Source: Bacteroidales bacterium (lineage in GTDB: Bacteria; Bacteroidota; Bacteroidia; Bacteroidales; UBA932). Taken from it: a stretch of 64,000 bases of DNA. This document shows, in pieces, positions 1-64,000 of the stretch (its first letter is position 1; each line of letters starts with the position of its first letter). Location of the stretch: the NCBI GenBank assembly GCA_018434395.1, contig JAHDPK010000025.1, forward strand, positions 8,374 through 72,373, read 5' to 3'. The position numbers were made by a program, and so were the translations under genes. Under the pieces are notes generated by a model. That model was given only the letters and a program-made list of their open reading frames with translations. It was not told the origin of the DNA and made no database searches.

Positions 1-320
1 AAACCCCATGCATTCTTAATCCCAACTTTGTCACAAATAATATTAGCAGTCGCAGGGAATAGCATATCTGGAGTAACAGTTGCACAAATCAATATATCTA
101 TCTCATCTCTGTTCAGACCCGTTTTTTTAATGAGATCTTCCACGGCTAACGCTCCCATATGGGAAGTACCAAGTCCGTCTTCTTTAAGTATCCTTCTCTC
201 TTTAACGCCAATACGAGTCATAATCCACTCATCGCTTGTGTCAACCATTTTTGACAACTCATCATTTGTAAGAATATACTCTGGAAGGTATGCACCAATG
301 CCATTAATAACTGCTCTCAT
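1..320 (-). CDS. fabH: 3-oxoacyl-[ACP] synthase III (FabH), 5' part only; gene continues past window start
   Basis: Own translation of the minus strand from the ATG (complement of 318-320) gives MRAVINGIGAYLPEYILTNDELSKMVDTSDEWIMTRIGVKERRILKEDG..., a typical FabH N-terminus. It is not in the ORF track because there is no stop in the window. The + ORF 28..336 is its antisense shadow. Confidence 0.85.
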   Translation of the reverse strand, partial: MRAVINGIGAYLPEYILTNDELSKMVDTSDEWIMTRIGVKERRILKEDGLGTSHMGALAVEDLIKKTGLNRDEIDILICATVTPDMLFPATANIICDKVGIKNAWG

Positions 321-438
321 AATTAATTCACATTAAAACTTATCAGGAAAAATGTTTAAATTGAGGTGTTAAGCAAAAACCAAACCATTACCCTGAATAA
401 GAGTGGAACTGTATATATATATAAAATTATAAAAAACA

Positions 439-621
439 CTATGATGATGATTTCTGAATCATCAAACGGCCTCTATAATAGCCACATTCAGGACAGACAT
501 GATGATATATAACTGCAGCACCACAATTGGAGCAGTGAGCAAGTGTTGGAACTTCCACACGGTCATGAGTTCTTCTCTTATCCCTGCGTGCTTTTGAAAT
601 CTTGTGTTTCGGATGTGCCAT
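439..621 (-). CDS. rpmF: 50S ribosomal protein L32
   Basis: 60 aa starting MAHPKHKISKARRDKRR, with a CxxC...CxxC zinc ribbon. Sits in the classic yceD-rpmF-fabH neighbourhood. Confidence 0.95.
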   Translation of the reverse strand: MAHPKHKISKARRDKRRTHDRVEVPTLAHCSNCGAAVIYHHVCPECGYYRGRLMIQKSSS

Positions 622-637
622 TTCTTAAATATTTTAC

Positions 638-1162
638 TTATAAATTCAACAATTCATTTAACTTAAAAAAAGGTGAAACATTGTCTGAAGGCGAATGTTC
701 TCCCTCAGCAGTTTTCAACCTCAGAATCATTTCAGGATCACACAATCCCTCTTCATGCACCATGTGTACAGGCAGAGAGAGAGTTATATAATCATAAAAA
801 AACTGACTCAGGTCAAGCACAGTCTCAGATGGGTCAATACTAACAATTTCAATAGCATCATTCTCCTCTCCCTCCTCTCTTACAAGTCTGACAAGAAGTG
901 ATGCTTCTGTTTCAACAGGCATGATCAATTCATCAAGGCATCTGTCACAATCCACAGTAACGTTACCATGAAATCTTGAAACAATCTTAATCCAAGACTC
1001 GCTTTTTTCCAAAGCGGTGTCAATCTCAATGGCCGCTTTATGGACAATAGAGTTTTCAAAATTATCGAAAAAACTGTTCCCAACCGAGAAGTTATAATAA
1101 TGCATCCCGCTTTTTAACCCTTTGACTGGAACCGAGTACTCCCTGTCCATTTTTATTTCCAT
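638..1162 (-). CDS. YceD/DUF177 family protein (23S rRNA accumulation protein)
   Basis: Acidic protein with a CDRCL...C motif directly upstream of rpmF. The first ATG is at complement 1160-1162; the track start at 1180 is a non-ATG extension. Confidence 0.8.
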   Translation of the reverse strand: MEIKMDREYSVPVKGLKSGMHYYNFSVGNSFFDNFENSIVHKAAIEIDTALEKSESWIKIVSRFHGNVTVDCDRCLDELIMPVETEASLLVRLVREEGEENDAIEIVSIDPSETVLDLSQFFYDYITLSLPVHMVHEEGLCDPEMILRLKTAEGEHSPSDNVSPFFKLNELLNL

Positions 1163-1213
1163 ATCAATTTGAGCGGGCAAAGTTAATCGATTTTTTTAAA
1201 AGAACAATTGAAA

Positions 1214-3010
1214 TTACCCCTTTCTTCTTTTTCTCTCATTTTCATCGAGAATGATTTTTCTTATTCTCATGCAGTGAGGAGTAACTTCAACTAATTCGTC
1301 ATCCTGAATGTATTCAAGCGCCTCTTCCAAAGAGAAAACGATCGGAGGAGGCAATACGACTTTTTCATCTGTACCTGCAGCACGGACATTGGTGAGTTTC
1401 TTTGTCTTACATATATTAATACCAAGGTCCCCTGCTCTTGTATGTTCTCCTACTACCTGTCCAGCATAGATCTCTTCTCCAGGATTTATAAAAAATCTGC
1501 CCCTGTCCTGTAACTTGTCCATAGCATATGCCACTGCCATGCCGGTTTCAATAGCAACCAGGGAACCATTATTTCTCTTTTCAATATCACCCTTGTATGG
1601 TTCATATCCCTTAAAACGATGTGCCACTACAGCTTCGCCCTGAGTGGCAGTCATTAAATTACTTCTCAAGCCCATTAACCCCCTGGATGGTATTTCAAAA
1701 TCAAGATGAACCCTGTCATTTCTATGCTCCATATGCATAAGACATCCTTTTCGTCTCGTGGTCATTTCAATAGCTTTGCCTACATGCTCTTCAGGAAGGT
1801 CAATTGTAAGATGCTCTATTGGCTCGCAACGTATACCATTTAAATTCTTATCCAAAACTTTAGGCTGTCCTATCTGCAGTTCGAATCCCTCCCGCCTCAT
1901 GGTCTCAATCAATATAGAAATATGGAGCACTCCTCTTCCATAGACAACAAATGAGTCTGCAGTCAGACCATTTTTAACTCTCAGCGCAAGATTCTTCTCA
2001 AGTTCTTTTTCAAGTCTCTCCTTTATGTGTCTTGATGTAACATATTTTCCCTCTTTCCCAAAAAAAGGAGAATCATTTATTGTAAACAACATGCTCATTG
2101 TAGGCTCGTCAATCGAAATAGGGGGCAAAGATTCTGGAAATTCATAATCTGCAATAGTATCTCCTATTTCAAAACCTTCTATACCAACAACAGCACATAT
2201 GTCACCACTTTTCACCTCTTCTGTCTTGGTTTTTTCAAGACCATCAAACACCATAAGTTCTTTAATACGACTCTTTTCAAATGTTCCATCTCTCTTACAA
2301 AGAGATATTTGCATCCCCTGTCTGAGAATACCTCTATGAACCCTTCCAATAGCAATTCTGCCAACATAAGGAGAGTACTCCAAAGAAGAAATTAGCATTT
2401 GAGGTGACCCTTCAAGCATCGATGGTTCAGGTATCTCTGAAATTATGGCATCAAAAAGAGTAGTAATATCATTAGTCACTTTTTTCCAGTCAGTTGACAT
2501 CCACCCTTGTTTGGCACTTCCATAAATTGTTTTGAAATCAAGTTGCTCTTCTGTGGCATTAAGACTGAACATTAAATCAAATACCTGCTCATTCACTATA
2601 TCTGGCCTGCAATTAGGTTTGTCAACCTTATTAATTACTACAACAGGTTTCTTACCCAATTCTATTGCTTTTTGGAGCACAAATCTTGTCTGCGGCATTG
2701 TCCCTTCAAAAGCATCAACCAGAAGCAGGACACCATCAGCCATATTAAGAACTCTTTCAACTTCTCCACCGAAATCCGCATGTCCCGGAGTATCAATAAT
2801 ATTTATCTTATAGTCCTTATAAGGAACAGAGACGTTTTTTGCGAGTATAGTAATACCTCTCTCCCTCTCAAGATCATTATTGTCGAGAATAAGATCCCCC
2901 ATCTTTTCGATATTCCTTGAGAGCTTGGCATACTGTATCATCCTGTCTACCAAAGTAGTTTTGCCATGATCAACATGAGCAATAATGGCAATATTTCTTA
3001 TTTTTTGCAT
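1214..3010 (-). CDS. typA: translational GTPase TypA/BipA
   Basis: 598 aa. G1 motif [24 protein letters not shown] and NKVD; EF-G-like domain layout. Confidence 0.95.
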
Positions 3011-3074
3011 AATTCAGGGCGCAAAAGTAATATTTTATTTACTTTTGCGGGTCATTATTTACAAAAATAATCAC

Positions 3075-4604
3075 ATGACAGATAAAATATTAATCCTCGA
3101 CTTTGGTTCCCAAGTAACTCAACTCATTGGCAGAAGAGTGAGAGAGCAAAACGTCTATTGTGAAATTTATCCATACAACCATTTTCCCCCTATTGATGAG
3201 AGTGTAAAAGGAGTCATTCTTTCTGGCAGTCCATATTCAGTCAGAGACTCTCAATCACCTCAAATTGATCTGTCTGCCATCAGAGGTAAAGTACCTGTTC
3301 TGGCTATTTGTTATGGTGCTCAATATATTGCACAAAAATTAGGTGGAGAAGTTGAGAGTTCTCATTCAAGAGAATATGGAAGAGCTATTTTATCTATTAA
3401 TGATCCCCTGTCTCCACTATTCAGAGAAATACCAAATAACAAACAGGTATGGATGTCCCATGGCGATACTATAAAAAAACTACCTGCAAATGCCGTTGCA
3501 ATTGCCTCAACAGACAATATTGACAATGCTGCTTTTAAAATTATCGGAGAAGAAACATACTGTGTACAGTTTCATCCTGAAGTTTATCACACAGAGATTG
3601 GCCCAGCTATTCTTGGGAATTTTGTAAAATTCATTTGCGGATGTAAGGGAGACTGGACTCCGGAATCTTTTATTGAAAGCACTGTTTCAGAGATTAAACA
3701 GAAAGTCGGCAACGATCATGTTATTCTCGGACTTTCTGGAGGAGTAGATTCAACTGTTGCTGCAGTACTGATGCACAAAGCAATTGGTGATAACCTTCAT
3801 TGTATTTTTGTTAATAACGGATTATTAAGAAAAAACGAATTTTCCGACGTCCTCTATTCATACAGAGATATGGGCCTTAATGTAACAGGCGTCGATGCTT
3901 CTGAAAAATTTCTTTATGCACTCAAAGGTGTTGTCGACCCTGAGGAAAAGCGCAAGGCCATCGGTAATGCCTTTATTGAAGTATTTGATGAAGAAGCAAG
4001 CAAGATTAAAAATGCAAAATGGCTGGCTCAAGGGACGATTTATCCTGATGTTATTGAATCTACTTCGGTCAATGGTCCAAGTTCAACCATCAAATCTCAT
4101 CACAATGTTGGAGGATTGCCAAAATACATGAATCTCAAAATCATTGAACCCCTTCGCTCTCTGTTTAAGGATGAAGTACGTAAGGTTGGGATGAAATTGG
4201 GAGTAAAAGAAGATTTTATTTTACGACATCCTTTCCCCGGTCCGGGACTTGGCATAAGAGTATTGGGAGAGGTTACTAAAGACAAATTGGAAATTCTAAG
4301 AGAAGCAGATTTTTATTTCATCGATGCTCTTAAAAAAGAGAGTCTTTACAATCATGTCTGGCAAGCAGCCACAATCCTTTTGCCAATCAAAAGCGTAGGA
4401 GTAATGGGTGACGAAAGAACATATGAATACACTATCGTACTCCGAGCCGTCACTTCGACAGATGGAATGACAGCAGATTGGGTTCATCTTCCATACCAAT
4501 TTCTTGCAAACGTTTCAAATGACATTATTAATAAGGTTAAGGGTGTCAATAGAGTAGTTTACGATATCTCTTCCAAACCACCCGCAACAATCGAGTGGGA
4601 ATAA
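3075..4604 (+). CDS. guaA: glutamine-hydrolysing GMP synthase
   Basis: GATase domain ([16 protein letters not shown]), ATP-PPase motif SGGVDS and C-terminal PPATIEWE. The ATG at 3075 fits better than the track start at 2985, which adds a hydrophobic junk extension overlapping typA. Confidence 0.95.
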
Positions 4605-4614
4605 TAATATTAAA

Positions 4615-5529
4615 CTAACGGCGTGGATGACACCTTAGAATTCCTTCTCTCCACTTCTCGCTGTCAACATGAGTATATATTTCAGTAGTTAATATACTTT
4701 CATGCCCGAGCATTTGTTGAACTACCCTCAGATCTGCACCGTTTTCAACCAGATGAGTAGCAAAAGAGTGCCGAAAAGTATGAGGCGAAATTTCCTTTGA
4801 AATACCTGCTATCTTTGCCTGATTTTTTACTATCATAAAAATCATCTGACGAGACATCTTGCCTCCCCGTCTGTTTAAAAACACTACATCCTCGCAATTG
4901 CGATTTATTGGCAATCTTCTTCTTATTTGAAGATATAAATTAAGAGCCTCAGCAGCAGGTTCTCCCAGCGGAACCAATCTTTCCTTGCTCCCCTTCCCCA
5001 TTACTCTTATAAACCGTTCTTCAAGATAGAGATTGGATATTTTGAGATTGACAGCTTCGCTAACCCTTAGTCCACAAGAATATAACACTTCGAGAATGGT
5101 TTTATTCCTCTCACCTTCATAAGTGCTCCGGTCAACTGAGTTAATAATTGATTCTACCTCCCTGACAGACAGAACTACGGGAAGATTACGTAATATTTTA
5201 GGTGTATCCAACCTTTCAGTCGGATTGTTAGTACATTCTCCCGCATCTTCCAGGAAACCATAAAAAGATTTTAACGAGCTTATCAATCGAGCCTGAGAAC
5301 GCTTTGAGATACCTTCATTCATCCTTGCGCCGATATATTTATCAAGATCCTCTATCGATACCTCATTCAATGTCTTGATTTTATATCCATCACTATCCTT
5401 TCCCATAAAAGAATTCAGACTCGTAATATCAGAACAGTACGCACTAATGGTATTTTCTGAAAGTGACAACTCCATTCTCAAATAGGTGGCAAAATCTGCA
5501 ATATAAGGGTTCTGATATCTCTCCTTCAA
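4615..5529 (-). CDS. xerD: site-specific tyrosine recombinase XerD/XerC
   Basis: 304 aa. Phage-integrase SAM-like N-terminus, catalytic R...HTFRHSFATHL...GH...T.IY(T)H motifs. Confidence 0.85.
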   Translation of the reverse strand: MKERYQNPYIADFATYLRMELSLSENTISAYCSDITSLNSFMGKDSDGYKIKTLNEVSIEDLDKYIGARMNEGISKRSQARLISSLKSFYGFLEDAGECTNNPTERLDTPKILRNLPVVLSVREVESIINSVDRSTYEGERNKTILEVLYSCGLRVSEAVNLKISNLYLEERFIRVMGKGSKERLVPLGEPAAEALNLYLQIRRRLPINRNCEDVVFLNRRGGKMSRQMIFMIVKNQAKIAGISKEISPHTFRHSFATHLVENGADLRVVQQMLGHESILTTEIYTHVDSEKWREGILRCHPRR

Positions 5530-5568
5530 AATTCTGTATACATTTGTATAACAAAATTAGAACAAATT

Positions 5569-6987
5569 ATGTATAAAAAGAAAACTAAAATAATCTGCAC
5601 AATATCAGATAAAAGATGTGATGCCGGTTTTATTCGTTCTCTCTATGAGGCAGGCATGAATGTCGTAAGAATAAACTCCGCACATACCACTCTTGAGTCT
5701 TCTATGGAAATTGTCAATAATGTAAGAAAAGTTTCTGACAGGATAGCAATTCTCATAGACACTAAGGGACCAGAAATCAGAATCACAGCGATGGATAACC
5801 TCGATGGCTTTAAAGTTGAAAAGGGTGATACCATAACCTTTGCAGATGGAGTCGACCTTGTCTCATCAAAAGAACTTCTTTATACCAACTACTCCAATCT
5901 TGTAAGTGAAGTTCCCATTGGTGTAAAGATACTGATCGACGATGGAGAAATAAGTTTGACCACCGTAGGTAAAAGCATCGATAAATTAATATGCAAAGCA
6001 GATAATAATGGAATCATAAAAGGCAAAAAGAGTATTAATATACCTAATGTCAAGATAATGCTCCCATCAGTCTCTGAAAAGGATAAAAATTTTATAATCT
6101 GGGCTACCGACAATAATCTCGATTTCGTAGCACACTCATTTGTTAGAAATAAAAGTGACCTTATGGCTGTCCAAAAAATAATCGATGACAAAAAAAGTCA
6201 TCTTAAAATTATTGCAAAAATCGAGAATCAGGAGGGTGTCAACAATATAGATGAGATTCTTTCCCATTGCTATGGGATAATGGTTGCACGTGGAGATTTG
6301 GGAGTTGAGATTGAATATCAGAAGATTCCTATCATCCAAAATAAAATAATTGATAAGTGTCACCGAAGAAAAAAACCGGTAATAATTGCCACACAGATGC
6401 TTCATACTATGATTGAACACCCACGACCAACAAGAGCCGAAGTAACTGACGTTGCAAATGCGGTTCTTCAAAGCGCTGATGCAATAATGCTCAGTGGAGA
6501 AACTGCAGGAGGTGCTTATCCGCTTGAGGCTGTTCAGACAATGACTAAAATTGCACTCGAAATTGAACAACATCAAACTCCTTTCTATAATATAGAATTA
6601 CAGAACGTTACTGCCCCAATTGCAGCAGTTTTGGCAAAATGTATGGTAGATGCAACATCAAAACTTCCTATCAAGGCAATAGTTCTAGATACATTATCAG
6701 GAAGAACAGGAAGGTATATTTCGGCGTTCAGACCAAATGTTCCGGTTTACGCAAAATGCTATCAAGACTATGTGATGAGGGAACTTGCTTTATCATACGG
6801 AATAAATGCTTTTTGCTCAGACCCATACGATAGCAAAGAAGACTTTATTAAAACCGAAGTGAAAGCTCTTCTCAAAGATAAATGCTTCAGCAGAAATGAT
6901 ACTATTGGAATTATTGCCGGAAGCTTTGGAACATCAATCGGTGCTACTTATATGGAGATCAGTACTGCCCTGAACATGATAATGTAG
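5569..6987 (+). CDS. pyk: pyruvate kinase
   Basis: 472 aa. KIICTI, MNVVRINSAHT, IAKIENQEGV and MVARGDLGVEI motifs. Confidence 0.95.
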   Translation: MYKKKTKIICTISDKRCDAGFIRSLYEAGMNVVRINSAHTTLESSMEIVNNVRKVSDRIAILIDTKGPEIRITAMDNLDGFKVEKGDTITFADGVDLVSSKELLYTNYSNLVSEVPIGVKILIDDGEISLTTVGKSIDKLICKADNNGIIKGKKSINIPNVKIMLPSVSEKDKNFIIWATDNNLDFVAHSFVRNKSDLMAVQKIIDDKKSHLKIIAKIENQEGVNNIDEILSHCYGIMVARGDLGVEIEYQKIPIIQNKIIDKCHRRKKPVIIATQMLHTMIEHPRPTRAEVTDVANAVLQSADAIMLSGETAGGAYPLEAVQTMTKIALEIEQHQTPFYNIELQNVTAPIAAVLAKCMVDATSKLPIKAIVLDTLSGRTGRYISAFRPNVPVYAKCYQDYVMRELALSYGINAFCSDPYDSKEDFIKTEVKALLKDKCFSRNDTIGIIAGSFGTSIGATYMEISTALNMIM

Positions 6988-7599
6988 GCACCATTCTCTC
7001 AAACCGCAAACAGAGCATTTAGGATTTCTTGCTACGCAAATATACCTTCCATGCAAAATTAGCCAGTGATGAGCTATCGCCCTTTTATCTTCAGGAATAT
7101 TGGCTGAAAGATCCTGTTCAACTCCATAAGGTGTTTTACTTTTTGAGAGACCAAGCCGCCTCGAAATTCTAAAAACGTGAGTGTCGACTGCAATTACGGG
7201 TTTCCCATAAACTATTGAAGCCACCACATTGGCTGTTTTTCTTCCCACACCCGGTAATTCCTGTAAAAGTAGTGGATCTGATGGTACTTTGGAATCAAAC
7301 CTCTCAACAATCATTTTGGACATGTGCACAAGATGCTTGCTTTTGCTGTTTGGATAAGTAACTGAGGAAATATATCTAAAAACTTCTTCTGGTGTAGCAG
7401 AAGCAAGTGATTCAGGCGAAGGATACTTTTTAAACAGCTCTTTAGTCACCAGATTTACCCTTTTGTCAGTACACTGAGCTGATAATATAACTGCTACAAG
7501 CAGTTGGAATGGTGATTCATAGGAAAGTTCACTGACAGCCAGTGGCATGTTTGTTTCAAACCATTCAATAACTGACTTATAACGTTCAGCAAGATCCAT
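6934..7599 (-). CDS. nth: endonuclease III (DNA glycosylase/AP lyase)
   Basis: HhH-GPD motif LPGVGRKTANVV and C-terminal Fe-S cluster loop C-x6-C-x2-C-x5-C (CVARNPKCSVCGLREWC). Confidence 0.9.
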   Translation of the reverse strand: MDLAERYKSVIEWFETNMPLAVSELSYESPFQLLVAVILSAQCTDKRVNLVTKELFKKYPSPESLASATPEEVFRYISSVTYPNSKSKHLVHMSKMIVERFDSKVPSDPLLLQELPGVGRKTANVVASIVYGKPVIAVDTHVFRISRRLGLSKSKTPYGVEQDLSANIPEDKRAIAHHWLILHGRYICVARNPKCSVCGLREWCLHYHVQGSTDLHISSTD

Positions 7600-7601
7600 T
7601 T

Positions 7602-8327
7602 CTATTCGTAAAAAAGCTGTGAAAAATCTATCTCCTGACTCTCTTCTATCTCTTTAAAATAGAGATCCTCACACAGCATCATCTTAGCAGGATATTTCTT
7701 CAATAAAGATCTATTGTGTGTCACCATGACAATTGCAGGCTCCTGTTCCTTATGTATAGTCATAAGCAGGTCCATGATTTCATAAGCAGTTTCAGTATCA
7801 AGATTGCCTGTAGGTTCATCAGCAAGAATAATCTGAGGTTCATTAAGAAGTGCCCTTGCTATAGCTATTCGCTGCTGTTCCCCTCCAGAGAGCTGATGAG
7901 GCATTTTATGAGCCTTAAGCAACATGCCGACACTTTCTAATTTCGATTTAATTTTTCTGTCAATCTCCTTATCATTTTTCCACCCTGTAGACTGAAGCAC
8001 AAATTTCAGATTATCATAGACACTCCTGTCGACAAGAAGTTGGAAATCCTGAAATACCACACCTATTTGACGTCTGAGGTAAGGTATCTGCTTCCTTCTG
8101 ATTGTTTTAAGATCAAAACCTGCTACAGCAGCTTCTCCCCTTGATACTGGAATTTCTCCAATAATAGTTTTGATTACCGAAGACTTTCCACTACCAACTC
8201 TTCCAATTATAAAAACAAAATCACCTGCTTTTACAGAAAAATTTACATCTGTCAAAATCAGATTTCCCTCCTTGATAATATCGACTCCACTAAGATTTAT
8301 CAAGTAATCATTATTGTCCGACGGCAT
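7602..8327 (-). CDS. ftsE: cell-division-type ABC ATPase FtsE
   Basis: Walker A GRVGSGKSS, signature LSGGEQQR, Walker B ILADEPTGNLD. FtsE-like size, no fused permease. Confidence 0.8.
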   Translation of the reverse strand: MPSDNNDYLINLSGVDIIKEGNLILTDVNFSVKAGDFVFIIGRVGSGKSSVIKTIIGEIPVSRGEAAVAGFDLKTIRRKQIPYLRRQIGVVFQDFQLLVDRSVYDNLKFVLQSTGWKNDKEIDRKIKSKLESVGMLLKAHKMPHQLSGGEQQRIAIARALLNEPQIILADEPTGNLDTETAYEIMDLLMTIHKEQEPAIVMVTHNRSLLKKYPAKMMLCEDLYFKEIEESQEIDFSQLFYE

Positions 8328-8398
8328 TATATTCGCTATTTCATTACAAAATTACTAATTTTGGGAGCTAAACAACAATAGAATATAAAATTTATTAA

Positions 8399-11300
8399 AT
8401 GAAGCGAGCAATAATAAGATATGGCGCTACTCTTATATTTATTTTAAATACACTTCCACTTCTTACAGTGTCGGCTCAGGAGTTACAGTTTATATCCAAA
8501 TATGCTGCACATTATGAAAAAGGAATTGAGCTTTACAGCAAAATGCTTTATCAGGCAGCAGACTCAGAATTTGATATGGCTCTTGAATCTCTTCAATCAA
8601 ATTCCCCGATTCAAAGAGCAGAAGTTGAAGGTTACAAAGTGCTCATTGCCATAAAACTCGACAGACCAAACAAAGAGGCTCTGGTAAAAGATTATGTGTC
8701 AAACTATCCATTTTCCAATCAACTTAGTTCAATATATTTGAGTTTTGCAACCCATTTTTTTGAACATGAAAACTATAATCGTTCTCTGGAACTCCTTAAC
8801 CAGGTTAATACACGTAATCTCAACACTTTGCAAAAAGCAGAATATAATTTTAAACTTGGATATTCAAACATGAGAGTCGGGAACCTTACAAAAGCACTTT
8901 CTATTTTCGATTCCATGAGTTCCGGTAAATACACTTCATTTACAAATCCCGCATTATATTATTCTGCATATATTCACTATATGCTCAGAGATTTCAAAAA
9001 AGCTAAAGAGGGATTTTCCAAAATCAAAGGAGATCCGCAATTTGACATTCTTGCAAGATATTACATTCTCGAATCTGATTTTATGCTCAAAGATTATGAC
9101 GCTGTCATTACCAATGGTGAAAAACTATACGAAAACTTGGCAGAAGAGTTCAAGGCAAAATGTGCAAGAATACTTTCAGAAGCATTTTACAACAAAGGAG
9201 AGACAGAAAAAGCCAAGATCTATTTTGATAGATATTCTGGCAGCAACAGCAGACTTTCGAGAAATGATCATTATTATGAAGGAATGATTTCATACAAACT
9301 AAACAATTATCCTGCAGCTATTGAATCCTTCAGTAAAGTCATCTCCATTGCAGATACTCTTTCTCAAAATGCCAAATACCACTTGGGCTACTGCTATGCT
9401 GAAATAAAAAACAAGCAGATGGCGCTTCAATTATTTAAGGAAGCTTCCGAAATGAACTTTGATAAACTTATCAAGGAAGATGCCATGTTTAACTATGCAA
9501 AACTGTCATTTGACCTTAACTCTGATATCACAAAATTCCAAAGTTATCTTGCCGAATATTCACCACCTGACACAAAATTTAATGAGATTCAAAACTATAT
9601 AGCAGGTCACTACTTGCTTTCGGGAGAATACAAAGCAGCCGTGGACGCGCTCAAACTTATCAGTCATCCCTCTGACAGAGATAAGGCCAACCTTCAAAAA
9701 GCCTCATTTCTAAGGGGTATGCAACTCATGGAAAAGGGCGGTTACCGAGAGGCGATTCAGAACTTTGAACTATCAAGAAGCTGTTATACCGGCAACATAT
9801 ATATTAAAAATCTTGCCTCTTTCTGGCTTGCAGAAGCTTATTTCCGAAATGGACAAATTCAAAAGTCTATTGAAATTAATTTAGCATTACTAAACAAGGA
9901 ATTAAGTTTCAAAAAAACATCTGAATATCCCGTTGCTGTTTTTAACCTGGCATACGGATATTTTAAGCTTCCTGATTACAAGAAAGCTGAAGAAAATTTT
10001 AAAAGATATCTTGCAAACTCATCATCTGTACCCGATTACATTTCAGAAGCAAAACTTCGCACTGGAGATTGTTTGTTTATGCAAAAAAATTACAGTGATG
10101 CTATTGAGTTCTATTCACAAGTTGACCCAAGAGACCAACTTTCCACTACCTACGCAAGATATCAAATGGCAATTGCATATGGTCTCCTTGGCAACGATAA
10201 CAAAAAGAAAGAGATACTCAAAAAAGAAGTGGCAGATTCCAAAAACAAAAATTGTTACTACCCAGAGATACTGTATGAACTTGGAAGAACTCTTGTTCAA
10301 AGAGGAGAAGGAGACGAAGCTGTCAAATATTTCAAAGAACTAACTGAAGAATATAAGGATACCCCATACTTTACTAAGGCTCTCCTTGAACTTGGTCTCA
10401 TATCTCTGAATTCTAAAGACTATTCCGGAGCAATTCAATATTACAAAACAATATTGGAAAAAGCTCCAGATTCCCCTGATGCTCAAAGCGCAATTGCTGG
10501 ACTTGAAAACATATATCAAGAAAGGGGAGAGGCAGAAGAATTTCTCTCATATCTCGACCAGAAAGGTCTTTCTACAACAAAGTCAGCAAGCGACAAAGAA
10601 TTGATGCTGTTTAATTCTGCCGAAAAACTTTATCTCTCTGGCAATGTAACAGGAGCAATAAGTGCACTTAACTCGTTCATTTCAAAGTATCCTTCCAGCG
10701 TCAAACTTTCACAAGCCTATTACTATCTTGGAGAACTCTATCTTAAATCTGATAAACCTGAACATGCTCTTGATGCATTCTTGACAGTAATGCAAAAAGG
10801 AGAAGGTTCTTTTGTGGAGCTAGCAACACTTAACTATGCAAGGATAGCCTATCGACTCGAAGACTACAAAAGAGCACTGGAAGGTTATTCCACACTTAGT
10901 ATCATTGCTAAACTTCCTAATAATAAAATAGAAGCAGAAGTGGGTAGAATTAATTCTTTTTTCATGGACAAACAGTACGAAAATGCTATTGCTGAAGCTC
11001 AAAAAATTAACATCAATAATCTTGGAGAATCTGACAGACTGAGAATCAAATATGTGATGGCTAAATCCTACTATCTCTTGGGAGAAAGAGATAAAGCAAT
11101 GCCATTATTAAGAGAGATAGCAAAGAACAAGATTTCTCCTGAAGGAGCTGAATGTCAATATTTAATAATTGCAAATGCTTTTGACAGTGGGGATTTTCAA
11201 ACTGTTGAAAAAGAGGTATTCGCATTCTCTGACTCAAACACCCCTCAAACATACTGGCTTGCAAAAAGTTTTATTCTTCTTGGCGACAGTTATGCTGAAA

Positions 11301-11431
11301 AGGAAGAGTGGGAACAAGCTGAAGCAACTTTCAAAAGCATTCTGGAATCTTATAAGCCATCATCAAAAGACGACATTGAAGACCAAGTCAAAATGAGACT
11401 CTCGAAAATTTCGAAGAATAAAAATAGATAA
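8399..11431 (+). CDS. secreted tetratricopeptide-repeat (TPR) protein
   Basis: 1010 aa. N-terminal signal peptide (…LLTVSAQE) followed by many A/Y/L-periodic TPR-like repeats (…YNKGETEKAKIYF…, …YFRNGQIQKSIE…). Confidence 0.7.
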   Translation: MKRAIIRYGATLIFILNTLPLLTVSAQELQFISKYAAHYEKGIELYSKMLYQAADSEFDMALESLQSNSPIQRAEVEGYKVLIAIKLDRPNKEALVKDYVSNYPFSNQLSSIYLSFATHFFEHENYNRSLELLNQVNTRNLNTLQKAEYNFKLGYSNMRVGNLTKALSIFDSMSSGKYTSFTNPALYYSAYIHYMLRDFKKAKEGFSKIKGDPQFDILARYYILESDFMLKDYDAVITNGEKLYENLAEEFKAKCARILSEAFYNKGETEKAKIYFDRYSGSNSRLSRNDHYYEGMISYKLNNYPAAIESFSKVISIADTLSQNAKYHLGYCYAEIKNKQMALQLFKEASEMNFDKLIKEDAMFNYAKLSFDLNSDITKFQSYLAEYSPPDTKFNEIQNYIAGHYLLSGEYKAAVDALKLISHPSDRDKANLQKASFLRGMQLMEKGGYREAIQNFELSRSCYTGNIYIKNLASFWLAEAYFRNGQIQKSIEINLALLNKELSFKKTSEYPVAVFNLAYGYFKLPDYKKAEENFKRYLANSSSVPDYISEAKLRTGDCLFMQKNYSDAIEFYSQVDPRDQLSTTYARYQMAIAYGLLGNDNKKKEILKKEVADSKNKNCYYPEILYELGRTLVQRGEGDEAVKYFKELTEEYKDTPYFTKALLELGLISLNSKDYSGAIQYYKTILEKAPDSPDAQSAIAGLENIYQERGEAEEFLSYLDQKGLSTTKSASDKELMLFNSAEKLYLSGNVTGAISALNSFISKYPSSVKLSQAYYYLGELYLKSDKPEHALDAFLTVMQKGEGSFVELATLNYARIAYRLEDYKRALEGYSTLSIIAKLPNNKIEAEVGRINSFFMDKQYENAIAEAQKININNLGESDRLRIKYVMAKSYYLLGERDKAMPLLREIAKNKISPEGAECQYLIIANAFDSGDFQTVEKEVFAFSDSNTPQTYWLAKSFILLGDSYAEKEEWEQAEATFKSILESYKPSSKDDIEDQVKMRLSKISKNKNR

Positions 11432-11450
11432 GATAAAGAAGATAAGATAA

Positions 11451-13241
11451 ATGAGAAAAATGTTTAATATTAAATATATAATAATTGTATGTTTGACCTT
11501 TGCAGCTTTTTTACCCGTTGAATTAAATGCTCAGCAAAAAATTGATCCTACCCTCGAGGTCATGAGAGATTTTGACGCTTATTTGCTTGAAGTTCAAAAA
11601 TCAAAGATCAAACCAATTTTTCCTGATTCTATCAGTAAATTCAATCTTAATTTTGATTATTCAATATTCGACAAGCCTTTAGACAATCTTTACGAATTTT
11701 CTCCACTTCCTTCAGCTAAAATTGATTATGAAAGAGTAACAAATTATCCATTACTTTGGACAAACTTGGGAGTTAACTTTCCTTTTAATCCTCACATAGA
11801 TCTTGTTTTACAGCCAAAACTTCCTTCTAATTTTTTATTTGCACTCTATGGAGGATACAATTCATTCCTTGGAAAAGTCGACAGAATAGGAGTTGAAAAT
11901 GGAAAGGCAGTTAGAACTGATAATAAAATCTATTCTCCTGAATATAACGGTAACCTTGGATTAAAATTTAACTATAGTTACAAAAAAGGAGAAATAGGAT
12001 TAAAACTTCAGTTTGACAAAGCTATGTACAGCTTTTACGGAGGATGTGACAGTTCTTCACAGGACTTCACTTCTTACAAAAAAACCTTTCTTAAGGACAC
12101 CCTCTCCCACTCTTTCAACAGATTTGGAACTCATATTTATTTAAAGTCTACAAACGAACGACCTAATTACTTTTACTATGAACTTAATCTAAAGTACAGC
12201 TATATTGATGACAAAGTAAAATATTTAGAAATATTGCACCAATCTGATAACAATAATACAAAATACTCATTTAATGAGAATTACATGAATGTGAACGCGA
12301 CACTTGGACCAGTATTTGCCGAATTTCACAGGTTTCTTGTAGGGATAGACTATAAGGCTTCCAACAGTGTAACATCTTCAACCTTAGATAGATATTACGT
12401 TGAAGCATTCCCACGTTATGTTTTCAATCAGAATAGGTGGATTTTTGAAGTTGGACTTAAACTTGGAAAATACGTAGATGACTTTGGTGATGACTTTGAT
12501 TTTTTTCCAAAAGGGTCTTTATCCTATGAGCTTGCCAGAAAACGGGTTTGGCTCTATGCTTCACTTGATGGACATAGCGATTTTTACAGTTACAGCAGGC
12601 TGATGGACATTAATCCGTGGATAACACCATCGATTGATATTCAAAAAAGTTCGACTCCATGGATAGTTCAAGGTGGAATCAGGGGAAAAATAATTGACAA
12701 AATATCTTTCAATCTATGGATGGGATTTACAGATTACAACAAGTATTTGTCACTTTTTCACTACACCGACAGCATTACAGGAGTTATAAATACATTCCAG
12801 GCAAAATACTACGACATGCAAAAAATCTCTGCAGGAGGAGAACTTCTATGGAAATCAGATGCTGTAACAGCAGGAATAAACATTAAATACAATGATTACG
12901 AAAACGACGACAAGACACCTGTTTACAACCTTCCATCTTTTGATGCACTTATTTTCGGAAGATACAGTTGGCGTGAACGAATCATTGCATCTCTTTCAAT
13001 AAACCATAGATCAAAATTTGAAACAACCGAATTTAATAAGCTGCAAGAGACAACTTCCCCGGATACAATTATAACTATACCTTCTACTACATTTGTAAAT
13101 CTGGATGCAACATATGTTTTCAATAAGAATTTGTCATTCTATTTGAAACTTAATAATCTTTTGAATGCCAATGATTTTTCATATATATATTATGGGAACA
13201 CCGGTTTTGGTGTTGGTTTTGGCATAGCATTAAAAATTTGA
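11451..13241 (+). CDS. putative outer-membrane beta-barrel protein (porin-like)
   Basis: Signal peptide (…PVELNAQQ), alternating aromatic/polar beta-strand pattern and a Gly/aromatic-rich C-terminus (GNTGFGVGFGIALKI). Follows the TPR gene after a 19-nt gap. Confidence 0.55.
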   Translation: MRKMFNIKYIIIVCLTFAAFLPVELNAQQKIDPTLEVMRDFDAYLLEVQKSKIKPIFPDSISKFNLNFDYSIFDKPLDNLYEFSPLPSAKIDYERVTNYPLLWTNLGVNFPFNPHIDLVLQPKLPSNFLFALYGGYNSFLGKVDRIGVENGKAVRTDNKIYSPEYNGNLGLKFNYSYKKGEIGLKLQFDKAMYSFYGGCDSSSQDFTSYKKTFLKDTLSHSFNRFGTHIYLKSTNERPNYFYYELNLKYSYIDDKVKYLEILHQSDNNNTKYSFNENYMNVNATLGPVFAEFHRFLVGIDYKASNSVTSSTLDRYYVEAFPRYVFNQNRWIFEVGLKLGKYVDDFGDDFDFFPKGSLSYELARKRVWLYASLDGHSDFYSYSRLMDINPWITPSIDIQKSSTPWIVQGGIRGKIIDKISFNLWMGFTDYNKYLSLFHYTDSITGVINTFQAKYYDMQKISAGGELLWKSDAVTAGINIKYNDYENDDKTPVYNLPSFDALIFGRYSWRERIIASLSINHRSKFETTEFNKLQETTSPDTIITIPSTTFVNLDATYVFNKNLSFYLKLNNLLNANDFSYIYYGNTGFGVGFGIALKI

Positions 13242-13333
13242 TAATTAAACAATTACAAATATTACAACTCTTAGTATTGTTTGAAAAATTATTAGGATTT
13301 TTTTAACGATTTAAGTAACTTTGTAACCTTTAA

Positions 13334-16271
<2,938 letters not shown>

Positions 16272-16286
16272 AATTAAATAAATCAC

Positions 16287-17540
16287 ATGGACATTTTTGA
16301 AAGAATAAACAATGATGAAGGAGGTCCACTCGGACAATACAGAAGCAAGGGTCATGGTTATTTTACTTATCCCAAGCTAGAAGGGCCCATACAACCTAAA
16401 ATGATTTTTGACGGAAAAGAGGTTCTCGCATGGACATTCAACAATTACCTTGGTTTGGCAAATGATCCTGAAGTCAGAAAAGTTGACGCAGAAGCCGCTG
16501 CACAATGGGGACTTGGTTATCCTATGGGTGCACGCATGATGTCCGGACACACAAAATATCATGAACAACTCGAAAGAGAACTTGCTGATTTTGAGCTCAA
16601 AGAAGATGCTTTTCTATTTAATTTTGGCTATCAGGGAATGGTTTCAACAATCGATGCGCTTGTTAACAGACATGATATAATTGTTTATGATTCAGAAGCC
16701 CACGCATGTATAATGGATGGGGTCAGACTCCACATGGGGCAGAGAATCGTTTATCCTCACAACAATATAGAAAAATGTGAAAAAGCTCTGATAAGGGCTA
16801 CAAAACTGACAGAAGAGACAGGAGGCGGGATTTTACTTATTACTGAGGGTGTTTATGGAATGACGGGAGCATTAGGGATACTCGACAAAATAGTCGAACT
16901 CAAAAAAAAGTATAAATTCAGGATACTCATCGATGATGCCCATGGATTTGGAGTAATGGGAGCTAATGGCAGGGGTACATCCGAGCATTTTAATGTTATG
17001 GATGACATCGACCTCTACTTTGGAGCATTTGCAAAATCTATGGCCTCAATAGGCGGCTTTGTAGCCGGACCAAGAAATATCATCAACTATTTACGTTACA
17101 ATGCCCGTTCTCAAATTTACGCAAAAGCTCTTCCAATGCCTTTTGTTATAGGTAATTTGAAACGTCTCGAGCTCATCCGTACAAGACCTGAACTTCGCGA
17201 AAAACTTTGGACTATTACAAGAGCACTGCAGAACGGACTAAGAGAAAGAGGATTTGATATAGGCGAGGCAGAAGCTTGTGTTACTCCTGTTTTCATTAAA
17301 GCCGACGTTGTTGAAGCAACTAACATAATCATTGATCTTAGAGATAATTATAAGATTTTTTGCTCTGTAGTAGTTTATCCTGTAGTTCCCAGAGGCGTGA
17401 TAATGTTTAGGATTATTCCTACAGCAATGCATTCTCTCGATGATGTTCAATATACTCTTGATGTATTTTCCAAAATTTCCGTGAAGCTCAAAAACGGTGC
17501 ATACAAAGGTACTGAGATTGAAAATAAGGCAATTGAATAA
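16287..17540 (+). CDS. PLP-dependent alpha-oxoamine synthase family acyltransferase (serine palmitoyltransferase / cysteate acyltransferase / KBL-like)
   Basis: 417 aa. AONS-family layout (NNYLGL, DDAHGFG, FAKSMASIGGF with the PLP lysine). Confidence 0.8.
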   Translation: MDIFERINNDEGGPLGQYRSKGHGYFTYPKLEGPIQPKMIFDGKEVLAWTFNNYLGLANDPEVRKVDAEAAAQWGLGYPMGARMMSGHTKYHEQLERELADFELKEDAFLFNFGYQGMVSTIDALVNRHDIIVYDSEAHACIMDGVRLHMGQRIVYPHNNIEKCEKALIRATKLTEETGGGILLITEGVYGMTGALGILDKIVELKKKYKFRILIDDAHGFGVMGANGRGTSEHFNVMDDIDLYFGAFAKSMASIGGFVAGPRNIINYLRYNARSQIYAKALPMPFVIGNLKRLELIRTRPELREKLWTITRALQNGLRERGFDIGEAEACVTPVFIKADVVEATNIIIDLRDNYKIFCSVVVYPVVPRGVIMFRIIPTAMHSLDDVQYTLDVFSKISVKLKNGAYKGTEIENKAIE

Positions 17541-17561
17541 AAATAATCTTTTCTTGCTTTC

Positions 17562-18374
17562 ATGTTTGAGTTGAAAGACAAAGTTGTTATTGTGACCGGA
17601 GCCACTTCGGGGATTGGTCTGGCTGCCGTTAAAGCTTTTGCATCCGAAGGTGCAAAAGTTGTCATGGCAGCCAGACGATTAGACAAATTGCTCGAAATTG
17701 AGAAACAGTTGTCAGGAGTTACCGAAACACTTGTAGTCAAAACTGACGTGTCACTCGAAGAAGATTGCAAAAATCTCGTTGAACAGACGATTAAACGATT
17801 CAGTAGAATAGATGTACTTGTAAACAATGCAGGGATATCTATGAGAGCACTTTTTATCGATTTAGACCTTTCGGTTATCAAAAGATTGATGGATGTAAAT
17901 TTTTGGGGTACAGTATATTGTACGAAATATGCTTTGCCCTATATTTTAAAAAACCATGGTTCTATTATTGGAGTGATATCAATTGCCGGTTTTAAAGGTC
18001 TACCAGCTCGTACAGGATACTCTGCATCAAAATTTGCAATTTATGGCTTTCTCGAAACTCTCAGAATAGAACATTTAAAAGACAATCTGCATGTAATGAT
18101 TTTTGCTCCAGGGTTTACTGCATCAAATATCAGAGAAGAAGCACTTGTCTCCGACGGGAGCCGACAGGGAGAAACTCCAAGAGATGAATCATCGATGATG
18201 ACGGCAGAAGATTGTGTCAAACATTTGATTAAGGGCATAAAGAAACGAAAATCCCAAGTTATTTTGACACCAATTGGTAAACTTACAGTACTTATAAATA
18301 AATTCTTTCCCCGTTTGGTAGATAGACTTGAGTACAACTACATGAAAAAAGAACCAGATTCTCCGTTAAAATAA
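17562..18374 (+). CDS. short-chain dehydrogenase/reductase (SDR)
   Basis: TGATSGIGLA cofactor motif, NNAG, catalytic YSASK. Confidence 0.85.
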   Translation: MFELKDKVVIVTGATSGIGLAAVKAFASEGAKVVMAARRLDKLLEIEKQLSGVTETLVVKTDVSLEEDCKNLVEQTIKRFSRIDVLVNNAGISMRALFIDLDLSVIKRLMDVNFWGTVYCTKYALPYILKNHGSIIGVISIAGFKGLPARTGYSASKFAIYGFLETLRIEHLKDNLHVMIFAPGFTASNIREEALVSDGSRQGETPRDESSMMTAEDCVKHLIKGIKKRKSQVILTPIGKLTVLINKFFPRLVDRLEYNYMKKEPDSPLK

Positions 18375-18376
18375 TA

Positions 18377-19312
18377 TTATATTTTAAAAAATGACTTAAT
18401 ATTCTCTGCTATTTTGGAAGCAAGCAGTGTTCGTGCCTGAATACTTGCCCATCCAACATGTGGAGTTAATAATATTCTGTCACTATTTTTTATCCTAAGA
18501 TATGGATGGTCCACAGGTAGTGGCTCTTTTTCATATACATCAACTGCAGCACCAGCAATTACACCTTCATCAATAGCCCTTGCCAGATCAGCCTCGTTGA
18601 TTATACCCCCTCTGCCAATATTCACAATAATTGCAGAATTTTTCATCATCCTTAACTCTTTGATAGTGATCAAATTTTTTGTTCTGTCGTTAAGTGGCGA
18701 ATGAATAGATATTATGTCCGAAGTACCCAAAAGTTCATTCAGCTTAACCATGGGATAATCCTTACAATGAGCAACACCTGACGTAGAGTAATACTGAACT
18801 TTCGCCCCAAATGCAGTAGCTATTCTCGCAACGTTTTTTCCAATGTCGCCCATACCGATAATTCCAAACACCATTGTATTTAGTTCTGAAAATTGTCTTT
18901 GAAGATTGGAATACATCTTTCCCCTGCTATACTCTCCACTCTTGACAAAGGAATCAAAATAGAAAATATGATCAAGCAATGCCAAAATCAGCGAGAATGT
19001 AATCTGTGTAACGCTTTCAGTGGAATATCCCTTCACATTTTTTACAGGAATTCCCTTAGACAAGGCATATTCTACATCAATATTATTGGTGCCGGTAGCA
19101 GCCACACATATTAACTTGAGTCTTGGAGCAGCATCAATTTCAGGTTTGCCTATTACAACTTTATTGACTATAACCACCTCTGCATCAGATATTCTTGACA
19201 CCACTTCATCTGGAGATGTTAACGGCCAGCCATGGTAGTCCCCTAACTCTTCAAAAGGCTTAAATGAGATGTCATCTCCCATTGTAGCCTGATCTAAAAA
19301 AACTATCTTCAT
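18377..19312 (-). CDS. D-isomer-specific 2-hydroxyacid dehydrogenase (glycerate dehydrogenase-like)
   Basis: 311 aa. NAD motif GIIGMGDIGKNVA, NIGRGG, and catalytic-type TPHVGWAS near the C-terminus. Confidence 0.85.
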   Translation of the reverse strand: MKIVFLDQATMGDDISFKPFEELGDYHGWPLTSPDEVVSRISDAEVVIVNKVVIGKPEIDAAPRLKLICVAATGTNNIDVEYALSKGIPVKNVKGYSTESVTQITFSLILALLDHIFYFDSFVKSGEYSRGKMYSNLQRQFSELNTMVFGIIGMGDIGKNVARIATAFGAKVQYYSTSGVAHCKDYPMVKLNELLGTSDIISIHSPLNDRTKNLITIKELRMMKNSAIIVNIGRGGIINEADLARAIDEGVIAGAAVDVYEKEPLPVDHPYLRIKNSDRILLTPHVGWASIQARTLLASKIAENIKSFFKI

Positions 19313-19321
19313 AAAACCAAC

Positions 19322-19343
19322 AAAGCCGTCTACTAACGGCTTT
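19322..19343 (-). terminator. hairpin downstream of tRNA-Leu (possible terminator)
   Basis: Perfect 8-bp stem aaagccgt/acggcttt with a 6-nt loop, followed on the minus strand by GTTGGTTTTAT. Confidence 0.35.
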
Positions 19344-19364
19344 CAAATTTTGTTAAAGTTAAAG

Positions 19365-19448
19365 TGCCCAGAACAAGACTCGAACTTGCACACCGAAACC
19401 GGCACTACCCCCTCAAAGTAGCGTGTCTACCAATTCCACCATCTGGGC
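19365..19448 (-). tRNA. tRNA-Leu (anticodon GAG)
   Basis: Reverse complement GCCCAGATGGTGGAATTGGTAGACACGCTACTTTGAGGGGGTAGTGCCGGTTTCGGTGTGCAAGTTCGAGTCTTGTTCTGGGCA folds as a cloverleaf. It has a 7-bp acceptor stem, anticodon loop TTGAGGG, long variable arm and GTTCGAGTC T-loop. No encoded CCA. Confidence 0.9.
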
Positions 19449-19538
19449 TTGTGATTGGGACTGCAAATATACTCTCTTTTTTTATTTTTAAAAATTTTTA
19501 AATTATTCGTAACTTAGCATCAAATAATAAAATTAGAA

Positions 19539-20111
19539 ATGAACGAAAATTTCAGAAAACAGATTTCTAATATTGAAGATCTTGTTGAAATTAGTGAAAT
19601 ATTGTCAGAAAGCACTGTTTTGCTTGAGAGTATATCAAAATACATGAAACATCCTTTTGATCCACAATTTTCTAAGGATGGACATCATATTCCAATGAAT
19701 TTCGATAAAAAAGGTGATACTATCTATCTTCTCGGAGAATATCACGACAGGGACGAAGAGGCAGATAATAGCTCAAACATTGAGATCCTTTACGATGCCA
19801 TTGAACACAAGCTTGTTACAAGTGCTCATCAACTTAAGGGTAAAGGCCTTTTTTGTGGTCTGGTAGAGGCATGTGCTGTCAAAAAACTGGGGTTTGACAT
19901 CACTTCTGATTCTGAAATGTCTGAAAAAGATTTTTTATTTGACGATCGGAACCCTGCCATTTTGGTAAGCGTAGATGGCAACCAGGAGGATAAATTTGTT
20001 GATTACATGTTCAATAATGGGGTTAGGCTGACTCTTCTCGGTCATGTCACAAAGGGAGAAATGAGGCTTGATGATCTCTCTTTTGGATTCATAAACAGCT
20101 TTATTGAATAA
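19539..20111 (+). CDS. stand-alone PurM/PurL C-terminal-domain-like (AIR synthase-related) protein
   Basis: 190 aa. GDTIYLLGE ... VTSAHQLKGKGLFCGLVEACA ... ILVSV ... LTLLGHVT mirrors the PurL/PurM C-terminal domain pattern, but the usual SAHDxSDGGL is altered. Confidence 0.5.
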   Translation: MNENFRKQISNIEDLVEISEILSESTVLLESISKYMKHPFDPQFSKDGHHIPMNFDKKGDTIYLLGEYHDRDEEADNSSNIEILYDAIEHKLVTSAHQLKGKGLFCGLVEACAVKKLGFDITSDSEMSEKDFLFDDRNPAILVSVDGNQEDKFVDYMFNNGVRLTLLGHVTKGEMRLDDLSFGFINSFIE

Positions 20112-20830
20112 TGAAAAGAGAGCTGAGTAAGGAGTATTCAAGAATTTCCTCCATGTTCAACTCAATTTCAGGCAAGTATGATTTCTTAAACCACTTGCTC
20201 TCTTTTGGAATTGATAAAACTTGGAGAAATAAGCTTGTTAGAAGATTGAAGAATATTCCTTCACGCAGCAAAGTACTCGATATAGGATGTGGAACCGGCG
20301 ACCTTACAATAGCTTTGTATAAAGCAGGATTTGAAACAGTGGGTTTGGATATTGCAGATAAAATGTTGAAAATTGCCAAAAAAAAAAGTAGCTGTCTTAA
20401 TAAAAAAGATATTCCAAACCCTCAATTTTTTGAGGGGAATGCTGAAAATCTTCCTTTTGGTGATTATGTTTTTGATGCGGTCACAATCTCATTCGGGATT
20501 AGAAATTTTGATGACAGGGAGAAAGCTTTAAAAGAGATCTTCAGAGTTCTCAAAAACAATGGTAAACTTGCTATTCTTGAGTTTTCTGAACCCAAAAACA
20601 GACTTTGGAGAAATTTATACAAAATCTATTTTACCGGACTATTACCATTTATTGGAAGACTAATTTCCAAGGATACAGAAGCATATAAATACCTCCCTGA
20701 CTCTGTAAGAGATTTTCCACAATACGAGGATTTTTGCAACGAAATAAGCATGACTGGGTTTTCAAATATTATTTACAAACCTCTTACAGGAGGAATTGCT
20801 ACATTATATATTGCGGATAAATTGGGGTAA
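20111..20830 (+). CDS. ubiE: demethylmenaquinone methyltransferase UbiE/MenG
   Basis: FNSISGKYDFLNHLLSFGIDKTWR N-terminus, SAM motif VLDIGCGTGD and ISFGIRNF. Confidence 0.9.
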   Translation: MKRELSKEYSRISSMFNSISGKYDFLNHLLSFGIDKTWRNKLVRRLKNIPSRSKVLDIGCGTGDLTIALYKAGFETVGLDIADKMLKIAKKKSSCLNKKDIPNPQFFEGNAENLPFGDYVFDAVTISFGIRNFDDREKALKEIFRVLKNNGKLAILEFSEPKNRLWRNLYKIYFTGLLPFIGRLISKDTEAYKYLPDSVRDFPQYEDFCNEISMTGFSNIIYKPLTGGIATLYIADKLG

Positions 20831-20850
20831 CTGAGATCATATCGATTGTT

Positions 20851-22299
20851 TTGTATTCAGTATATTATCTTCTGGCAGTTATCTTTTCAGCCAGCATAAT
20901 GTACAAGAGACTTGACCCTGTTAAGTCTCTTTCTTGGATAGTTGTCATACTGTTTCTTCCATATATCGGACTTTTCCTCTATTTGTTCTTTGGACAAAAC
21001 TTCCGTAAAACCAAAATATACAGCAGAAAGGGAGTCAGAGACGAGAGACTGAGGAGATTGATGAGCCATAGACAAATGAAGCTTTTCAGAGACAGTCCCG
21101 AAAGCGTTCCTGCCGAACTGCATAAATTCAGGAAACTGATCTTTCTAAATCTTAACGGTAATAGAAGTGTTGTCGGAAAAAACAGTAACGTTGAGACATT
21201 CTTCTCCGGCAAAGATGCACTCGACTCAATGTACAACTCTATTCTTGAAGCAAAGCAGCACATACATCTTCAGTCATACATTATTGTAGATGATACCACC
21301 GGTAATAGATTTAAATCTCTTCTGATTTCCAAGGCAAAAGAGGGTGTTGAGGTCAGAATAATATATGATTACGTTGGAAGCTGGCATCTCAAAAAGGAAT
21401 TTGTTGAAGAGATGCAACAGGCAGGCATTGAAGTCTTAGTTTTTGCTCCCGTAAGGTTTCCGACACTTACTTCAAAAGTCAATTATAGAAATCACAGGAA
21501 AATTCTTATCGTAGACGGATACATTGGATTTCTTGGCGGTGTAAATATAGCCGACAGATATTATGATGGAGGTAATTTTATAGAGTGGCGCGATACTCAT
21601 ATCAAAATTATGGGAGAATCTGTTGCCTCACTTCAGTCAAGTTTTTTGCTCGACAGGTATTTCATTCTTCACAAACAGCTTAAGCGCAAAAAAAAATATT
21701 TCCCTTCCATTCACCCTGCAGGTTACAATCAATCTGAAGAGATTGAAAAACCTGTTTACGCTCAAATCATAACTTCAGGACCTGACAGCGATTGGGCAAG
21801 CATCATGCAGTGTTATTTTCAAGCAATCGCTGAAGCCAAAAAAAGCATTCATATTATTACGCCTTACTTTACACCTAATGCATCTCTCCTCGATGCCCTG
21901 AAGATAGCCGCCCTTTGTGGATTGGATGTTTCAATAATGATTCCGGAAAAGAGCGACACAGTTTTAGGCCATTGGGGAACTATGTCCTATGCAACAGAAC
22001 TTCTTGAAGCCGGAGTAAAAGTTTACATTTTCAGGAGAGGATTTAATCATTCAAAAGTTATATCGATTGACGGAGAATTTTGCATAATAGGTTCGGCCAA
22101 TTTTGATAACAGGTCTCTTGAACACAATTTTGAAATTACCAGTATAATCTATAATCGATACGTCACTGAAAAAATAGATCACCAATTTATCAAAGACATA
22201 GAAAGATGCAAATCTCTCGCAAGTTCAAAGTGGGCTAAACGAAGCGTGAAAAATCAAATAAAGGAAGCTTTTGCCAGACTTTTAAGTCCACTTATCTAG
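20851..22299 (+). CDS. cls: cardiolipin synthase
   Basis: Two N-terminal TM helices and two HKD motifs (NHRKILIVDG; NHSKVISIDGE...GSANFDNRS). Confidence 0.9.
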   Translation: MYSVYYLLAVIFSASIMYKRLDPVKSLSWIVVILFLPYIGLFLYLFFGQNFRKTKIYSRKGVRDERLRRLMSHRQMKLFRDSPESVPAELHKFRKLIFLNLNGNRSVVGKNSNVETFFSGKDALDSMYNSILEAKQHIHLQSYIIVDDTTGNRFKSLLISKAKEGVEVRIIYDYVGSWHLKKEFVEEMQQAGIEVLVFAPVRFPTLTSKVNYRNHRKILIVDGYIGFLGGVNIADRYYDGGNFIEWRDTHIKIMGESVASLQSSFLLDRYFILHKQLKRKKKYFPSIHPAGYNQSEEIEKPVYAQIITSGPDSDWASIMQCYFQAIAEAKKSIHIITPYFTPNASLLDALKIAALCGLDVSIMIPEKSDTVLGHWGTMSYATELLEAGVKVYIFRRGFNHSKVISIDGEFCIIGSANFDNRSLEHNFEITSIIYNRYVTEKIDHQFIKDIERCKSLASSKWAKRSVKNQIKEAFARLLSPLI

Positions 22300-22464
22300 C
22301 TAAAAGTTAGCGCAATCTGAAAATATTTACATTATTTTGATATTTTATTTGGGGTAAATGCCTATAAAAGTGTATTTAATATAGGAAAAACATTTTAAAC
22401 CTTTTTTTATTAATTGCGTCAAAAAGCATCCATTATTAATATATTTGGAAAAATAATTAATCAT

Positions 22465-24618
22465 ATGTTGAGAAAAAGTATCAAATTAACACTGCTGCTC
22501 TTATTGCTTGCTGGAAGCATTAATGCCCAAATCAAAAATCCTGTTAAATGGAAAATTGAATATAAAGAAAATGGAAATAATGTCTATGACATCATATTCA
22601 ATGCTACAATTGAAGAAGGATGGCATCTTTACGATTTAGGACCCTACAATGATGGTCCCAATCCTACTCAGTTCTATTTTGATGAAAGTAAAAGTTACAA
22701 GAGAGTCGGAAATGTAAAAATGTTAATTCAACCAAAAGTTGAGTTTGACGAAATGTTTCAGATCAAAATCGGATATTTTCTCAACAGGGCTCAATTTGCA
22801 CAGTCTATCCAGGTTTTATCGAAAGATTCTGTTACTGTTAAGGGATATGTTGAATGGATGGTGTGCGATAATGGTTCATGCCTGCCCCCTACAGAATATG
22901 AGTTTGCAGTAAAGCTTCCAGGAGCCAAAGGGACTGTTGCGACAGCAATAGATACTAAATCAACAGGTAATGCAGTACCCAAGTCTGCAAGTGCTGCTGT
23001 TACAACAACAGACAACACAACAGCTACAGATAAAAAAGAAGAGAGTATTGCTCAATTAGATACATCAACGATAACTCCTGTTGAGGCTGGTATACCAGCA
23101 ACAATTGGTGACAGTAACCAGAAAAAATCCATTTGGGGAGTTGTTCTCGAAGCAATCTTATGGGGTTTTATTGCCCTGCTAACTCCATGTGTTTTTCCTA
23201 TGGTGCCTATGACTGTTTCTTTTTTCCTTAAAAACAGTCAAGCCGAAGAAGGAAAAAGTTCCAAATCGAAAGGCAAAATTATGGCCTCTTTTTATGGCTT
23301 GTTTATCGTTGCACTTTATACACTGCCAATTGCAATAATTATACTTGTCACCTATTTTGCCGGCGGAGAAGCAGTAACAGCAGATATTTTTAACTGGCTG
23401 GCGACACATTGGCTTCCAAATATTATATTCTTCCTGGTATTCATGATTTTCGCAGCTTCATTTTTTGGCGCCTTTGAAATTACCTTACCAAGTTGGATGG
23501 TCAATAAATCAGATACCAAATCTGACAAGGGAGGATTAATTGGAGTATTTTTCATGGCCCTTACACTTGTTCTTGTATCTTTCTCATGTACAGGACCTAT
23601 TGTAGGTACAATACTCATCAAGTCTACTCAAGGAGAAATATGGGAACCAATTATTACAATGTTTGCATTTTCAGTGGCATTTGCTCTTCCCTTCACAATA
23701 TTTGCCTTTGCACCTTCACTTCTTAAAGATCTTCCTAAATCTGGCGGATGGCTAAACTCTGTGAAGGTAGTATTAGGTTTTATTGAAGTTGCGCTTGGAT
23801 TCAAATTTCTTAGTGTCGCAGATCAGACTTATCATTGGGGCATACTCGACAGAGAGGTGTACCTTGCAATTTGGATTGTAGTATTTACCTTGCTTGGCTT
23901 TTATCTTCTTGGCAAGATAAGATTTGCTTATGACACTCCAATTGATCATATTGGCGTAGGGCGTCTAACACTCTCAATTATAGTTTTCACTTTTGTTGTT
24001 TACATGATACCGGGAATGTGGGGAGCTCCTCTCAAAGCTCTTTCAGGCTATATGCCGCCACAGAGTTCTCAAGACTTCAATCTCTATCAAGAAAGGCATG
24101 CAGGAGCAGGAGATGGCGAAGATTTAACAAGTATAACAAACAATACTCAACCACCTTTCACCGCAAAATACAGTGATTTTCTACATCTTCCACATGGTCT
24201 TCAAGGTTTCTTCGAATATGACGAGGCTATTGCATATGCCAAAAAAGTAGGAAAACCACTTTTTGTTGATTTTACAGGACACGGTTGTGTAAATTGTAGG
24301 GAAATGGAAGCAAGAGTGTGGTCAGACCCAAGAGTTTTGAAACTGCTAAGAGAGAAATTCGTGATACTCGCACTTTACGCTGATGATAAGAAGGAAGCTG
24401 ATGAGAAAGACTGGGTTACAAACGAAAGCGGTCGTATTCTCAAAAGTATAGGTAAAATAAATTCCCATCTTGCAATGACTAAATTTAACGTCAATGCACA
24501 ACCATATTATGCAATACTTAATCCATATACAGAAGAGCCTATAACTCAACCAAGAGGGTATGATCTTGATGTGGAAAATTTCTTAGAATTCCTTAAATCC
24601 GGATCCGAGGTTAAATAA
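22465..24618 (+). CDS. thiol:disulfide interchange protein DsbD-like (N-terminal domain + DsbD membrane core + thioredoxin domain)
   Basis: Signal peptide; CDNGSCLPP (DsbD-alpha-like); membrane core with TPCVFPMVP and SFSCTGPIVG; C-terminal thioredoxin fold GHGCVNC. The ATG at 22465 is preferred over the track start at 22414. Confidence 0.85.
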   Translation: MLRKSIKLTLLLLLLAGSINAQIKNPVKWKIEYKENGNNVYDIIFNATIEEGWHLYDLGPYNDGPNPTQFYFDESKSYKRVGNVKMLIQPKVEFDEMFQIKIGYFLNRAQFAQSIQVLSKDSVTVKGYVEWMVCDNGSCLPPTEYEFAVKLPGAKGTVATAIDTKSTGNAVPKSASAAVTTTDNTTATDKKEESIAQLDTSTITPVEAGIPATIGDSNQKKSIWGVVLEAILWGFIALLTPCVFPMVPMTVSFFLKNSQAEEGKSSKSKGKIMASFYGLFIVALYTLPIAIIILVTYFAGGEAVTADIFNWLATHWLPNIIFFLVFMIFAASFFGAFEITLPSWMVNKSDTKSDKGGLIGVFFMALTLVLVSFSCTGPIVGTILIKSTQGEIWEPIITMFAFSVAFALPFTIFAFAPSLLKDLPKSGGWLNSVKVVLGFIEVALGFKFLSVADQTYHWGILDREVYLAIWIVVFTLLGFYLLGKIRFAYDTPIDHIGVGRLTLSIIVFTFVVYMIPGMWGAPLKALSGYMPPQSSQDFNLYQERHAGAGDGEDLTSITNNTQPPFTAKYSDFLHLPHGLQGFFEYDEAIAYAKKVGKPLFVDFTGHGCVNCREMEARVWSDPRVLKLLREKFVILALYADDKKEADEKDWVTNESGRILKSIGKINSHLAMTKFNVNAQPYYAILNPYTEEPITQPRGYDLDVENFLEFLKSGSEVK

Positions 24619-24645
24619 TAGTACCACTAACTAATGCAAAAATTT

Positions 24646-24681
24646 GAACAGGAGGAAGACTCAAAGGTTTTCCTCCTGTTC
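24646..24681 (+). terminator. hairpin terminator after the dsbD-like gene
   Basis: gaacaggagga / tcctcctgttc 11-bp perfect stem, starting 28 nt after the stop codon. Confidence 0.6.
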
Positions 24682-24751
24682 AATTATTAGTAGTAATCAT
24701 TAGTCTTTTTACCTAATTTATGCTAAATTTAGGAGTTTAATAACCCATAAA

Positions 24752-26284
24752 ATGAAATTAGCGATGTTTAGGCAGTATCCTTTTTTCATACTGATGATTG
24801 TTTCCCTTTCTTGCCGTGGACAAGACAGCAAAAGGGAGTCGGATAACGTCCGGAAACCGGCTGTAGCCGGTTCGTTCTATCCATCTGACCCTTTACAACT
24901 AAAGTCTCAGATCGAATCCTATTTTCAAGCCTTGGCAAATAAGCCAGTCCGTTCAGATGTGGCTGCAGTTATTGTACCTCACGCTGGTTATGTGTTTTCA
25001 GGCGAAGTGGCAGCATCTGCCTTCGCACAGATAGATCCTGAAAGAGAATATGAACGGATTTTTATAATTGGAACCAGCCATTTAATGTATATGAATGGTG
25101 CGTCGATCTATAAAGCCGGAAACTTTAGTACTCCCTTCGGCATTGTAGAAGTTGATACTGAACTGGCCGGCAAACTTATAAAAGAAAACTCTGTTTTTGA
25201 AGAAATCCCTGAAGCTCATGGTCAGGAACACAGCCTCGAAGTGCAACTTCCTTTTTTGCAATTCCGTTTAAAAAAACCATTTAAAATTGTACCTATTGTT
25301 ATTGGAACTCAGTCTATAGCTTCCTGCCATAAGATAGCCGATGCCTTGAAGCCATGGTTTAATGAAAAAAATCTGTTTGTTATAAGTAGTGATTTCTCAC
25401 ATTACCCCACTTATGCCGGAGCAAATGAATCCGACAAAACAATGAAAGATGCCATCATGACAAATTCACCGGAAACATTCATTCAAGCAATAAATAAAAA
25501 TGAAATGAAAAATATTCCCGGTCTTGTGACTAGTTGCTGTGGATGGAGCTCAATTTTAACATTACTCTATTTAACCTCCGAATCCAAAGATATTTCAGTT
25601 CAACATGTTTTATATAAAAATTCCGGAGATGTGAGAGGAGGAGATAAAACTCGTGTTGTAGGTTATCATTCTTTTATCTTCACACGTCAGGCGAATGATG
25701 TTGCTCCTTCTGATTTTTCACTTACTTATAAGGATAAAACAGAATTACTTAAAATCGCACGGAACACCATTGAAAATCAGTTAAGAAACAAAAGGGTCAT
25801 GCCTGTTGACGAGACTGCTCTTTCTGATGCTCTTAAAGCAAAATGTGGAGCATTTGTCACCCTTCACAAAAAAGGACAGCTCAGAGGATGTATAGGTCGA
25901 TTCAGTGCTGACGAGCCTCTTTATAAAGTTGTACAGGAAATGGCTTTGGCTGCTGCATTCCAAGACACTAGATTTTACCCTGTCGAGCTTAATGAAATGA
26001 AAGACATCGAAATTGAAATATCAGTTTTGACCCCTTTAAAACGTATTAAGAGCATTGACGAATTTGAAATGGGCAAACATGGTATATATATGATAAAAGG
26101 ATATCGGAGTGGCACTTTCCTTCCACAGGTTGCCAAAGAGACAAACTGGAGCAAGGAAGAATTTCTCGGCCACTGCGCAAGGGACAAAGCCGGAATTGGC
26201 TGGGATGGATGGAAAGATGCCGAATTATATACTTATGAAGCGCTGGTATTCAGTGAAGGTGAATTACTGAATTCTACAAAATGA
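24752..26284 (+). CDS. AmmeMemoRadiSam system fusion protein: MEMO1-like (protein B) + AMMECR1-like (protein A), with signal peptide
   Basis: N-terminal signal (…IVSLSCRGQ, possible lipoprotein Cys). MEMO motifs (PAVAGSFYP, VPHAGYVFSG, HSLEVQLPFL). C-terminal AMMECR1 motifs (GAFVTLHKKGQLRGCIG, GTFLPQV). Confidence 0.85.
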   Translation: MKLAMFRQYPFFILMIVSLSCRGQDSKRESDNVRKPAVAGSFYPSDPLQLKSQIESYFQALANKPVRSDVAAVIVPHAGYVFSGEVAASAFAQIDPEREYERIFIIGTSHLMYMNGASIYKAGNFSTPFGIVEVDTELAGKLIKENSVFEEIPEAHGQEHSLEVQLPFLQFRLKKPFKIVPIVIGTQSIASCHKIADALKPWFNEKNLFVISSDFSHYPTYAGANESDKTMKDAIMTNSPETFIQAINKNEMKNIPGLVTSCCGWSSILTLLYLTSESKDISVQHVLYKNSGDVRGGDKTRVVGYHSFIFTRQANDVAPSDFSLTYKDKTELLKIARNTIENQLRNKRVMPVDETALSDALKAKCGAFVTLHKKGQLRGCIGRFSADEPLYKVVQEMALAAAFQDTRFYPVELNEMKDIEIEISVLTPLKRIKSIDEFEMGKHGIYMIKGYRSGTFLPQVAKETNWSKEEFLGHCARDKAGIGWDGWKDAELYTYEALVFSEGELLNSTK

Positions 26285-28446
26285 AATCTGTTTCTCGAAT
26301 AAAAATCAATGGTTTTGAAGAAACAGTTATTCCGCCGAAATGGATTAACATAAAATATCTTTTGATAGTTCTCGGCGGAGTTGCTATTATAAATCAACTG
26401 GTTTTTATCCGTGAATTTTTAAGTGTGCTTGATGGCAATGAGCTTGTCATGGGATTAGTTATGTCCTGTTGGATGATACTAACCGGTTTTGGAGCATATT
26501 TAGGAAAAAATTTTAAAATTTCAGGATTCACATTAGAGAAGGGACTTAACCGATTAGCCCTTCTCTCTTTCATGCCTTTCTTCCTGATAGCTGCCTTATA
26601 CTGGTTAAAAAGAATACTGTTCCCTCCCGGGACTATAGCTGAGCTTAGTATATCAATTTCAGGTATTTTTCTTCTTATATTTCCGGTTTGTTTCCTTTCC
26701 GGATATCTTTTTACACAATTCTCAACCTGCTATTCTCTCTCCAACAATGACAACAGAATATCTAATGCATACAGATATGAATCATTAGGAAGTCTTATTG
26801 GCGGTTTGATTTTTTCATTTTTCTTCGGGTATTTTTTTAACTCTTTTGAAGTCTTTGGACTTACTACAGGAATAGTTTTAATACTGAGGGCATGGGTTTG
26901 TAATAAATCTATTAAAAAATATTTATTTACAGGTGTTGGGATTATTCTGCCATTATTAGTTTTTGCGTTTAATCCTGATATTCACATAAAAAAATTGTTT
27001 TATCCCGGTCAGGAGATCATCCGCGACAAAAGTACACGTTATGGTACTTTGACTGTAACACAGCAACATGGACAGCTTAACTTCTATGAAAACAATTCCC
27101 TGCAATTTTATACTGATAATATTATTCAAAGCGAAGAGGCTGTCCATTATGCAATGGTTCAGCACAAGCAGCCAAAACAGATACTATTGATTTCCGGAGG
27201 GATCTCAGGCATGATTCAAGAGATTGAAAAATACAAAGTAGAGAAGATCACATATCTTGAACATAACCCTGAAATTTTCAATGAATGGAAAAATCTTATA
27301 CATATGACTGATTTTAAAAACGTCGAATTTTTAAAATCAGATATAAGAACCTTCCTTCTCAGATCAAAATCCATATACGATGTAATTCTGCTCAATTTGC
27401 CACCCCCTAATACTTTAGGATATAATCGCTTTTATACCGAAGAATTTTTCAGCATCTTAAAGAAGCATTGCAATCATCAGAGCATTGTTTGTACAAGCCT
27501 CCCCTCAACCGGCAACTATGCCGAAGCCAATGCGCTGGCAGTGAATGCATCTCTTTTTAAAACTCTAAATTCTCATTTTTTACACCAATTAATATTGCCT
27601 GGTGAAAAAAATTACTTTTTGGTTTCTGACGATTCTCTTTCTTGGAATATCACAGAACTGATATCTAAAAAAGGAATTATAACAAACTACGTAAATTCAG
27701 ATTACATCGATGACAAACTTATGAAAGAAAGAGGAGAATCGCTTATTTCACAATTTGACCAAAAAGTAAAAATAAATCACGATTTTCAGCCTTATATGTT
27801 TTTACGACAAATAAATCACTGGTTTAATTACGTAGGAGGAAATTATTTTTTAATAATTGCCATTCCTGCCCTTATGTTTTTACTGTGCCTCTTCTGGCTC
27901 AATCCGGTTACTACTGGATTATATATTGGAGGTTTTACCTCAGCCTCTCTCGAAGTAGCATTGATGCTTATATATCAAATATATTTTGGAAGTCTGTATA
28001 TTGCTTCGGCTTTGTTTTTTTCATTGTTCATGGGAGGTTTGGTTGTAGGAAGCAGATGGAAATTTGGAAACAAGAATGAATTTTCCATGAGACAGTACTC
28101 ACTGTTACAATTTGCACTGGCTTTATTTTCAATATTATTACCTGGTTTTGTTTTGTTGGCAGGTAAAATAACATTTCTTACCCTTCTTCAGCAGTTTATG
28201 TTCTTTATTCCCGTCTTCATCCTTGCCTTCGGAATTGGTTATGAATTTCATCTCGCATCAAGACTTCAGCCCTATGGATACAGCCAGATTTCAGGAATAA
28301 ATTACAGTTCAGATCTTTTGGGTTCAGCTTTTGGTGCTTTTATCACAGCTGTTTTGCTGCTTCCGGTTTGCGGTTTGGCAATTACCTGTCTGGTAGTTGC
28401 CGGATTGAATCTTTACAGTGGATTGCGAGTTGTTTTAACAAAATAA
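26281..28446 (+). CDS. polytopic membrane protein with central spermidine-synthase-like (aminopropyl/methyl-transferase fold) domain
   Basis: 721 aa. About 7 N-terminal and about 5 C-terminal hydrophobic helices flank ILLISGGISGMIQEI...YLEHNPE...YDVILLNLPPP. 4-nt overlap with the upstream gene. Confidence 0.7.
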   Translation: MKSVSRIKINGFEETVIPPKWINIKYLLIVLGGVAIINQLVFIREFLSVLDGNELVMGLVMSCWMILTGFGAYLGKNFKISGFTLEKGLNRLALLSFMPFFLIAALYWLKRILFPPGTIAELSISISGIFLLIFPVCFLSGYLFTQFSTCYSLSNNDNRISNAYRYESLGSLIGGLIFSFFFGYFFNSFEVFGLTTGIVLILRAWVCNKSIKKYLFTGVGIILPLLVFAFNPDIHIKKLFYPGQEIIRDKSTRYGTLTVTQQHGQLNFYENNSLQFYTDNIIQSEEAVHYAMVQHKQPKQILLISGGISGMIQEIEKYKVEKITYLEHNPEIFNEWKNLIHMTDFKNVEFLKSDIRTFLLRSKSIYDVILLNLPPPNTLGYNRFYTEEFFSILKKHCNHQSIVCTSLPSTGNYAEANALAVNASLFKTLNSHFLHQLILPGEKNYFLVSDDSLSWNITELISKKGIITNYVNSDYIDDKLMKERGESLISQFDQKVKINHDFQPYMFLRQINHWFNYVGGNYFLIIAIPALMFLLCLFWLNPVTTGLYIGGFTSASLEVALMLIYQIYFGSLYIASALFFSLFMGGLVVGSRWKFGNKNEFSMRQYSLLQFALALFSILLPGFVLLAGKITFLTLLQQFMFFIPVFILAFGIGYEFHLASRLQPYGYSQISGINYSSDLLGSAFGAFITAVLLLPVCGLAITCLVVAGLNLYSGLRVVLTK

Positions 28447-28453
28447 ATTGAAT

Positions 28454-29578
28454 ATGGATAAACGACAATTTATTAAAACATTATTCTGTGGAGCAGGAAT
28501 TGCTTGTTTATATAAACCACTATCTGCCATTTCCGAAAGTGGTATAGTAGTCCCTCCTGAAGTTGGAAAAAAGTGGACAAGAGAAGCCCAATTTTATACA
28601 GTCACTCCAAAAGGCATACGTTGCCTGTTATGCCCCAACGAATGTAATATCAAAGAAGGAGAATTGGGAAATTGCCGTGCACGGCTTAGCAAAAATGGAA
28701 AATTATATTCTATTTCTTATGGTAATCCCTGTGCCGTCCATATTGACCCCATTGAAAAGAAACCTCTTTTTCATTTTTACCCGGGCACAAATGCATTTTC
28801 AATAGCTACTGCAGGTTGTAATTTAGCTTGCTTGTACTGTCAAAATTGGTCTATTTCACAAAAAAGTCCCCGTGACACACAAAATACCGATTTACTACCT
28901 GACAGATTGATTAGTTACTGCAAACAAAATGGCTGTAAATCGATAGCATATACCTATTCTGAACCAGTTACTTTTTATGAATATGTATATGATTCGGCAA
29001 CACTTGCCAGGCAAGAAGAAATCAAAAATGTATTTATCAGCTCAGGTTTTATCAATAGTGCTCCCCTTGCAAAACTCTGTAAAGTCATCGATTCTGCCAA
29101 CATCGATCTTAAATCATTCAGCGATGATATATATATGAGACTTTGTGCCGGCAAACTTCAACCTATTCTCAACTCACTTACTATGTTAAAAAAAGAGGGA
29201 GTTTGGCTTGAAATAACTAATCTGGTTGTTCCATCCTGGACTGACAACATGGACATGATTAAACGAATGTGTATCTGGTTGCTTCAAAACGGATTTGAAA
29301 CTACACCTCTTCATTTTAGTCGCTTTATACCTACATACAAGCTGTCACAACTGCCTCCAACTCCGGTAAATACTCTGAAAAGTGCCAGAGAAATAGCTTT
29401 AAAAGAGGGTTTAAAATATGTATATATAGGCAATGTACCTGGTCTTGAGATGGAAAACACCCTATGTCCACGATGTCATGCAATAATTATTGAGCGGCAG
29501 GGATTCCGCGTCGTGCAAAATTATGTTGTAGGAGGGAAATGTGTATTTTGCGGAGAAAAAATTGACGGAGTCTGGTAA
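28454..29578 (+). CDS. AmmeMemoRadiSam system radical SAM enzyme with Tat-like N-terminal signal
   Basis: CNLACLYCQNW (CX3CX2C, nt 28817-28840), an upstream Cys-rich motif CLLCPNECNIKEGELGNC and a C-terminal CPRC...CVFC. N-terminus is MDKRQFIKTLFCGAGIACLY. Confidence 0.85.
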   Translation: MDKRQFIKTLFCGAGIACLYKPLSAISESGIVVPPEVGKKWTREAQFYTVTPKGIRCLLCPNECNIKEGELGNCRARLSKNGKLYSISYGNPCAVHIDPIEKKPLFHFYPGTNAFSIATAGCNLACLYCQNWSISQKSPRDTQNTDLLPDRLISYCKQNGCKSIAYTYSEPVTFYEYVYDSATLARQEEIKNVFISSGFINSAPLAKLCKVIDSANIDLKSFSDDIYMRLCAGKLQPILNSLTMLKKEGVWLEITNLVVPSWTDNMDMIKRMCIWLLQNGFETTPLHFSRFIPTYKLSQLPPTPVNTLKSAREIALKEGLKYVYIGNVPGLEMENTLCPRCHAIIIERQGFRVVQNYVVGGKCVFCGEKIDGVW

Positions 29579-29599
29579 ACTATACACCAAACTCCGTCA
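29563..29599. terminator. possible bidirectional hairpin between the radical SAM gene and tRNA-Arg
   Basis: tgacggagt / actccgtca 9-bp stem with a 19-nt loop, overlapping the stop codon. No T-tract. Confidence 0.3.
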
Positions 29600-29606
29600 G
29601 ATTAAG

Positions 29607-29680
29607 TGACCCCGACAGGATTCAAACCTGTAACCTTCTGATCCGTAGTCAGATACTCTATTCAGTTGAGCTACGGGGCC
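29607..29680 (-). tRNA. tRNA-Arg (anticodon ACG)
   Basis: Reverse complement GGCCCCGTAGCTCAACTGAATAGAGTATCTGACTACGGATCAGAAGGTTACAGGTTTGAATCCTGTCGGGGTCA. Cloverleaf with anticodon stem TCTGA/TCAGA and loop CTACGGA. Confidence 0.9.
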
Positions 29681-29689
29681 TAAAAAATT

Positions 29690-30064
29690 TCAGGATTCAA
29701 GGTCCTTAGTAATATTGCGTTTTTTCTCTCTGATACGCGCTTTTTTACCTGTAAGCTCACGCAGGTAGAAAATCCTTGCTCTACGTACCTTGCCATATTT
29801 ATTGACCTCGATAGAATCAATAAATGGAGAATTAAGAGGGAATATTCTCTCAACACCGACTCCGTTTGAAATCTTCCTGACTGTAAAAGTCTGTGTTGAA
29901 CCTGTACCCTTTCTCTGTATCACTACTCCGCGATATTTCTGGAGACGTTCTTTACTCTCCTCTTTAATTTTATAGGTAACTGTTATTGTGTCACCTGCCT
30001 TGAAAGAGGGAAATTCTTTTGCTTCTTTAGCAAATGCCTGCTCAGCAACTTTAATTAAATCCAT
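29690..30064 (-). CDS. rplS: 50S ribosomal protein L19
   Basis: 124 aa. FKAGDTITVTYKIKEESKERLQKYRGVVI ... VRKIS.GVGVERIFPL.SP is the canonical L19 pattern. Confidence 0.95.
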   Translation of the reverse strand: MDLIKVAEQAFAKEAKEFPSFKAGDTITVTYKIKEESKERLQKYRGVVIQRKGTGSTQTFTVRKISNGVGVERIFPLNSPFIDSIEVNKYGKVRRARIFYLRELTGKKARIREKKRNITKDLES

Positions 30065-30169
30065 TTCTTCAATGTGTTGTTACGCAACATTACAGACTAA
30101 TTTGTTCTTGTAAGCGGTTGCTATAAAATTTGGAGTGCAAATGTATGAATTATTTCGAACTTCGCAAAA

Positions 30170-31228
30170 TTATATATGCTTTACAGCCTTATATAGTGCA
30201 CCACCAACAGAATCACTGACAGCTCCTGTAACAGAAGAAAGACAATTTGGGATGTCATAAACATAAAGTGCTCCTAAAAATGCAAAAATCAGAGCTTCCT
30301 TAAAATTAACAGTCAACGGATCAGGAACAACATATTCACAATGAGGCGCAAGAGCTCTCATACGTTCAACCAAATACTTGTTAAATGCGCCTCCTCCCGT
30401 TAAAAGCACTTTTCCACCTTTAATATGCCTTCCAGTCTGAAAGGCTACATGTTCACAAAAAGTTGCCAAAGCATCCTCTGTAGAAATTTTAAAACTGTCA
30501 ATCAAAGGAAAAATCACATCTTCTACCCACTCTCTTCCCAAAGATTTTGGCCCTTTATGCTCATAAAATTCCAACGAATTCAACTTATCTAAAAGCTGTC
30601 GGATTACTTTGCCGGAACGTGCCATATTCCCATCCTTATCATATTCAAGTCCTATCTTTCTTGTATAATAATTAAGCACATAGTTTACAGGAGATATATC
30701 ATATGCTATTCTTGAATTTCCATCATCAAATGATATATTTGAAAAACCACCCAGATTAAGACAATATGAATATTCAGGAAAAAGAGCTCTGTCACCAACC
30801 GGGACAAGTGGCGCTCCCTGTCCATACAAAGCAACATCTGTTGTCCTGAAATCACAAATAGTATCAATCCCTGATTCAGCAGCTATTGCAGCACCGGATC
30901 CTATCTGAGCGGTAAATCTTCTTGATGGTTGATGAAATATGGTATGTCCATGAGAAGCAATGTAATCGGGCTTTACATTATGACGATCAACAAATGACTT
31001 GACTGCTTTTCCTATAAATATCCCATAATCAGAATTAAAAAGAGCATATTCAAATGCAGACATATTTTGTGCATTGGCAAGTTTTTCCTTAATATCTGCA
31101 GGATATTCCTCTGATTCAGCGTTAAGTATATTATAAGACCATCTGTCATTATTACGGTCAAAACAAACATGACAAATATCCAAACCGTCAAGTGACGTTC
31201 CAGACATCAGACCTATTATCTCTATCAT
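30170..31228 (-). CDS. anmK: anhydro-N-acetylmuramic acid kinase
   Basis: GLMSGTSLDGLD N-terminus, LNLGG.SN and TGGGA.N motifs. Confidence 0.9.
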   Translation of the reverse strand: MIEIIGLMSGTSLDGLDICHVCFDRNNDRWSYNILNAESEEYPADIKEKLANAQNMSAFEYALFNSDYGIFIGKAVKSFVDRHNVKPDYIASHGHTIFHQPSRRFTAQIGSGAAIAAESGIDTICDFRTTDVALYGQGAPLVPVGDRALFPEYSYCLNLGGFSNISFDDGNSRIAYDISPVNYVLNYYTRKIGLEYDKDGNMARSGKVIRQLLDKLNSLEFYEHKGPKSLGREWVEDVIFPLIDSFKISTEDALATFCEHVAFQTGRHIKGGKVLLTGGGAFNKYLVERMRALAPHCEYVVPDPLTVNFKEALIFAFLGALYVYDIPNCLSSVTGAVSDSVGGALYKAVKHI

Positions 31229-31238
31229 AAAAATCTAT

Positions 31239-32414
31239 TTATGAGAACATTTTCTTCAACCGTTCAAAGAGATTCCTGTCTTCCCTAGTAGGAGAAGGTT
31301 TGAAATTGTCAGAATACCGCATTTTCTCAAGAACTTCTCTTTCTTGTCTATCAATCTTTTTAGGGATCCAAACCTGAATAAATACAAGTAGATCGCCATA
31401 ACCATAACCATTAACATCCGGCAAACCCTTAGACCTTAATCGAAGTATCTTGCCTGATTGAGTACCCGGCTCTACCTTTATTCTTAATTTCCCATCGACT
31501 GATGGCACCTCCACATCACAACCAAGAATAGCATCAGGAACAGAAATAAAAAGTGTATATATCAAATCGTTTCCGTCCCTCTGCAGTTCAGGATGATCCT
31601 CCTCCTCAATAACAACGAGCAGATCGCCGTTCACACCACCATGTTTGGCAGCATTTCCCTTCCCCTGAACTGTAAGCTGCATTCCTTGAGCTACACCGGC
31701 AGGAATTTTAAAAGAAATCTCCTCCATATCCTTCACAAGACCATCTCCTCCACATCTTGAACATGGTCTTACAATCTTTTTACCTTCACCATGACATGAA
31801 GGACAAACAGAAGATGTCTGCATGGTGCCGAGAAATGTCTGAGTAACTCTTGAAACCTGTCCCGTACCCCTGCATGTTTCGCAAGTATGTATATCGGCTT
31901 CAGAAACAGCACCTTTACCCTTGCATAATGGACATTCTACTTGCTTGTTTATTTTGACTGTTTTTTCAGTACCATGAGCAATTTCTTTAAGATCCAGTTT
32001 TACCCTGATCCTTATGTCGGAGCCTCTATTGGATCGCTTGGAACTACTACTTCTGCCAGAACTTCCGAAACTGCTAAAGCCCCCGAAACCACTACTACCG
32101 AAATGTCCACCGAATATGTCCCCAAACTGGCTAAAAATGTCATCCATTGAAAAGCCACCACCACTAAAACCACTGCTTCCTGCAGCCCCATTAATACCTG
32201 CATGACCAAATTGATCATAACGCGACCTTTTATCAGGATCGCTCAGGACATCATAGGCCTCAGCTGCTTCTTTAAATTTTTCCTCAGCATCTTTATCACC
32301 CGGGTTTCTGTCTGGATGATATTTAAGAGCAAGTTTTCTGTATGCCTTCTTAATCTCATCTGCAGATGCCCCTTTGGAAACACCCAAAACCTCGTAATAA
32401 TCTCTCTTTGCCAT
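31239..32414 (-). CDS. dnaJ: molecular chaperone DnaJ
   Basis: J domain ([11 protein letters not shown]), G/F-rich region and four CxxCxGxG zinc-finger repeats. Confidence 0.97.
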
Positions 32415-32424
32415 CTTAATTCAG

Positions 32425-32997
32425 TTAAACACCAATTACCACTTTGGCATATCTGATAACTTTGCCATTCAAAGTATAGCCCTGTTGGGCAACATCAATA
32501 ATCTTATTTTTATGTTTTTTATCAGGAGCCGGCATTTGTGCTACTGCCTCATGAAAGTCGGTGTCCAGTTCTTTTCCCATCACTTCCATCCGTTTAAGCC
32601 CTTTGGATTCCAAATATGAGTAAAGTTTATTATAGATAAGCTCAGTGCCTTCAATGGCAGCCTTATGGTCACCCTCAATGTTTTTAAGCAAATCGATTGC
32701 ATGCTCACAGTCATCAAGAATAGGAAGAATGCCTTTAATGATATCCTCTGAAGCGGTTTGAATTAGTTCCAGCTTCTCTCTTGCTGTTCTGCGTCTGTAA
32801 TTGTCAAATTCAGCAGCAAGTCTCAAATATCTGTCATTTAATTCTGCAATTTTTTCTTCCTTTTCATCCTTGACGTCTGCTGGTTCAGGTAGAACTGAAA
32901 CATTATCTGCAACTTTATCTGCAGCCTCGTTCACAGGAACCTGCTGAGAAACAGTATCTGGATTTTCTTGACTATTTTCCTTTTTTTTATCTTTCAT
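32425..32997 (-). CDS. grpE: nucleotide exchange factor GrpE
   Basis: YLRLAAEFDNYRRRT motif and C-terminal beta domain (GYTLNGKVIRYAKVVIG). The ATG at complement 32995-32997 (MKDKKK) is preferred. Confidence 0.9.
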   Translation of the reverse strand: MKDKKKENSQENPDTVSQQVPVNEAADKVADNVSVLPEPADVKDEKEEKIAELNDRYLRLAAEFDNYRRRTAREKLELIQTASEDIIKGILPILDDCEHAIDLLKNIEGDHKAAIEGTELIYNKLYSYLESKGLKRMEVMGKELDTDFHEAVAQMPAPDKKHKNKIIDVAQQGYTLNGKVIRYAKVVIGV

Positions 32998-33098
32998 TAC
33001 CATAATAACTTTACTTTCCAACGCGAAGATAGTCACAAAATTTTTGCCAAAGGAATGTTATAAGACAAAATGACATTTTTAGACAACTTCCACTAACA

Positions 33099-33779
33099 CT
33101 ACCAGCCGAGTTTGCTAATTTTGTATAGCATCTCTTTGTTTAGTATCTGAACATTTTTCCCCGAAATTTTAATAATCTCCTCTTTCGCAAAATCACTTAA
33201 AACTCTACTGATACTTTCTCTTGACGAATCTACCAAATTTCCAAAATCCTCCTGATTAATTTGTATGGTAAAGCTATCTGAATGATACAGGCTGTCTGCA
33301 AAATCTATCAAAATATCGGCCACTTTGCCTCTAACCTGTTTTTGTGTTCGGCTTGCACATCTTTGGTAAGAATCTATCTCACCCTTACACAACTCCACTA
33401 TTATCTGGCTGCTAAAATCATGATTTTCTGCTAACATTTTTCTAAAAAAAGATATATCAATAAAGCATACTTCTGAATTTTCGACAGCTGTCACCGAATA
33501 CTGGTTGATCTTATCTCCAAAAGTGGTCGGTAAACCAAGATAATTGGAAGATTTAACAATTTTTACTGTATGTTCGTGATATGGACCATTAATATGTATT
33601 TTTACTAATCCACTTTTGAGGTAAGCAACATTTGTGGAATATGTACCTTGCCTGATGATCGTGTCTCCCCTTTTGAAGCTAACATTAAGCGAGTTATGTG
33701 ACAACTCGTTTAATTCATCTTCTGAAAGCTTACTCTCAGCCATAGATCTATAATTACAAAACTGACATTTATTTTCCAT
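33099..33779 (-). CDS. Crp/Fnr family transcriptional regulator
   Basis: cNMP-binding-like beta-roll followed by a C-terminal HTH (SRESISRVLSDFAKEEII). The ATG at complement 33777-33779 (MENKCQFC) is preferred over the track start. Confidence 0.85.
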   Translation of the reverse strand: MENKCQFCNYRSMAESKLSEDELNELSHNSLNVSFKRGDTIIRQGTYSTNVAYLKSGLVKIHINGPYHEHTVKIVKSSNYLGLPTTFGDKINQYSVTAVENSEVCFIDISFFRKMLAENHDFSSQIIVELCKGEIDSYQRCASRTQKQVRGKVADILIDFADSLYHSDSFTIQINQEDFGNLVDSSRESISRVLSDFAKEEIIKISGKNVQILNKEMLYKISKLGW

Positions 33780-33812
33780 AAGAAAATTATTTACGTTGCA
33801 AATATAAGAAAT

Positions 33813-33827
33813 TGTGATATACATCAC
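33813..33827. promoter_or_regulatory. CRP/FNR-type palindromic box in the divergent promoter region
   Basis: TGTGATATACATCAC = GTGAT-N4-ATCAC. It matches TGTGA-N6-TCACA at 9 of 10 positions and TTGAT-N4-ATCAA at 8 of 10. Located 34 nt upstream of the regulator ATG and 80 nt upstream of the dsrE-like ATG. Confidence 0.4.
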
Positions 33828-33906
33828 TATTTTATAGGATAAGAATCATGTCCTTTAGAAAAAATATCTTGCGTAAAATATTTTATTTTGCAAAAAAATA
33901 GAGATT

Positions 33907-34473
33907 ATGGAAGAAAATAATCAAGTCACAATTGAACTGTTACAACAGCAAATTGACAAATTGCAGAAAAAGGTTCAAAAAATGGAAAATGGAAGAAAAG
34001 ACCAACTTTCCATAGCTTGCGTATCTGGAGACTTGGATAAGATACTGGCAACAATGATTATATCAATCGCTGCTGCAGCAATGGATACAAAAGTTAAAAT
34101 TTTCTTTTCTTTCTGGTCACTCTCTGCTCTGCGCGACCCTAAAAAGCATCCCAAGGGAAAAGATTTTATTTCTAAGATGTTTGGTTTCATGCTTCCTAAA
34201 GGCAGAAACAAACTCAAACTTTCGAAGTTGAATATGTGCGGAATGGGACCAGTTATGATCAAAAAACTGATGCACAAGAACAACGTTCTCTCTCTTGACG
34301 AGATGTTTAAAACGGCCGGTGAACTTGGAATTGAGTTTATTGTATGTGAAATGTCAATGGGACTTATGGGATTTAAGAAAGAAGAAATCATTGACTATCC
34401 TCATTTGACTTTTGCCGGTGCAACCACATTTGTGGCAGATGCCTGCGAAAGTGCCGCTCAACTATTTGTTTAA
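33907..34473 (+). CDS. DsrE/DsrF/DrsH-like sulfur-relay family protein with N-terminal coiled coil
   Basis: 188 aa. QLSIACVSGDLDKILATMIISIAAAAMD ... EFIVCEMSM pattern of DsrE-like (COG2210-type) proteins. Confidence 0.7.
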   Translation: MEENNQVTIELLQQQIDKLQKKVQKMENGRKDQLSIACVSGDLDKILATMIISIAAAAMDTKVKIFFSFWSLSALRDPKKHPKGKDFISKMFGFMLPKGRNKLKLSKLNMCGMGPVMIKKLMHKNNVLSLDEMFKTAGELGIEFIVCEMSMGLMGFKKEEIIDYPHLTFAGATTFVADACESAAQLFV

Positions 34474-34508
34474 TAACCAATTAAATAATACTAATAATAA
34501 TTACTCTT

Positions 34509-34763
34509 ATGACACAAGAAGAACTTAAAGCATTGAACATAGCGAAAAGTGTTGATGCAAGAGGTACTGCCTGCCCAGGCCCGTTACTTGAAGCAAAAAA
34601 GGCTATTGGTACCATCGAAAATGGAGATGTAATGGAAATCCTTTCAGCCGATGAAGGGACTAAAATAGACATACCAAAATGGTGTGCAAAACAAGGACAT
34701 GAATACCTTGGAACAATTGAAGAAAACGGGTACTATAAAATTTACATGCGCAAGAACGAATAA
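34509..34763 (+). CDS. tusA: TusA/SirA-family sulfurtransferase
   Basis: 84 aa. DARGTACPGPLLEAKKAI contains the conserved CPxP active-site motif. Confidence 0.85.
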   Translation: MTQEELKALNIAKSVDARGTACPGPLLEAKKAIGTIENGDVMEILSADEGTKIDIPKWCAKQGHEYLGTIEENGYYKIYMRKNE

Positions 34764-34775
34764 TTTATATGAGTG

Positions 34776-35171
34776 ATGGCTAATCAAGCTAAAATACTCG
34801 TCTTCTCAACCGAAAAAATATCAGATCCTGCCATTGATATGGCAGGACTGTTGAAATTGCACTATCCTCCTCAGGTATATGCTATTGCGCTGCCTTGTTC
34901 ATCAAGTGTAAAGCCAAAATGGATATTAAGGGCTCTTGAAAAAGGATTTGATGGTGTTTTTATTGCTGCTGACGGCAGTGACTGTACCTATGGTGAAAGT
35001 TGTACTGAAAAAACCGGAAACTTAGTAAGTAAAACGCATGAAATCATGAAAGAGAAGGGTATAGACCCTGCAAGATTGAAAATGGCAGCCATGTGTTCTG
35101 TTTGCAGTGAATCTTTTGTAAAGCAAATAAAAAGTTTCAATGAGTATCTGTTAAAAACTGGAAATAAATAA
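34776..35171 (+). CDS. MvhD/FlpD-like (methyl-viologen-reducing hydrogenase delta subunit family) protein
   Basis: YPPQVYAIALPCSSSV...ILRALEKGFDGVFIAADGSDCTY matches the FlpD family core. ATG at 34776. Confidence 0.75.
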   Translation: MANQAKILVFSTEKISDPAIDMAGLLKLHYPPQVYAIALPCSSSVKPKWILRALEKGFDGVFIAADGSDCTYGESCTEKTGNLVSKTHEIMKEKGIDPARLKMAAMCSVCSESFVKQIKSFNEYLLKTGNK

Positions 35172-35175
35172 AATA

Positions 35176-36474
35176 ATGCAAACAAGAAATAAACTCCAAT
35201 TTGATGCTCTTGTAATTGGTGGAGGAATTGCAGGAGGGGAAACTGCACTCAATCTGGCGAATAACGGTTACAAAGTTGCAATCATTGAAAAGGAGCTTTC
35301 CATAGGAGGAAAAATGATACTTCTTAGTAAAGTTTTCCCTACTCTTGACTGCTCTGCTTGTATTACTACTCCAAAAGTATCGGAAATTTCAAGGCACCCC
35401 AACATTACAATATTTACAGAAAGCGATGTCGAAACCATTGAAAAAAACTCAGAATATGATTTTACCACACTGGTAAGCCGCCGACCGAGATACGTAATAG
35501 CCGAAGATTGTACAGGCTGTCAGTTGTGTGAAAAATCCTGCCCTGTCATCGTAAAAGATGAATATCAATTTAACCTTATAGGAAGGAAGGCGGTTTTTAT
35601 ACCATTCAGCATTGCAAATCCTAAAGTTGCTGCTGTTGACATGGAAAATTGCATATTGTGTGGCGCATGCGAGAAAATTTGCCCTTCAAACTGCATAGAT
35701 TTCACACAAGAGGAGAGACAGTACGAAATTAACTCAAAAACAGTAATTATTGCCACAGGATTCAATCTGGCTGATCCAGAAAAGATGGATAGATATGGTA
35801 AAGGCCATTTCAGAAATGTTCTAACATCAATGCAAATGGAGAGACAGCTCGCCCCGACTAGACCTTATAATACAATTCTGAGACCGGGCGATGGGAAAGT
35901 TCCTGATAAAATTGCATATGTGCTCTGTGCAGGCTCAAGGGACGATTCTGCAGGCAATCCTATTTGTTCTCAAATATGTTGCATGTACTCCATCAAGCAG
36001 GCTCAACTTCTTATGGGAGCACTACCAATGGCAGATGTAACCCTATATTATATAGACATAAGAGCTTTTGGAAAAGGATATGATGAATTTTACGAACAAG
36101 CAAGAGGTATGGGAGTAAAGTTTGTCAAGGGAAAAATAGGCAAAATATCTGAATTGCCCAATGGTAATCTGATACTTCGATATGAAGATATACAAAGTGG
36201 AAAAATTAAAGAAACAGAACATGATATGGTTGTTCTATCTGTAGGAACACTTGCTAACAAAGAAACCCCCTCGCTATTCAAAAACATAGCGCCAAAAGTT
36301 GATGATCAAAGTTTCATCCTGCAAGATGACCCTATACTAAGTCCAGCCAAAACTACGGTTAAGGGAGTCTTTGTTGCCGGAACAGCATCCGGGCCAAAAG
36401 ACATTCCAGATTCAATACTGTCAGCAGGCTCTGCAGCAGCTGAGGTTATTTCCTATATTAATCAAAAACAGTGA
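35176..36474 (+). CDS. HdrA/QmoA-like FAD- and Fe-S-containing oxidoreductase
   Basis: VIGGGIAGG dinucleotide fold, two ferredoxin motifs (CTGCQLCEKSCP, CILCGACEKICP) and the HdrA-type CAGSRD...CSQICC. Confidence 0.8.
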   Translation: MQTRNKLQFDALVIGGGIAGGETALNLANNGYKVAIIEKELSIGGKMILLSKVFPTLDCSACITTPKVSEISRHPNITIFTESDVETIEKNSEYDFTTLVSRRPRYVIAEDCTGCQLCEKSCPVIVKDEYQFNLIGRKAVFIPFSIANPKVAAVDMENCILCGACEKICPSNCIDFTQEERQYEINSKTVIIATGFNLADPEKMDRYGKGHFRNVLTSMQMERQLAPTRPYNTILRPGDGKVPDKIAYVLCAGSRDDSAGNPICSQICCMYSIKQAQLLMGALPMADVTLYYIDIRAFGKGYDEFYEQARGMGVKFVKGKIGKISELPNGNLILRYEDIQSGKIKETEHDMVVLSVGTLANKETPSLFKNIAPKVDDQSFILQDDPILSPAKTTVKGVFVAGTASGPKDIPDSILSAGSAAAEVISYINQKQ

Positions 36475-38207
36475 TGACAGACAAAAAACTTGGAGTATAT
36501 ATTTGTGCATGCGGAGGCAATATCTCTGACTATGTGGATATTGAGAAAGTTAAAGAGGCCATTAAAGAAGAAGATTGTGTTTTTTTAGCCAAAACAACAA
36601 TGTTCGCATGTGGTGACTCAAATCAGAAAGAGATGGAGTCAGACATCAAGGAAAATAATCTCAGCGGTATTGTTGTTGCGTCCTGCTCACCTAAACTTCA
36701 CCTCAACACATTCCGTGCAGTAAGCGAAAGAGCCGGACTAAACAAATATAATTATGTTCATGCCAACATTCGTGAACAAGCCTCCTGGGCTCACTCCGAC
36801 GACAAGATCGGCGCAACAGAAAAAGCAATACATATTGTTAAGGCTGCAATAGCTAAGGCAAGATATGCGCAATCACTTTTCCCAATAAAGATTGAATCTG
36901 AAAAATCCGTGGCAGTAATAGGTGCAGGAGTTTCAGGTCTTAAAGCATCTCTTGCACTTTCCAAAATGGGAGACAAGGTATATCTCATTGAGAGGGAGGA
37001 TAAAGTTGGAGGTAAACTTACAACATTGGGCAAAATTTTCCCCTCCGACATTCAAGGAAGTGATTTTGTAAGAAGACTCGAAGAAGAAGTTAAAAAGGAA
37101 AATAATATTACTCTTATTACCAACGCCAAAATAGAAAAATGCACAGGAAATATTGGTCATTTTCAAATTGTTGTAGCCACTAACAAAGATGAGAACAGAA
37201 ATGAAAATAAGCATGAAGAGATTAATGTAGGCTCTATTCTGGTTGCTACGGGATTTGAATCCTACAGTCCACAAGAAGGTGAATTTGGTTACAAAAATGT
37301 GAATAATGTAATTACCCTTCCTGAATTTAGAAACTTACTTAGAGAAAACAACGGCCATAAAAATTTATTATACAACAACTCCAAAGTAAATAGTATTGCA
37401 TTTATATATTGCGTAGGAAGTCGTCAGATTCGAGGCGAAAACAAATACTGTTCAAGATATTGTTGCTCAGCAGCCATGAATACCTCACTAGAATTGAAAG
37501 ACAAATATTCCGACGTTCAGATTTATCATTTTACAAAGGGAGTAAGAACATATGGAGCACAAGAACTTATGTATGCTGAAGCATGCAGAAAAGGTGATAT
37601 TTTTATTCAATATCCAGATAAGGAGGAGCCTGTTGTTAATAAAGATGGCGACCATGTAATGGTCAGAGCCAAAGATATATTAACTTCTAAAAGAGAAATT
37701 GAAGTTCTTGCTGATCTTGTGGTTTTAATCACTGGTATGGTTCCCGACAGCGATAAATCATTGGGGTCGATGTTAAAACTGCCAAGAGGAAGAGACAATT
37801 TCTTCAACGAAATACATGTAAAGCTTCGCCCAGTTGAAACTGTAATTGACGGGATAACAATTGCCGGAACATGCCAAGGACCAAAAGGCGTAACGGAATC
37901 TGTCAACTCGGCTCTTTCTGCGGCTGTTAAATCTCACTCATTTGTAAGTAAAGGAGAGCTGGAACTTCCACCAATTGTAGCTCATGTAGATACAACTACA
38001 TGCAGCTGGTGTGATGCATGCAGTAACGCATGTCCGTTTAATGCAGTAATTATGACTACCGTAAATAATAAAAGAGTAGCTGATATCAATTCAACAACCT
38101 GCAAGGGATGTGGCATGTGCCTGCCAGTATGCCCTTCAGATTCTATAGAACTAACATCATTTACAAATAAGGAAATTGAAAGTATGATTGATATTCTAGC
38201 AAGTTAA
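36474..38207 (+). CDS. HdrA/QmoB-like FAD- and Fe-S-containing oxidoreductase
   Basis: N-terminal YICACGGNIS, VIGAGVSGL, CVGSRQ...CSRYCC and C-terminal CSWCDACSNACP / CKGCGMCLPVCP. The ATG overlaps the upstream TGA (TGATG). Confidence 0.8.
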   Translation: MTDKKLGVYICACGGNISDYVDIEKVKEAIKEEDCVFLAKTTMFACGDSNQKEMESDIKENNLSGIVVASCSPKLHLNTFRAVSERAGLNKYNYVHANIREQASWAHSDDKIGATEKAIHIVKAAIAKARYAQSLFPIKIESEKSVAVIGAGVSGLKASLALSKMGDKVYLIEREDKVGGKLTTLGKIFPSDIQGSDFVRRLEEEVKKENNITLITNAKIEKCTGNIGHFQIVVATNKDENRNENKHEEINVGSILVATGFESYSPQEGEFGYKNVNNVITLPEFRNLLRENNGHKNLLYNNSKVNSIAFIYCVGSRQIRGENKYCSRYCCSAAMNTSLELKDKYSDVQIYHFTKGVRTYGAQELMYAEACRKGDIFIQYPDKEEPVVNKDGDHVMVRAKDILTSKREIEVLADLVVLITGMVPDSDKSLGSMLKLPRGRDNFFNEIHVKLRPVETVIDGITIAGTCQGPKGVTESVNSALSAAVKSHSFVSKGELELPPIVAHVDTTTCSWCDACSNACPFNAVIMTTVNNKRVADINSTTCKGCGMCLPVCPSDSIELTSFTNKEIESMIDILAS

Positions 38208-38209
38208 AG

Positions 38210-38491
38210 ATGGATAACATTAAAAAACAGACAGTAAAAATACGGAGAGAGAACTTTGGAGTATCAGACGAATCAATGAAAAATTACAAAGAGTTCAACC
38301 GTATCAAAAAAATGATTCTTGAGGCATTGAGTAAAGAAGATCTCACAATTGCCTCACTCAGCGAAAAAACAGGTTTTCCAAAGGACAAGATTTTATTTTA
38401 TCTTTTGTCATTAGTTAAATTTGGATTGGTTGAGACAGGTGATATTGATGAAATGGACGAATACTATAAATATAAATTGAAGAAACAATGA
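38210..38491 (+). CDS. small winged-helix-like protein embedded in the Qmo-like operon
   Basis: 93 aa. ILEALSKEDLTIASLSEKTGFPKDKILFYLLSLVKFGLVE resembles a wHTH. Junctions are +2 nt and -4 nt with its neighbours. Confidence 0.4.
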   Translation: MDNIKKQTVKIRRENFGVSDESMKNYKEFNRIKKMILEALSKEDLTIASLSEKTGFPKDKILFYLLSLVKFGLVETGDIDEMDEYYKYKLKKQ

Positions 38492-39546
38492 CCAGAATAG
38501 ATCCTGAGTTCGGTAAAAGACTTAAAAAGTATGGAGCATTTGACTATGATGCATGCTATAACTGTGGAACATGTACTTCTGTCTGTTCTCTCGCTAAAAA
38601 AGACGAAGAGTTTCCAAGGGAGATGGTCAGACTTAGTGCAATTGGAGCAAAAAAAGAGATTCAATCTTCACTTAAACCATGGTTGTGCTACTATTGCGGA
38701 GAATGCTCTACAAACTGTCCAAGAAGTGCCAACCCAGGAGAATTGATGATGTCCTTACGGAGGTGGTTAATTGCAAGTTATGACTGGACAGGGATTTCGG
38801 GATTGTTATTCAGATCATTAACGGCAACTGTCGTTGCTCTAACTATTGTGGCAGTTGCGGTAATAGTATTTGCCATTACGATGGGATTTGACACTTTAAC
38901 AATTATGAGATATGGCCATTATTTTGAAATTGGAGCTGTTACAGGTGTTTTTGCTTTTATTTTGCTTCCCAATTTAATGAGGATGTGGTATTTCACAATA
39001 ATTCGACCTGGTTACAAAATATCTATAAGAAATTATGCCATGTCTCTTAAAGAGCTTTTTATACATATGTTCACCCAAAAAAGATCCCTTGGTTGTGATA
39101 ATAACCAAAAGAGATGGTTTGAACATTTTATTCTGGTAATTGGATATCTCACACTGCTTTTTACAACCGTTTTCCTGGATTGGTTCGGAACAGAAAGCAC
39201 TGCAATAATAATCACAGGCTATGTGGTAAGTGCAATAATCTTCATAGTGACAGCAGATTTTGTATCAGGAAGGATTAAGAAAAACAAGGAGATAAGTAAA
39301 CACTCGAGACCTTCAGACTGGCTATTTGTTATTTGGCTGTGTCTAATGGGACTTACTGCCTTTATTGTCAGAGGTGCAATAGATTTGGGAATTCTTGAAC
39401 AAAATCTGTGGATCTACCTGATTCATCTGACAGTACTTGCTCAGTGGGCTCTTATCATTGTTCCATTTGGAAAATGGACACATTTTATTTACAGGTCTTT
39501 TGCGCTCTATTTTGCAAAATTGATTTATAACACTCAAACCAAATAA
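38488..39546 (+). CDS. QmoC-like subunit: HdrC-type 2x[4Fe-4S] domain fused to a ~6-TM HdrE/NarI-like membrane domain
   Basis: CYNCGTCTSVCS and CYYCGECSTNCP, followed by six hydrophobic helices with conserved-looking His residues (YGHYFE, FEHFIL, LIHLTV, WTHFIY). Confidence 0.7.
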   Translation: MTRIDPEFGKRLKKYGAFDYDACYNCGTCTSVCSLAKKDEEFPREMVRLSAIGAKKEIQSSLKPWLCYYCGECSTNCPRSANPGELMMSLRRWLIASYDWTGISGLLFRSLTATVVALTIVAVAVIVFAITMGFDTLTIMRYGHYFEIGAVTGVFAFILLPNLMRMWYFTIIRPGYKISIRNYAMSLKELFIHMFTQKRSLGCDNNQKRWFEHFILVIGYLTLLFTTVFLDWFGTESTAIIITGYVVSAIIFIVTADFVSGRIKKNKEISKHSRPSDWLFVIWLCLMGLTAFIVRGAIDLGILEQNLWIYLIHLTVLAQWALIIVPFGKWTHFIYRSFALYFAKLIYNTQTK

Positions 39547-42043
39547 TACTGATTAATCCAACCACTGTACAAACTATCCCTTCAACAAAACTAATCCGTT
39601 CAAACTGGAACAGCTCCCTTAGAAATGGGATATTCAGGACTAAAACTAAAAAGAAGACAGCTCCCCCTACTACCCATTTAACTGTGTTATTGGGTGTGCG
39701 TATTATTTTAAAAATATTTTCACTCCATGATCTGTTAGAAAATATTATCGCAATATTAGATGCAATAAGTGTCACAAAAGACATTGCCCTTACGGAGCCA
39801 TCGCTGTATCCAAGCATCATCCCAACAAGAAAAACCAGAAGGGTACATATAAGTACTGAGATACCTTGAGTACAACTCAAAGCTATCTTTTTAAAGCCAA
39901 AAAATGGTTCGTCAACATTTCTGGGTGGTCTATCCATTATATCTTTCTCTTCTTTCTCAGCTTCAAAAATTGTTGAACATGCAGGATCAATGATCAACTC
40001 AAGAAATACTATATGCACAGGCCAGAGAAGCAGAGGCATATCTTTAAAAAAGACAGGTATTAGCGATAGTCCGGCAATAGGAACATGGATTGCAAAAATA
40101 TAGCTGAACGCTTTTTGAAGATTGTCGAAAATTCTCCTTCCCATTCTAACTGCTCTAACAATTGACGCAAAATTGTCGTCCATAAGTACAAGATCTGAAG
40201 CTTCCCTCGCCACATCCGTCCCTTTCTCGCCCATCGCTATGCCTATGTTGGCTGCTTTGAGAGCAGGAGCATCATTTACGCCGTCTCCTGTCATTGCCAC
40301 AATTTCACCATTTCTTTTAAGTGCATTTATAATTTTCAATTTTTGCTCTGGCACCACTCTGGCAAAAATATTAACATTCTTTATCCTTTTGGCAAGTTCA
40401 TCATCACTCATTTCCATCAACTCATTTCCGGTAATGTATTCACCGTAATTGTCAAGCCCAATCTCTTTAGCAATATTCATGGCTGTTACCGGATAATCTC
40501 CTGTAATCATTATCACTCTTATACCCGCTCTATAACACTCTCTCACTGCTTCAGGAACATTTTCTCGAATAGGATCATGAAGCCCTATGAGACCAACAAA
40601 TTCAAAATCAAAATCATGTTGGACATGAGGTAATGTTTCAGGTGCAAGGACTGCCTTTGCAACACCAAGAACTCTCAAGCCATCTGAAGCCATTTCCTTC
40701 ACAACGGCGCTTAATCTGGCCACATTGTCACTATCAAGATGGCAAAGATCAAAAATAGCCTCAGGAGCACCTTTTGTCGCAATAACTTTAATATCCGACT
40801 CAGGACTTTCAAAAACCCTCGACATTGCCAGCATCTCTCTGGATAAAGGATACTCCTTTACCATTTTCCAATCTGAATGTATATGCTCGCTTTCCTTGAG
40901 AAATTTCTCACTTAGAGCTTCAATGGCCTTTTCCATGGGATCGAAAGGCCTAACCTGGCTTGCAAGAAGACCATATTCAATTATCTCATGAAACTCTTCG
41001 GGAAAAAAAGTAGCATTGGAAAGTTTAAACAAATTATTTCCGTTATACAAAGCACTGATGGTCATTTTATTCTGCGTAAGAGTTCCTGTTTTGTCAGTAC
41101 AAAGAACTGTTGCTGAGCCAAGAGTTTCAATAGCTGATGATTTCCTTGTAAGTACTGAATTTTTTGCAATCCTCCATGCACCAAGAGCCATGAAAATAGT
41201 AAGAACTACTGGGAATTCCTCAGGCAACATAGCCATGGCCAGTGTAATACCTGCAAGAAATCCTTGAAGTAAATCGCCTCTTGTCAATGTATATATGACA
41301 ATTACTAAAACACATAACAATAGTCCTAATATCGCCAATCTTTTAACCAGAATCCCCATTTCACGTTTGAGTTTGGTAGGTTCTTCCTTCACAGATTCCA
41401 GTGCTTTGCCTATTTTCCCTATCTCAGTAGAGTGTCCAATGGCCGTAACTTCAAACACACCATTTCCCTGAACAACCATCGACCCTGAAAAAAGATAAGG
41501 TAATTCATCCCCTCCGGGTATAGAATAAGTATCTCCTTCACACCACTCACGCTTTCTCACCGGCACCGACTCCCCTGTCAATAGAGATTCGTCTATCATA
41601 AGATTGACACTATTAAGTATTTTGCCATCTGCAGGTATTCTGTCTCCCTCCTGAACTACCACAATATCCCCCCTTACCACCTCTCTTCCGGAAATTCGTT
41701 TAACCTCTCCACCCCTTATAACCAAAGCTCTGGGACTTGCAAGATCTTTCAAAGCATCCAGTGCCTTCTCAGTCTTTCTCTCTTGAAAATACTCTATCCC
41801 CATCACAAAGACCACAAATGACATTAACATGATACCCTCCTGAACATCTCCAAGAAAAAGATAAAGTAAGCCGCACGTAACCAGTAAGATAAACATTGGT
41901 TCCGTAAAAATGCCTGCAATAATTTTGAAAACTCCTTTTCTTTTGGAAGATGGAAGTTCATTAAATCCCTCTCTTGTCTGCCTGTTTTTGACCTCTTGTT
42001 CGCTCAGTCCTTGAAATTCGAGATTTGATATCTTTCTTTGCAT
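39485..42043 (-). CDS. cation-transporting P-type ATPase (type II, Ca2+/Mg2+-like)
   Basis: 852 aa. TGES, phosphorylation site CTDKTGTLTQN, MITGD and TGDGVNDAPALK; about 10 TM helices. Confidence 0.9.
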   Translation of the reverse strand: MQRKISNLEFQGLSEQEVKNRQTREGFNELPSSKRKGVFKIIAGIFTEPMFILLVTCGLLYLFLGDVQEGIMLMSFVVFVMGIEYFQERKTEKALDALKDLASPRALVIRGGEVKRISGREVVRGDIVVVQEGDRIPADGKILNSVNLMIDESLLTGESVPVRKREWCEGDTYSIPGGDELPYLFSGSMVVQGNGVFEVTAIGHSTEIGKIGKALESVKEEPTKLKREMGILVKRLAILGLLLCVLVIVIYTLTRGDLLQGFLAGITLAMAMLPEEFPVVLTIFMALGAWRIAKNSVLTRKSSAIETLGSATVLCTDKTGTLTQNKMTISALYNGNNLFKLSNATFFPEEFHEIIEYGLLASQVRPFDPMEKAIEALSEKFLKESEHIHSDWKMVKEYPLSREMLAMSRVFESPESDIKVIATKGAPEAIFDLCHLDSDNVARLSAVVKEMASDGLRVLGVAKAVLAPETLPHVQHDFDFEFVGLIGLHDPIRENVPEAVRECYRAGIRVIMITGDYPVTAMNIAKEIGLDNYGEYITGNELMEMSDDELAKRIKNVNIFARVVPEQKLKIINALKRNGEIVAMTGDGVNDAPALKAANIGIAMGEKGTDVAREASDLVLMDDNFASIVRAVRMGRRIFDNLQKAFSYIFAIHVPIAGLSLIPVFFKDMPLLLWPVHIVFLELIIDPACSTIFEAEKEEKDIMDRPPRNVDEPFFGFKKIALSCTQGISVLICTLLVFLVGMMLGYSDGSVRAMSFVTLIASNIAIIFSNRSWSENIFKIIRTPNNTVKWVVGGAVFFLVLVLNIPFLRELFQFERISFVEGIVCTVVGLISIIWFECYKSILQNRAQKTCK

Positions 42044-42056
42044 AGAATTTTATTTT

Positions 42057-42467
42057 TTAACTAACGATTTTTTCGACAATTTTTATAAATTCTTCAATTT
42101 CCTCGTCAGAAATCTTTCTTGCAATGTGTTTGACTATTGAGATATGAGCAATATCATGTTTGATATTTAATTGAACACCTTTCTCTGTCAAGTGAAGATG
42201 TGCGCTTCTTCTATCCCTGTCTGAACGCACTTTGCTAACAAATCCCTTCTCTACAAGCTTGTCAACAGTCACAGTTACAGTAGGTTTAGAAAGTTTAAGT
42301 TCTCTTGACAATTCTGTCACTGTAGGATTGTCAAAATCAGCAATTTTTTCCAGATAATGCATCTGAGTCTCTGTAAGGCCATACTCTTTGCACTGCTCAT
42401 TTGCTTTCTCCTCAGCAAGAGCAATAAAGTTGGAAAGTTTTGCTATTGTATCAGTCAACGTAATCAT
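42057..42467 (-). CDS. MarR family transcriptional regulator
   Basis: 136 aa. wHTH TVTELSRELKLSKPTVTVTVDKLVEKGFV..R..DRR. Lies 13 nt upstream of the ATPase gene. Confidence 0.9.
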   Translation of the reverse strand: MITLTDTIAKLSNFIALAEEKANEQCKEYGLTETQMHYLEKIADFDNPTVTELSRELKLSKPTVTVTVDKLVEKGFVSKVRSDRDRRSAHLHLTEKGVQLNIKHDIAHISIVKHIARKISDEEIEEFIKIVEKIVS

Positions 42468-42472
42468 AAAAC

Positions 42473-42506
42473 AAATATAGTTAGTTTTATCTAACTAACT
42501 ATATTT
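42473..42506. promoter_or_regulatory. 34-bp palindrome, candidate MarR operator
   Basis: aaatatagttagtt-N6-aactaactatattt, with perfect 14-bp arms, starting 6 nt upstream of the marR start codon. Confidence 0.45.
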
Positions 42507-42511
42507 AATAA

Positions 42512-42542
42512 AAGAAATAGCAAATAAAATTTGCTATTTCTT
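42512..42542 (-). terminator. rho-independent-type terminator after fba
   Basis: A 14-bp perfect A/T-rich stem (aagaaatagcaaat / atttgctatttctt) with a 3-nt loop, 36 nt downstream of the fba stop and followed by a T-rich stretch on the minus strand. Confidence 0.6.
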
Positions 42543-42577
42543 CATTATAAATCAATTACTATAAAATCAGATAAAAA

Positions 42578-43540
42578 TCAAATTTTATTTTCACTTCCAA
42601 GCACGTTTTTCACCTTGTGAATGTATAAAACCTTGAGAGCATCACGTGCTGGACCAAGATATTTTCGTGGATCAAACTCTTCAGGGTGCTCAGCAAGAAC
42701 TTTTCTAATAGCAGCTGTCATTGCAAGACGTCCGTCAGAGTCTATATTAATTTTGCAAACAGCACTTTTTGCTGCCTGACGTAGTTGATCTTCAGGAATA
42801 CCCACTGAATCCTTAATTTTACCGCCATATTTATTTATTTGGTCAACAATATCCTGCGGAACACTCGAAGAACCATGAAGAACAATAGGAAAACCAGGTA
42901 TTCTTTTCTCAATCTCGTGAAGAATATCCAGTCTTATTTCAGGATTCTGGCCAGGTTTAAATTTATATGCACCGTGAGAAGTACCGATAGCAATTGCCAG
43001 AGAGTCGACGCCTGTCCGGCCAACAAACTCTTCAACCTCATCTGGTTGAGTATATACATGATGTTCTGCAGAAACATCGTCCTCAACTCCGGCAAGAACT
43101 CCAAGCTCACCCTCAACAGTAACGTCATATAAATGAGCATATTCTACAACTTGTTTAGTAAGCTCAATGTTTTTATCAAAAGAGAGATGCGAACCATCAA
43201 TCATAACTGAGGAAAATCCTGTCTCAATACATGATTTACAAAGTTCAAAAGAATCACCATGATCCAGATGTAAAACAATTGGTATGGCACATCCCAACTC
43301 TTTGGCATATTCCACAGCTCCCTGCGCCATATATCTCAGAATTGTCTGATTGGCGTATTTTCTGGCTCCGCTTGAAACCTGAAGAATAACAGGAGACTTC
43401 GTCTCGACACATGCGGAGATAATAGCCTGCATCTGCTCCATGTTATTAAAATTGAATGCAGGAATAGCATACCCCCCTTTAATTGCTTTGGCAAACAACT
43501 CCCTTGAATTGACCAAGCCAAGTTCTTTGTAAGATACCAT
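42578..43540 (-). CDS. fba: class II fructose-bisphosphate aldolase
   Basis: GYAIPAFNFNN, PVILQVS, LHLDHG and GTSHGAYKF motifs. Confidence 0.92.
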   Translation of the reverse strand: MVSYKELGLVNSRELFAKAIKGGYAIPAFNFNNMEQMQAIISACVETKSPVILQVSSGARKYANQTILRYMAQGAVEYAKELGCAIPIVLHLDHGDSFELCKSCIETGFSSVMIDGSHLSFDKNIELTKQVVEYAHLYDVTVEGELGVLAGVEDDVSAEHHVYTQPDEVEEFVGRTGVDSLAIAIGTSHGAYKFKPGQNPEIRLDILHEIEKRIPGFPIVLHGSSSVPQDIVDQINKYGGKIKDSVGIPEDQLRQAAKSAVCKINIDSDGRLAMTAAIRKVLAEHPEEFDPRKYLGPARDALKVLYIHKVKNVLGSENKI

Positions 43541-43630
43541 TTGAAAATAATTTTAGTAAAACTGAAAATGAATAAACAATCTCAAAGTTAACAATAAAAT
43601 TTAACTTTGTGTTTAAAACTATATTGATGA

Positions 43631-44404
43631 ATGAAATCATCCGAACTTGAGAAAAACACGTGGAAATCAGTAAATAACAGCAATATTAAAATTGCACTTC
43701 TTCCATGGGGTGCTACCGAAGCGCACAATCTCCATCTCCCTTATGGGACTGACACTTTGCTTGCAGAAAAAGTTGCAACGGAAGCTGCCGAAATTGCAAA
43801 CCAGTCAAATGCAGGTGCAATAGTACTCCCTTCAATAGCATATGGAGTTAACAGCGGCCAGATGGACATAAAACTCTGTTTGAACATGCGTCCTTCTACA
43901 CAAATGGCTATTTTAGATGACATTTTGACTGATCTTAACAAACATAGTATTAATAAACTTGTAATTATCAATGCACATGGAGGCAATTCTTTTGTTCCCA
44001 TAATCAGAGAAATGTCTTTGAAATATCCTCAAATAATGGTTTGCAACATAAACTGGTGGCTTGTATGCAAACCGGAAAACTATTTCGACGAACCAGGAGA
44101 CCACGCCGGAGAACTGGAAACCTCAGTAATGCAGTATATCTATCCCGATCTTGTACTCCCTCTCGAAGAAGCAGGCACAGGAGAAGAAAATCAATTTACA
44201 ATCGAAGGCCTCAAAGACAAGTGGGCATGGACACCCCGTAAATGGATATATGCAACAACCGACACAGGTGTTGGTAATCCATCCAAATCGACTCCAGATA
44301 AAGGGGAGAAATTTTTCAATGATTGCGTTAATAAAATATCAAAATTTATAATTGAGTTCTCCTCTGTCAACTCAGAAAAGAATCTTTATGAAAAAAGAAA
44401 ATAG
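43631..44404 (+). CDS. creatininase (creatinine amidohydrolase) family protein
   Basis: LLPWGATEAHNLHLPYGTD, NAHGGN and GDHAGELETS motifs. Confidence 0.8.
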   Translation: MKSSELEKNTWKSVNNSNIKIALLPWGATEAHNLHLPYGTDTLLAEKVATEAAEIANQSNAGAIVLPSIAYGVNSGQMDIKLCLNMRPSTQMAILDDILTDLNKHSINKLVIINAHGGNSFVPIIREMSLKYPQIMVCNINWWLVCKPENYFDEPGDHAGELETSVMQYIYPDLVLPLEEAGTGEENQFTIEGLKDKWAWTPRKWIYATTDTGVGNPSKSTPDKGEKFFNDCVNKISKFIIEFSSVNSEKNLYEKRK

Positions 44405-44957
44405 AGCTATGATTTTTTCTGCCCCTTCAGGTGCAGGAAAGAGTACGATTGTCTCTCATTTGATGAAGAAGTTTCCAGTACTTGGATTTTCAATTTCTGC
44501 CACATCAAGGCAACCAAGGGAGAACGAAGTAAATGGAAGGGAGTATTATTTTTTGAGTACTGATGAGTTTCGTAAAAAAATTGCCGGAAATGAGTTCATA
44601 GAGTACGAAGAAGTTTATGAAGGATATTATTACGGAACGCTTAGAAGTGAAGTCGAAAGGCTCTGGAATGAAGGGAAAGTAATAGTTTTTGACATCGATG
44701 TCAAAGGAGGATTAAATCTAAAAAAACTTTACGGCAACGCAGCCCTTGCTGTTTTTATAAAACCACCTTCTATTGAAGTTTTACGGGAAAGACTTATCAA
44801 AAGAGGAAGCGAAGATAATGCATCTTTTGAACGAAGAATAAAAAAAGCAGAATATGAATTGACCTTCGAGAGTCAGTTTGACAAAGTGCTTGTAAATGAT
44901 TGCCTTGAACGCTGTCTGAAAGAGGCAGAACAAATTACTGAGGACTTTCTGTCATGA
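44388..44957 (+). CDS. gmk: guanylate kinase
   Basis: P-loop SAPSGAGKST, TSRQPRENEVNGREYYF. The alternative ATG at 44409 is equally possible. Confidence 0.92.
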   Translation: MKKENRAMIFSAPSGAGKSTIVSHLMKKFPVLGFSISATSRQPRENEVNGREYYFLSTDEFRKKIAGNEFIEYEEVYEGYYYGTLRSEVERLWNEGKVIVFDIDVKGGLNLKKLYGNAALAVFIKPPSIEVLRERLIKRGSEDNASFERRIKKAEYELTFESQFDKVLVNDCLERCLKEAEQITEDFLS

Positions 44958-45514
44958 AAATAGCCCTTTACTTTGGGTCATTTAATCCCATGCATGTAGG
45001 ACATCTGGCTATCTGCCGCTACTTGATGGAGCATTGCGACATTGATGAATTGAGACTTGTTGTAAGCCCTACTAATCCACTTAAAGATGAGTCCAATGAA
45101 AAGAGTGCCGAAGAACGACTGAAACATGTAAAAAAGGTAGCTGCAGGTCTTGAAAAGGAGGCTCTACAAAAGGGACTCAAATGTAAGATATGCGTTTCAT
45201 CCATTGAATTTAAACTCCCTAAACCACTCTACACTATTGATACATTAAGGACAATAACAGCACGTGAAAAAGGCAATAAGTTTATTTTGATTATAGGAGC
45301 AGACAATCTTGCCATTATTGAGAAATGGAACAAATGGAAAGAATTACTCAATGAATTTGAAGTCTGGGTTTACCCACGAAAAGGATATGATATTGAGTCG
45401 TTATGTAAAAAATATGGAGTCAAACCGCTAGATGCTCCTATGATAGACATATCCTCATCAGAAATAAGAGAAGCCGAATTGTCCGGTAACGATATGTCAG
45501 CCTACAAAGTTTGA
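44954..45514 (+). CDS. nadD: nicotinate-nucleotide adenylyltransferase
   Basis: YFGSFNPMHVGH (HxGH), ISSSEIR. ATGA overlap with gmk. Confidence 0.9.
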   Translation: MKIALYFGSFNPMHVGHLAICRYLMEHCDIDELRLVVSPTNPLKDESNEKSAEERLKHVKKVAAGLEKEALQKGLKCKICVSSIEFKLPKPLYTIDTLRTITAREKGNKFILIIGADNLAIIEKWNKWKELLNEFEVWVYPRKGYDIESLCKKYGVKPLDAPMIDISSSEIREAELSGNDMSAYKV

Positions 45515-46197
45515 GTAAGTGCCCTCCAGAGATTGTCGTTTGGGACCGGAGCTTCAACATAAACCTCATCGCCTTTTACGGGATGTTTAAACTTTATACT
45601 CCGGGAATGCAAAGAAATACCTCCATCCGGATTAGATCTGGGGAAACCGTATTTAAGATCACCTTTTATCGGGCTGCCAATCTTTGAAAGTTGACACCTT
45701 ATCTGATGATGTCTACCTGTAAGTAGCAGTATTTCAAGTAAATGATATCTATCTCCTGAAGATAAAAGCCTATATTTCAAAATCGCCTCTTTTGAGCCTT
45801 CTTTCGGGACATCATAAGCATATGACTTATTCTGCTCCTGATTTCTGACGATAAAATGTCTTAATTCTCCTGAAGAAGGGTTTGGCTTGTTTGCAACAAT
45901 CGCCCAATATATTTTTTCAACTTCGCCATTTCGAAAAAGAGTATTCATCCTTTCTAGTGCTTTAGATGTTTTTGCAAATAGTGCAATACCACTTACAGGT
46001 CTGTCAAGCCTGTGTGGTACACCTATAAACGCATTTCCGGGTTTGGAATCTCTTACAGCAATATAATTAGCTATCTTGATACTGAGAGGCTCATCACCAG
46101 TGTTATCACCCTGTACAATCTCTCCTGCCCTCTTATTGACAATTATAATATGATTGTCCTCGTAAAGAATGTCAGGCTCAGTATTGCTCTGAATCAT
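45502..46197 (-). CDS. RluA-family pseudouridine synthase
   Basis: HRLDRPVSG catalytic motif and GRHHQIR. The ATG at complement 46195-46197 ([14 protein letters not shown]) is preferred. Confidence 0.88.
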
Positions 46198-46993
46198 TAG
46201 GAAAATCTTTATTCTTAATATCCTTAATATAATTCTGAACAGCTCCAAGTACTTCATCATGAAGATTAAGGTATCTTCTTAGAAATCTCGGAGAGAACTC
46301 CTTTGTCAGACCAAGCATGTCATGCATCACAAGCACTTGACCGTCTACACCATTACCTGCACCAATACCTATAATCGGAATTTTCAACGCCTCTGTTACC
46401 TTTTTGCCCAATTCTGCAGGAATTTTCTCTAATACAATAGCAAAACATCCTGCCTGTTCAAGCAAAACTGCATCTTCAAGAAGTTTTTTAGCTTCAGCTT
46501 CCTCCTTTGCACGAACACTAAATGTCCCAAACTTATGAATTGATTGAGGAGTTAGTCCAAGATGCCCCATAACAGGAATACCGGCAGATATAATAGTAAG
46601 CACTGAGTCAATAATTTCAGATCCACCCTCCACTTTAATAGCATCGGCTTCAGTCTCTTTCATTATCTTAATTGCATTTGAAACAGCCAGTTTTGAGTTT
46701 CCCTGATAACTTCCGAAAGGCATGTCAACTACAACCATGGGATTCTTGACAGCTCTAACCACACTTTGAGCATGATAAATCATCTGTTCAATAGTTATAG
46801 GAAGAGTCGTCTCATGACCTGCCATAACGTTTGCTGCTGAGTCTCCAACTAAAATAATATCGATTCCTGCCTCGTCAATTATCTTGGCAAAAGTATAGTC
46901 ATAAGCTGTCAGCATAGCTATTTTTTCACCGTTACGCTTCATTTCCAACAATCTCTGTGTTGTTATGATTCTGTTTTTACCTTCAACAGACAT
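46178..46993 (-). CDS. panB: 3-methyl-2-oxobutanoate hydroxymethyltransferase
   Basis: [21 protein letters not shown] and KVEGG motifs. Confidence 0.95.
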
Positions 46994-47162
46994 GATTTTT
47001 AATTTTATAATGAATATTTTTCTTAAATCCTACAAAGCTATATAATTATTTCAAATTGACTTTATGACACCTTGTCAGTTTTTCCTTTTGGCACAATGTT
47101 AGAAGCATTCCATACAGACTTTATAAAAATTAATTTTTGACAACAATTAAAATATAAATATT

Positions 47163-49070
47163 ATGGGAAAGATAATTGGAATTGACCTTGGTACAACCAA
47201 CTCCTGCGTTGCTGTAATGGAGGGAAATGAACCTACAGTCATAATTAACAGCGAAGGCAAAAGAACCACACCTTCGGTTGTTGCTTTTACCGAAAATGGT
47301 GAAAGAAAAGTTGGTGATCCTGCGAAAAGACAGGCTATAACAAATCCGGTAAGGACTATCTACTCAATTAAGAGATTCATGGGAGAGCCTTATGACAAGG
47401 TTAAAACTGAAATTGAACGTGTCACATACAAGGTTGAAAAGGGTGAAAATAATACAACCCGTATAAATATAGATGGGCGTCTTTATACTCCACAGGAGAT
47501 ATCAGCAATGATTCTTCAAAAGATGAAAAAGACAGCCGAAGACTATCTTGGACAAGAGGTTACTGAAGCTGTGATTACAGTTCCTGCATATTTCAGCGAT
47601 TCTCAAAGGCAAGCCACAAAAGAGGCCGGAGAGATAGCAGGCCTCAAAGTTAGAAGAATTATCAACGAACCTACAGCTGCTGCTCTCGCATATGGTCTTG
47701 ACAAGACTCATAAAGATATGAAGGTTGCCGTTTTCGACCTTGGTGGAGGTACATTCGATATATCTATACTCGAATTGGGTGATGGAGTATTTGAGGTAAA
47801 ATCCACAAATGGGGATACTCACCTTGGTGGTGATGACTTTGACCAAAAGATAATAGACTGGCTGGCAGAAGAGTTTATGAATGAAAACAGTGGCATTGAC
47901 CTGAGAAAAGATCCTATGGCGCTGCAAAGACTCAAGGAAGCAGCTGAAAAAGCTAAAATAGAGTTGTCAAGCCAAACAACCACAGAGATTAATCTTCCGT
48001 ACATCATGCCGGTTGATGGTATTCCTAAACACCTTGTAAAGACTTTGACTCGAGCAAAATTTGAACAACTTTGTGATTCCTTGATACAAAGAACTGTTGA
48101 ACCATGTCGCAAGGCATTAAGTGGTGCAAACCTTAAACCTTCGGACATCGATGAAGTAATTCTCGTTGGAGGTTCTACAAGAATACCTGCTGTACAACAG
48201 CTTGTTGAAAAATTCTTTGGCAAAACTCCAAGCAAAGGCGTTAACCCGGATGAGGTAGTTGCTGTAGGTGCTGCTATCCAGGGAGGTGTGCTTGCCGGAG
48301 ATGTTAAGGATGTGCTGTTACTCGATGTTACACCACTTTCTCTTGGTATCGAGACTTACGGTTCAGTAATGACAAAACTTATAGATGCAAATACAACTAT
48401 ACCAACCAGAAAGTCTGAAATCTTCAGCACTGCCAGCGACAATCAACCTTCTGTAGAGATTCACGTCCTTCAAGGTGAAAGACCAATGGCTAAGGACAAT
48501 AAAACTATCGGTCGTTTCCATCTGGACGGAATAGCTCCTGCTCCAAGAGGTGTGCCTCAAATTGAAGTTACCTTTGACATTGATGCTAACGGTATTCTGA
48601 ATGTCTCAGCAAAAGACAAAGGTACTGGCAAGGAGCAAAAAATACGTATTGAAGCATCATCAGGACTAACTGAGGCTGAAATCAAGAGAATGCGTGACGA
48701 AGCAAAAGCCAATGAAGCCGCTGATAGAGCCGAAAGAGAGAGAGTTGACAAAATCAACGCTGCAGATGGAATGATCTTCCAAACCGAGAAAAATCTTAAG
48801 GATTATGGAGACAAGATACCTGCAGACAAGAGAAGTGCAATTGAAAGTGCTCTTGCTCAACTCAAGGAAGCTCATAAAGCAGGAGATATAGCAGCCATCG
48901 ACAAAGCCATGGATAATATGAACAACGCATGGCACGCCGCTTCTGAAGACATGGCAAGAGCTGCTCAAAGTGGGCCTTCACAAAGTTCTTCCAGTGATTC
49001 AGGCTCTTCCACTGGCAGCAACGGCAGCGATAAAGAGGTCACCGATGTTGACTTTGAGGAAGTAAAGTAA
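47163..49070 (+). CDS. dnaK: molecular chaperone DnaK (Hsp70)
   Basis: [25 protein letters not shown] and a C-terminal acidic tail DVDFEEVK. Confidence 0.98.
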
Positions 49071-49105
49071 ACACAGAAACAAGTCTTAATCAAAAATAAG
49101 TAAAA

Positions 49106-49139
49106 AGCGGTAGTACAATGTGCTACTGCTTTTTTTTTG
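49106..49139 (+). terminator. rho-independent terminator of dnaK
   Basis: agcggtag / ctactgct 8-bp stem (one G-U pair) with a 9-nt loop, followed by T9 (49131-49139). Confidence 0.8.
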
Positions 49140-49430
49140 TTAAAAAAACTTACAATGTTCGGCGTTGGTCGCGCGTTGGACAAAAAATTGAGTATTCCTC
49201 ACAAAACGGCCAAAAGATACGTTTCCGACATCTGCAAAAACTGCAAGTTAATCCTTACAAAACACGATGAATACGCCAAAGTTTAACCCTCTAAGCCCCG
49301 CTTTCAAGTTTGAAACAAAATATTCTTTTTTTAAACTGGGATATCTAAAACTTATATTTATAAATCATTTTTAATATCAAAAAAAATCTTATTTTTGGAT
49401 AAAAGCTGTCAAGTCAAAATATCTACCACA

Positions 49431-49750
49431 ATGTTATTCTCAAACAGATTAAGACAATTACGAGCACAAAACAATCTACTACAACGCCAAATGTCTGCTG
49501 CTCTCCAATCGATACATGTCTATACAACAAAACAGAGCGCGGCGAACGCCGTGTTAAACGCGAACAGGTTATTGCACTTGCCAAAATATTCAAAGTAAAT
49601 CCAAACGATTTTTTATCCCTTTGGCTTTCCGACCGGATTATTGAAGTGTTAAAAAAAGAAAAAGAGTTGGCAGAAAAAGGATTGATTGTTGTACAAAAAT
49701 ATCTTAAAAATAATGTCAAAATTATCCGAAAGAATATTATCTATTATTGA
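49431..49750 (+). pseudogene. XRE-family HTH regulator disrupted by a 1-nt frameshift near 49506-49510
   Basis: One frame gives MLFSNRLRQLRAQNNLLQRQMSAALQ. From 49508 a different frame gives IDTCLYNKTERGERRVKREQVIALAKIFKVNPNDFLSLWLSDRIIEVLKKEKELAEKGL... Joined, they form a complete XRE HTH (…QMSAALQIDTCLYNKTERGER…). The sequence caatc looks like caaatc minus one A. Confidence 0.6.
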
Positions 49751-51050
49751 AGAATTAATAGACCAATACCAAGAGGACGACCGCTATAATCGTCCTTGGA
49801 TAATTGGTTTTAGCGGAGGAAAAGATTCTACCGTTCTGCTTACTTTGGTCTGGCTTGCACTTCTAAAAATCAAAGAAGACACCCCAAATGCAACTCTTAA
49901 GCGACAAGTTTATGTTGTTTGCAATGATACAATGGTAGAAAATCCTGTAATTGAAGAATATGTTAGTAATGTCCTACAAACCATTCAAAAAGCCGCCAAA
50001 GAACAGCAGCTACCGATTACAGTAAAAACTACCACACCACAAATTGAAGATACATTTTGGTGTTGCGTAATTGGCAAGGGTTATCCTGTGCCAAATAATT
50101 CATTCCGTTTCTGTACGGAAAAAATGAAGATTAAACCGACCTCAACATTAATAACCCATCAAGTCGCGGCGGACGGCGAAGCAATAATTCTAATCGGAAC
50201 ACGACTTGCAGAAAGTCAACAGCGGGCAAAATCAATCAAAAAACACGATATAAAAGGACACCGACTTTCAAAGCATCCGCTAAACCCAAACACTTACACT
50301 TATGCACCAATTAAAGAATTGATGTTAGAAGAAGTATGGTGGATTATCAATGCAATTCCTTCGCCTTGGGGCTTTGACAATCAGATTCTTTATAAAATCT
50401 ATATGGACGCTTCGGCAGACGATTACGAATGTCCTACTATTGTAACCAATGATTCCCACCGTAGCTGCGGACAAAGTCGCTTTGGTTGTTGGGTTTGCAC
50501 GGTTGTAAAAGAAGACAAATCAATGTCATCACTAATAAAAAACGGTGTTGGGTGGATGCAGCCCTTACTTGATTTTCGTAACAAATTGGTTGAAAATCGC
50601 AATGTTTCCGAAAAACGCAGTGAAACCCGGCGAAACGGACAAGCCGCCGTTGATAAAACAGGGCATAATATGGGCAACTACACAATGGAATACCGCATAC
50701 AACTTTTGCGGGAACTGCTCACAATCCAAAAAGACACACAGCAGTACCGTTCAAGCATTGACTTGATTACAAGCCAAGAACTGATTGCAATTCAAGTGAT
50801 GTGGTACAGGGACGGCAATTTTTCAACAACCGTAAATGATATTTACAACGAGGTTTATGGCTACGATTTGCAAAACGATAATATCAGTTTACAGGAAAGG
50901 CTTCTGCTCGAAAAATCATGCAACAATCCCGCTCATTATTCGCTCATTCAGGAGTTGCTTGCTTTGCAAAAAAATAAGGTACTGCTAATGAAAAAGTACG
51001 GACTTCAAACCGATTTAGAAGCTCGATTGGATAGTTTTATAAAGGGGTAA
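49713..51050 (+). CDS. dndC: DNA phosphorothioation sulfurtransferase DndC (PAPS-reductase/ATP-PPase fold)
   Basis: IIGFSGGKDST P-loop (SGGKDS at 49812-49829), FRFCTEKMKIKP and the Cys cluster CGQSRFGCWVCT. ATG at 49713. Confidence 0.9.
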   Translation: MSKLSERILSIIEELIDQYQEDDRYNRPWIIGFSGGKDSTVLLTLVWLALLKIKEDTPNATLKRQVYVVCNDTMVENPVIEEYVSNVLQTIQKAAKEQQLPITVKTTTPQIEDTFWCCVIGKGYPVPNNSFRFCTEKMKIKPTSTLITHQVAADGEAIILIGTRLAESQQRAKSIKKHDIKGHRLSKHPLNPNTYTYAPIKELMLEEVWWIINAIPSPWGFDNQILYKIYMDASADDYECPTIVTNDSHRSCGQSRFGCWVCTVVKEDKSMSSLIKNGVGWMQPLLDFRNKLVENRNVSEKRSETRRNGQAAVDKTGHNMGNYTMEYRIQLLRELLTIQKDTQQYRSSIDLITSQELIAIQVMWYRDGNFSTTVNDIYNEVYGYDLQNDNISLQERLLLEKSCNNPAHYSLIQELLALQKNKVLLMKKYGLQTDLEARLDSFIKG

Positions 51051-51054
51051 CAGT

Positions 51055-53172
51055 ATGAAAATAAAAACCATAGAACTAAATAATTACCGCCTCTATAAAG
51101 GGATTAATAAAATTGTTTTTCCAAATGGGAACAACAAGAATTTATACTTGATTTCTGGAGAAAACGGCTTTGGTAAAACTACATTTTTGCATTCTCTATT
51201 ATGGTGCTTATATGGTCGTTTGATGATAGATATTGATGAAACATTTCGTAAAGAAATGTCGAATGGAGGATACAACAATATGGTTATCAATAATCTAAAT
51301 CAAATTTGCAGACAAAAATTGCATACTGAAGTTACCCAAAGTATTCTTACACGCATAAAAAAAGAAGGTTATTCTGTTGATACTGAATTCATAAAAGAAT
51401 GGTCTCAATATTATGTTACTTTGGAATTTACAGATATACTTATTCCGTCAATTCCGTGTCAATCGTTGAAAATTATTCGTTCGTACGATATTCTTTTAGA
51501 TAAAGAAAATGTTGAAATTCTAATTGATGGCTTAATAAACGAATTGACAAGCGAAATTGGAAATGAGGTTTTTATTAATGATTTTATTCTCAATAAAGAT
51601 ATTGCTCGCTTCTTCTTTTTCGATTCAGAAAAAATTGTATCACTCGCTGAAACTAATACCATAGATGAAAAGCGCAAACTTTGTTCGGCTTACAATGAGG
51701 TTTTGGGAGTGAAAAAATACGAGGACTTGAAGAAAAACCTTGAAAATATGCGCTTACGTTTCCGTCGTAAATCTGATGATGTTGATAGCCGCAACAAATT
51801 GAACAGTTTACTTTCAAAACAAAAATCTCTGAATGAAACCATTGCTGAACAAGAACAACAAACCGCCGACCTCGACAGCCAACTGATATTGTTAAGAAAG
51901 GAAGATGAAAACCTGCAAATGCTACTTTTGCGAGAAGGCAATGGTACAACTATCGAAGAACTCAATCGGCAGGAAGCACTTTTGGAAACCACTCGAAAAA
52001 AAGATGCTGAATACAAACAACAACTCAAACTGTTTTTGGAATACGCACCTTTTGCAATTTCCGGAAAACTGTTACAGCAGACAAAAGTACAGATAGAGAA
52101 GGATTTTAATATTCTTCAATCTCAAAATGATGTTAGAAATCAGAATTTTCTATTAAGCAATATCAATGCTGAAATGCAGCAAGTGTTCAACAATATAAAA
52201 ATTTCTGCCAAAGACAAAAAACAATTAGTTGATTCGTTTAACAATATTATTTCCAAATATCAAACCAATACAACAGACGAAACGCCATTATTGAGAGTAA
52301 GCAAGGAAGATTTCGACGAGTTTTTGGCTGTATATTCAAATATTACAACAACTTACAGAGTTGAATTTGAGTACCTTGCAGATGATTACCGTAAAAACAA
52401 ACAGGTAATGGAACGTACAGCCAGGAATATATCTAATATGAACAGTAAAGAAAATGATAATATAATAAAATCTATTCGTAGACGAAAAAATGAAAGTGAA
52501 CGAAGAATTGCTGAATTGGAACAAAAAATCCGTCAGTTGCACGAGGAGCGTGGCGCAATAAACAAAGAATTAGCAGTTATAAGTCGCCAAATTTCGGAGT
52601 TAAGTAAAAAAGTGAGTCTTGATGATAGTAACAGCAAGAAAGATAAAGTTGCTGAGCAACTTATATCAGAACTAAATACATTTCTTATTTTACTGAAAAA
52701 AGAAAAAAAATCGGCTCTTGAAAGCCGTATAAAAACCACGATGAACAACTTAATGCATAAGGCAGATTTTATCCAAAATGTTGATGTTGTGGTGGTAGAT
52801 GATATAATAGATATAAATCTTTATGCTACAGTGGGTAGCATAATAAAAAAAGAATCTTTATCGAAAGGGGAGCAACAACTCTTTGCAACTTCTCTACTCA
52901 AAGCACTTGTGGAAGAATCAGGTATACAATTTCCTGTCTTTATTGACAGTCCCTTACAGAAGTTTGATAAGAGCCACGCAAAAAAAATCATTACAGAGTT
53001 TTACCCAACAGTTTCCAAACAGGTTATTTTATTCCCATTGTTACATAAAGAGTTAACTGAAGAAGAATTGGAAACAATGAAGCCTTATGTGAATTCCGCT
53101 TTTGTGCTGAAAAATAATAATTTATATTCACACATTCAGCAGGTTGATATTAATAATTTAATGAAAGAGTAA
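51055..53172 (+). CDS. dndD: DNA phosphorothioation ABC/SMC-like ATPase DndD
   Basis: IELNNYRLYKG...ISGENGFGKTTFLHSLLWCLYG (Walker A at 51157-51183), long central coiled coil, signature LSKGEQQLFA and Walker B FPVFIDSPL. Confidence 0.85.
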   Translation: MKIKTIELNNYRLYKGINKIVFPNGNNKNLYLISGENGFGKTTFLHSLLWCLYGRLMIDIDETFRKEMSNGGYNNMVINNLNQICRQKLHTEVTQSILTRIKKEGYSVDTEFIKEWSQYYVTLEFTDILIPSIPCQSLKIIRSYDILLDKENVEILIDGLINELTSEIGNEVFINDFILNKDIARFFFFDSEKIVSLAETNTIDEKRKLCSAYNEVLGVKKYEDLKKNLENMRLRFRRKSDDVDSRNKLNSLLSKQKSLNETIAEQEQQTADLDSQLILLRKEDENLQMLLLREGNGTTIEELNRQEALLETTRKKDAEYKQQLKLFLEYAPFAISGKLLQQTKVQIEKDFNILQSQNDVRNQNFLLSNINAEMQQVFNNIKISAKDKKQLVDSFNNIISKYQTNTTDETPLLRVSKEDFDEFLAVYSNITTTYRVEFEYLADDYRKNKQVMERTARNISNMNSKENDNIIKSIRRRKNESERRIAELEQKIRQLHEERGAINKELAVISRQISELSKKVSLDDSNSKKDKVAEQLISELNTFLILLKKEKKSALESRIKTTMNNLMHKADFIQNVDVVVVDDIIDINLYATVGSIIKKESLSKGEQQLFATSLLKALVEESGIQFPVFIDSPLQKFDKSHAKKIITEFYPTVSKQVILFPLLHKELTEEELETMKPYVNSAFVLKNNNLYSHIQQVDINNLMKE

Positions 53173-53175
53173 GTT

Positions 53176-53571
53176 ATGTTTTCGCAGATACGGACGAGTA
53201 GTCAAAACCGAGAAATTGTTGTTGAATTAACGCGTAAATTCAATTTGGGTGCTGAAAATATAATTGCCCGAATTGCGCTTGGATATTCATTACAATCAGG
53301 GATTAAATTCTCACCGTTGGATGTAAAAGACTCAGGCGGTAAGGTATATAGCAAAAATGTGTTGTTTGGAAATAACTATTCGATCTATGAATTTCTAATT
53401 TGTACACATTATCAGATTAACAGTAACGACAAAGATTTACCTCGGTATTTTAAATTGCACCTTGATGATGGGCTGCAACGTATATATGATGACATGAAAG
53501 ACAATCCCAATTTAGTGGGATATGATTATTTATTTGAAAAAATACAAAATGGTTTGGGTGAATTATGTTAA
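53176..53571 (+). CDS. dndE: DNA sulfur modification protein DndE
   Basis: 131 aa directly after dndD. IRTSSQNREIVVELTRKFNLGAENIIARIALGYSL parallels the DndE N-terminus as I remember it (…TGITPNIAARIAF..S…). Confidence 0.7.
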   Translation: MFSQIRTSSQNREIVVELTRKFNLGAENIIARIALGYSLQSGIKFSPLDVKDSGGKVYSKNVLFGNNYSIYEFLICTHYQINSNDKDLPRYFKLHLDDGLQRIYDDMKDNPNLVGYDYLFEKIQNGLGELC

Positions 53572-55868
53572 AAGGAGATTTAAAAAAAATTACAATTAAA
53601 GATTTGCTGAGAGATGGCAAAATATCTGTTCGCACAAGTAATTGTTGCTTTAATGCAGCCTTTGAATCTCTTTTTGATATATTAAAATATTATGAAAGTA
53701 GACATTCTTTTTTTAACATTAGAAATGCTGGAAGAAAAACTTGTTCTGAATTAGAAAATTTATGTAAAGAATATATTCCGCAAATTGAAATATCCGTTGA
53801 TACAGATGGCTTTTCTGAGAATGAAAATGAGGCTGAGAATGAAAATGTAAGACAAGCCGAAGTAGAAATTTTAATTAAGGAGGATGTTATTGGAGCAATT
53901 AATAATAAACTAATAGATGACAAAGATATTCTTTCTTATTTGGGAGTAAGGCAAAAGGAAATTCTTGAGAAAAAATTTGAAGATTGTATTAAAAAATATT
54001 CCATTCGCACAAAAAATCGACTAACTTCCGTTGGCTTTGATAATTTTGTGATTAATTATTTATTTGTCGAAAACCAGGCTCTATTAAAGATTAATGGTTT
54101 AGGAAAAAAGAGTTTAGAAGAGGCTATAGATTTGAAAAATAAAATAAAAGAGGAATGCCTATATTTAATTAATTTACCCGAAGAAGATATAGCAAGATTA
54201 AATTTGGTTCGCAAAAAAGTAGATATCATTCTAAATAGCTTTGTTGATGAATTTTATAAGATAAATAATTATTTGCCAATGTTTTGGATTTTGGAACAAA
54301 ATCTCGTTACAAGCAAAAATCGCAATATTGACATTCTGATAGACACATTCCCTGTTTTTCAAAATTACCAATCCAGAACATTTAAAGATATTGCAGCAAA
54401 ATATGATATAACAAGAAAAAGAATTAGGCAAATACGTAACTACACATTTCACAATACATTTGAAATAACCAATGAAGTAATTGATTATAAGAAAAATAGT
54501 GATTTAATCAAATACGCCGAATTGTTACAAAATAAAGATGATTGGAAATATATTTTAGAATTTTTGCAGGGTAAAGAGGTTATAAACCAAGAATCATTTG
54601 AGATTCAAGAATTATTGAAAAAAGAACAATGCAATCTATCGGCTCTGTTTGTATTGCAAATCATTGCATATATATTCAGGGATAAATACTTTCTTTTGGG
54701 CGGATTGAGCATATCAAATCAAAGTAAAAATAACACATTTCTCATCCGTAAAGAATTCGCAGACATTTTCAATTTTGAAAAATTTATTGAAGAATTTGCG
54801 AGCCATATTGCTGAAAATGAAACAGAATATGATTTAAATGTTGACGAGTTTTTATCTAATAGTACGTGTTGGGTTCATGGGATTGATCTATATAAATTTG
54901 ATAATATAGTTCACATTGTGAAAGAGATTATATTAAATGAATTTCACTTATATTCTAATCTTGACGGTTTAATTACGATTCCTTCAACGAAAGGAAGAAA
55001 CCCGCGTGATGTGGTTTATGATATACTAAAAGTAAAAGGCGAACCAATGCACCTCCATGATATTTTTGTTGAGTTTAAGAAAATTATGCCAGAACATAAA
55101 TACACACAAGAAGATAATCCAGATAGATTACGCCCCTATTTACAAAAGCACGAATCCATATCATACAGAAACAGAAGGAGTATTTACACACTAAAAGAGT
55201 GGAAACACATACGGACAGGAACAATACGTGATGCTATCATAAATTTTTTGGAAGATAAAGATTTACCACAATCAGTAGATGATATTACAGAGTATGTTTT
55301 ACTGCATTTCCCAGAAACAAACATTGCAAGTGTGCGAACAAGTATGTTTAATGATACACAAAAACGATTTTCGTTTTTTGGTGATGGCCTGTTTGGATTA
55401 GTAAGCAAAGAATATCCTGCCGAATACAAAGAAATAAAACAGCAGGAAGGACAAAGAAAATCGTTTGAACAACGACTTTATGATTTAGAAAAGTTTCTTT
55501 CCGAAAACGACCATTACCCTTTTTCTTCTTCCGATAACGAAGAAGAAAACTCTTTGTATCGTTGGTGGCGAATAATAAATAGAGACCCAAAATTGTCCGA
55601 ACTCCAAAAGGCAGAAATAGAAAGAATAAAAAATCAATATGCAGATTTCGATACAGAAAAAAAAGTTTACGAATGGTTTTGTCATTTCAATGATTTTAAA
55701 CTTTTTGTGCTTGAAAATCACCGTTTACCTTCATCAAACGGTCCAGAAAAATTTTTGTATGGTTGGTTCCGTAGAGCAAAAGACGATTTTTTAAACGATC
55801 GTTTAAATGAGAAACAAAGGACAAAATATGCAGAATTTTTTAAAGAGATAAAGTATGTTGAAAGATAA
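53565..55868 (+). CDS. 767-aa multi-DNA-binding-domain protein (2x RpoA-alphaCTD-like HhH, sigma70-r4-like HTH, 2x HARE-HTH-like, 2x helicase-associated (HA)-like repeats)
   Basis: aa 9-68 and 128-190 match the alphaCTD pattern (SVRTSNC..NA...N.G.K..SE.). aa 272-293 is DIAAKYDITRKRIRQIRN. aa 481-616 holds two wHTH-like units. aa 634-762 holds W/F-rich repeats. No catalytic motif was seen. Confidence 0.55.
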   Translation: MLKGDLKKITIKDLLRDGKISVRTSNCCFNAAFESLFDILKYYESRHSFFNIRNAGRKTCSELENLCKEYIPQIEISVDTDGFSENENEAENENVRQAEVEILIKEDVIGAINNKLIDDKDILSYLGVRQKEILEKKFEDCIKKYSIRTKNRLTSVGFDNFVINYLFVENQALLKINGLGKKSLEEAIDLKNKIKEECLYLINLPEEDIARLNLVRKKVDIILNSFVDEFYKINNYLPMFWILEQNLVTSKNRNIDILIDTFPVFQNYQSRTFKDIAAKYDITRKRIRQIRNYTFHNTFEITNEVIDYKKNSDLIKYAELLQNKDDWKYILEFLQGKEVINQESFEIQELLKKEQCNLSALFVLQIIAYIFRDKYFLLGGLSISNQSKNNTFLIRKEFADIFNFEKFIEEFASHIAENETEYDLNVDEFLSNSTCWVHGIDLYKFDNIVHIVKEIILNEFHLYSNLDGLITIPSTKGRNPRDVVYDILKVKGEPMHLHDIFVEFKKIMPEHKYTQEDNPDRLRPYLQKHESISYRNRRSIYTLKEWKHIRTGTIRDAIINFLEDKDLPQSVDDITEYVLLHFPETNIASVRTSMFNDTQKRFSFFGDGLFGLVSKEYPAEYKEIKQQEGQRKSFEQRLYDLEKFLSENDHYPFSSSDNEEENSLYRWWRIINRDPKLSELQKAEIERIKNQYADFDTEKKVYEWFCHFNDFKLFVLENHRLPSSNGPEKFLYGWFRRAKDDFLNDRLNEKQRTKYAEFFKEIKYVER

Positions 55869-58023
55869 AGATTTCAAATACAGATATTCAACAGGCAGAA
55901 AAGATTTGCCGATTGATTTTTTTGAGTTGGCATTGTCTAATAGCACTAAACTTGATATAGGGTTGGGTTATTTTAGTAGTGCTTCTTTTAATATCCTTTC
56001 TGTCGGCTTTGCTCGTTTTATCTGTAATGGAGGAAATATGCGTTTGTATATCAATCAATATCTTACCGAAGATGATTACAAACTACTACAGAACAATGAA
56101 ACTATTGATTTTGAAGAACGTATATTACAATCTTTTTTCTTACTAAAAACTACCTTATCGAAAAGGGACGAACATTTTTTCAAATGTTTGTCATATCTTA
56201 TTAGGAATAAAAGAATTGATATTAAAATAGTTATACCAAAGGATGGTGGTTTGGCACACGAAAAGTTTGGTATTTTTACAGATGATAACAACGATAAAGT
56301 GTCTTTTACCGGCTCAATGAATTTAACAGCTGCGGCATTGGTAAAAAACATTGAAACAATTGAATGTACTTGTTCATGGAAAGGTGAAGACAACACGGAA
56401 CGTATAGAAATAAGCGAACAAGATTTTGCGGAAATTTGGACAGGGGCAAACGACAATGTGTTAGTTTTTCCTGCAAAGAAATTCTGCCAAGAGATAGTAA
56501 AAACTTTTCCCAAAGTAGATTTGGACGAGTTGTTATTACAAGAGAAAGAAATAATTAAGAAACTCACAAACAAACAGATAGAAGAAATATCGACGGAAAA
56601 GAAACAAGTACAATTGCCTCATTTCCCTTACAAATATTCTGACGGTGCAAGACCGTATCAAATACAAGCGTACGAAGCGTGGGTTAAAAATGGTAAGCAG
56701 GGTATTTTTGCAATGGCAACAGGAACAGGAAAAACAATTACTTCTTTAAATTGCGCTTTGCAGGAGTACCATAAAGACAAATCGTATCAACTTTTGATTT
56801 TAGTTCCGACCATTGCTTTAGTTGAACAGTGGATTAATGAAATTGGCTTGTTTGACTTCAAAAATATTATCGAAATATATTCTGAAAATTCACAGTGGCG
56901 CAGACAAATTGTTTCACTAAAAAACAAAATTCAACAAGGCAGTAACGAAAATTTTGTCATTGTATCTACTTATCAATCATTTACAAACGATGATTTTCAA
57001 CAAATTTTACCGAAACTTCCCGATACAATGCTACTGATTGCAGATGAAGCACACAATATCGGCTCTGAAAATGTTAGAGCGGCTTTTAGAAAAATGAAAA
57101 TTAAAAAGCGCATTGCATTGTCGGCAACTCCGAACCGGATATACGACCAAGAAGGAACAGCCGAATTGGAAAGTTTTTTTAATGATAAACCGCCTTATGT
57201 TTATAGTTTTCCAATGAGCCAAGCAATAAAAGAAGGTCGTTTAATGGAGTACTGTTATTATCCAAAAATGGTTTATCTCAACGAGCCGGAAATGGATAAG
57301 TATGTGGAATATACTAAAAAATTAATGAATCTGTTTGATAGTGAAACAGGTAAGCTCAGAAACGAAGACGAAGCGACAAAAATTTTAATGTTGCGGAAAC
57401 AAGTATTGCATAAAGCAGAAGATAAAATGCGAGTATTGCGAGAAATTATTACAGAAATCGGACAGGACAAATTAAAATACTGTTTTGTTTATGTTCCCGA
57501 AGGCTATTCTGAAAACGAGGATGAAAGCATATTGCAAAGAATGCTATACACTATCAAAGAAGCATTTCCTAAAACAACTTGCAATACATATACTGGAAAT
57601 AACAACAAAAAAGAGCGTTCCGCTATTTTGAGTGGTTTTGAAAACGGCGACATAGCTGTTTTACTCGCAATGAAATGTTTAGACGAGGGCGTTGATGTTC
57701 CTAGAGCCCAATATGGTATTTTTGCGTCAAGCACAGGTAATCCTCGACAATTTATTCAACGTCGTGGTCGTTTACTACGTAAACACCCGGACAAAACATT
57801 TGCTTACATATATGATATGATTGTAGTACCTGATTTTCAATCACCACAATACTCGAATGATTTTTTCAGAATGGAAAGGTCATTGGTAAGAGGCGAACTA
57901 GCACGAGTGGCATATTTTGCTGATTTGGCATCTAACACTCATTCTGCGAAAGAGGTTTTGCAGGGTCTTGCAGACTATTATCAATTAAATTTATCAGAAC
58001 TAATTTTAAGTATAAATCAATAA
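55855..58023 (+). CDS. PLD-family (HKD) nuclease domain fused to an SF2 DEAH-box helicase (type III restriction Res-like)
   Basis: HKD motif AHEKFGIFTDD...FTGSMNLT (H135/K137 at 56257-56265). Helicase motif I AMATGTGKT (56716-56736), motif II DEAH (57043-57054), SATP, and motif VI QRRGRLLR. Confidence 0.85.
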   Translation: MLKDKDFKYRYSTGRKDLPIDFFELALSNSTKLDIGLGYFSSASFNILSVGFARFICNGGNMRLYINQYLTEDDYKLLQNNETIDFEERILQSFFLLKTTLSKRDEHFFKCLSYLIRNKRIDIKIVIPKDGGLAHEKFGIFTDDNNDKVSFTGSMNLTAAALVKNIETIECTCSWKGEDNTERIEISEQDFAEIWTGANDNVLVFPAKKFCQEIVKTFPKVDLDELLLQEKEIIKKLTNKQIEEISTEKKQVQLPHFPYKYSDGARPYQIQAYEAWVKNGKQGIFAMATGTGKTITSLNCALQEYHKDKSYQLLILVPTIALVEQWINEIGLFDFKNIIEIYSENSQWRRQIVSLKNKIQQGSNENFVIVSTYQSFTNDDFQQILPKLPDTMLLIADEAHNIGSENVRAAFRKMKIKKRIALSATPNRIYDQEGTAELESFFNDKPPYVYSFPMSQAIKEGRLMEYCYYPKMVYLNEPEMDKYVEYTKKLMNLFDSETGKLRNEDEATKILMLRKQVLHKAEDKMRVLREIITEIGQDKLKYCFVYVPEGYSENEDESILQRMLYTIKEAFPKTTCNTYTGNNNKKERSAILSGFENGDIAVLLAMKCLDEGVDVPRAQYGIFASSTGNPRQFIQRRGRLLRKHPDKTFAYIYDMIVVPDFQSPQYSNDFFRMERSLVRGELARVAYFADLASNTHSAKEVLQGLADYYQLNLSELILSINQ

Positions 58024-58034
58024 ATTTTCAAGAA

Positions 58035-58253
58035 ATGACAGCAGAAGATATTTTCAACGAGGTGATGAAATCGCCAGAATTAACAGACATTTTCAACATT
58101 CCACAAGAAGTTCTGAATAATATGGATTACAATGCGAGTTCGGAATATCAGGTCATTGAAGTTATCAAAGCAATTATTCGTGGGGAAGAAAACCATATGG
58201 ATAGTAACGCAATTTTTAGAAGTATTCAAAATCAAATAATACACTTAGGGTAA
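58035..58253 (+). CDS. 72-aa acidic hypothetical protein
   Basis: ORF tightly packed between the helicase (11-nt gap) and the ATPase (3-nt gap). No recognisable motif. Confidence 0.4.
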   Translation: MTAEDIFNEVMKSPELTDIFNIPQEVLNNMDYNASSEYQVIEVIKAIIRGEENHMDSNAIFRSIQNQIIHLG

Positions 58254-58256
58254 AAT

Positions 58257-60428
58257 ATGGCGACAATAATTAAATCCATTAGTTTCCAAAACTTCTACAA
58301 CTATTACGGAAATTTTGAGCAAAACACCTACCGTTTTACGACAGGAATCAATATTGTTAATGCTGATAACAATATGGGAAAATCCAAATTCTACAACGGT
58401 ATTCTCTGGATTTTGAATAATGCTGTTTACGATTCAGACTTAAAAAGAATGATAAGCGACACCTCCAGTCCAAGATTAGATTCTAATTATTTTAAAAAAA
58501 TGGTCTCGGGAAAAGCAAAAGCCGAAGAAACGGAGTTTGATATGGGAGTAAAAATTGAATTTGAAGAAAATAACACTCAATATTCTGTGTCAAAAATTGT
58601 GCATTGTAAAAAAAATATTTCTGATTGGGATTTTATTGAAAGATTAGATGTTTCTGAAACCACCAATGGCAGAACAATTCCTATTTTTGATATTGAGGAT
58701 AAGAAAAATAGAATACAAAAAATCATTCCTGTTGAATTACGAAACTACGCGTTGCTGCAAGGTGAATCAATGGAAAAATTAGTTGATTTATCCTCTCGCG
58801 CTGGTCTTTCCTCAACCATTGAAACTTTGGCTGGAATTTCAAATCTCATTGATATTTATTTGACTTGTGGTGATTTGTCAAAGAAAGCAAAGAGACTTTT
58901 AAACGACAAAGAAACTGAAGTGAACCTCAATAATGATCGAATCAAAATTTTAATTGAGGAAAGAGAGCGACTTGAAAAGTTCAAAGAAAACAACCTGTAT
59001 CAAATTGATACATATAAGGAAGAATTATCAAAAGCCCAAGCAAGGAAAGATGAGTTGGAAGCATTGCAGCTTAACGCAGCTAAACGAGAAAAATTTAGAG
59101 AAATTCAACGGCATCTCCAAGTGGAAATCAACACTCTGAAAAACAATAAGAAAGAAGCGGAGAAAAACATTACTTCATTATTATTTGCTAACAATCCACC
59201 TTGGTTGCTGATGGGCTTCCAAAACTCTATAGAATTGTTTGGGCAGAAACGCGACAAACTGAATAAAGACCTTACTTTGCAAAGTGCAGCAAAAGACCCA
59301 ACGATTCTTTTACCTGAAGGCTCTCCCGATATCCCGTCATTAAAAAGAATGTTAGAAACTGAAAAATGTGAAGTTTGCGGACGTCCAGCTCCAAAAGGTT
59401 CTGAATTTTGGGAACATATCAAAATGGTTATGGAACGTCCTCGAAATGTCGAAAATACAAATTCTAACAATTTTACTACTTTTTACGGAGATATTCAGAA
59501 AACTGTCGGTTCATTTTTGTTGAATATCCCAGAAATACCACAAGAAATTGAAAAATATCGCGACAAAATCAATGACATTGACAATAAAATCAGAGAGAAA
59601 CAGGAAGATTACAACATTGCAAAACAGGAATTTATGAGTGCAGGCGGTAATGAAAACGAATCAGGTAATACAGATAAAAAAAATATTGATGATCATTCAT
59701 TAGCAGAACGCACAATAGAAGATAAAAAACGCTTAATTGAAATGGCTAACGACCAAATTAGGCAATGGAATATTCGATTGCAACAGATTGAAAAAGAATT
59801 GGATTCTATCAATCAAAGTTCAGAAATCACACAATATCGTAATTTCAAAGATATGATGTGTTATATTGAGTCAATGTTTTTAAACTCGAAAGAACGCATT
59901 TTTGATAGGATTTTGAACTCGTTAGAAATCAAAGCTAATCAAAAATATAGCGAACTTACAGCGGGCAATCAGGTTGCAGGTGGTCGCTTATGTTTCAAAA
60001 AACAAGAAGATAATACCGTTCAGGTTTCCATAAGGAACATAAATGACAACGAACTAACAGGACTTGGATCAGGGTTCCAGCGAATGAAACAACTGTCTAT
60101 CGTAATGGCAATTATTTCTTCGAGAATTGGCAATCAACACTTTGATTTTCCGTTTATATCAGATGCACCGTTTTCCGAGTTTGGCGACAACTTTATTTAC
60201 AACTTTTTCCGAATTTCCCCTCAGGTATTTACGCAAAGTATCATACTTATCAAAGATTTATATGACCCCAATACAGATAATTATTTGAATGAAAAGGGGA
60301 ACAAAATTTTAGAGAAGATGAGAAGCGGCGAGATTTGCGGCACTTTCTATGTAAATACTGTACTAGAAAGAGCTGATGCAACAAATTTAGTTACAAATAA
60401 TAAATGTTATTTTCCAGATAAATTCTAA
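58257..60428 (+). CDS. Rad50/SMC/DndD-like ATPase with central CxxC
   Basis: N-terminal ISFQNFYNY...NADNNMGKSKF (Walker A at 58362-58385) and long K/E-rich coiled-coil segments. CEVC lies at aa 371-374 of 723 (59367-59378). C-terminal signature-like GLGSGFQRMKQLS and Walker B-like FPFISDAPF. Confidence 0.75.
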   Translation: MATIIKSISFQNFYNYYGNFEQNTYRFTTGINIVNADNNMGKSKFYNGILWILNNAVYDSDLKRMISDTSSPRLDSNYFKKMVSGKAKAEETEFDMGVKIEFEENNTQYSVSKIVHCKKNISDWDFIERLDVSETTNGRTIPIFDIEDKKNRIQKIIPVELRNYALLQGESMEKLVDLSSRAGLSSTIETLAGISNLIDIYLTCGDLSKKAKRLLNDKETEVNLNNDRIKILIEERERLEKFKENNLYQIDTYKEELSKAQARKDELEALQLNAAKREKFREIQRHLQVEINTLKNNKKEAEKNITSLLFANNPPWLLMGFQNSIELFGQKRDKLNKDLTLQSAAKDPTILLPEGSPDIPSLKRMLETEKCEVCGRPAPKGSEFWEHIKMVMERPRNVENTNSNNFTTFYGDIQKTVGSFLLNIPEIPQEIEKYRDKINDIDNKIREKQEDYNIAKQEFMSAGGNENESGNTDKKNIDDHSLAERTIEDKKRLIEMANDQIRQWNIRLQQIEKELDSINQSSEITQYRNFKDMMCYIESMFLNSKERIFDRILNSLEIKANQKYSELTAGNQVAGGRLCFKKQEDNTVQVSIRNINDNELTGLGSGFQRMKQLSIVMAIISSRIGNQHFDFPFISDAPFSEFGDNFIYNFFRISPQVFTQSIILIKDLYDPNTDNYLNEKGNKILEKMRSGEICGTFYVNTVLERADATNLVTNNKCYFPDKF

Positions 60429-60432
60429 AACA

Positions 60433-60933
60433 ATGGACGGTTCAGTATTAAAAGATAAAATAGGCCAAAAAAGACCCGGGTATAGAGAACAATATCGTTC
60501 TTTGATTGAAAGTATTTCGGTTAAAGGAGACACAAGCGGAAAAGGGGATTTTTCTGCCTTTGGAGCTTTCTATCAAACCTATATGTATGCTTTTGTTATT
60601 GGTTACAAATTAGGAACACCAAAATTTATAAAAAAAGGTGAAAATACAATCAATTTTGCTTCTTTCGTAGATTGGAAGCCAACTTTAGTAAGGGATTTTA
60701 TTTTGATGCTGTTACTCAATGATACAGAAAAATATAGTGTTCCATATTCTTGGTTAGAATTGGAGAATGCTAACGAAGAAACGATTGAGAATTTTATTGC
60801 CGAATTGTTTCGACAAATGGAAGGTTATGCAAATGCGGGTTTTGAATATTTGCAAGACAAGTGGGATAATGAAAAGATTGAGTTTCAAGACCCATTTGTG
60901 TTTGTTAATTTTTTATTGGGCTTGAAAGAGTAA
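60433..60933 (+). CDS. 166-aa hypothetical protein, last intact gene of the dnd-linked operon
   Basis: 4-nt gap after the ATPase gene. No catalytic motif. It may belong to the database family named DNA phosphorothioation-associated protein 4, but I cannot verify this. Confidence 0.45.
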   Translation: MDGSVLKDKIGQKRPGYREQYRSLIESISVKGDTSGKGDFSAFGAFYQTYMYAFVIGYKLGTPKFIKKGENTINFASFVDWKPTLVRDFILMLLLNDTEKYSVPYSWLELENANEETIENFIAELFRQMEGYANAGFEYLQDKWDNEKIEFQDPFVFVNFLLGLKE

Positions 60934-60937
60934 ATTT

Positions 60938-61120
60938 ATGCCCGAAACTCAAAACATGAATCACAAATTCATTTTGGATAGTCAATTCTCCTTCAAAGGC
61001 AACGATTTCTGGGCAGTCTTCCACAGAGACATTTACAACAAAGAGGATATAAGCAAGTTAGGACTGAACGAAAGGCAAATTAAAGCCATTCTTTATGTGA
61101 AAGAAAACGGACGTATATGA
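60938..61120 (+). pseudogene. short remnant resembling the C-terminal HTH region of Fic/AlbA_2-type ATP-binding regulators
   Basis: …LGLNERQIKAILYVKENGRI* matches the common …LNERQ.KAL.YVKENGKITN.EY… element but stops inside the HTH. It lacks the usual ~400-aa N-terminal part. Confidence 0.35.
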
Positions 61121-61160
61121 TACTCCCCAGTTTTCAACCACCAGGAATGGTTTTTAAGTT

Positions 61161-61188
61161 GTAAGCATCTGAGAGTCTGTGCAAAAAC
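61161..61188. repeat. left terminal inverted repeat
   Basis: gtaagcatctgagagtctgtgcaaaaac. It matches the reverse complement of 62161-62188 at 26 of 28 positions (CT versus TC at positions 9-10). Confidence 0.85.
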
Positions 61189-62160
61189 TAATTACAATCT
61201 TTTTACAATTACACCTTTAAATGTTCTAAAATAACTTGCATTATCGATAGAAAAATTGTATATTTAGCTGTAATTTAATTTGTTAGATATGCAACATGTT
61301 ATTGGTGAAGATAGAAATCAGTTCCAAATTATGTGTTTAGAACAATTGGTTCCGGAAAATTCCTGGGCAAGAGTAATTGATCTATTTGTTGAATTACTTC
61401 CTCGACTACATTGACAAAAAAGTTGCAGAATATGAAGCTCAATTAGACGAGTCTGATGCAGAGGATAAGGCAGTTCTCAAGGAAAAGATTCAATTGAAAC
61501 TTAACAGATGCCAAAAATAAATTACTAGTTCATTCTCATATTAGAGGTACAACAGACAAACGAGAACTGGCTACTGTTGCACTCGAAGTACAAGAATTAC
61601 TGGGGAAAGAAACTTTTAATACTCTCAGTGATGCAGGTTACTCTACAGATGATCAGCTTAGTATTTGTAAGGATTCCAGTATTTGCACTTATTCGTCACC
61701 TATGCCAAGCACTTCACCTTATGATAATTGCCTGCCCATCCGGTGAAAGGATGACTTGTGGCTCCGGTAAAAAATGTCAAATGAGAGAAATGTGCACGCA
61801 GAATAAAGGAGGGAGAGTTATCGAAAGAAGTGAATTTCAGGATATAATTGATGAGAACAATAGGAGAGTTATTGACAACCCTGATTATTACAAACTTCGA
61901 AGAGCAATAATTGAACATCCTTTACCATAATGAGGGGCAAGAAAAATGTAATGAGTGAAGCCTATATCCTTATGATTATTTATAATCTTAAACGTTGTTT
62001 GTCAATAATGGGAGAAAAAGACTTTAGAGATAAGATTTGTTGCCAATTTAATTGTAATAATAATTCCCATTATTTGAAAATCAATTTTATGAGAGCCTAA
62101 TATCCTTATTATAAAAACTAGTATAAAAAACCAATCAGTAGGCACTTCGTTTAAAAAGTG

Positions 62161-62188
62161 GTTTTTGCACAGACTCTCGAATGCTTAC
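62161..62188. repeat. right terminal inverted repeat
   Basis: gtttttgcacagactctcgaatgcttac. Confidence 0.85.
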
Positions 62189-62451
62189 GTTCATTTTGTG
62201 TTTTTTAGTCTTCTATTAGTCTTCTATTTGTGTTGTGAATAATTGTTTATCTTTGTTTATTCCGATATGATTCACAAAATAAAAAAGTAAAAAACATAAC
62301 AAAGGATGCTGTTCGCTTATAAAATCGGAGATAAAAGGCTATGCAATGCGATAGAGCGCAAATATTAATGTAAATCAATATTGGAAAAATGAAATCTAAT
62401 ATGAATTAACGAACAAGTATTAAATACAGCAGAGAAAAAATAAGAACTATA

Positions 62452-64000
62452 ATGACTAACGAACAAGAACGCGACGAGCTTCACCGCACGATATGGCAGA
62501 TAGCCAACGACCTTAGAGGCAGTGTTGATGGATGGGATTTCAAATCATACGTGATAGGTATGCTGTTTTACCGCTTCATATCCGAAAACCTGACTTCCTT
62601 CATTAACGAAGGAGAACGGCGGGCGGGAAATCCCGACTTCGATTATGCAAGCATTTCCGACGAGGAAGCCGAATTCGGAAGAAGCGAAACCGTGAAGGAT
62701 AAGGGGTTTTACATACTGCCTTCCGAGCTTTTTGAGAATGTGCGCCGTAACGCCAAAAACGATCCTAACCTCAACGAAACGCTGAGCCGTGTTTTCAAAA
62801 ACATTGAAGATTCTGCCAAAGGTATGCCGAGCGAAAAAGACTTTAAAGGCCTATTCGATGATATTGATGTCAACAGCAATAAACTCGGACCTACGGTTGC
62901 CAAGAGAAACGAAAAGCTGGTGAAGATCATTAATGCCGTTGGCGATTTGCAACTGGGCGATTATCAAGACAATTCCATCGATACTTTTGGCGACGCTTAT
63001 GAATACCTGATGACCATGTATGCAAGTAATGCAGGCAAGTCGGGAGGCGAATTTTTCACCCCTCAGGAGGTCTCCGAACTACTTGCCCGAATTGCCGTGG
63101 TAGGAAAAACCGAAGTCAACAAGGTGTATGATCCTGCCTGCGGATCGGGTTCCCTTTTGCTCAAATTTGCCAAAGTCCTCGGCAAGGAAAACGTTCGGTT
63201 GGGTTTTTTCGGTCAGGAAATCAATCTCACCACCTACAACCTTTGCCGCATCAACATGTTTTTGCACGATATCGGATTCGAAAAATTCGACATAGCCCAC
63301 GGCGACACCCTCATCGATCCCAAACACTGGGACGATGAGCCATTTGATGCCATCGTTTCCAATCCGCCTTATTCCATCCGGTGGGAAGGCGACAGCAACC
63401 CTCTACTGATCAACGACCCCCGTTTTTCTCCCGCCGGCGTACTGGCACCAAAGAGCAAAGCCGATTTGGCTTTCACCATGCACATGCTCAGTTGGTTGTC
63501 CACAACGGGTACGGCTGCCATCGTAGAATTTCCCGGCGTGCTCTATCGCGGAGGTGCTGAGCAGAAAATTCGCAAATACCTTATCGACAACAATTATGTG
63601 GATGCAGTCCTTCAGCTGCCTCCAGATTTGTTTTTCGGCACTACCATAGCCACATGCGTTATTGTACTCAAAAAAAGCAAGGCAGACAATGCCGTGCTCT
63701 TCATCGACGCTTCAGCCGAATTTGTACGCGGCGGCAACAAAAACAAGCTCAGCGAAGCTAATCGCGAAAAAATTCTCGATGCTTATGTTGCGCGTCACGA
63801 TATTGACCACTTTGCCCGGCTGGTTCCCAACAGCGACATTGCCGAAAACGAGTACAACATTGCCGTGAGCAGCTACGTGGAGCAGAATAACGAGACCGAA
63901 GAAGTGGATATCGAAAAACTGAACGCCCGCATTGCCGAGATCGTCATCCGCCAGCAAAAACTTCGCGAAGCTATCGATGAAATTGTGGCCGATTTGGAAG
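62452..64000 (+). CDS. hsdM: type I restriction-modification system methyltransferase subunit HsdM (3' end beyond window)
   Basis: Own translation from the ATG at 62452 gives MTNEQERDELHRTIWQIANDLRGSVDGWDFKSYVIGMLFYRFISENL (HsdM_N). Also GEFFTPQEVSELL, SAM motif VYDPACGSGSLL and NPPY at 63361-63372. No stop before the window end, so it is absent from the ORF track. Confidence 0.93.
   Translation, partial: MTNEQERDELHRTIWQIANDLRGSVDGWDFKSYVIGMLFYRFISENLTSFINEGERRAGNPDFDYASISDEEAEFGRSETVKDKGFYILPSELFENVRRNAKNDPNLNETLSRVFKNIEDSAKGMPSEKDFKGLFDDIDVNSNKLGPTVAKRNEKLVKIINAVGDLQLGDYQDNSIDTFGDAYEYLMTMYASNAGKSGGEFFTPQEVSELLARIAVVGKTEVNKVYDPACGSGSLLLKFAKVLGKENVRLGFFGQEINLTTYNLCRINMFLHDIGFEKFDIAHGDTLIDPKHWDDEPFDAIVSNPPYSIRWEGDSNPLLINDPRFSPAGVLAPKSKADLAFTMHMLSWLSTTGTAAIVEFPGVLYRGGAEQKIRKYLIDNNYVDAVLQLPPDLFFGTTIATCVIVLKKSKADNAVLFIDASAEFVRGGNKNKLSEANREKILDAYVARHDIDHFARLVPNSDIAENEYNIAVSSYVEQNNETEEVDIEKLNARIAEIVIRQQKLREAIDEIVADLE

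What the first reader, a model, noticed from the sequence alone, without database searches (positions are those of the whole stretch)
33907..39546. Qmo-like (MvhD + two HdrA-like + QmoC-like) membrane complex coupled to TusA and DsrE, with no APS reductase or dsr genes
Seen: seven co-directional genes have junctions of 35, 12, 4, -1, 2 and -4 nt. They encode a DsrE-like protein (FIVCEMS), a TusA-like protein (CPGP), an MvhD/FlpD-like protein, a 432-aa HdrA-like protein (FAD fold, 2 ferredoxin motifs, CAGSRD…CSQICC), a 577-aa HdrA-like protein (YICACGGNIS, CVGSRQ…CSRYCC, 2 ferredoxin motifs), a 93-aa wHTH-like protein, and a protein with 2 [4Fe-4S] motifs plus about 6 TM helices bearing His residues. 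Known: QmoABC (two HdrA-like subunits, an MvhD-like domain on QmoB, and QmoC = HdrC-like + HdrE-like cytochrome b) links the menaquinone pool to APS reductase in sulfate reducers and some green sulfur bacteria. TusA and DsrE-type proteins carry persulfide sulfur in Dsr and sulfur-oxidising Hdr-like pathways. Here MvhD is a separate gene placed first, and no apr, sat or dsr gene is nearby. The MvhD-like protein also seems to lack the N-terminal Cys motif I recall for the family (…FSTEKISD… where C-x-x-C is expected) and has an extra C-terminal CSVC. Inference: a quinone-linked oxidoreductase acting on a TusA/DsrE-bound persulfide or a disulfide, whose physiological partner is undefined.
Basis: partly seen in the sequence, partly recalled or inferred. 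Interest (0 to 1): 0.6.

Follow-up and report, generated by a model that had tools for sequence, protein, structure and literature searches.

The report
Sulfur-carrier-linked Qmo-like membrane redox operon
A fermentative Bacteroidales bacterium carries a tightly conserved, uncharacterised operon that joins two small sulfur-carrier proteins to a membrane-anchored flavin/iron-sulfur/haem complex related to Qmo and heterodisulfide reductase. It probably lets such anaerobes pass electrons between the quinone pool, ferredoxin and protein-bound sulfur.

Summary
Seven co-directional, mostly overlapping genes at 33907-39546 encode a DsrE2B-like protein, TusA, an MvhD-like protein, two HdrA-like flavoproteins, a small winged-helix protein and a QmoC-like Fe-S/cytochrome-b protein.

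It does not serve APS reductase. The genome (94.6% complete) has no hit for aprA, ATP sulfurylase, sulfite reductase or molybdopterin reductases. Across 301 sampled Bacteroidales species, 35 of the 42 with the operon show no aprA hit, and those with aprA also have a separate canonical aprBA-qmoABC.

- A divergent Fnr-like regulator faces the operon, with a TGTGA-N6-TCACA box in 48 of 48 loci.
- The MvhD-like subunit has an invariant, class-specific cysteine set. It loses the N-terminal CxxC and gains CSVC, and this set travels with TusA/DsrE.
- The winged-helix protein is fused to the second HdrA-like protein in a sister variant, so it is probably a subunit.
- Sister operons in the same order put a [NiFe] hydrogenase or AprBA where TusA/DsrE sit here.

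Best reading: a menaquinone- and ferredoxin-linked HdrA-type complex acting on carrier-bound sulfane sulfur. The direction is unproven.

I found no paper describing it. This scan has already flagged the same operon at least 12 times on other genomes.

The parts
33099..33827 (-). Divergent Crp/Fnr-family regulator. The true start is probably Met17, near 33779.
   Evidence: cNMP_binding plus HTH_Crp_2, with weak CRP/FnrL/Fnr hits. Across 58 orthologues the N-terminal C-x2-C and a central Cys are invariant (58/58), and two more Cys are kept in 57/58 and 52/58. This is an Fnr-like pattern. The gene is present upstream in 61 of 80 loci.
33813..33828 (.). Crp/Fnr-type operator TGTGATATACATCACT, lying between the regulator gene and dsrE2
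   Evidence: TGTGA-N6-TCACA with at most 1 mismatch occurs in 48 of 48 regulator-dsrE2 intergenic regions, against a background of 0.085 per kb in the same loci. Sequence read.
33907..34473 (+). DsrE-family sulfur carrier, DsrE2B-like and apparently soluble
   Evidence: PF13686, 2.4e-44. It fails the DsrE2 equivalog cut-off (56.7 vs 210 bits). Nearest solved structures are 3PNX (2e-26) and DsrE2B 2QS7 (4e-11). Only Cys147 (FIVCEMS) is invariant, 62/62.
34509..34763 (+). TusA sulfur carrier
   Evidence: PF01206, 1.3e-23. Cys22 of CPGP is invariant (72/72) and a second Cys59 is kept in 69/72.
34773..35171 (+). MvhD-like connector subunit with an altered cysteine set (MvhD*)
   Evidence: PF02662, 1.9e-30, and E 2e-12 to MvhD of 5ODC. 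In 71 of 71 operons of this type the N-terminal CxxC positions carry no Cys (Thr and Ile in 69, gaps in 2). Cys71, 77, 108 and 111 (CSVC) are invariant and Cys42 is kept in 70 of 71. Hydrogenase-linked paralogues keep the canonical CNWC...MCSGR...CGCHPGDCHY pattern.
35176..36474 (+). HdrA-like flavoprotein 1 (QmoA position): FAD domain plus an inserted 2x[4Fe-4S] ferredoxin domain
   Evidence: HdrA2 1e-141, aligned to profile positions 136-561. Solved HdrA 1.4e-109. 14 invariant Cys, including two CxxCxxCxxxC motifs and the HdrA C...CxxxCC cluster motif.
36471..38207 (+). HdrA-like flavoprotein 2 (QmoB position): N-terminal Cys domain, FAD domain and C-terminal ferredoxin domain, with no fused MvhD
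   Evidence: HdrA2 2.6e-143. Solved HdrA 2.2e-110, in two stretches that skip the inserted ferredoxin domain. 17 conserved Cys (16 invariant, one in 39 of 40), 15 of them also present in every comparison paralogue and the other two missing only from the canonical apr-linked QmoB.
38210..38491 (+). Small winged-helix protein, probably a subunit of the complex
   Evidence: Its start overlaps or abuts both neighbouring genes. It has no Cys. The model is confident (pLDDT 85.7) and shows a generic ArsR/SmtB-like wHTH. A profile of it matches the C-terminal 70-80 residues of the long QmoB in 9 variant loci (E 1e-20 to 4e-25) and none of 75 control QmoB sequences.
38488..39546 (+). QmoC-like membrane anchor: HdrC-like 2x[4Fe-4S] domain plus a six-helix cytochrome-b-like domain
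   Evidence: qmoC NF038018 over its full length, 141 bits, below the 300-bit cut-off. The HdrC-like N-terminus matches solved HdrC. 8 cluster Cys, Cys203 and His213/332 are invariant in every class; His313 is invariant here and in all but one comparison sequence. His144/193 are invariant within this class.

Best explanation
The operon encodes a membrane-bound complex of the HdrA/Qmo type, induced under anoxic or reducing conditions by a divergent Fnr-like regulator.

Proposed wiring:
- The QmoC-like subunit (two [4Fe-4S] clusters plus haem b) connects to menaquinone.
- The two HdrA-like proteins form a heterodimer that mimics the HdrA dimer, with a bifurcating or confurcating FAD.
- The inserted ferredoxin domain of the first one is the low-potential branch, to ferredoxin.
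- The modified MvhD sits where MvhD normally links a substrate module to HdrA. The substrate module here is sulfane sulfur held as a persulfide on TusA Cys22 and DsrE Cys147.

I commit to the reductive direction. Menaquinol and reduced ferredoxin together (average potential near -260 mV) reduce carrier-bound persulfide or polysulfide sulfur to H2S. This gives a fermenter an extra electron sink that menaquinol alone could not drive. The new CxxC of MvhD* is the likely persulfide-reactive site, standing in for the missing HdrB.

Shown: gene content, conservation, cofactor motifs, independence from Apr and Dsr, the regulator box, and the modular swap with hydrogenase or AprBA.

Inferred: the partner, quinone use, the ferredoxin branch, the direction, and the role of the CxxC.
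For: 1. The eight-gene unit (regulator, DsrE, TusA, MvhD*, two HdrA-like genes, wHTH, QmoC-like) is kept in order in up to 72 of 80 species loci. The shortfalls are mostly at contig ends. Orthologues occur in 42 of 301 sampled Bacteroidales species. Nothing outside the unit recurs in more than 15 of 80 loci.
2. Sister operons in the same order place a different partner next to the same chassis. One has canonical MvhD plus [NiFe] hydrogenase small and large subunits, in 4 of 4 loci. The other is aprB-aprA with a canonical qmoABC.
3. In solved Hdr complexes MvhD is a connector between a donor module and HdrA (PMC12350162).
4. The altered MvhD cysteine set is invariant in 71 of 71 cases (Cys42 in 70) and occurs only where TusA/DsrE are present. 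No class-specific Cys appears in the HdrA-like proteins.
5. In the variant with a longer first flavoprotein, a GltD/NfnB-type NAD(P)H module is inserted inside the ferredoxin insert. This marks that insert as the soluble-carrier branch.
6. A quinone pool is plausible. The genome has two MqnA/D genes, an MqnP-like prenyltransferase, an Nqr or Rnf pair and a fumarate-reductase-type flavoprotein.
7. For the reductive direction: the Fnr-like regulator with a conserved box, and no hit for any enzyme able to oxidise sulfur beyond S(0) (no Dsr, Apr, Sat or molybdoenzymes).
8. Precedent: TusA and DsrE3 proteins deliver sulfur to an Hdr-like complex in sulfur oxidisers (PMC11094781).
Against: - No catalytic module for S-S chemistry is encoded. 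There is no HdrB/CCG domain in the operon, and the proposed role of the MvhD* CxxC is conjecture.
- In all known complexes MvhD carries electrons from a donor into HdrA, and the hydrogenase-linked sister is a donor-type system. By analogy this favours oxidation.
- TusA and DsrE proteins are best known from sulfur oxidisers.
- A later check of an earlier report on this operon in another genome judged the surrounding gene kit oxidiser-like.
- No sulfur uptake gene (YeeE/YedE) was found here, so the source of sulfane sulfur is open.
- Quinone and haem binding are inferred from motifs only.
- The energetics are from textbook midpoint potentials, not measurements.
Confidence: 0.37

Rival explanations
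1. Oxidative direction. Sulfide is oxidised to carrier-bound sulfane sulfur (TusA/DsrE persulfide). The electron pair enters through MvhD* and is bifurcated by the HdrA-type FAD to menaquinone (then on to fumarate reductase) and to ferredoxin. This yields low-potential reductant from sulfide, or makes persulfide for biosynthesis in sulfidic habitats.
For: MvhD's known role is donor-to-HdrA connector. The closest paralogous operon is H2-donor-linked. The S(0)/HS- couple (about -270 mV, textbook value) lies midway between ferredoxin and menaquinone. Fumarate reductase is present as a menaquinol sink. TusA/DsrE-fed Hdr-like systems are oxidative in known cases. A Cloacimonadota Hdr-TusA-rhodanese cluster was read as oxidative (PMC8542988).
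Against: No enzyme to take sulfur beyond S(0) was found, so persulfide would need another outlet. HdrB and LbpA, which define oxidative sHdr, are not encoded in the operon. An Fnr-type regulator is more typical of reductases, though this is a weak argument.
Confidence: 0.25
2. TusA and DsrE are not substrate carriers but a protein dithiol/disulfide (or trisulfide) redox couple, analogous to DsrC. The complex reduces a TusA-DsrE (or TusA Cys22-Cys59) disulfide made by an unidentified enzyme.
For: HdrA systems reduce heterodisulfides. TusA has a second, nearly invariant Cys (69/72). A DsrC-DsrMK system of the same logic exists in this genome.
Against: No enzyme that would form such a disulfide is linked to the operon. 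DsrE has only one invariant Cys. There is no HdrB-type disulfide-reducing site.
Confidence: 0.08
3. The complex is a ferredoxin (or NAD(P)H):menaquinone oxidoreductase. TusA/DsrE are accessory factors, for Fe-S or cofactor sulfur supply or for regulation, rather than redox partners.
For: The chassis alone (two HdrA-like proteins plus the QmoC-like anchor) could link ferredoxin to quinone. The variant has a built-in NAD(P)H module. No catalytic sulfur site is recognisable.
Against: The strict, order-wide linkage of TusA, DsrE and the specially modified MvhD to this chassis needs another explanation, as does their replacement by hydrogenase or AprBA in the sister operons. Rnf and Nqr already cover ferredoxin/NADH to quinone.
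Confidence: 0.1
4. An ordinary QmoABC that serves an APS reductase encoded elsewhere.
For: The overall Qmo-like architecture, and a full-length match to the qmoC model.
Against: aprA and ATP sulfurylase were not found in the 94.6%-complete genome. 35 of 42 operon-bearing species show no aprA hit. The 7 that have aprA are also among the genomes with a second, distant (26-31% identical) QmoC-type gene. In the four where both hits sit on one contig it lies within about 5 kb of aprA, and the one locus examined is aprB-aprA-qmoA-qmoB-qmoC. The qmoC score is below the cut-off.
Confidence: 0.02

Closest known systems
QmoABC (canonical, type I) of sulfate reducers and green sulfur bacteria
   Same: Two HdrA-like flavoproteins plus a subunit that fuses an HdrC-like 2x[4Fe-4S] domain to a cytochrome-b membrane domain, with an MvhD-type module present.
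   Different: - MvhD is a separate first gene with a different cysteine set.
- An extra winged-helix subunit is present.
- The partner genes are TusA/DsrE, not aprBA.
- QmoC scores 141 against a 300-bit cut-off.
- The HdrA-like proteins score higher against methanogen HdrA (about 370 bits, phmmer) than against the canonical QmoA/B of a Bacteroidales genome that has both systems (209-213 bits, 29-32% identity, tblastn). The two scores come from different programs, so the comparison is rough.
'Type II' Qmo (Ammonifex degensii, Vulcanisaeta moutnovskia; Neukirchen et al. 2023, PMC10504309)
   Same: That paper describes it as HdrA-like rather than bacterial-Qmo-like, and as occurring in organisms with or without Dsr/Apr, with unknown function.
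   Different: I could not place these sequences in that tree, because no reference sequences were available here. The paper does not mention TusA/DsrE linkage, the modified MvhD or the winged-helix subunit.
HdrABC-MvhAGD, Fdh-Hdr and Elp-Hdr of methanogens
   Same: The HdrA fold and cluster motifs. MvhD acts as a connector between a donor module and HdrA. The inserted ferredoxin domain is the low-potential exit.
   Different: There is no HdrB, so no non-cubane clusters and no heterodisulfide site. The HdrC-like domain is fused to a membrane cytochrome b. HdrA is split into two unequal paralogues.
sHdr-LbpA sulfur-oxidising system with TusA/DsrE3 carriers (Tanabe et al. 2024, PMC11094781)
   Same: TusA and DsrE-family proteins encoded next to, and feeding, an Hdr-like complex.
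   Different: sHdr has HdrB1B2C1C2 and lipoate-binding LbpA, and it is cytoplasmic. None of these is encoded here. The DsrE protein here is DsrE2B-like, not DsrE3.
Hydrogenase-linked Qmo-like operon of Bacteroidales
   Same: The closest paralogue found here: QmoC 35-53% identical, the same HdrA pair, and a Crp/Fnr regulator next to the two loci where neighbours were annotated.
   Different: The gene order is QmoA-QmoC-QmoB-MvhD. MvhD has canonical cysteines and is followed by [NiFe] hydrogenase subunits. There is no TusA, DsrE or wHTH.

Membership tests
QmoABC (canonical) | QmoC: HdrC-like 2x[4Fe-4S] domain fused to a haem-b membrane domain, scoring above the NCBIfam equivalog cut-off | tested here: not met
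   The architecture is present (8 Cys, six helices, conserved His). However, NF038018 scores 141 bits against a cut-off of 300.
QmoABC (canonical) | QmoB carries a C-terminal MvhD-like domain | tested here: not met
   QmoB ends after its ferredoxin domain. MvhD is a separate gene three genes upstream. The canonical Bacteroidales QmoB (703 aa) has the fusion.
QmoABC (canonical) | Genomic and functional association with aprBA and sat | tested here: not met
   No aprA or ATP sulfurylase was found in the genome. aprA was found in only 7 of 42 operon-bearing species, and those also carry a second, distant QmoC-type gene, which lies within about 5 kb of aprA wherever both sit on one contig.
QmoABC (canonical) | Two HdrA-like FAD subunits | tested here: met
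   Both hit HdrA2 at 1e-141 and 2.6e-143, and solved HdrA at about 1e-109.
HdrABC heterodisulfide reductase | HdrB with CCG domains (non-cubane [4Fe-4S] clusters) | tested here: not met
   No PF02754 hit appears in any of the seven proteins. The only CCG protein seen is DsrK-like, on another contig.
sHdr-LbpA sulfur oxidation system | HdrB1/B2, HdrC1/C2 and LbpA encoded with HdrA | tested here: not met
   None is in the operon or among the recurrent neighbours. LbpA elsewhere in the genome was not searched.
MvhD/FlpD [2Fe-2S] connector | Pfam FlpD fold | tested here: met
   PF02662, 105.8 bits over profile positions 1-121 of 123. It aligns to MvhD of 5ODC.
MvhD/FlpD [2Fe-2S] connector | Canonical cysteine set (N-terminal CxxC, MCSGR, GCHxGDCHY) | tested here: not met
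   The N-terminal Cys positions are Thr/Ile and the first Cys of the GCH motif is missing. Only Cys42 and Cys71 are retained at those canonical motif positions (Cys77 is also shared with the hydrogenase-linked MvhD). Cys108 and Cys111 are new, with the same pattern in all 71 sequences. Whether a cluster is still bound cannot be told from sequence.
DsrE2 sulfur carrier (NCBIfam equivalog) | Score above the equivalog cut-off | tested here: not met
   NF047629 scores 56.7 bits against a cut-off of 210. It is a member of the wider PF13686 family (151 bits) and closest to soluble DsrE2B-type structures.
TusA | Pfam TusA fold with the CPxP active-site cysteine | tested here: met
   PF01206, 83 bits. 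Cys22 in CPGP is invariant, 72/72.
Fnr-type [4Fe-4S] regulators | Crp/Fnr fold with an N-terminal Cys cluster plus a central Cys, and a TGTGA/TTGAT-N-type palindrome | tested here: inconclusive
   The fold is met. There is an N-terminal CxxC (not the E. coli Cx3Cx2C...C pattern) plus 2-3 further conserved Cys. The box is found in 48 of 48 loci. Cluster binding is not testable here.

The most novel reading that the evidence does not exclude
This is a new kind of flavin-based electron-bifurcating enzyme: a sulfide/persulfide:menaquinone + ferredoxin oxidoreductase. The remodelled MvhD (new CxxC next to a rebuilt Fe-S site) is itself the persulfide-reactive catalytic subunit. It takes over the job that HdrB, hydrogenase or APS reductase does in related complexes. 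TusA and DsrE2B act as obligatory protein-bound substrates, and a winged-helix domain acts as their docking subunit. It would give 'fermentative' Bacteroidales a hidden, energy-conserving sulfur respiration.
Probability: 0.15. Interest if true: 0.85.

Novelty: new variant of a known kind. Interest (0 to 1): 0.6.

Why it matters
Anaerobic Bacteroidales are among the most abundant fermenters in sediments, digesters, fens and lakes, and they are usually left out of sulfur-cycle budgets. The operon occurs in about one in seven sampled Bacteroidales species, and thousands of metagenomic copies are currently mislabelled 'F420-non-reducing hydrogenase subunit'.

If it links menaquinone and ferredoxin to protein-bound sulfur, it would:
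- add a cryptic route of zero-valent sulfur turnover
- extend the Hdr/Qmo bifurcation family to a new kind of substrate
- offer a natural experiment on how the MvhD connector is re-engineered for different partners (H2, formate, F420H2, APS reductase, and now sulfur carriers)

The regulator box, the cysteine signature and the fused winged-helix domain give direct experimental handles.

Tried and rejected
- **Complex prediction.** MvhD* with TusA, both as 31-row alignments, gave 'no answer' (score 0.00, mark 0.32). It carries no weight either way.
- **DsrC as the obligate partner: rejected.** The close DsrC orthologue is found in only 7 of 42 operon-bearing species, and 23 of 42 have no DsrC-family hit at E<=1e-10.
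- **AprBA as a remote partner: rejected**.
- **The winged-helix protein as a persulfide-sensing ArsR/SqrR-type repressor or a DsrD-like activator.** It has no Cys, no DsrD Pfam hit, and only generic ArsR/SmtB fold matches at TM about 0.57.
- **Class-specific cysteines in the HdrA-like proteins as a catalytic site.** None were found.
- **A conserved extra neighbour (rhodanese, YeeE, SQR, HdrB).** Nothing recurs in more than 15 of 80 loci.
- **Using the genome's quinone enzymes to fix the direction: uninformative.** Both an Nqr/Rnf pair and a fumarate-reductase-type flavoprotein are present.
- **Distribution outside Bacteroidales.** A 301-genome phylum sample found orthologues only in Bacteroidales. 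Earlier notes claim other phyla, but I did not test that.
- **Literature.** Five full-text searches found no description of the operon.
- **Phylogeny against reference QmoA, QmoB and HdrA.** Not done, because no reference sequences could be obtained. Only score comparisons are given.

Full report
**What is there.** On the + strand at 33907-39546 there are seven ORFs with junctions of 35, 9 or 12, 4, -4 or -1, 2 and -4 nt. Pfam and NCBIfam assign them as follows:
- a DsrE-family protein (PF13686, 2.4e-44)
- TusA (1.3e-23)
- an MvhD/FlpD protein (1.9e-30)
- two HdrA-type flavoproteins (HdrA2 model, 1e-141 and 2.6e-143)
- a 93-aa protein with weak winged-helix hits
- a protein that matches the qmoC model over its whole length but below the cut-off (141 vs 300 bits)

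Against solved structures, both large proteins match methanogen HdrA at about 1e-109 to 1e-110.
- The first large protein covers the FAD domain with the inserted 2x[4Fe-4S] ferredoxin domain.
- The second covers the N-terminal Cys domain, an FAD domain without the insert, and the C-terminal ferredoxin domain.
- Together with the separate MvhD they look like one HdrA2-type protein duplicated and divided.

The last protein has eight Cys for two clusters and six hydrophobic helices. Five His are invariant within this class. His213 and His332 are invariant in every related class examined, and His313 in all but one comparison sequence.

**Surroundings and host.**
- The flanks are housekeeping genes: grpE, dnaJ, anmK and rplS on one side, and a P-type ATPase, a MarR regulator and an aldolase on the other.
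- The window lies in a 2.1-Mb, 65-contig assembly that is 94.6% complete. Earlier notes on the same window call it a Bacteroidales bacterium, and all close relatives are Bacteroidales.
- No hit was found for aprA, ATP sulfurylase, NIR_SIR sulfite reductases, molybdopterin oxidoreductases (Psr/Phs/Ttr) or YeeE/YedE transporters.
- MenA was not found. Two MqnA/D-family genes and an MqnP-like prenyltransferase are present, so menaquinone is probably made by the futalosine route.
- Two RnfD/NqrB-family genes and a 650-aa fumarate-reductase-type flavoprotein are also present. A working quinone pool, with both a reducing and an oxidising enzyme, is therefore plausible.

**Conservation.**
- A back-translated scan of species genomes found 291 loci encoding a relative of the QmoC-like protein. 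The best 80 (63-80% identity) are all Bacteroidales/Bacteroidota records, including the complete genome CP006772.
- In those loci the order DsrE-TusA-MvhD-HdrA-HdrA-wHTH-QmoC is kept. Counts are 62-72 of 80 for each gene, with the shortfalls at contig ends or from a longer QmoB subtype. A divergent Crp/Fnr gene lies upstream in 61.
- In an even sample of 301 Bacteroidales species, 42 carry an orthologue of at least 56% identity. In a 301-genome phylum sample only Bacteroidales did.
- A profile of the MvhD-like protein finds more than 7,000 metagenomic proteins. Where a source names them, the name is usually 'F420-non-reducing hydrogenase iron-sulfur subunit'.
- Nothing outside the eight-gene unit recurs in more than 15 of 80 loci. 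The recurrent neighbours are DUF134, ATP synthase, Fur, peroxiredoxin, a metallo-beta-lactamase and a CGGC protein. The unit is self-contained.

**Not an ordinary Qmo.** Three paralogous arrangements exist in the same order.
1. *aprB-aprA-qmoA-qmoB(with fused MvhD)-qmoC.* Its QmoC is only 24-30% identical to this one. It sits in a genome that also has the present operon.
2. *Hydrogenase-linked.* The order is QmoA-QmoC-QmoB-MvhD followed by [NiFe] hydrogenase small and large subunits, in 4 of 4 loci; a Crp/Fnr regulator precedes it in the two loci where neighbours were annotated.
3. *NAD(P)H variant.* A variant of the present type has a GltD/NfnB-like NAD(P)H module inserted inside the ferredoxin insert of the first flavoprotein, and its second flavoprotein is about 735 aa.

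aprA occurs in 17 of 301 sampled species, but in only 7 of the 42 with this operon. All 17 also carry a distant (25-31% identical) QmoC-type gene; in the nine where both hits fall on one contig it lies within about 5 kb of aprA.

**What distinguishes this class.**
- In 71 of 71 MvhD-like proteins from TusA/DsrE-linked operons, the canonical N-terminal CxxC positions carry no Cys (Thr and Ile in 69, gaps in 2), and one Cys of the GCHxGDCHY motif is lost.
- Cys71, 77, 108 and 111 are invariant and Cys42 is kept in 70 of 71, with 108 and 111 forming a new CSVC.
- The hydrogenase-linked paralogues keep CNWC...MCSGR...CGCHPGDCHY, and read SASEG where this class reads CSVC.
- No class-specific Cys exists in either HdrA-like protein.
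- TusA Cys22 and DsrE Cys147 are invariant. TusA also has a second, nearly invariant Cys59.
- The DsrE protein fails the DsrE2 equivalog cut-off and is nearest to soluble DsrE2B-type structures.
- So the features that travel with the sulfur carriers are the rebuilt MvhD and the winged-helix protein.

**The winged-helix protein.**
- It has no Cys, which argues against a persulfide-sensing ArsR/SqrR-type switch.
- A confident model (pLDDT 85.7) resembles generic ArsR/SmtB winged helices only weakly.
- A profile of the stand-alone proteins matches the last 70-80 residues of the long QmoB in 9 loci (eight of the NAD(P)H-variant build and one 701-aa form), at E 1e-20 to 4e-25. It matches none of 75 shorter QmoB controls.
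- A gene fusion with its neighbour, plus translational coupling on both sides, makes it most likely a subunit or domain of the complex. A PutA-like double role in DNA binding is not excluded.

**Regulation.**
- The divergent regulator has cNMP-binding and Crp-type HTH domains.
- Across 58 orthologues it has an invariant N-terminal C-x2-C, an invariant central Cys and two further conserved Cys. This is an Fnr-like arrangement.
- A TGTGA-N6-TCACA palindrome with at most one mismatch is present in 48 of 48 regulator-dsrE intergenic regions, against 0.085 per kb in the same loci. In the window it lies at 33813-33828.
- It overlaps the listed GTG start of the regulator, so the true start is probably Met17.
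- This points to redox or oxygen control, but the signal is not shown.

**A possible local partner that is not general.** Contig C39 carries four adjacent genes:
- a true dsrC, with a C-x10-C-V tail
- a DsrM/HmcE-like membrane protein
- a DsrK/TmcB-like CCG protein
- a cysteine desulfurase

The same four-gene cluster occurs in another Bacteroidales genome. However, this DsrC orthologue is present in only 7 of the 42 operon-bearing species, and 23 of 42 have no DsrC-family hit. It cannot be the obligatory partner.

**Mechanism.**
- In solved complexes MvhD (or ElpC) is the connector between a substrate-oxidising module (hydrogenase, formate dehydrogenase, ElpAB) and the bifurcating FAD of HdrA (PMC12350162).
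- The Bacteroidales paralogues follow the same logic, with hydrogenase or AprBA as the module. In this class the module is TusA plus DsrE.
- The chassis offers three ports:
  1. MvhD*
  2. the QmoC-like anchor, to menaquinone
  3. the ferredoxin insert, which in the variant is extended by an NAD(P)H module
- Textbook potentials place S(0)/HS- (about -270 mV) midway between menaquinone (about -75 mV) and ferredoxin (about -450 mV). Either direction is thermodynamically reasonable.
  - Reductive: menaquinol and ferredoxin confurcate onto persulfide.
  - Oxidative: sulfide-derived electrons bifurcate to both acceptors.
- I favour reduction (0.37) over oxidation (0.25). The reasons are the Fnr-type control, the fermentative host and the lack of any enzyme to process sulfur beyond S(0). 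The donor-type role of MvhD and the oxidative precedents (PMC11094781, PMC8542988) argue the other way.
- There is no HdrB. I suggest the new CxxC of MvhD* as the persulfide-reactive site, but this is conjecture.

**Comparison with the literature and with this scan.**
- Neukirchen et al. 2023 (PMC10504309) describe 'type II' Qmo proteins. These are closer to HdrA and occur with or without Dsr/Apr, with unknown role. This operon probably falls there, but I could not test its placement.
- That paper and the others searched do not describe the TusA/DsrE linkage, the modified MvhD, the winged-helix subunit or the regulator.
- The scan's own index shows at least 12 earlier reports of the same operon in other genomes, with the same general reading. 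One was later marked down for over-reaching on a sulfur-uptake story.
- I re-tested three of their claims and agree with them: operon conservation, the altered MvhD cysteines and the NAD(P)H variant.
- I add the operator, the Fnr-like cysteines, the fusion evidence for the winged-helix subunit, the hydrogenase-linked sister class, and the negative co-occurrence with DsrC and AprA.

**Verdict.** This is a real, ordinary-looking but uncharacterised operon. It is a new variant of the Hdr/Qmo kind with a well-defined, testable hypothesis.

Noticed in passing
G000 contig C39, L003:9252-12672 (outside the window): dsrC (genuine C-x10-C-V tail), a DsrM/HmcE-like membrane protein, a DsrK/TmcB-like CCG protein and a cysteine desulfurase sit in one cluster, in a genome with no DsrAB or other NIR_SIR enzyme. 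The same four genes are adjacent in another Bacteroidales genome (L089). The DsrC orthologue is in 37 of 301 sampled species. This may be a DsrAB-independent DsrC/DsrMK system fed by cysteine sulfur.
   Followed up: partly
L084:7007-15790; also L085, L088, L091: Bacteroidales operon with the order QmoA-QmoC-QmoB-canonical MvhD-[NiFe] hydrogenase small and large subunits (a Crp/Fnr regulator precedes it in L084 and L091; the other two were not checked). It looks like an H2-linked, quinone-anchored HdrA complex. I did not look for a description of it.
   Followed up: partly
L087:9520-16901 (genome G106) and 16 other sampled genomes: Canonical aprB-aprA-qmoA-qmoB-qmoC occurs in 17 of 301 sampled Bacteroidales species. 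Whether these genomes have sat or dsrAB was not checked.
   Followed up: no
window 33777-33827: The listed GTG start of the Crp/Fnr gene overlaps its own predicted operator (33813-33828). The conserved protein begins at Met17 (MENKCQFC...), so the real start is probably near 33779.
   Followed up: partly
window 39485-39546: The QmoC-like gene and the convergent P-type ATPase ORF overlap by 62 nt as listed. This leaves no room for a terminator, so the ATPase stop or the QmoC tail may be mis-set. QmoC orthologues align only to residue about 345 of 352.
   Followed up: no
L091:4467-6172: In one hydrogenase-linked locus the QmoB-like gene is called as two pieces (216 + 358 aa). This could be an in-frame selenocysteine codon, as in some HdrA proteins, or a frameshift.
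   Followed up: no
L025, L035, L039, L041, L042 and about 30 other loci: About half of the operons of this class have a 642-aa QmoB instead of the 578-aa form seen here. The extra segment was not characterised.
   Followed up: no
L014:11049-11855 and 6 other loci: A metallo-beta-lactamase-fold protein (268 aa) follows the QmoC-like gene by 14 nt in a minority of loci. The fold is shared with persulfide dioxygenases, but no specific assignment was made.
   Followed up: no

Follow-up and report, generated by a model that had tools for sequence, protein, structure and literature searches.

Does the dndCDE operon in this 64,000-nucleotide stretch of a Bacteroidales genome (hereafter the window) also encode a new phosphorothioate (PT)-dependent effector, or does it represent a system that has already been described? 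The initial annotation had favoured the former, regarding the five genes downstream of dndE as unlike any characterised PT-dependent restriction partner. Our analysis indicates that the operon is very probably the Bacteroidota form of the described DndCDE-PbeABCD PT defence system and therefore not a new effector module; the sole part outside that system is the gene for a 767-amino-acid DNA-binding protein, here termed X, located between dndE and pbeA (Table 1).

Table 1. Features of the operon and its flanks (positions in the window) and of protein X (residues)
Feature	Position	Strand	Basis
Intrinsic terminator of dnaK, upstream unit boundary	49102..49144	+	15-pair stem and T tract
Candidate promoter TATTTTTG, Bacteroidetes -7 motif TAnnTTTG	49390..49397	+	motif match
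XRE-type helix-turn-helix (HTH) pseudogene (gene 1)	49431..49749	+	frameshift near 49505-49515; three-frame translation
dndC, PP-loop / Fe-S sulfurtransferase	49712..51050	+	TIGR03183, PADLOC DndC, motifs
dndD, ABC/SMC-like ATPase	51055..53172	+	TIGR03185, PADLOC DndD
dndE	53176..53571	+	Pfam PF08870
X, 767-aa multi-HTH protein	53565..55868	+	PDB profiles, Pfam, AF2/Foldseek, conserved position
pbeA, HKD (PLD) nuclease fused to SF2 helicase	55855..58023	+	PADLOC PbeA, TIGR04095, motifs
pbeB, 72-aa acidic small protein	58035..58253	+	position and size
pbeC, CxC-type ABC ATPase	58257..60428	+	nine PADLOC PbeC models, motifs
pbeD, 166 aa, dnd_assoc_4 family	60433..60933	+	TIGR04062 (sub-cut-off), position, size
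60-aa remnant of SLFN_AlbA_2/HATPase_c_4 gene	60938..61120	+	tblastn to L022 18424-18543
IS1182-family transposase remnant, downstream boundary	61280..61930	+	broken ORFs; tblastn IS1182 matches (61577-61930)
X: alpha-CTD, then coiled linker	~1-70
X: second alpha-CTD-like HhH	~141-205
X: sigma70 region 4	~232-298
X: tandem winged helices	~299-478
X: HARE-HTH and winged helix	~479-625
X: two helicase-associated (HA) repeats	~630-767

The eight intact genes lie on one strand with junctions of +4, +3, -7, -14, +11, +3 and +4 nt (negative values denote overlap). Nine coupled ORFs had been proposed, and seven of their eight junctions hold; the exception is the -38 nt junction of gene 1, which is frameshifted. 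Its frame from 49431 runs into a stop at 49598; another frame, extending to 49749, encodes the C-terminal half of the XRE protein, and the -38 value was measured from this second-frame stop to the dndC ATG at 49712. The unit therefore comprises eight intact coupled genes and an upstream pseudogene. Both proposed boundaries were borne out: upstream, the gene at 47163-49070 was confirmed as DnaK and is followed by a terminator with a 15-bp stem (49102-49134) and T tract; downstream, the gene fragment has 52% identity over 40 amino acids with the C-terminus of the SLFN_AlbA_2/HATPase_c_4 gene of locus L022, a gene that comes after pbeD in several related loci including L022, and the IS remnant matches IS1182-family transposases.

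Eight further independent loci (38-98% protein identity) share this eight-gene order together with the 7-nt overlap of dndE and X, so the arrangement is not due to chance. The frameshifted HTH gene, the truncated gene downstream, the adjoining IS remnant and the lack of dndA could mark a decaying, non-functional relic; we give this little probability, as none of the eight core ORFs is disrupted, the catalytic motifs that we checked are all kept, and other samples hold a locus with 94-98% identity (L025) as well as an identical contig (L024).

The DndC, DndD and DndE hallmarks reported for genes 2-4 were supported by PADLOC, NCBIfam and Pfam matches. dndC matched TIGR03183 (407 bits; cut-off 290) and PADLOC DndC (E = 1.2e-140), and its product carries SGGKDS and CGQSRFGCWVC motifs; the ORF opens at TTG 49686, and the ATG at 49712 gives a protein of 445 amino acids, as in homologues. 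dndD matched TIGR03185 over its full length (E = 5.4e-60, under the curated cut-off) and PADLOC DndD (E = 1e-75), and dndE matched PF08870 with 87 bits (cut-off 25). Both dndA and dndB are missing from the operon, so PT writing would depend on a putative desulfurase encoded elsewhere.

PbeABCD was demonstrated experimentally in haloarchaea, where defence depends on every one of the four pbe genes as well as on PT and reduces virus plaquing ~10^4-fold by blocking viral DNA replication (Xiong et al., 2019; PMC6459918). It was re-analysed in 2024 by the Aravind laboratory as the 'CxC ABC-ATPase' system (PMC10853773). Genes 6-9 of the window encode products of 722, 72, 723 and 166 amino acids and were assigned to PbeABCD on model matches for PbeA and PbeC and on position and size for PbeB and PbeD. 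Along its whole length, the pbeA product matched PADLOC PbeA (E = 5.8e-252); it also matched TIGR04095 (E = 1.2e-127) and retains the conserved HxK...GSxN motif together with helicase motifs I, II, III and VI. Nine PADLOC PbeC models matched pbeC over nearly its full length (best E = 3.9e-23), and Walker A, a central CEVC (residues 371-374) and Walker B are conserved in the product. The PADLOC 'PbeC' models also match DndD strongly, so that this label discriminates poorly alone, and the pbeC assignment is carried by the CxxC and by position. PbeB (pI 4.3) matched no PADLOC, NCBIfam or Pfam model; its position and size fit the 66-amino-acid PbeB and the 64-amino-acid gene of L033. PbeD matched TIGR04062 below the curated cut-off (E = 0.0036), as did 22 of 45 members of its family (best E = 2e-5, all under the cut-off), and profile comparison of PbeD with DndE detected nothing.

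These matches bear directly on the claim of novelty, which was incorrect for all but one of the five genes: significant matches to PbeA-D had been named beforehand as grounds against it, and they were found for PbeA and PbeC. It is barely conceivable that the five genes 5-9 together make up a single novel PT-dependent effector with no relationship to DndFGH, SspE, SspFGH or PbeABCD. None of the five proteins matched DndF/G/H or SspE/F/G/H models in PADLOC, and gene 5 (X) is truly undescribed; against this, PbeA and PbeC match full-length, gene order and sizes fit PbeB and PbeD, and the links to TIGR04095 and TIGR04062 hold. The five-gene reading was rejected on the PADLOC PbeA and PbeC matches. 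Other parts of the initial annotation stood: a PT-linked defence effector module is indeed co-transcribed with dndCDE, the per-protein domain reading was accurate, and the suggested kinship with the 'DNA phosphorothioation system restriction enzyme' family (TIGR04095) is real, as is, more weakly, that with 'DNA phosphorothioation-associated protein 4' (TIGR04062). PbeABCD had also been taken as archaeal, whereas Xiong et al. (PMC6459918) list 235 bacterial cases of pbeAC adjoining dndCD.

Comparison with DndCDEA-PbeABCD of Haloterrigena jeotgali A29 (PMC6459918), the only PT partner with the architecture seen here, showed the dnd modification genes followed on the same strand by pbe genes in the same order: pbeA (helicase with PLD), a gene of ~70 amino acids, a coiled-coil ATPase and a gene of ~150 amino acids. 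PbeB and PbeD are 66 and 152 amino acids in H. jeotgali against 72 and 166 here, and a Halobaculum plasmid cassette has products of 683, 64, 656 and 142 amino acids in this order. PADLOC models from the H. jeotgali-type family match PbeA of the window full-length; PbeA is only ~30% identical to haloarchaeal PbeA, and BLAST barely detects PbeC. Unlike the archaeal system, the operon lacks dndA, belongs to a bacterial (Bacteroidota) host and carries X inserted between dndE and pbeA; the antiviral phenotype is established for the archaeal system only. The parts listed for CxC ABC-ATPase systems (an HKD endoDNase-SF2 helicase fusion, a fast-evolving small protein, a CxC Zn-hook ABC ATPase and a cognate DndE-like protein) correspond one-to-one with genes 6-9, including the central CxxC (PMC10853773). 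A search of the main text of that paper found no alpha-CTD/sigma-4/HARE-HTH protein as a component, and the X gene is not mentioned in the literature examined on Dnd and Pbe systems.

The layout of X was derived from PDB profile matches, Pfam searches of 48 family members, AF2 models and Foldseek. At least eight DNA-binding modules were recognised; Pfam, PDB profile and Foldseek searches revealed no enzymatic domain, and no defence model in PADLOC matched, in agreement with the description of X as made of DNA-binding modules only, no other domain type having been found. Across the family, Pfam detected alpha-CTD in 44/48, sigma70_r4 in 43/48, HA in 15/48 and HARE-HTH in 6/48 members. DNA-contact residues of the alpha-CTD and the sigma-4 recognition helix TR(E/K)RIRQI are conserved; conservation of X is highest in the C-terminal half, which does not resemble RNA polymerase.

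Each of the nine independent Bacteroidota loci that we examined has X between dndE and pbeA. In the six related loci with gene calls across the junction (L020, L022, L025, L026, L029 and L031), X overlaps or abuts both of its neighbours. X is thus placed as a conserved, lineage-specific eighth component of the system. It is also the most divergent large protein of the operon (mean pairwise identity 0.49, against 0.66-0.78 for DndD, DndE, PbeA, PbeC and PbeD, with the 72-amino-acid PbeB nearest at 0.62), ranging from 673 to 967 amino acids with variable alpha-CTD copy number, features suggestive of a specificity-like part. Among eight loci, the Dnd block and the Pbe block have recombined independently of each other, reminiscent of the 'mix and match' with canonical DndDE modules described previously (PMC10853773). 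In these eight loci (28 non-independent pairs), residues 1-298 of X track DndD and DndE (rho 0.61 and 0.63, versus 0.20 for PbeC) and residues 299-478 track PbeA (rho 0.71). L001 has 86-89% identity to the window in its Dnd proteins, 66% in the X N-terminus and only 41% in the X middle; in L020, identity is 81-90% in the Pbe proteins, 73% and 79% in the middle and C-terminus of X, and only 43% in the N-terminus. By these comparisons the N-terminus of X appears to track the Dnd block and the remainder the Pbe block.

We tentatively propose that X may be an adaptor or target-recognition subunit that binds DNA without enzymatic activity and bridges the Dnd and Pbe halves. The closest functional analogy is with DndG (DndFGH) and SspB (SspABCD), non-enzymatic triple winged-helix subunits of PT systems proposed to act in target recognition or modification discrimination; X is ~1.5 times larger with different modules, and comparison with them gave no PADLOC match and nothing significant by Foldseek. 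Against an adaptor, alpha-CTD and sigma-4 together would also be expected in a transcription factor.

It is possible, although we consider it unlikely, that X, standing outside the enzymatic machinery, controls transcription of the operon or defence island as DndB, BrxR and CapW do elsewhere, and binds promoter-like DNA via its alpha-CTD and sigma-4 modules. Both are promoter-binding modules with their DNA-contact residues kept, and a regulator slot is vacant, given the lack of dndB and the decay of the upstream XRE gene to a pseudogene; an independently degenerate copy precedes dndC in L001, and the gene is absent from this position in L002, L020 and L022. Like such floating regulators (DndB, BrxR/WYL, CapW), X-family DNA binders recur beside several unrelated defence systems, as in L006, where a member closes a BREX operon, and one homologue is solitary (L004). 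However, those regulators are small, ligand-sensing proteins of at most two domains, mostly found at the edge of the operon or transcribed divergently, and X is none of these, having 670-970 amino acids and its many DNA-binding modules. X lies within the operon, overlapping dndE by 7 nt in every locus, and would therefore be made in step with the enzymes; it evolves faster than the other large operon proteins and is mosaic along module lines. Further, DNA upstream of dndC is unconserved between loci, so there is no shared operator: in L020, dndC starts 22 nt past abiEii. In the window, the candidate promoter TATTTTTG is the sole match between the dnaK terminator and dndC to TAnnTTTG, the Bacteroidetes -7 promoter motif.

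The relatives of X outside Dnd-Pbe operons show that distant members accompany other DNA-tracking defence systems. The BREX operon of L006 has the order BrxC-PglZ-BrxL-X, and L023 has a distant relative with HerA and a GHKL ATPase. In L005, L009 and L035, X-family proteins (23-28% identity) occur with Sp-DndD, DndD and a DndE-HerA fusion, directly upstream of the DndD-like and DndE-HerA genes; L005 and L009 showed no DndC within 10 kb, and the PAPS_reduct family is absent from the L035 gene calls. Such fusions of DndE to a HerA/FtsK-type ATPase define DndEi systems (PMC7464106, PMC10853773), unlike the window, which has a plain DndE and no HerA. The C-terminal core of X matches ~800-2,900 protein clusters. 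The L004 homologue (full length, 37% identity) stands alone among housekeeping genes, so X-family proteins need not depend on Dnd or Pbe.

This spread among mechanistically different defence systems would also suit a decoy or guard displaying the RNA polymerase surfaces (alpha-CTD, sigma-4 and delta-subunit-like HARE-HTH) attacked by phage host-takeover proteins, such that a phage factor binding or modifying X would activate PbeABCD or, in other lineages, a BREX or HerA system. Phage T4 targets alpha-CTD via Alt/ModA and sigma-4 via AsiA; the three recognisable module types of the N-terminus and middle of X are all RNA polymerase-derived, module copy number varies, and X is the fastest-evolving protein of the operon. 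We nevertheless think a decoy improbable: the idea is purely inferential, conserved DNA-contact residues fit real DNA binding better than mimicry, the best-conserved half of X does not resemble RNA polymerase, and we know of no phage partner of X.

On the main reading, the operon probably belongs to a defence island that entered by horizontal transfer downstream of dnaK. Judged by the families to which they belong, DndC, DndD and DndE would write PT marks on host DNA with the help of a cysteine desulfurase from elsewhere; PbeC, the CxC ABC ATPase, would scan DNA with PbeD; PbeA, with its HKD nuclease and SF2 translocase, would be the effector and PbeB a small acidic regulator. On the adaptor reading, the alpha-CTD/sigma-4 N-terminus of X may work with DndD and DndE and its winged-helix/HARE-HTH/HA C-terminus with PbeA-D; X could load the system onto particular DNA or assist in distinguishing marked from unmarked DNA.

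On sequence grounds, the last four genes of the operon (genes 6–9) include pbeA and pbeC and, with position and size as the guide, probable pbeB and pbeD genes; this PbeABCD module has already been described. PbeA (722 aa) matched the PADLOC model PDLC02706 with an E-value of 5.8e-252, residues 11–709 aligning with positions 3–722 of the 722 in the model, and four other PADLOC PbeA models matched as well; its helicase half matched NCBIfam TIGR04095 ('DNA phosphorothioation system restriction enzyme', E 1.2e-127) and its Pfam domains are PLDc_2, ResIII and Helicase_C. The HKD motif (AHEKFG...GSMN) and helicase motifs I (ATGTGKT), II (DEAH), III (SAT) and VI (QRRGRLLR) are conserved across six or seven related loci. 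PbeC (723 aa) matched nine PADLOC PbeC models near end-to-end, the best with E 3.9e-23, and DndD models are absent from its list; the Walker A GKS, a central CEVC (371–374 of 723) and the Walker B motif are invariant in six loci. PbeB, an acidic protein of 72 aa encoded between pbeA and pbeC, matched no PADLOC, NCBIfam or Pfam model and is assigned by size and synteny only; its counterparts in other loci are 51–97% identical to it, and pairwise identity averages 0.62. PbeD (166 aa) matched TIGR04062 ('DNA phosphorothioation-associated protein 4') weakly, with E 0.0036. This family was matched by 22 of 45 PbeD homologues (best E 2e-5, every score well short of the 74-bit cut-off), the only other hits among the 45 being two one-off matches near the E-value limit; Pfam PF27807 is a precomputed assignment on a few of the homologues. 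The protein sizes of 722, 72, 723 and 166 aa compare with 683, 64, 656 and 142 aa for the canonical pbeA–D cassette of a Halobaculum plasmid, in which the 64-aa gene (locus L033) corresponds to PbeB. None of the five proteins encoded downstream of dndE matched the PADLOC models for DndF, DndG, DndH, SspE or SspF/G/H.

Xiong et al. (Nat Commun 2019; PMC6459918) gave PbeABCD its name and tested it; they found a conserved four-gene cassette 3' of the dnd genes in most archaeal dndCD clusters and 235 bacterial pbeAC adjoining dndCD. In that study dndCDEA-pbeABCD of Haloterrigena jeotgali lowered plaquing of the SNJ1 virus about 10^4-fold, each pbe gene was needed for protection, and so was the phosphorothioate (PT) modification itself, as a DndA C344S mutant established; replication of the viral DNA was blocked, DNA degradation was not visible, and the PT-dependent replication block was seen only with the H. 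jeotgali genes in Natrinema (PMC6459918). The H. jeotgali PbeB and PbeD proteins are 66 and 152 aa long (PMC6459918). The Aravind group subsequently treated PbeABCD as their 'CxC ABC-ATPase' system (NAR 2024; PMC10853773), in which PbeA is a fusion of an HKD endoDNase with an SF2 helicase, PbeB a small and rapidly evolving protein, PbeC an ABC ATPase whose coiled coil has a CxC Zn hook at its apex, and PbeD a cognate of DndE. The two papers differ in that no DNA cleavage was seen in the 2019 experiments (PMC6459918), whereas by the 2024 analysis the HKD nuclease must cut (PMC10853773). The published parts list corresponds exactly to genes 6–9, the central CxxC included, although the relationship of PbeD to DndE was not reproduced by hhalign with our own, shallow alignments (no signal, probability 0.2%).

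The initial annotation had held that no characterised partner of a phosphorothioation system has the architecture of genes 5–9. Given the highly significant PbeA and PbeC matches and the published parts list, this claim is incorrect; significant matches to PbeA–D were among the results that the annotation itself had given as refuting it. The sequence itself had been read correctly: the PLD(HKD)-SF2 helicase, the small acidic protein and the CxxC ATPase were all recovered with their HKD, helicase and CEVC motifs conserved, and the family links that it had named are borne out, that of the helicase half by TIGR04095 and that of the 166-aa protein by the weak but systematic TIGR04062 matches. As first written, the finding changes very little, the module being PbeABCD and recognisable by a PADLOC run.

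Genes 2–4 are DndC, DndD and DndE, as had been proposed. DndC scored 407.4 bits on TIGR03183 (NCBIfam cut-off 290.4) and has the PP-loop and Cys cluster; DndD matched TIGR03185 over its full length with E 5e-60, at 204 bits below the 246-bit NCBIfam cut-off, and a PADLOC DndD model with E 1e-75; DndE scored 87 bits on Pfam PF08870 (cut-off 25). By comparison with a DndABCDE module, the cluster has DndC, DndD and DndE and is without DndA and DndB: the stretch from the dnaK terminator to the IS remnant contains no ORF for a DndA cysteine desulfurase or a DndB regulator, and the same applies to the related Bacteroidota loci L020, L022 and L025. The best PADLOC match of DndD was a model named PbeC (PDLC02742, E 3e-115), ranking above every DndD model, while the true PbeC reached only E 4e-23 on the PADLOC PbeC models. 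DndD-like sequences appear to be part of the PbeC model set and, as these models score DndD above the true PbeC, automated Dnd/Pbe calls can mislabel the ATPases and need checking.

The eight intact genes from dndC to pbeD are separated by junctions of +4, +3, -7, -14, +11, +3 and +4 nt on the + strand. Nine coupled ORFs had been described; the seven junctions stand, but gene 1 is frameshifted, leaving eight intact genes after a pseudogene. Its frame is open at 49431 and meets a stop at 49598, and the second half, a typical XRE helix-turn-helix ('...ERGERRVKREQVIALAKIFKVNPNDF...'), continues in another frame to 49749. The reported -38 junction exists as the overlap of this second frame with the dndC ATG at 49712, not as a junction of an intact gene 1. 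ATG 49712 is most likely the dndC start, since from the sequence it would give a protein of 445 aa as in homologues. In L001, the locus with the closest Dnd proteins, the same upstream XRE gene (about 780–1090) is independently broken by a frameshift and an in-frame stop, so that an XRE regulator upstream of dndC seems to be in parallel decay in two related loci. An XRE gene is missing upstream of dndC in L002, L020 and L022, where an abiEii-type or relaxase gene is found instead. Gene 1 as the regulator of the operon was rejected, given that it is a pseudogene in the window and in L001 and is missing from these three loci.

The upstream boundary proposed at the dnaK terminator was confirmed by its stem and T tract, the gene preceding it being DnaK. 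On the other side, a 60-aa remnant +4 nt from pbeD is the C-terminus of an SLFN_AlbA_2 and HATPase_c_4 gene; in several loci a gene of this type (with or without an HTH) lies downstream of pbeD, adjacent or one gene off, and could be either another accessory of the system or simply a defence gene next to it. The IS remnant was recognised through a protein search, blastn of this region against plasmids having given no match. The window ends within a type I restriction-modification M subunit gene (hsdM), in a region of 48–50% GC compared with about 33% in the dnd-pbe operon; from this contrast the region 3' of dnaK looks composite, a defence island of different origins. An Rfam scan of the GC-rich 3' end found no RNA, the region being hsdM; the sole two Rfam matches in the window were tRNA genes at 19365–19448 and 29607–29680 (-).

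Positions of features in the window and of genes and gene groups in the comparison loci (own coordinates of each locus)
Feature	Sequence	Position	Strand	Remarks
dnaK terminator	window	49102-49134		15-pair stem, T tract after
dndD	window	51055-53172	+	
Remnant downstream of pbeD	window	60938-61120		60 aa
HsdM ORF	window	62452-64000, past window end	+	EcoR124II HsdM E 2e-183; at least 516 aa
SLFN_AlbA_2 + HATPase_c_4 (+HTH) gene	L022	17362-18687		
SLFN_AlbA_2 + HATPase_c_4 (+HTH) gene	L026	10518-11990		
SLFN_AlbA_2 + HATPase_c_4 (+HTH) gene	L031	11241-12689		
BREX-type genes and X-family gene	L006	1711-11575		Candidatus Limimorpha MAG
X-family gene, DndD-like ATPase, DndE-HerA/FtsK fusion	L005	9989-16047		
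X-family gene, DndD-like ATPase, DndE-HerA/FtsK fusion	L009	9998-16971		
X-family gene, DndD-like ATPase, DndE-HerA/FtsK fusion	L035	434-6287		
HerA/GHKL genes and X-family gene	L023	3253-12493		
Lone X homologue	L004	9977-12112		Prevotellaceae MAG
X homologue similar to that of L004	L003	3459-5612		Prevotellaceae MAG

The pbeA-B-C-D order is kept in the window, but the cassette does not lie directly 3' of dndE: the gene for a 767-aa protein, here termed X, is placed in between. By comparison, the archaeal locus of H. jeotgali is without X, and no X-like protein was found in the full text of PMC10853773. Bacteroidota loci were reached via X or PbeD homologues (L001, L002, L020/21, L022, L025, L026-28, L029/30 and L031/32, with L024 an identical contig; L002 ends within pbeA, L031 begins within dndD and L032 within dndE). 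The order dndC-dndD-dndE-X-pbeA-pbeB-pbeC-pbeD was found in every one of them, and X lies between dndE and pbeA in all nine Bacteroidota loci, the window included. X starts at least 7 nt inside dndE in all six related loci with gene calls across this junction (L020, L022, L025, L026, L029 and L031), and its 3' end abuts or overlaps pbeA. X was absent from the two non-Bacteroidota loci fetched (haloarchaeal and Arthrobacter), and this distribution defines a lineage-specific eight-gene variant. Several of the Bacteroidota loci are on mobile elements, with relaxase, MobC, TraG, integrase or AbiE genes adjoining. What sets the locus apart from known systems is thus the conserved eighth gene and not the five-gene module.

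X matched no PADLOC model. Residues 1–70 are an RNA polymerase alpha-CTD (family profile against the PDB, E 7e-9) in which the DNA-contact positions R23, N26, C28, G56, K58 and T59 are kept, as aligned with the VRSxNCL...NxGKKS motif; a second and weaker alpha-CTD-like HhH lies at about 141–205, and about 232–298 is sigma-70 region 4 with a nearly invariant recognition helix, TR(E/K)RIRQI. When 48 family members were scanned, the C-terminal third was found to contain HARE-HTH, helicase-associated (HA) repeats and a winged helix like that of TFIIE-beta, the Pfam counts being alpha-CTD 44/48, sigma70_r4 43/48, HA 15/48, HARE-HTH 6/48 and TFIIE_beta 6/48. Lengths of 673, 724, 742–767 and 967 aa across the loci differ largely through the copy number of the alpha-CTD. 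The AlphaFold model (mean pLDDT 84) is helical with small beta hairpins throughout, and its pTM of 0.46 is expected for domains arranged as beads on a string; against the PDB, Foldseek gave nothing below E 0.02 for the full model, with weak local matches to winged-helix arrays, sigma-4 and RpoE. Residues 299–478, modelled separately (pLDDT 82, pTM 0.78), are tandem winged-helix-like with no significant PDB neighbour in Foldseek (best E 0.025), and the idea of a hidden nuclease or SRA-like reader in this section was dropped. The description of X as made only of DNA-binding modules was upheld, as Pfam, the PDB profile search and Foldseek found no enzymatic domain in it.

Co-inheritance was analysed from pairwise protein identities in eight loci, a small sample with non-independent pairs. 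The Dnd proteins co-vary among themselves (rho 0.74), as do the Pbe proteins (rho 0.59–0.80); co-variation between Dnd and Pbe is much weaker (rho 0.18–0.65) and is the 'mix and match' of the literature. X is the most divergent large protein of the operon, with a mean pairwise identity of 0.49 by comparison with 0.66–0.78 for DndD, DndE, PbeA, PbeC and PbeD. Its residues 1–298 track DndD and DndE (rho 0.61 and 0.63, versus 0.20 for PbeC) and its middle section tracks PbeA (rho 0.71). L001 shares 86–89% identity with the window in the Dnd block and 66% in the X N-terminus, versus 41% in the X middle and 55–74% in the Pbe block; L020 shares 81–90% in the Pbe block, 73% in the X middle and 79% in the X C-terminus, versus 43% in the X N-terminus. 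These mosaic identities indicate recombination breakpoints within X, although given the sample and its non-independent pairs the inference is suggestive only; at that strength, the sequences would fit an N-terminal third of X that works with the writer, the remainder of X working with the restriction module.

From its anatomy, X may tentatively be regarded as a DNA-binding adaptor or targeting subunit, a role that would be analogous to that of the multi-winged-helix subunits DndG and SspB. The main rival reading is that X is a transcription regulator occupying the vacant DndB slot. This we consider unlikely, because X is large, is internal to the operon and translationally coupled, and is mosaic and fast-evolving, and because an upstream operator is not conserved among the loci.

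A profile of the C-terminal core of X was searched against 1.84 billion representative proteins and gave 2,869 matches at E <= 1e-3, 1,414 at E <= 1e-10 and 798 at E <= 1e-30, most being 650–1,070 aa long. Among 54 distant representatives (about 20–25% identity) an alpha-CTD was found in 36, sigma70_r4 in 23, HA in 15 and an enzymatic domain in none. By nearest neighbour, 70 of 144 X-core representatives are most like the Dnd-Pbe type, 41 the HerA/GHKL type, 25 the DndEi type, five the BREX type and three the standalone type; no X relatives were found in IMG/VR viral contigs. A genome-collection scan returned only 19 loci and was dominated by sigma factors because the sigma-4 recognition helix had been used as the pattern.

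The gene contexts seen in the fetched loci are as follows. In L006, BREX-type BrxC-PglZ-BrxL is followed by an 836-aa X-family protein with alpha-CTD and sigma-4, which places this accessory family in another defence system based on modification. In L005, L009 and L035 (from Flavobacterium, Saprospiraceae and a metagenome) the X-family gene lies directly 5' of genes for a DndD-like ATPase and a DndE-HerA/FtsK fusion, an arrangement already known as 'DndEi'; in L005 and L009 a DndC was not found within 10 kb, and in L035 a 65-aa Sp-DndD gene is located between X and the ATPase, with overlapping genes. In L023 four genes, among them those for a HerA homologue (PDB 7f6d, E 1e-38) and a GHKL/Hsp90-like ATPase, precede the gene for an 830-aa X-family protein; PADLOC recognised no system here, its only matches being weak ones of the 550-aa HerA gene to mad8 and HerA models. 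A conserved trio of genes in CPR bacteria and Bdellovibrionales (L008, L010, L013 and L015-L019) starts with a short form of the X-core, roughly 350 aa with a sigma-4 HTH, winged helices and HARE-HTH; next come a protein of roughly 425 aa with no family match and a 600–660-aa TrwB/HerA-like ATPase with a treble-clef zinc finger, mad8-like by PADLOC. The trio may represent a system not yet described, or else a module of a mobile element. The full-length homologue in L004 (37% identity) stands alone among carB-type housekeeping genes: its neighbours are an aminotransferase gene and a TMEM260-like gene, carB lies upstream, and the surrounding 10 kb contain neither dnd nor pbe nor any other defence gene. 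It is either a relic or a sign of a defence-independent role.

The DNA-binding modules of the family are of RNA polymerase type: alpha-CTD repeats, sigma region 4, winged helices, HARE-HTH and HA repeats. This set fits a bolder rival, in which X would act as a decoy, displaying RNA polymerase surfaces so as to sense phage takeover proteins, a possibility that we nevertheless rate as very unlikely. A broader reading, as a whole less likely than not, is that X represents a large unnamed family of defence-associated proteins. Its members would evolve fast and provide targeting or sensing, as a subunit common to DNA-tracking immune systems of different mechanism (Dnd-Pbe, BREX, and DndD/DndE-HerA and other HerA systems). 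The Dnd-Pbe member would form a physical link from the writer to the restriction machinery and, in the boldest form, X would sense phage proteins attacking RNA polymerase. By family membership, DndCDE and a desulfurase encoded elsewhere would mark host DNA with PT, PbeC and PbeD would track DNA with PbeA as the ATP-driven effector, and unmarked invader DNA would be stopped; X as an adaptor would couple the writer and restriction halves on DNA.

Dnd-Pbe in Bacteroidota always comes with an eighth gene, which current definitions of defence systems ignore, and the value of follow-up lies in X rather than in the five-gene module as a whole. For the question of how PbeABCD finds and stops unmarked DNA, X, as a putative large DNA-reading subunit of which one half seems to be inherited with the writer and the other with the restriction module, is an obvious handle. 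Since BREX and HerA-type systems contain relatives of X, what is established about its role here could carry over to them.

Follow-up and report, generated by a model that had tools for sequence, protein, structure and literature searches.

The window analysed here is a 64,000-nt stretch of the genome of a Bacteroidales bacterium (UBA932; assembly GCA_018434395.1, contig JAHDPK010000025.1, positions 8,374-72,373, forward strand). Between dndE and the gene for a nuclease-helicase it carries an open reading frame (ORF) for a 767-aa protein, here called X, and the question raised by the locus is what such a protein contributes to a phosphorothioate (PT)-linked defence operon. The ORF is present on the + strand, and the codon positions agree with the overlaps of 7 and 14 nt given in the original prediction. 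The ATG of X at 53565 precedes the dndE stop (TAA 53569-71), and the ATG of pbeA at 55855 precedes the stop of X (TAA 55866-68). The genes of the locus are:

49395..49750, + strand: frameshifted remnant of an XRE/HTH_3 controller-like gene, head of the operon (related loci, alignment A10)
49686..51050, + strand: dndC, PAPS-reductase-family sulfurtransferase (PADLOC DndC, E=1.2e-140; Pfam PAPS_reduct)
51055..53172, + strand: dndD, coiled-coil ABC ATPase (PADLOC PbeC/DndD models, E=3e-115 and 1e-75; Pfam AAA_23)
53176..53571, + strand: dndE (Pfam DndE, E=1.4e-24)
53565..55868, + strand: X, 767-aa multi-module protein (ORF call, Pfam, family profiles, AF2 model)
55855..58023, + strand: pbeA, HKD/PLD nuclease fused to an SF2 helicase (PADLOC PbeA, E=5.8e-252)
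58035..58253, + strand: pbeB candidate, 72 aa (expected position between pbeA and pbeC)
58257..60428, + strand: pbeC, CxC-type coiled-coil ABC ATPase (PADLOC PbeC, E=3.9e-23)
60433..60933, + strand: pbeD, DndE cognate / dnd_assoc_4 (TIGR04062, E=0.0036, below cut-off)

Judged from these matches, the neighbours of X are the known anti-phage system DndCDE-PbeABCD. PbeA was also matched by TIGR04095 dnd_restrict_1 (E=1.2e-127) and by Pfam PLDc_2, ResIII and Helicase_C, and the translation of pbeC contains a CEVCG motif in mid-protein, a candidate for the cysteine Zn-hook that PbeC has at its apex. PbeB is a small protein that evolves rapidly; its candidate here matched no model, and its counterparts in related loci share 46-97% identity. 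Orthologues of pbeD in L059, L060, L063 and L064 carry the precomputed annotation PF27807 DNA_S_mod_dnd_assoc_4. The true start of dndC is probably the ATG at 49713; no dndA adjoins the cluster in the window. At the head of the operon, the N-terminal part of the XRE remnant is the ORF 49395-49598, and its C-terminal part (49646-49750) lies in another frame. This gene is intact in L006 (96 aa, 4081-4371), where it overlaps the dndC ATG by 4 nt; a 74-aa HTH_26/HTH_3 gene precedes dndC in L055, and conservation of the small XRE-type gene is visible in alignment A10. The original prediction, which had missed PbeABCD and the 72-aa pbeB candidate, knew of no described defence system with this domain combination; the surroundings are those of a known system plus one gene.

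That gene is a conserved extra member of the Dnd-Pbe system. Of 46 related loci, 16 have the order dndCDE-X-pbeABCD: eleven are complete, with overlapping starts and stops (L002-L008, L011, L012, L022, L023), three show the order up to the end of the contig (L001, L009, L010) and two are variants, one without dndC and with no pbeB detected (L031), the other with an inverted pbe cluster (L044). The same order was seen in 4 of 10 sampled family representatives (P0095, P0130, P0142 and, partly, on a short contig, P0120). No other protein of the operon is as poorly conserved as X, at 43-62% identity as compared with 69-89% for DndC, DndD, DndE and PbeA, and its N-terminal half is the most variable part. 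The haloarchaeal prototype lacks X, as do three of the five plasmid Pbe loci sampled; since canonical PbeABCD does without it, and so do the loci of Lactiplantibacillus, Pseudanabaena and Halococcus, X is an accessory component. No description of X was found in the accessible literature.

The X family comprises about 980 clusters, with no members found on phage or viral contigs, and most homologues belong to Dnd, Pbe or other defence loci, so that the original prediction, which a mainly non-defence distribution would have refuted, holds on this point. In more distant relatives (22-27% identity) the X gene is the first of a three-gene island, X-DndD-DndE/HerA-FtsK, which is complete in nine loci, cut by the contig end in two (L033, L035) and found again in P0173 and P0212. 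X-like genes also lie upstream of brxP in BREX type 4, and one follows a methylase-pbeABCD cluster (P0189) and encodes a protein with a C-terminal sulfur-binding domain (SBD; E=2.6e-12 to PDB 8h0l), a fusion seen in 1 of 227 retrieved proteins, most of them X family members. About one-fifth of the sampled members have this architecture too but are solitary, surrounded by housekeeping genes (L018, L019, L041, L042, L054, L056), indicating that adjacent dnd or pbe genes are dispensable for the function of the family. An adaptor specific to the PLD-helicase, as originally proposed, is made less likely by this distribution, because the DndD/DndE-HerA islands and the BREX type 4 loci have X without PbeA and about 20% of members are solitary. 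The companion proposal of a sensor of DNA or of its modification state gains indirect support from the member fused to the PT-binding SBD, but not from X of the window, which by sequence comparison lacks a recognisable PT-reading domain: no SBD was among the PDB matches of any X module, and the winged helices of X are unrelated to the P0189 SBD (hhalign probability 0.5%).

What X is made of was addressed module by module. The coordinates are:

53589..53780, + strand: aa 9-72, RNA polymerase (RNAP) alpha-CTD-like (HhH)2 domain 1 (Pfam, PDB profile, Francisella RpoA alignment)
53919..54173, + strand: aa 119-203, alpha-CTD-like domain 2 (sub-profile A5, presence/absence table)
54279..54461, + strand: aa 239-299, sigma-70 region 4 HTH, recognition helix TRKRIRQIR (Pfam, PDB, conservation)
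54462..54998, + strand: aa 300-478, acidic family-specific alpha/beta region with two winged-helix-like subdomains (AF2, Foldseek, charge)
54999..55211, + strand: aa 479-549, winged helix 1, borderline HARE-HTH-like (profiles)
55212..55430, + strand: aa 550-622, winged helix 2, tandem duplicate of winged helix 1 (hhalign, AF2 topology)
55452..55865, + strand: aa 630-767, two helicase-associated (HA) three-helix repeats (Pfam in relatives, PDB, BFVD)

Similarity to RpoA and sigma factors is remote: the single sequence of X reached only E=0.34 against the PDB, and the profile E-values range from 1e-5 to 1e-8. Pfam RNA_pol_A_CTD (PF03118) matched aa 19-65 (E=5.4e-6; 26.5 bits against a curated cut-off of 23.8) and 37 of 53 relatives (best E=1.6e-17), and the X family profile matched RpoA in the PDB at E=6.5e-8. 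Domain 1 aligned to the Francisella alpha-1 motifs VRSSNC and NLGKKS and keeps R23, N26, C27, G56, K58 and T59, which we take to be the equivalents of E. coli R265, N268, C269, G296, K298 and S299. The second copy (aa ~119-203) gave no match when the single sequence was searched; sub-profile A5 matched RpoA CTD structures only (best E=1.2e-5), and the VR..NC and G.K(S/T) motifs align here as well. This copy is missing in about 15 of the 53 relatives, and the number of alpha-CTD copies across the family runs from 0 to 4. Sigma70_r4 (PF04545) was detected at aa 257-295 (E=1.2e-5; 25.2 bits, cut-off 24.1) and in 48 of 53 family members, with PDB matches to sigma region 4 down to E=3e-5. The TR(E/K)R(I/V)RQI helix of sigma 4.2 is conserved across the family; R286, R288 and Q289 stay at 90% conservation or more when members at 20-25% identity are included, and position 285, a glutamate in at least 90% of the family, is a lysine in X of the window. 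Pfam searches of X returned neither RNA_pol_A_bac nor RNA_pol_L, and neither Sigma70_r2 nor r3; NCBIfam RpoA scored 23 bits against a cut-off of 353 and TIGR02937 15 bits against 42.9. Because the alpha N-terminal domain and sigma regions 1-3 are missing, both an alpha subunit and a sigma factor were ruled out as identities of X.

The region that follows, aa 300-478, to which the original prediction had assigned no domain, had no Pfam or PDB sequence match; its AF2 model (pLDDT 83, pTM 0.79) gave only weak tandem winged-helix matches (best Foldseek E=0.22), and as modelled it contains no catalytic fold. Both winged helices show the H-H-H-beta-beta topology in the AF2 model and are homologous to each other (hhalign of A3 against A4, probability 95%, E=3.5e-8), and the profile of the first matched forkhead domains and, at E=8e-6, the winged helix of SSV1 F-112. 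HARE-HTH (PF05066) was found in 6 of 53 (best E=7.6e-6) and 2 of 31 relatives, with no Pfam match in X of the window at E<=0.1. Matches of winged helix 1 to the RNAP delta subunit (TIGR04567, E=0.052; PDB 8x6g_E, E=0.24) were outscored by generic winged helices. HA (PF03457) was likewise not matched by the window sequence alone and was recognised in 14 of 53 and 7 of 31 relatives (best E=9.2e-20; first repeat of L025, E=2e-9); the second repeat matched PDB 2kta at E=1.3e-3 and, by fold, HA-helicases of giant viruses (BFVD, E=5.9e-4). Searches of X with Pfam, PADLOC and NCBIfam models, against PDB sequences and with Foldseek gave no enzymatic domain.

As a whole, these searches agree with the original prediction of an array of transcription-machinery-like DNA-binding modules devoid of catalysis. 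Of the two predicted alpha-CTD-like domains, the first was recovered by Pfam above cut-off and the second by its sub-profile; the predicted sigma-70 region 4 likewise exceeded its Pfam cut-off, the HA repeats were confirmed at the family level, and the profile matches to all three families were significant. The absence of an enzymatic motif was upheld by profile, sequence and fold searches. For the predicted HARE-HTH pair, the tandem winged helices stand and the HARE-HTH label is borderline from the profile matches. X is acidic overall (net charge -14), and, by their charge, the middle region (-12), the linker between the alpha-CTDs (-9) and winged helix 2 (-4) appear to be poor candidates for DNA binding.

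All confidently assigned modules in the N-terminal half derive from the promoter-recognition parts of RNAP, which raises the possibility that X is a transcription factor for the pbe (or dnd-pbe) genes, a counterpart of DndB or of restriction-modification controller proteins that binds promoter DNA or competes with RNA polymerase. The solitary copies among housekeeping genes look like ordinary regulators, and in the DndD/DndE-HerA islands and in Rhodobacterales the gene comes first in its module after an intergenic gap. In 4 of 4 Rhodobacterales loci of the dnd(B)CDEA-pbeABCD type, a protein of about 1000 aa with the architecture (alphaCTD)n-sigma4 abuts the start of pbeA. The example on a plasmid of Ruegeria sp. 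THAF33, WP_152460869.1, is named "sigma factor-like helix-turn-helix DNA-binding protein" by NCBI and carries a transcription GO term, a further point for a regulator. Its alphaCTD-alphaCTD-sigma4 half is homologous to that of X (hhalign 96%, E=2e-9), whereas its C-terminal ~490 aa could not be aligned to the middle, winged-helix or HA modules; it sits behind dndA with an intergenic gap, whereas X overlaps dndE. We nevertheless consider a regulator of this kind unlikely. Wherever a close locus includes both junctions, and in the window itself, X lies in mid-operon and overlaps both of its neighbours, an arrangement that suggests stoichiometric co-production. The regulator role already has candidates, because a dedicated XRE-type gene heads the operon and DndB is encoded by a separate gene beside the Ruegeria counterpart, in the R. 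atlantica locus. A length of 650-1070 aa, 8-10 modules, a variable alpha-CTD count and rapid divergence would be unusual for an operon repressor, and the family accompanies at least four system types with unrelated promoters.

The same ancestry suggests two readings in which the partner of X would be a protein. Phages target the RNAP surfaces in question, as T4 does with AsiA and Alt/ModA, and X could be a decoy of the host alpha-CTD, sigma region 4 and delta-like winged helix, which phage takeover proteins (anti-sigma factors, alpha-CTD modifiers) would bind or modify, thereby reporting infection to the Pbe effector. It is difficult to explain in another way why a single defence-linked protein should combine these three elements, and the RNAP-like half, variable in copy number, evolves fastest, a pattern that a host-virus interface would produce. 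A faithful mimic should, however, resemble the host subunits more closely than X does; the residues conserved in X are those that contact DNA, the SBD fusion in one member, a reader of PT in DNA, points to DNA as the ligand, and solitary copies in a housekeeping context are ill-suited to a sensor that depends on an effector. Taken together, we regard the decoy as improbable. A tether is more improbable still: here X would attach the defence machinery to RNA polymerase, through sigma region 4 on the beta-flap or through HA or winged-helix modules, and couple restriction to transcription of the invading DNA. Domain ancestry and the weak delta-like signal in winged helix 1 are all that speak for it; the link of X to RNA polymerase that the original prediction had raised is pure inference. 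Against a tether, X has neither sigma region 2 or 3 nor the alpha N-terminal domain, nothing points to conserved flap-binding residues, its delta/HARE similarity is borderline (E=0.05-0.24), and no genomic linkage of the family to RNAP genes was seen in any examined locus.

We favour, at roughly even chances, the view that X is a DNA-binding subunit of many modules and no catalysis, a partner of the coiled-coil ABC-ATPase/DndE machinery of PT-linked defence (in the window, DndCDE-PbeABCD), and that it probably tells the Dnd-Pbe system where on the DNA to act. Coupled translation would yield X together with DndE and PbeA. Its N-terminal half combines one to four alpha-CTD-type HhH domains with the sigma region 4 HTH, both with the residues kept that contact DNA in RNA polymerase; behind them come the acidic spacer specific to the family, the winged-helix duplication and the pair of HA modules. 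We infer that X binds DNA through its basic modules (sigma region 4, the alpha-CTDs, winged helix 1 and HA2), that it may prefer certain sequences or modification states, possibly A/T-rich, promoter-like sites, and that it enters a complex with its neighbours. Once bound, it would place the DndD/PbeC-DndE scanning pairs and the PbeA nuclease-helicase on the DNA or license them there. The halves would divide this work, the conserved C-terminal winged-helix/HA half serving for docking and the N-terminal half, which evolves fast and varies in copy number, for specificity. A bolder version, which we think unlikely, is that the N-terminal half is a single-chain copy of the holoenzyme's upstream-promoter reader, the alpha-CTDs standing for recognition of the UP element and sigma region 4 for that of the -35 element, and serves to find or occupy strong promoter-like sites of unmodified invading DNA; in a variant, these RNAP-like surfaces would be bait for phage takeover proteins. 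If X does read promoters, a PT-dependent system could stop phage transcription and replication without DNA degradation, a so far unexplained behaviour that is reported for Pbe.

Compared with known systems, the window has the same dndC, dndD and dndE, followed in canonical order by PbeA, a 72-aa ORF at the place of PbeB, PbeC with its CxxC motif and a probable PbeD (dnd_assoc_4), as DndCDEA-PbeABCD, also known as the CxC ABC-ATPase-centred system (Xiong 2019, PMC6459918; Krishnan/Aravind 2024, PMC10853773). The Pbe system was described with four pbe genes, and PbeABCD works in haloarchaea (PMC6459918). Identity of X with one of PbeA-D was rejected, as it matched no PADLOC family, Pbe models included, at E<=0.01, and its architecture is unlike those described in PMC6459918 and PMC10853773. 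Nor was the DGQHR domain of DndB, the ParB/DGQHR regulator of dnd operons, matched in X by Pfam or PADLOC. [quoted passage not shown] X resembles DndG/DptG in being non-catalytic, with several winged-helix-type domains within a PT-associated restriction module, and the fold search with the whole model of X returned tandem winged-helix arrays and, weakly, FokI. DndG itself had neither a sequence match nor a significant fold match to X, which differs in adding alpha-CTD, sigma region 4 and HA modules and in having ABC-ATPase/DndE pairs, not DndF/DndH, as partners. HARE-HTH domains fused to restriction endonucleases occur in Dnd neighbourhoods, and a role in telling modified from unmodified DNA has been proposed for them (Aravind & Iyer 2012, cited in PMC10853773). 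X shares with these the Dnd linkage and, as a borderline assignment in the window, a HARE-like winged helix, which reaches the Pfam HARE-HTH model in a minority of the family, but it has no fused nuclease, and its winged helix is duplicated inside a much larger array. The SBD of the ScoMcrA-type and SBD-Hga readers of PT (PDB 8h0l) is found, among the proteins retrieved, only in the relative P0189 and not in X of the window. From RNAP alpha-CTD and sigma-70 region 4, X has kept the DNA-contact residues, and it unites both module types in one chain. The locus is not a new system, but the already known DndCDE-PbeABCD with one extra gene.

The 767-aa protein X is encoded by an open reading frame (ORF) whose ATG overlaps the stop codon of dndE by 7 nt, and whose own stop codon overlaps the ATG of the next gene, pbeA, by 14 nt. 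All of the neighbours from dnaK to pbeD listed here lie on the forward strand.

Genes around X in the window.
47163–49070, +: dnaK
49395–49750, +: small XRE/HTH_3 controller-like gene, frameshifted, directly upstream of dndC
Between the XRE-type gene and X, +: dndC, dndD and dndE
53565–55868, +: X (ORF, 767 aa)
From ATG 55855, +: PbeA, a PLD/HKD–SF2 helicase (PADLOC, E=5.8e-252)
In the PbeB position, +: PbeB candidate, a 72-aa ORF
After the 72-aa ORF, +: PbeC-type coiled-coil ABC ATPase (PADLOC; CEVCG motif)
After PbeC, +: PbeD/dnd_assoc_4-like protein, 166 aa
62452–64000 (running off the window end): type I HsdM methyltransferase (E=2e-183 to the EcoR124II M protein)

A strong terminator-like stem-loop follows dnaK at 49102–49134. 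PbeA also matched TIGR04095, "DNA phosphorothioation system restriction enzyme" (E=1e-127), and the system in the window is the known DndCDE–PbeABCD, described by Xiong et al. in 2019 (PMC6459918) and re-annotated by the Aravind group (PMC10853773), plus one extra gene. Some 1.5 kb beyond pbeD lies a type I hsdM gene, so that the dnd–pbe cluster sits in a defence island. The GC content is 29.6% in the X gene, against 33.3% in the dnd–pbe cluster and 36.9% in the whole window.

That X regulates its own operon is unlikely, since its gene lies mid-operon and is translationally coupled, and since a dedicated XRE-type gene stands at the operon head. In the window the latter is split over two reading frames, by a frameshift or a sequencing error; in the related locus L006 it is intact (96 aa) and overlaps the dndC ATG, and in L055 a 74-aa HTH_3 gene occupies the same place upstream of dndC. 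DndB, moreover, coexists with the counterpart of X in Ruegeria, which also argues against an operon regulator. A conserved operator upstream of dndC was considered and rejected, as the conserved block is the small XRE-type gene itself. The true start of dndC is probably the ATG at 49713 and not the TTG at 49686.

Both of the RNA polymerase (RNAP) alpha C-terminal domains (alpha-CTDs) named in the original prediction were recovered. The first (aa ~9–72) exceeded the Pfam gathering score for RNA_pol_A_CTD (E=5.4e-6), and there the X family profile matched RpoA in the PDB (E=6.5e-8); the second (aa ~119–203) gave no match as a single sequence and was detected by a sub-profile only, which matched RpoA CTD structures exclusively (E=1.2e-5). 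Conserved R/N and G-x-K-(S/T) residues in both copies align with the RpoA motifs VR..NC and G-K-K-S, and we take these residues to be the DNA-binding "265 determinant" of E. coli alpha. The sigma-70 region 4 helix-turn-helix proposed from the sequence (aa ~239–299) likewise exceeded its Pfam cut-off (E=1.2e-5), with PDB sigma region 4 matches to the X profile of up to E=3e-5. It was found in 48 of 53 relatives, and conservation of its recognition helix, TR(E/K)R(I/V)RQI, stays at 90% or more down to relatives at 20% identity. The ancestry of these domains is what speaks for X being an RNAP-decoy sensor or, alternatively, an RNAP tether. However, they resemble genuine RpoA and sigma domains only remotely, and we consider the decoy sensor improbable and the tether very improbable.

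In the C-terminal half, two winged helices, wH1 (aa 479–549) and wH2 (aa 550–622), each show an H-H-H-beta-beta topology and are mutually homologous (hhalign 95%, E=3.5e-8); wH1 matched the SSV1 F-112 winged helix (E=8e-6) and forkhead domains. The expectation of winged helices here was thus correct, but their designation as HARE-HTH was borderline only. Two helicase-associated repeats (HA1 and HA2, aa 630–767), also anticipated, were established at the family level. The idea that the window protein reads phosphorothioate (PT) through a winged helix resembling the sulfur-binding domain (SBD) was rejected, as the wH pair gave an hhalign probability of 0.5% against a genuine SBD. For a KITE-like partner of SMC-type ATPases, very weak fold matches to Nse1/3 (probability ~0.1) were all that was found. 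The intervening aa 300–478, previously left unassigned, are strongly acidic (net charge −12), and basic charge is found on sigma region 4, the alpha-CTDs, wH1 and HA2. Slices of retrieved protein sequences served as input for structural work on this middle region. Modelled separately with AF2, the region gave a pLDDT of 83 and a pTM of 0.79. A PDB profile search returned no sequence match to it, and Foldseek against the PDB no significant fold match (best E=0.22, weak tandem-wH matches). A catalytic domain in aa 300–478 was accordingly rejected; neither a nuclease nor another enzyme was seen there, in keeping with the earlier view that X carries no enzymatic motif. The full-length model had a mean pLDDT of 84.8 but a pTM of 0.45, indicating that the domains are well folded and that their mutual arrangement is predicted without confidence.

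An initial search yielded 72 clusters, all from Bacteroidales and all "hypothetical". When 1.84 billion cluster representatives were searched exhaustively with HMMER, the family grew to 976 matches at E<=1e-30, the 150th still at 1e-88 (~980 clusters, counted at 50% identity); its annotations do not go beyond "hypothetical" or "sigma factor-like". When domain HMMs built from our own alignments were applied to 149 representatives, the order (alphaCTD)n–sigma4–mid–wH–wH–HA–HA was kept across them, with zero (8 representatives), one (34), two (84), three (14) or four (9) alpha-CTD copies. X is the fastest-evolving protein of the operon (43–62% identity, against 69–89% for DndC, DndD, DndE and PbeA), and within the close group identity to the window protein is 62–67% in the C-terminal wH and HA modules versus 41–59% in the N-terminal half. 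Neither tblastn against 50,697 phage records nor a scan of IMG/VR contigs detected relatives, and a phage origin or an anti-defence gene was rejected. A wH1–wH2 profile search of a word-indexed protein database returned just 12 short fragments. A 653-aa hypothetical protein on a Segatella copri plasmid (NZ_CP085933.1; L047, 7465–9426) carries a C-terminal wH1–wH2 pair with 30.6% identity; it lies outside any dnd context, with dprA and a DEAD-box helicase gene nearby.

Genomic context was examined at 46 loci obtained by scanning species-representative genomes; 12 of these loci were short contigs or unannotated. The order dndCDE–X–pbeABCD occurs in 14 close loci, with starts and stops overlapping throughout; it is complete in 11 (L002–L008, L011, L012, L022 and L023) and cut by a contig end in L001, L009 and L010. 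In the more divergent L031 and L044, an X-like gene also lies between dnd and pbe genes. Two of the dnd–X–pbe loci are labelled as Methanobrevibacter sp. (L004) and Clostridiales (L008) MAGs; their DndC, DndD, DndE and PbeA are 70–89% identical to the window proteins, L008 is nearly identical to L023 (a Bacteroidales MAG), and both contigs are probably mis-binned.

A second arrangement, found at 11 of the 46 loci (nine complete; L033 and L035 cut by a contig end), is a compact island without dndC and with no recognisable nuclease, from Flavobacteriia, Chitinophagia, Cytophagia and Prolixibacteraceae.

Three-gene island.
L025, 10001–16031: X-like protein, DndD-like ABC ATPase, and DndE fused to a HerA/FtsK ATPase

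Housekeeping genes flank the L025 island, and the same three genes also occur in L026, L027, L029, L032, L036, L037, L039, L046, L058 and L062. The L058 island contains an extra 65-aa ORF, and every gene in it overlaps. At two loci (L038, 430–8904; L040, 9008–17501), one in an Eggerthellaceae genome and the other in Bacteroidales, the X-like gene directly precedes brxP of BREX type 4, followed by a 149-aa ORF and brxC/pglY; identity in the wH region is 24–25%. At one locus (L034, 285–5916), the gene for an X-like protein of 804 aa is convergent with genes for DUF4420 (PD-(D/E)XK) and a Z1-domain SWI2/SNF2 ATPase, which together are a restriction-type module. A housekeeping context was verified at four (L018, L019, L041 and L042).

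Ten further representatives were sampled from the exhaustive search: four belonged to Dnd–Pbe (one on a short contig), two to DndD/DndE–HerA, and two were stand-alone. Of the others, one, 884 aa long, is encoded at the end of an unnamed cluster (L057, 185–9426), whose other genes specify proteins of 390 and 553 aa, a GHKL-type ATPase (HATPase_c_3, E=1.3e-7) and a 652-aa protein that matches radical-SAM weakly. The last, the 1052-aa P0189, follows genes for an N6/N4 DNA methylase, pbeA, a 62-aa ORF, pbeC and pbeD (L061, 743–9452). Its C-terminal 166 residues are an SBD (PDB 8h0l, SBD-Hga, E=2.6e-12), a fusion seen in this one of 227 retrieved proteins.

X is probably translated together with DndE and PbeA, and it recurs beside machines of the ABC-ATPase/DndE type in several PT-linked systems. 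DNA is indicated as its ligand by the DNA-contact residues that it retains, by the basic charge of sigma region 4, the alpha-CTDs, wH1 and HA2, and by the SBD to which one member is fused. We give an even chance to our best reading, that X is a non-catalytic DNA-reading or targeting subunit. Docking on the machinery would then fall to the conserved wH/HA half, and the choice of the site on DNA at which the machinery acts to the variable alpha-CTD/sigma4 half. The strongest argument against a role confined to defence comes from the stand-alone copies.

No PADLOC model matched X, no gene like it is mentioned in PMC6459918 or PMC10853773, and targeted literature searches found no description of it. 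Earlier work may mention X or a part of it, for example as "MTaX1", a gene mentioned for methylase-linked CxC systems in a 2024 paper (PMC10853773). The system is known, and X is new as far as the literature could be checked: a conserved, translationally coupled fifth component with RNAP-derived DNA-reading modules, present in two phyla, and a rare case of alpha-CTD and sigma region 4 reuse outside RNA polymerase.

The Pbe loci of Lactiplantibacillus, Pseudanabaena and Halococcus have no X-type gene, and the experimentally studied haloarchaeal Pbe system is also without one (PMC6459918). On two plasmids and at two chromosomal loci of Rhodobacterales, dnd(B)CDEA and pbeABCD are separated by a gene for a protein of about 1000 aa, which abuts the pbeA start in all four.

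Rhodobacterales "sigma factor-like HTH DNA-binding protein" (~1000 aa).
L048, 4885–7965
L050, 3912–6965
L063, 9001–12078
L064, 9001–11943

In this protein, alpha-CTD/HhH repeats precede a strong Sigma70_r4 match (E=1.7e-13). Its homology to X is confined to the alphaCTD–alphaCTD–sigma4 half (hhalign 96%, E=2e-9); its C-terminal ~490 residues, which carry no domain assignment, do not align with X.

The mechanism of Dnd–Pbe is still disputed: Xiong et al. observed replication arrest without DNA cleavage (PMC6459918), whereas the Aravind group holds that the HKD nuclease must cut (PMC10853773). In the natural variants that X marks, it may be possible to separate the selection of targets from the ATPase and nuclease parts, and X is a concrete protein for deletion, purification and ChIP mapping. 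The DndD plus DndE–HerA pair has been mentioned without a third gene (PMC10853773), and BREX type 4 is one of the phosphorothioation systems (PMC12914056). The X family links four PT-type or related systems, namely Dnd–Pbe, DndD/DndE–HerA, BREX type 4 and methylase–Pbe, which suggests that ABC-ATPase/DndE-type machines share an accessory "reader".

Follow-up and report, generated by a model that had tools for sequence, protein, structure and literature searches.

The PbeABCD module, also named the CxC-ABC-ATPase system, was first described in 2019 as the restriction partner of DNA phosphorothioation (PT) genes in Haloterrigena jeotgali A29 (DndCDEA-PbeABCD; Xiong et al., PMC6459918). This archaeal system gives about 10^4-fold protection against virus, for which PT is needed in trans, and a PT-modified virus escapes it. 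All four pbe genes are needed, pbeB, pbeC and pbeD absolutely, and deletion of pbeA leaves a small residual resistance. In this sole experimental study, Southern blots showed viral (SNJ1) DNA to be intact, replication was halted, and in the absence of PT PbeABCD was not toxic and gave no protection (PMC6459918). PbeA was re-annotated in 2024 as an "HKD endoDNase fused to SF2 helicase", so that the nuclease reading of this protein is already in the literature (Rakesh et al., PMC10853773).

Several other systems share parts of this design. DndFGH, the canonical PT-dependent restriction, has the same role as PbeABCD, as restriction partner of Dnd PT modification, but it has no homology to PbeABCD and differs in its nuclease and motor chemistry; unlike PbeABCD, it is toxic if PT is missing. 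SauUSI, a type IV ATP-dependent restriction enzyme of S. aureus (953 aa; PDB 7CLG), carries an N-terminal single-HxK PLD nuclease, a linker and an SF2 translocase in one polypeptide, as PbeA does; it dimerises via its PLD domains, with the HxK site pre-formed, and uses ATP to translocate (PMC7913695). The ATP-dependent restriction enzymes CglI and NgoAVII (R2H2) likewise pair a PLD nuclease and a helicase-like SF2 ATPase, although the two lie on separate subunits, the nuclease subunit bears a B3-like DNA-binding domain, and there is no ABC ATPase partner.

A dnd-pbe operon in a Bacteroidales genome

The window analysed here, a 64-kb stretch of a Paludibacteraceae-like Bacteroidales genome, contains eight plus-strand genes in the order dndC-dndD-dndE-orf767-pbeA-pbeB-pbeC-pbeD, all abutting or overlapping (gaps of -14 to +11 nt), and the same order was found in at least 10 related genome loci. 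The operon is carried by an island of low GC content, inserted after dnaK (GC 0.28-0.37, with dndC up to 0.41, versus 0.38-0.43 in upstream housekeeping genes), which is flanked by decayed IS1182-type transposase remnants (61280..61930, plus strand; NF033551 IS1182, E=7e-4 on a 117-aa fragment, together with broken small ORFs).

The three genes dndC, dndD and dndE of the PT modification module are all present and adjacent. dndC (49686..51050) encodes a PAPS-reductase-like sulfurtransferase (PADLOC DndC, 1.2e-140; TIGR03183 DndC, 407 bits, over the 290-bit cut-off), which is 80-87% identical in ten closely related syntenic loci and 52-61% in two distant ones; as alignments with relatives begin at aa 8-13, the gene probably starts about 27 nt further downstream. 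The product of dndD (51055..53172) is a coiled-coil ABC ATPase (TIGR03185 DndD, 5.4e-60; AAA_23) with canonical Walker A (GENGFGKT) and Walker B (VVVVDD) motifs and without a Zn hook, no CxxC having been found by a sequence motif scan. Its best PADLOC match was the "PbeC" model (3.1e-115), with DndD second (1e-75); the place of the gene between dndC and dndE and the missing hook of its product speak for DndD. dndE occupies 53176..53571 (Pfam DndE, 1.4e-24; TIGR03184, 2.6e-15). Neither dndA nor dndB is in the operon, and a PLP-lysine motif regex, a weak test, found no cysteine desulfurase in the window. In dnd systems without dndA, a housekeeping desulfurase encoded elsewhere can substitute, and such an enzyme may stand in for dndA here; a DndA/SspA gene lies directly upstream of pbeA in two distant relatives.

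Downstream of pbeA, the 233-nt gap before pbeC holds a pbeB candidate (58035..58253) encoding a 72-aa acidic protein of pI 4.3, whose position is kept in 14 loci at 36-82% identity; where pbeA is 57-74% identical, this candidate is 36-59% identical. It has no family match in PADLOC or Pfam, and it agrees with PbeB as described in the literature, a small protein that evolves fast (PMC10853773). pbeC (58257..60428; PADLOC PbeC, 3.9e-23) encodes a coiled-coil ABC ATPase with a C-x-x-C Zn hook, present as C-E-V-C at aa 371-374 (59367..59378), and this CEVC, the Walker A motif ADNNMGKS and the Walker-B-like ISDAP are kept in 16/16 loci. The pbeD candidate (60433..60933; 166 aa, pI 4.9) has a weak TIGR04062 dnd_assoc_4 match (E=0.0036) and is kept downstream of pbeC in 14 loci; the syntenic 167-aa gene of one related locus (L021) has a precomputed Pfam match to PF27807 DNA_S_mod_dnd_assoc_4, marked weak. 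PbeD was claimed to be a DndE cognate (PMC10853773); between our candidate and DndE, BLASTP gave nothing and hhalign of shallow profiles gave a probability of 1.6%.

The partners expected of a PbeA-type operon (a small PbeB, a Zn-hook PbeC and a PbeD of about 150-170 aa) are thus all matched, with synteny in at least 14 loci. Downstream of pbeA come, as in the H. jeotgali A29 system, genes for a small protein, for an ABC ATPase with a Zn hook and for a protein of about 160 aa, and the dnd modification genes lie directly upstream. The present operon differs in its bacterial host, in having no dndA, and in an extra 767-aa multi-HTH gene between dndE and pbeA. No PADLOC match to DndF, DndG or DndH was found in the cluster proteins or in the window's ten largest other ORFs.

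PbeA and its domains

The ORF at 55855..58023 (plus strand) starts with ATG, has an intact reading frame and encodes 722 aa. Its product almost certainly belongs, as an ordinary member, to the PbeA family already published, which supplies the PLD-nuclease/helicase subunit of PT-linked PbeABCD, an anti-virus system. The PADLOC PbeA model PDLC02706 matched at E=5.8e-252, with aa 11-709 aligned on profile positions 3-722 of 722, and the protein shares with H. jeotgali PbeA the order PLD, ResIII, Helicase_C and about the same size. The NCBIfam model TIGR04095 dnd_restrict_1 ("DNA phosphorothioation system restriction enzyme", equivalog_domain) scored 426.6 bits (aa 265-711; E=1.2e-127), short of the 600 bits set as its curated cut-off; even so, PbeA is a clear TIGR04095 homologue, and the shortfall fits public records, in which relatives are named just "DEAD/DEAH box helicase family protein". 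A protein database search returned 5923 homologues at E<=1e-10, and the source name of one close homologue is "DNA phosphorothioation system restriction enzyme". An earlier sequence-only reading of this DNA had taken the protein to act with the neighbouring dnd genes on the restriction side, which is borne out. It had also treated the PLD-SF2 layout as unfamiliar; this layout is in fact PbeA's defining architecture, already published and not new (PADLOC, TIGR04095, PMC6459918, PMC10853773).

The N-terminal PLD-fold domain (aa 1-222; 55855..56520) was modelled well by AF2 (aa 1-240; pLDDT 90.6, pTM 0.88). All 36 PDB matches listed by Foldseek for aa 1-240 at E<=1e-3 were PLD-fold proteins: the SauUSI nuclease domain (the best, 3.9e-7), FAM83, NgoAVII-R (4rct, 3.3e-5, accompanied by a weak Pfam match to the RE_NgoFVII PLD), Zucchini, BfiI, NucT, Nuc, PLDs, phosphatidylserine synthase and PPK. 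Pfam PLDc_2 scored 26.2 bits on the whole protein, just short of the 27-bit cut-off, and 28.8 bits, over it, on aa 1-240 alone. The protein has a single HKD motif, as the sequence-only reading had described, and a single PLD lobe. The motif, H135-x-K137 ... D143 ... G153-S-x-N156 (56257..56322), lies in the region AHEKFGIFTDDNNDKVSFTGSMNLT (aa 134-158; 56254-56328), with H135-E-K137 at 56257-56265, as reported, and GSMN at aa 153-156, so that HxK...GSxN is intact. H135 and K137 are kept in 148/148 aligned PbeA-family cluster representatives (clusters at 50% identity), N156 in 145/146 and S154 in 145/147; G38, G60, H135, K137, S154, N156 and E167 are invariant in an alignment of 69 sequences at 28-77% identity. 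Such near-universal conservation argues for real catalysis, and we infer nuclease activity for PbeA.

The SF2 helicase/translocase core (aa 263-660; 56641..57834) matched ResIII (1.6e-28), DEAD (1.5e-17) and Helicase_C (2.9e-15) in Pfam, as well as ERCC3_RAD25_C. Motif I, AMATGTGKT, is at aa 286-294 (56710-56736), 6 nt earlier than the start of 56716 previously given, which was the sole error of observation; motif II, DEAH, is at aa 397-400 (57043-57054) as reported, motif III, SATP, at aa 423-426 (57121-57132), and motif VI, QRRGRLLR, at aa 635-642 (57757-57780). The closest solved sequences are archaeal XPB/Rad25 (1.5e-25), and the motor is, by its motifs and profiles, an XPB/Res-like DEAH SF2 enzyme. 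Pfam, AF2 and Foldseek agree, far beyond chance, with the domain reading first given, a single-HKD PLD nuclease fused to a Res/XPB-like DEAH motor, and ResIII and Helicase_C were found as that reading had anticipated, with PLDc_2 on the isolated N-terminal region. The core is followed by a short tail (aa 661-722; 57835..58020), which the model predicts to form three short helices and which ends 80 aa past motif VI. No family matched past aa 711 in the Pfam, PADLOC and NCBIfam profiles, and no target-recognition domain (TRD) was found in the tail by profile searches and model secondary structure.

The full-length AF2 model is of moderate quality (pLDDT 73.6), and its best structural match was SauUSI (7clg; E=1.1e-16 over 735 columns). 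SauUSI is thus the best match for both the whole protein and its nuclease domain, at a sequence identity of just 12-14%. SauUSI further carries a coupler and an SRA-like TRD at its C terminus, neither of which is found in PbeA, and it recognises 5mC/5hmC and works alone, whereas PbeA is PT-linked and needs PbeBCD. The phospholipase-D-like anti-phage protein NF042964 ("PLD_Helicase", about 900 aa) resembles PbeA in its PLD N-domain and the start of the helicase, and the match is partial (aa 10-406, E=1.6e-19; PADLOC PLD_Helicase, 2.4e-11). The score of 69.8 bits is far below that family's cut-off of 1100, and length and context differ.

How PbeA may act

PbeA belongs to a machine of four proteins, here possibly five, and is no stand-alone effector: in the archaeal system pbeB, pbeC and pbeD are absolutely required, and deletion of pbeA leaves residual resistance. 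Our overall reading, to which we assign a probability of roughly 0.6, is that PbeA is the enzymatic subunit of PbeABCD, co-transcribed with DndCDE, and acts as a dimeric translocating nuclease gated by its partners and PT. If PbeA behaves like SauUSI and BfiI, two of its protomers would pair via their PLD domains to form a single composite active site of the HxK type, and ATP would drive the SF2 motors along duplex DNA; taken separately, we hold this dimeric translocating mechanism to have about an even chance. Because PbeA has no reader domain, context and literature suggest that it may be recruited and gated by the pair of PbeC, the Zn-hook ABC ATPase, and PbeD, together with small acidic PbeB, and in this clade the multi-HTH orf767 probably joins in. 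DndCDE, with a cysteine desulfurase encoded elsewhere, would write the PT marks by which host and invader DNA are told apart, and the most likely outcome would be that unmodified invading DNA is nicked or cleaved to a limited extent, which blocks its replication. PT-dependent virus protection is known only from the H. jeotgali system (PMC6459918). The earlier proposal of a translocating nuclease licensed by PT status has partial support, from the PT dependence of archaeal defence and the escape of PT-modified virus; its nuclease part is presumptive. That PbeABCD without PT is neither toxic nor protective does not fit a simple enzyme that cuts whatever is unmodified.

The absence of cleavage or degradation of SNJ1 DNA in vivo, with replication halted (PMC6459918), favours a different view, in which PbeA works as a translocase or remodeller powered by ATP; together with PbeBCD it would stop unmodified viral DNA from replicating but leave it uncut, and its PLD domain would serve for dimerisation or DNA clamping. 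A lineage that keeps the complete operon without the catalytic His points the same way. However, nicks or rare breaks would escape Southern blots, and without catalysis it is hard to see why H, K, S and N should be essentially invariant at the HKD site among about 150 representatives with identities as low as about 30%; HNH and HD-CE genes gained by the exceptional lineage moreover suggest that nuclease function was replaced there, not dispensable. We consider this view unlikely, though the strongest of the alternatives. Less probable still is abortive infection, offered as an alternative in PMC10853773, in which PbeB would keep PbeA inactive until a viral trigger causes host and viral DNA to be cut alike, stopping spread at the population level. 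A small, acidic, fast-evolving PbeB would suit an inhibitor or decoy, but the full escape of PT-modified virus and the fall in EOP of about 10^4-fold in plaque assays resemble direct self/non-self discrimination.

Two further possibilities detach PbeA from PT defence. The structural match to SauUSI and weak PADLOC mREase_IV matches on the helicase C-lobe would suit an independent type IV, modification-dependent restriction enzyme that merely adjoins the dnd genes; this is very improbable in view of the missing TRD/SRA domain in a protein ending so soon after motif VI, the overlapping-gene operon with strict pbeBCD synteny in every locus with enough flank, and the full-length PbeA HMM match. 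A housekeeping XPB/Rad25-like repair helicase, a grouping that the sequence-only reading had raised and to which only the closest solved sequences point, has a negligible probability given the N-terminal HKD nuclease, the low-GC island with its IS remnant, the patchy distribution, the constant presence of pbeC together with pbeA in related loci, and an NF045503 XPB score of 58 bits versus a cut-off of 610.

The YEK lineage and orf767

In one natural lineage (P0112/P0113; loci L021-23), Tyr replaces the catalytic His of the HKD motif, giving YEK, and the whole operon is retained; extra HNH and HD-CE genes lie adjacent to it.

The gene between dndE and pbeA, orf767 (53565..55868, plus strand), shares 7 nt with the former and 14 nt with the latter and encodes an uncharacterised protein of 767 aa. 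RNA_pol_A_CTD and Sigma70_r4 exceeded the Pfam cut-offs, and RNAP alpha-CTD and sigma region 4 were the only matches in a PDB profile search. Of 42 family members, 39 carried RNA_pol_A_CTD, 37 Sigma70_r4, 12 HA and 5 HARE-HTH. The family comprises only 72 clusters in a database of 5.8 billion proteins, and clusters with a source description are all named hypothetical except for one UniRef name derived from RNA polymerase. orf767 is syntenic in 11 loci yet just 43-62% identical, and, as a so far undescribed gene at this position in the operon whose product consists solely of DNA-binding modules, is of some interest in its own right.

PbeA is a known PLD nuclease-helicase

The gene under study, pbeA (55855-58023, + strand), is an intact ORF with an ATG start and a 722-aa product; the start codon is right, because alignments of homologues begin at residue 1, with M1 nearly invariant and L2 invariant. 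Motifs of both expected enzymatic parts were located by script: H135-E-K137 (aa 135-137, nt 56257-56265) and GSMN (aa 153-156, nt 56311-56322) in the phospholipase D (PLD)-type nuclease part, and the helicase motifs AMATGTGKT (motif I, aa 286-294, nt 56710-56736), DEAH (aa 397-400, nt 57043-57054), SATP (aa 423-426, nt 57121-57132), and QRRGRLLR (motif VI, aa 635-642, nt 57757-57780). The sequence-only reading had placed the HKD and DEAH motifs at exactly these nucleotides and had named SATP and QRRGRLLR, which are both present; its motif I is also real, although the start it gave, 56716, is 6 nt late. Its assignment of a PLD nuclease fused to an SF2 helicase was borne out by Pfam, which detected ResIII (1.6e-28), DEAD (1.5e-17), and Helicase_C (2.9e-15), together with a PLDc_2 match that fell just short of the 27-bit cut-off for the full sequence (26.2 bits) and exceeded it for aa 1-240 alone (28.8 bits).

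Because the PLDc_2 match was marginal, aa 1-240 were modeled separately from a 69-sequence alignment of diverse relatives, which gave a pLDDT of 90.6 and a pTM of 0.88. In a Foldseek search of the PDB, the significant matches of this model were PLD-fold proteins, with the SauUSI nuclease domain at the top (3.9e-7), followed by NgoAVII-R, Zucchini, BfiI, NucT, and Nuc. PbeA has a single PLD lobe with a single HKD motif. A full-length AlphaFold2 model built from 22 close homologues was of only moderate quality (pLDDT 73.6) and was poor in the HKD loop and in RecA lobe 2; for the nuclease domain it was superseded by the 69-sequence model. The best structural match of the full-length model was again SauUSI (E=1.1e-16, 735 aligned columns), ahead of XPB, ZorD, LlaBIII, and SWI2/SNF2 ATPases. 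At the sequence level, the nearest proteins of solved structure are archaeal XPB/Rad25, which match only the helicase part (1.5e-25). About 80 helical residues follow motif VI, and PbeA therefore lacks a target-recognition domain.

The protein matched the PADLOC PbeA model PDLC02706 over its full length (E=5.8e-252; aa 11-709 to profile positions 3-722 of 722), and also matched NCBIfam TIGR04095, "DNA phosphorothioation system restriction enzyme" (E=1.2e-127), at 426.6 bits, below the 600-bit cut-off of that family. More than 5,900 homologues were found at E<=1e-10 in a large protein database; the best 120 of these share the architecture, and one of the 120 carries that same phosphorothioation name from its source. 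The closest genome record is a Paludibacteraceae metagenome-assembled genome (MAG) with 99% identity (locus L001). The window protein is thus PbeA, a family already described and HMM-catalogued by PADLOC and NCBIfam, in a typical dndCDE-pbeABCD operon. The novelty that the sequence-only reading implied is absent; the finding adds no new biology and amounts to the rediscovery of a family with two dedicated papers. The name pbeABCD comes from Xiong et al. (2019), who gave PbeA the layout PLD + ResIII + Helicase_C (PMC6459918), and Rakesh et al. (2024) re-annotated it as an "HKD endoDNase fused to an SF2 helicase module" (PMC10853773). The value that remains concerns how PbeABCD stops viruses.

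The operon and its genomic island

pbeA is the fifth gene in a run of eight that abut or overlap, spaced by -14 to +11 nt: dndC (49686-51050), dndD (51055-53172), dndE (53176-53571), orf767 (53565-55868, + strand), pbeA, a candidate pbeB encoding an acidic protein of 72 aa (58035-58253), pbeC (58257-60428), and a candidate pbeD of 166 aa (60433-60933). The same eight-gene order was found in related loci L002-L007, L011, and L012. Locus L018 has dndC-dndD-dndE-orf767, followed by a pbeA match that stops after approximately 128 residues. The GC content of the island is 0.28-0.37 (up to 0.41 in dndC), compared with 0.38-0.43 in the upstream housekeeping genes (aldolase, gmk, panB, and dnaK). Downstream of pbeD, at 60938-61930, a truncated ORF of 60 aa and broken fragments of an IS1182-family transposase mark the edge of this low-GC island, which starts after dnaK (49071). 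A repeat search over the island gave AT-rich matches at chance level only, with no repeats on its flanks; no tRNA was found near it, no RNA family by Rfam in 47000-64000, and no terminator by a scan 3' of pbeD. PADLOC detected no DndFGH homologues among the cluster proteins and the ten largest other ORFs, and only two marginal, unrelated defense matches among the latter; a search of the 64-kb window by regular expression did not find a cysteine desulfurase. A 67-aa ORF (49395-49598, + strand), located within the 615 nt that separate dnaK from dndC, has an N-terminus resembling an XRE-type HTH (…FSNRLRQLRAQNNLLQRQMSAAL…) and, judged by eye, may be a regulator that is small or has decayed. GC rises abruptly to 0.50 over the final kilobase of the window (63000-64000), which has no long ORFs and no Rfam match.

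Rakesh et al. (2024) interpret PbeC as an ABC ATPase with a CxC Zn hook, PbeD as a cognate of DndE, and PbeB as a small disordered protein, and they report tandem DndDE + CxC-DndE systems in 936 bacterial taxa (PMC10853773). The PbeC hook, C-E-V-C at aa 371-374, and an A-type Walker A are kept in all 16 loci compared. The same 16 loci also share a Walker-B-like motif, F-I-S-D-A-P (aa ~630-640), in which "SDAP" replaces the expected "DE" and Ala occupies the position of the catalytic Glu of ABC ATPases, and a signature region that reads GFQRMK, not LSGGQ; these deviations suggest that ATP hydrolysis by PbeC may be unusual or slow. The published PbeD-DndE relationship was not reproduced with shallow alignments: BLASTP, and hhalign with shallow, locus-derived profiles, detected no similarity between the PbeD candidate and the operon's own DndE. 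The dndD product scored better with the PADLOC "PbeC" model (3.1e-115) than with the best DndD model (1e-75); it matches TIGR03185 DndD and has no CxxC hook, and automated annotation would probably report two PbeC genes here.

Does PbeA cut DNA?

The only experimental study concerns the haloarchaeal system, in which PbeABCD gave approximately 10^4-fold protection that required phosphorothioate (PT) in trans, and a PT-modified virus escaped (PMC6459918). pbeB, pbeC, and pbeD were essential and ΔpbeA retained less than 10-fold resistance, viral DNA was not visibly cut, and loss of dnd was not toxic in the PbeABCD host (PMC6459918). Rakesh et al. (2024) argue that the mechanism must include DNA cleavage (PMC10853773), and according to a 2025 review the nature of the restriction event is still obscure (PMC12707154). 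The literature from 2022 onward yielded no study of PbeA by biochemical or structural methods, and the PDB yielded no structure of it. The earlier proposal of an effector nuclease licensed by PT is a reasonable hypothesis, already published, that conflicts in part with the experimental study.

A phmmer search with aa 1-240 against 1.84 billion cluster representatives returned 2,521 relatives at E<=1e-3. Among the best 150 of these, 83 have the length of PbeA, and H135 and K137 are retained in 148 of 148 aligned sequences, N156 in 145 of 146, and S154 in 145 of 147. In the 69-sequence alignment (28-77% identity), the only invariant residues of the domain are G38, G60, H135, K137, S154, N156, and E167. 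A real phosphodiesterase activity is the best explanation for purifying selection of this kind on the catalytic residues, and near-perfect HKD conservation across some 150 divergent relatives makes a sequence-level case for catalysis despite the lack of reported DNA cleavage. SauUSI dimerizes via its PLD domains so that the HxK motifs of two protomers pre-form one site, and its translocation is driven by ATP (PMC7913695). By analogy, PbeA would dimerize, translocate with ATP, and nick or cut DNA. As it has no reader domain of its own, it would depend for targeting and gating on PbeC/PbeD and PbeB, and in this clade possibly also on the orf767 product.

The main rival to cleavage is that PbeA blocks replication solely as a motor; conservation of the HKD residues speaks for cleavage, and two observations favor the motor-only block. 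One is the published haloarchaeal Southern blots. The other is a natural lineage in which Y-E-K replaces H-E-K (homologue clusters P0112 and P0113); P0113 is widely sampled and retains the dndCDE-orf-pbeABCD operon in full. In its loci L021-L023, pbeA (9001-11241) carries YEK at nt 9394, and genes for HD-CE (983 aa; 14155-17106) and HNH_4 (366 aa; 17187-18287) lie directly 3' of pbeD; both genes are absent from the window and the 20 other loci. These genes may represent replacement of the lost nuclease; the case is a lead, not a pattern, because L021-L023 are near-identical and constitute one lineage.

orf767 as a possible fifth component

What modest interest is left attaches to two natural experimental handles in the Bacteroidales operons, the extra multi-HTH gene orf767 and the His→Tyr lineage with its added nucleases. 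The 767-aa product of orf767, whose gene overlaps both dndE and pbeA, is composed exclusively of modules that bind DNA (RNAP alpha-CTD-like HhH, sigma-70 region 4, and HA). Its family is small (72 clusters), and all clusters with a source description are labeled hypothetical, except for one RNA-polymerase-derived UniRef name. Profile searches of 42 members detected the HhH module in 39, sigma-70 region 4 in 37, HA in 12, HARE-HTH in 5, and a catalytic domain in none. The gene evolves faster than its neighbors (43-62% identity across loci versus 71-84% for pbeA); its synteny is conserved in relatives, and it is missing from distant Pbe loci (L010, L014, and L019, which have dndCDE-pbeA without it). 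The accessible part of the PMC10853773 supplement does not mention such a component, and no description of it was found in the accessible literature.

A more novel but less likely reading, with a probability of roughly three in ten, is that in this Bacteroidales clade orf767 is a fifth Pbe component that would read the target or PT status for a PbeA devoid of a target-recognition domain, and that the PbeA nuclease would be a swappable module; the latter part would rest on the His-less lineage having gained the HNH and HD-CE genes adjoining pbeD.

Two further arrangements were observed. In Emticicia agri and a Bacteroidota MAG, both distant relatives (L013 and L015), a DndA/SspA-type cysteine desulfurase gene (3908-5041 and 8830-9963, respectively) immediately precedes and overlaps pbeA, and dndCDE are absent from the available flank; the operon in the window contains no desulfurase gene. 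A contig binned as Methanobrevibacter sp. (JADLKP010000032.1, L005) carries the complete operon with 73-89% protein identity to the Bacteroidales versions (56% for orf767, 54-64% for pbeB-D), for which a binning error is a likelier explanation than recent inter-domain transfer.
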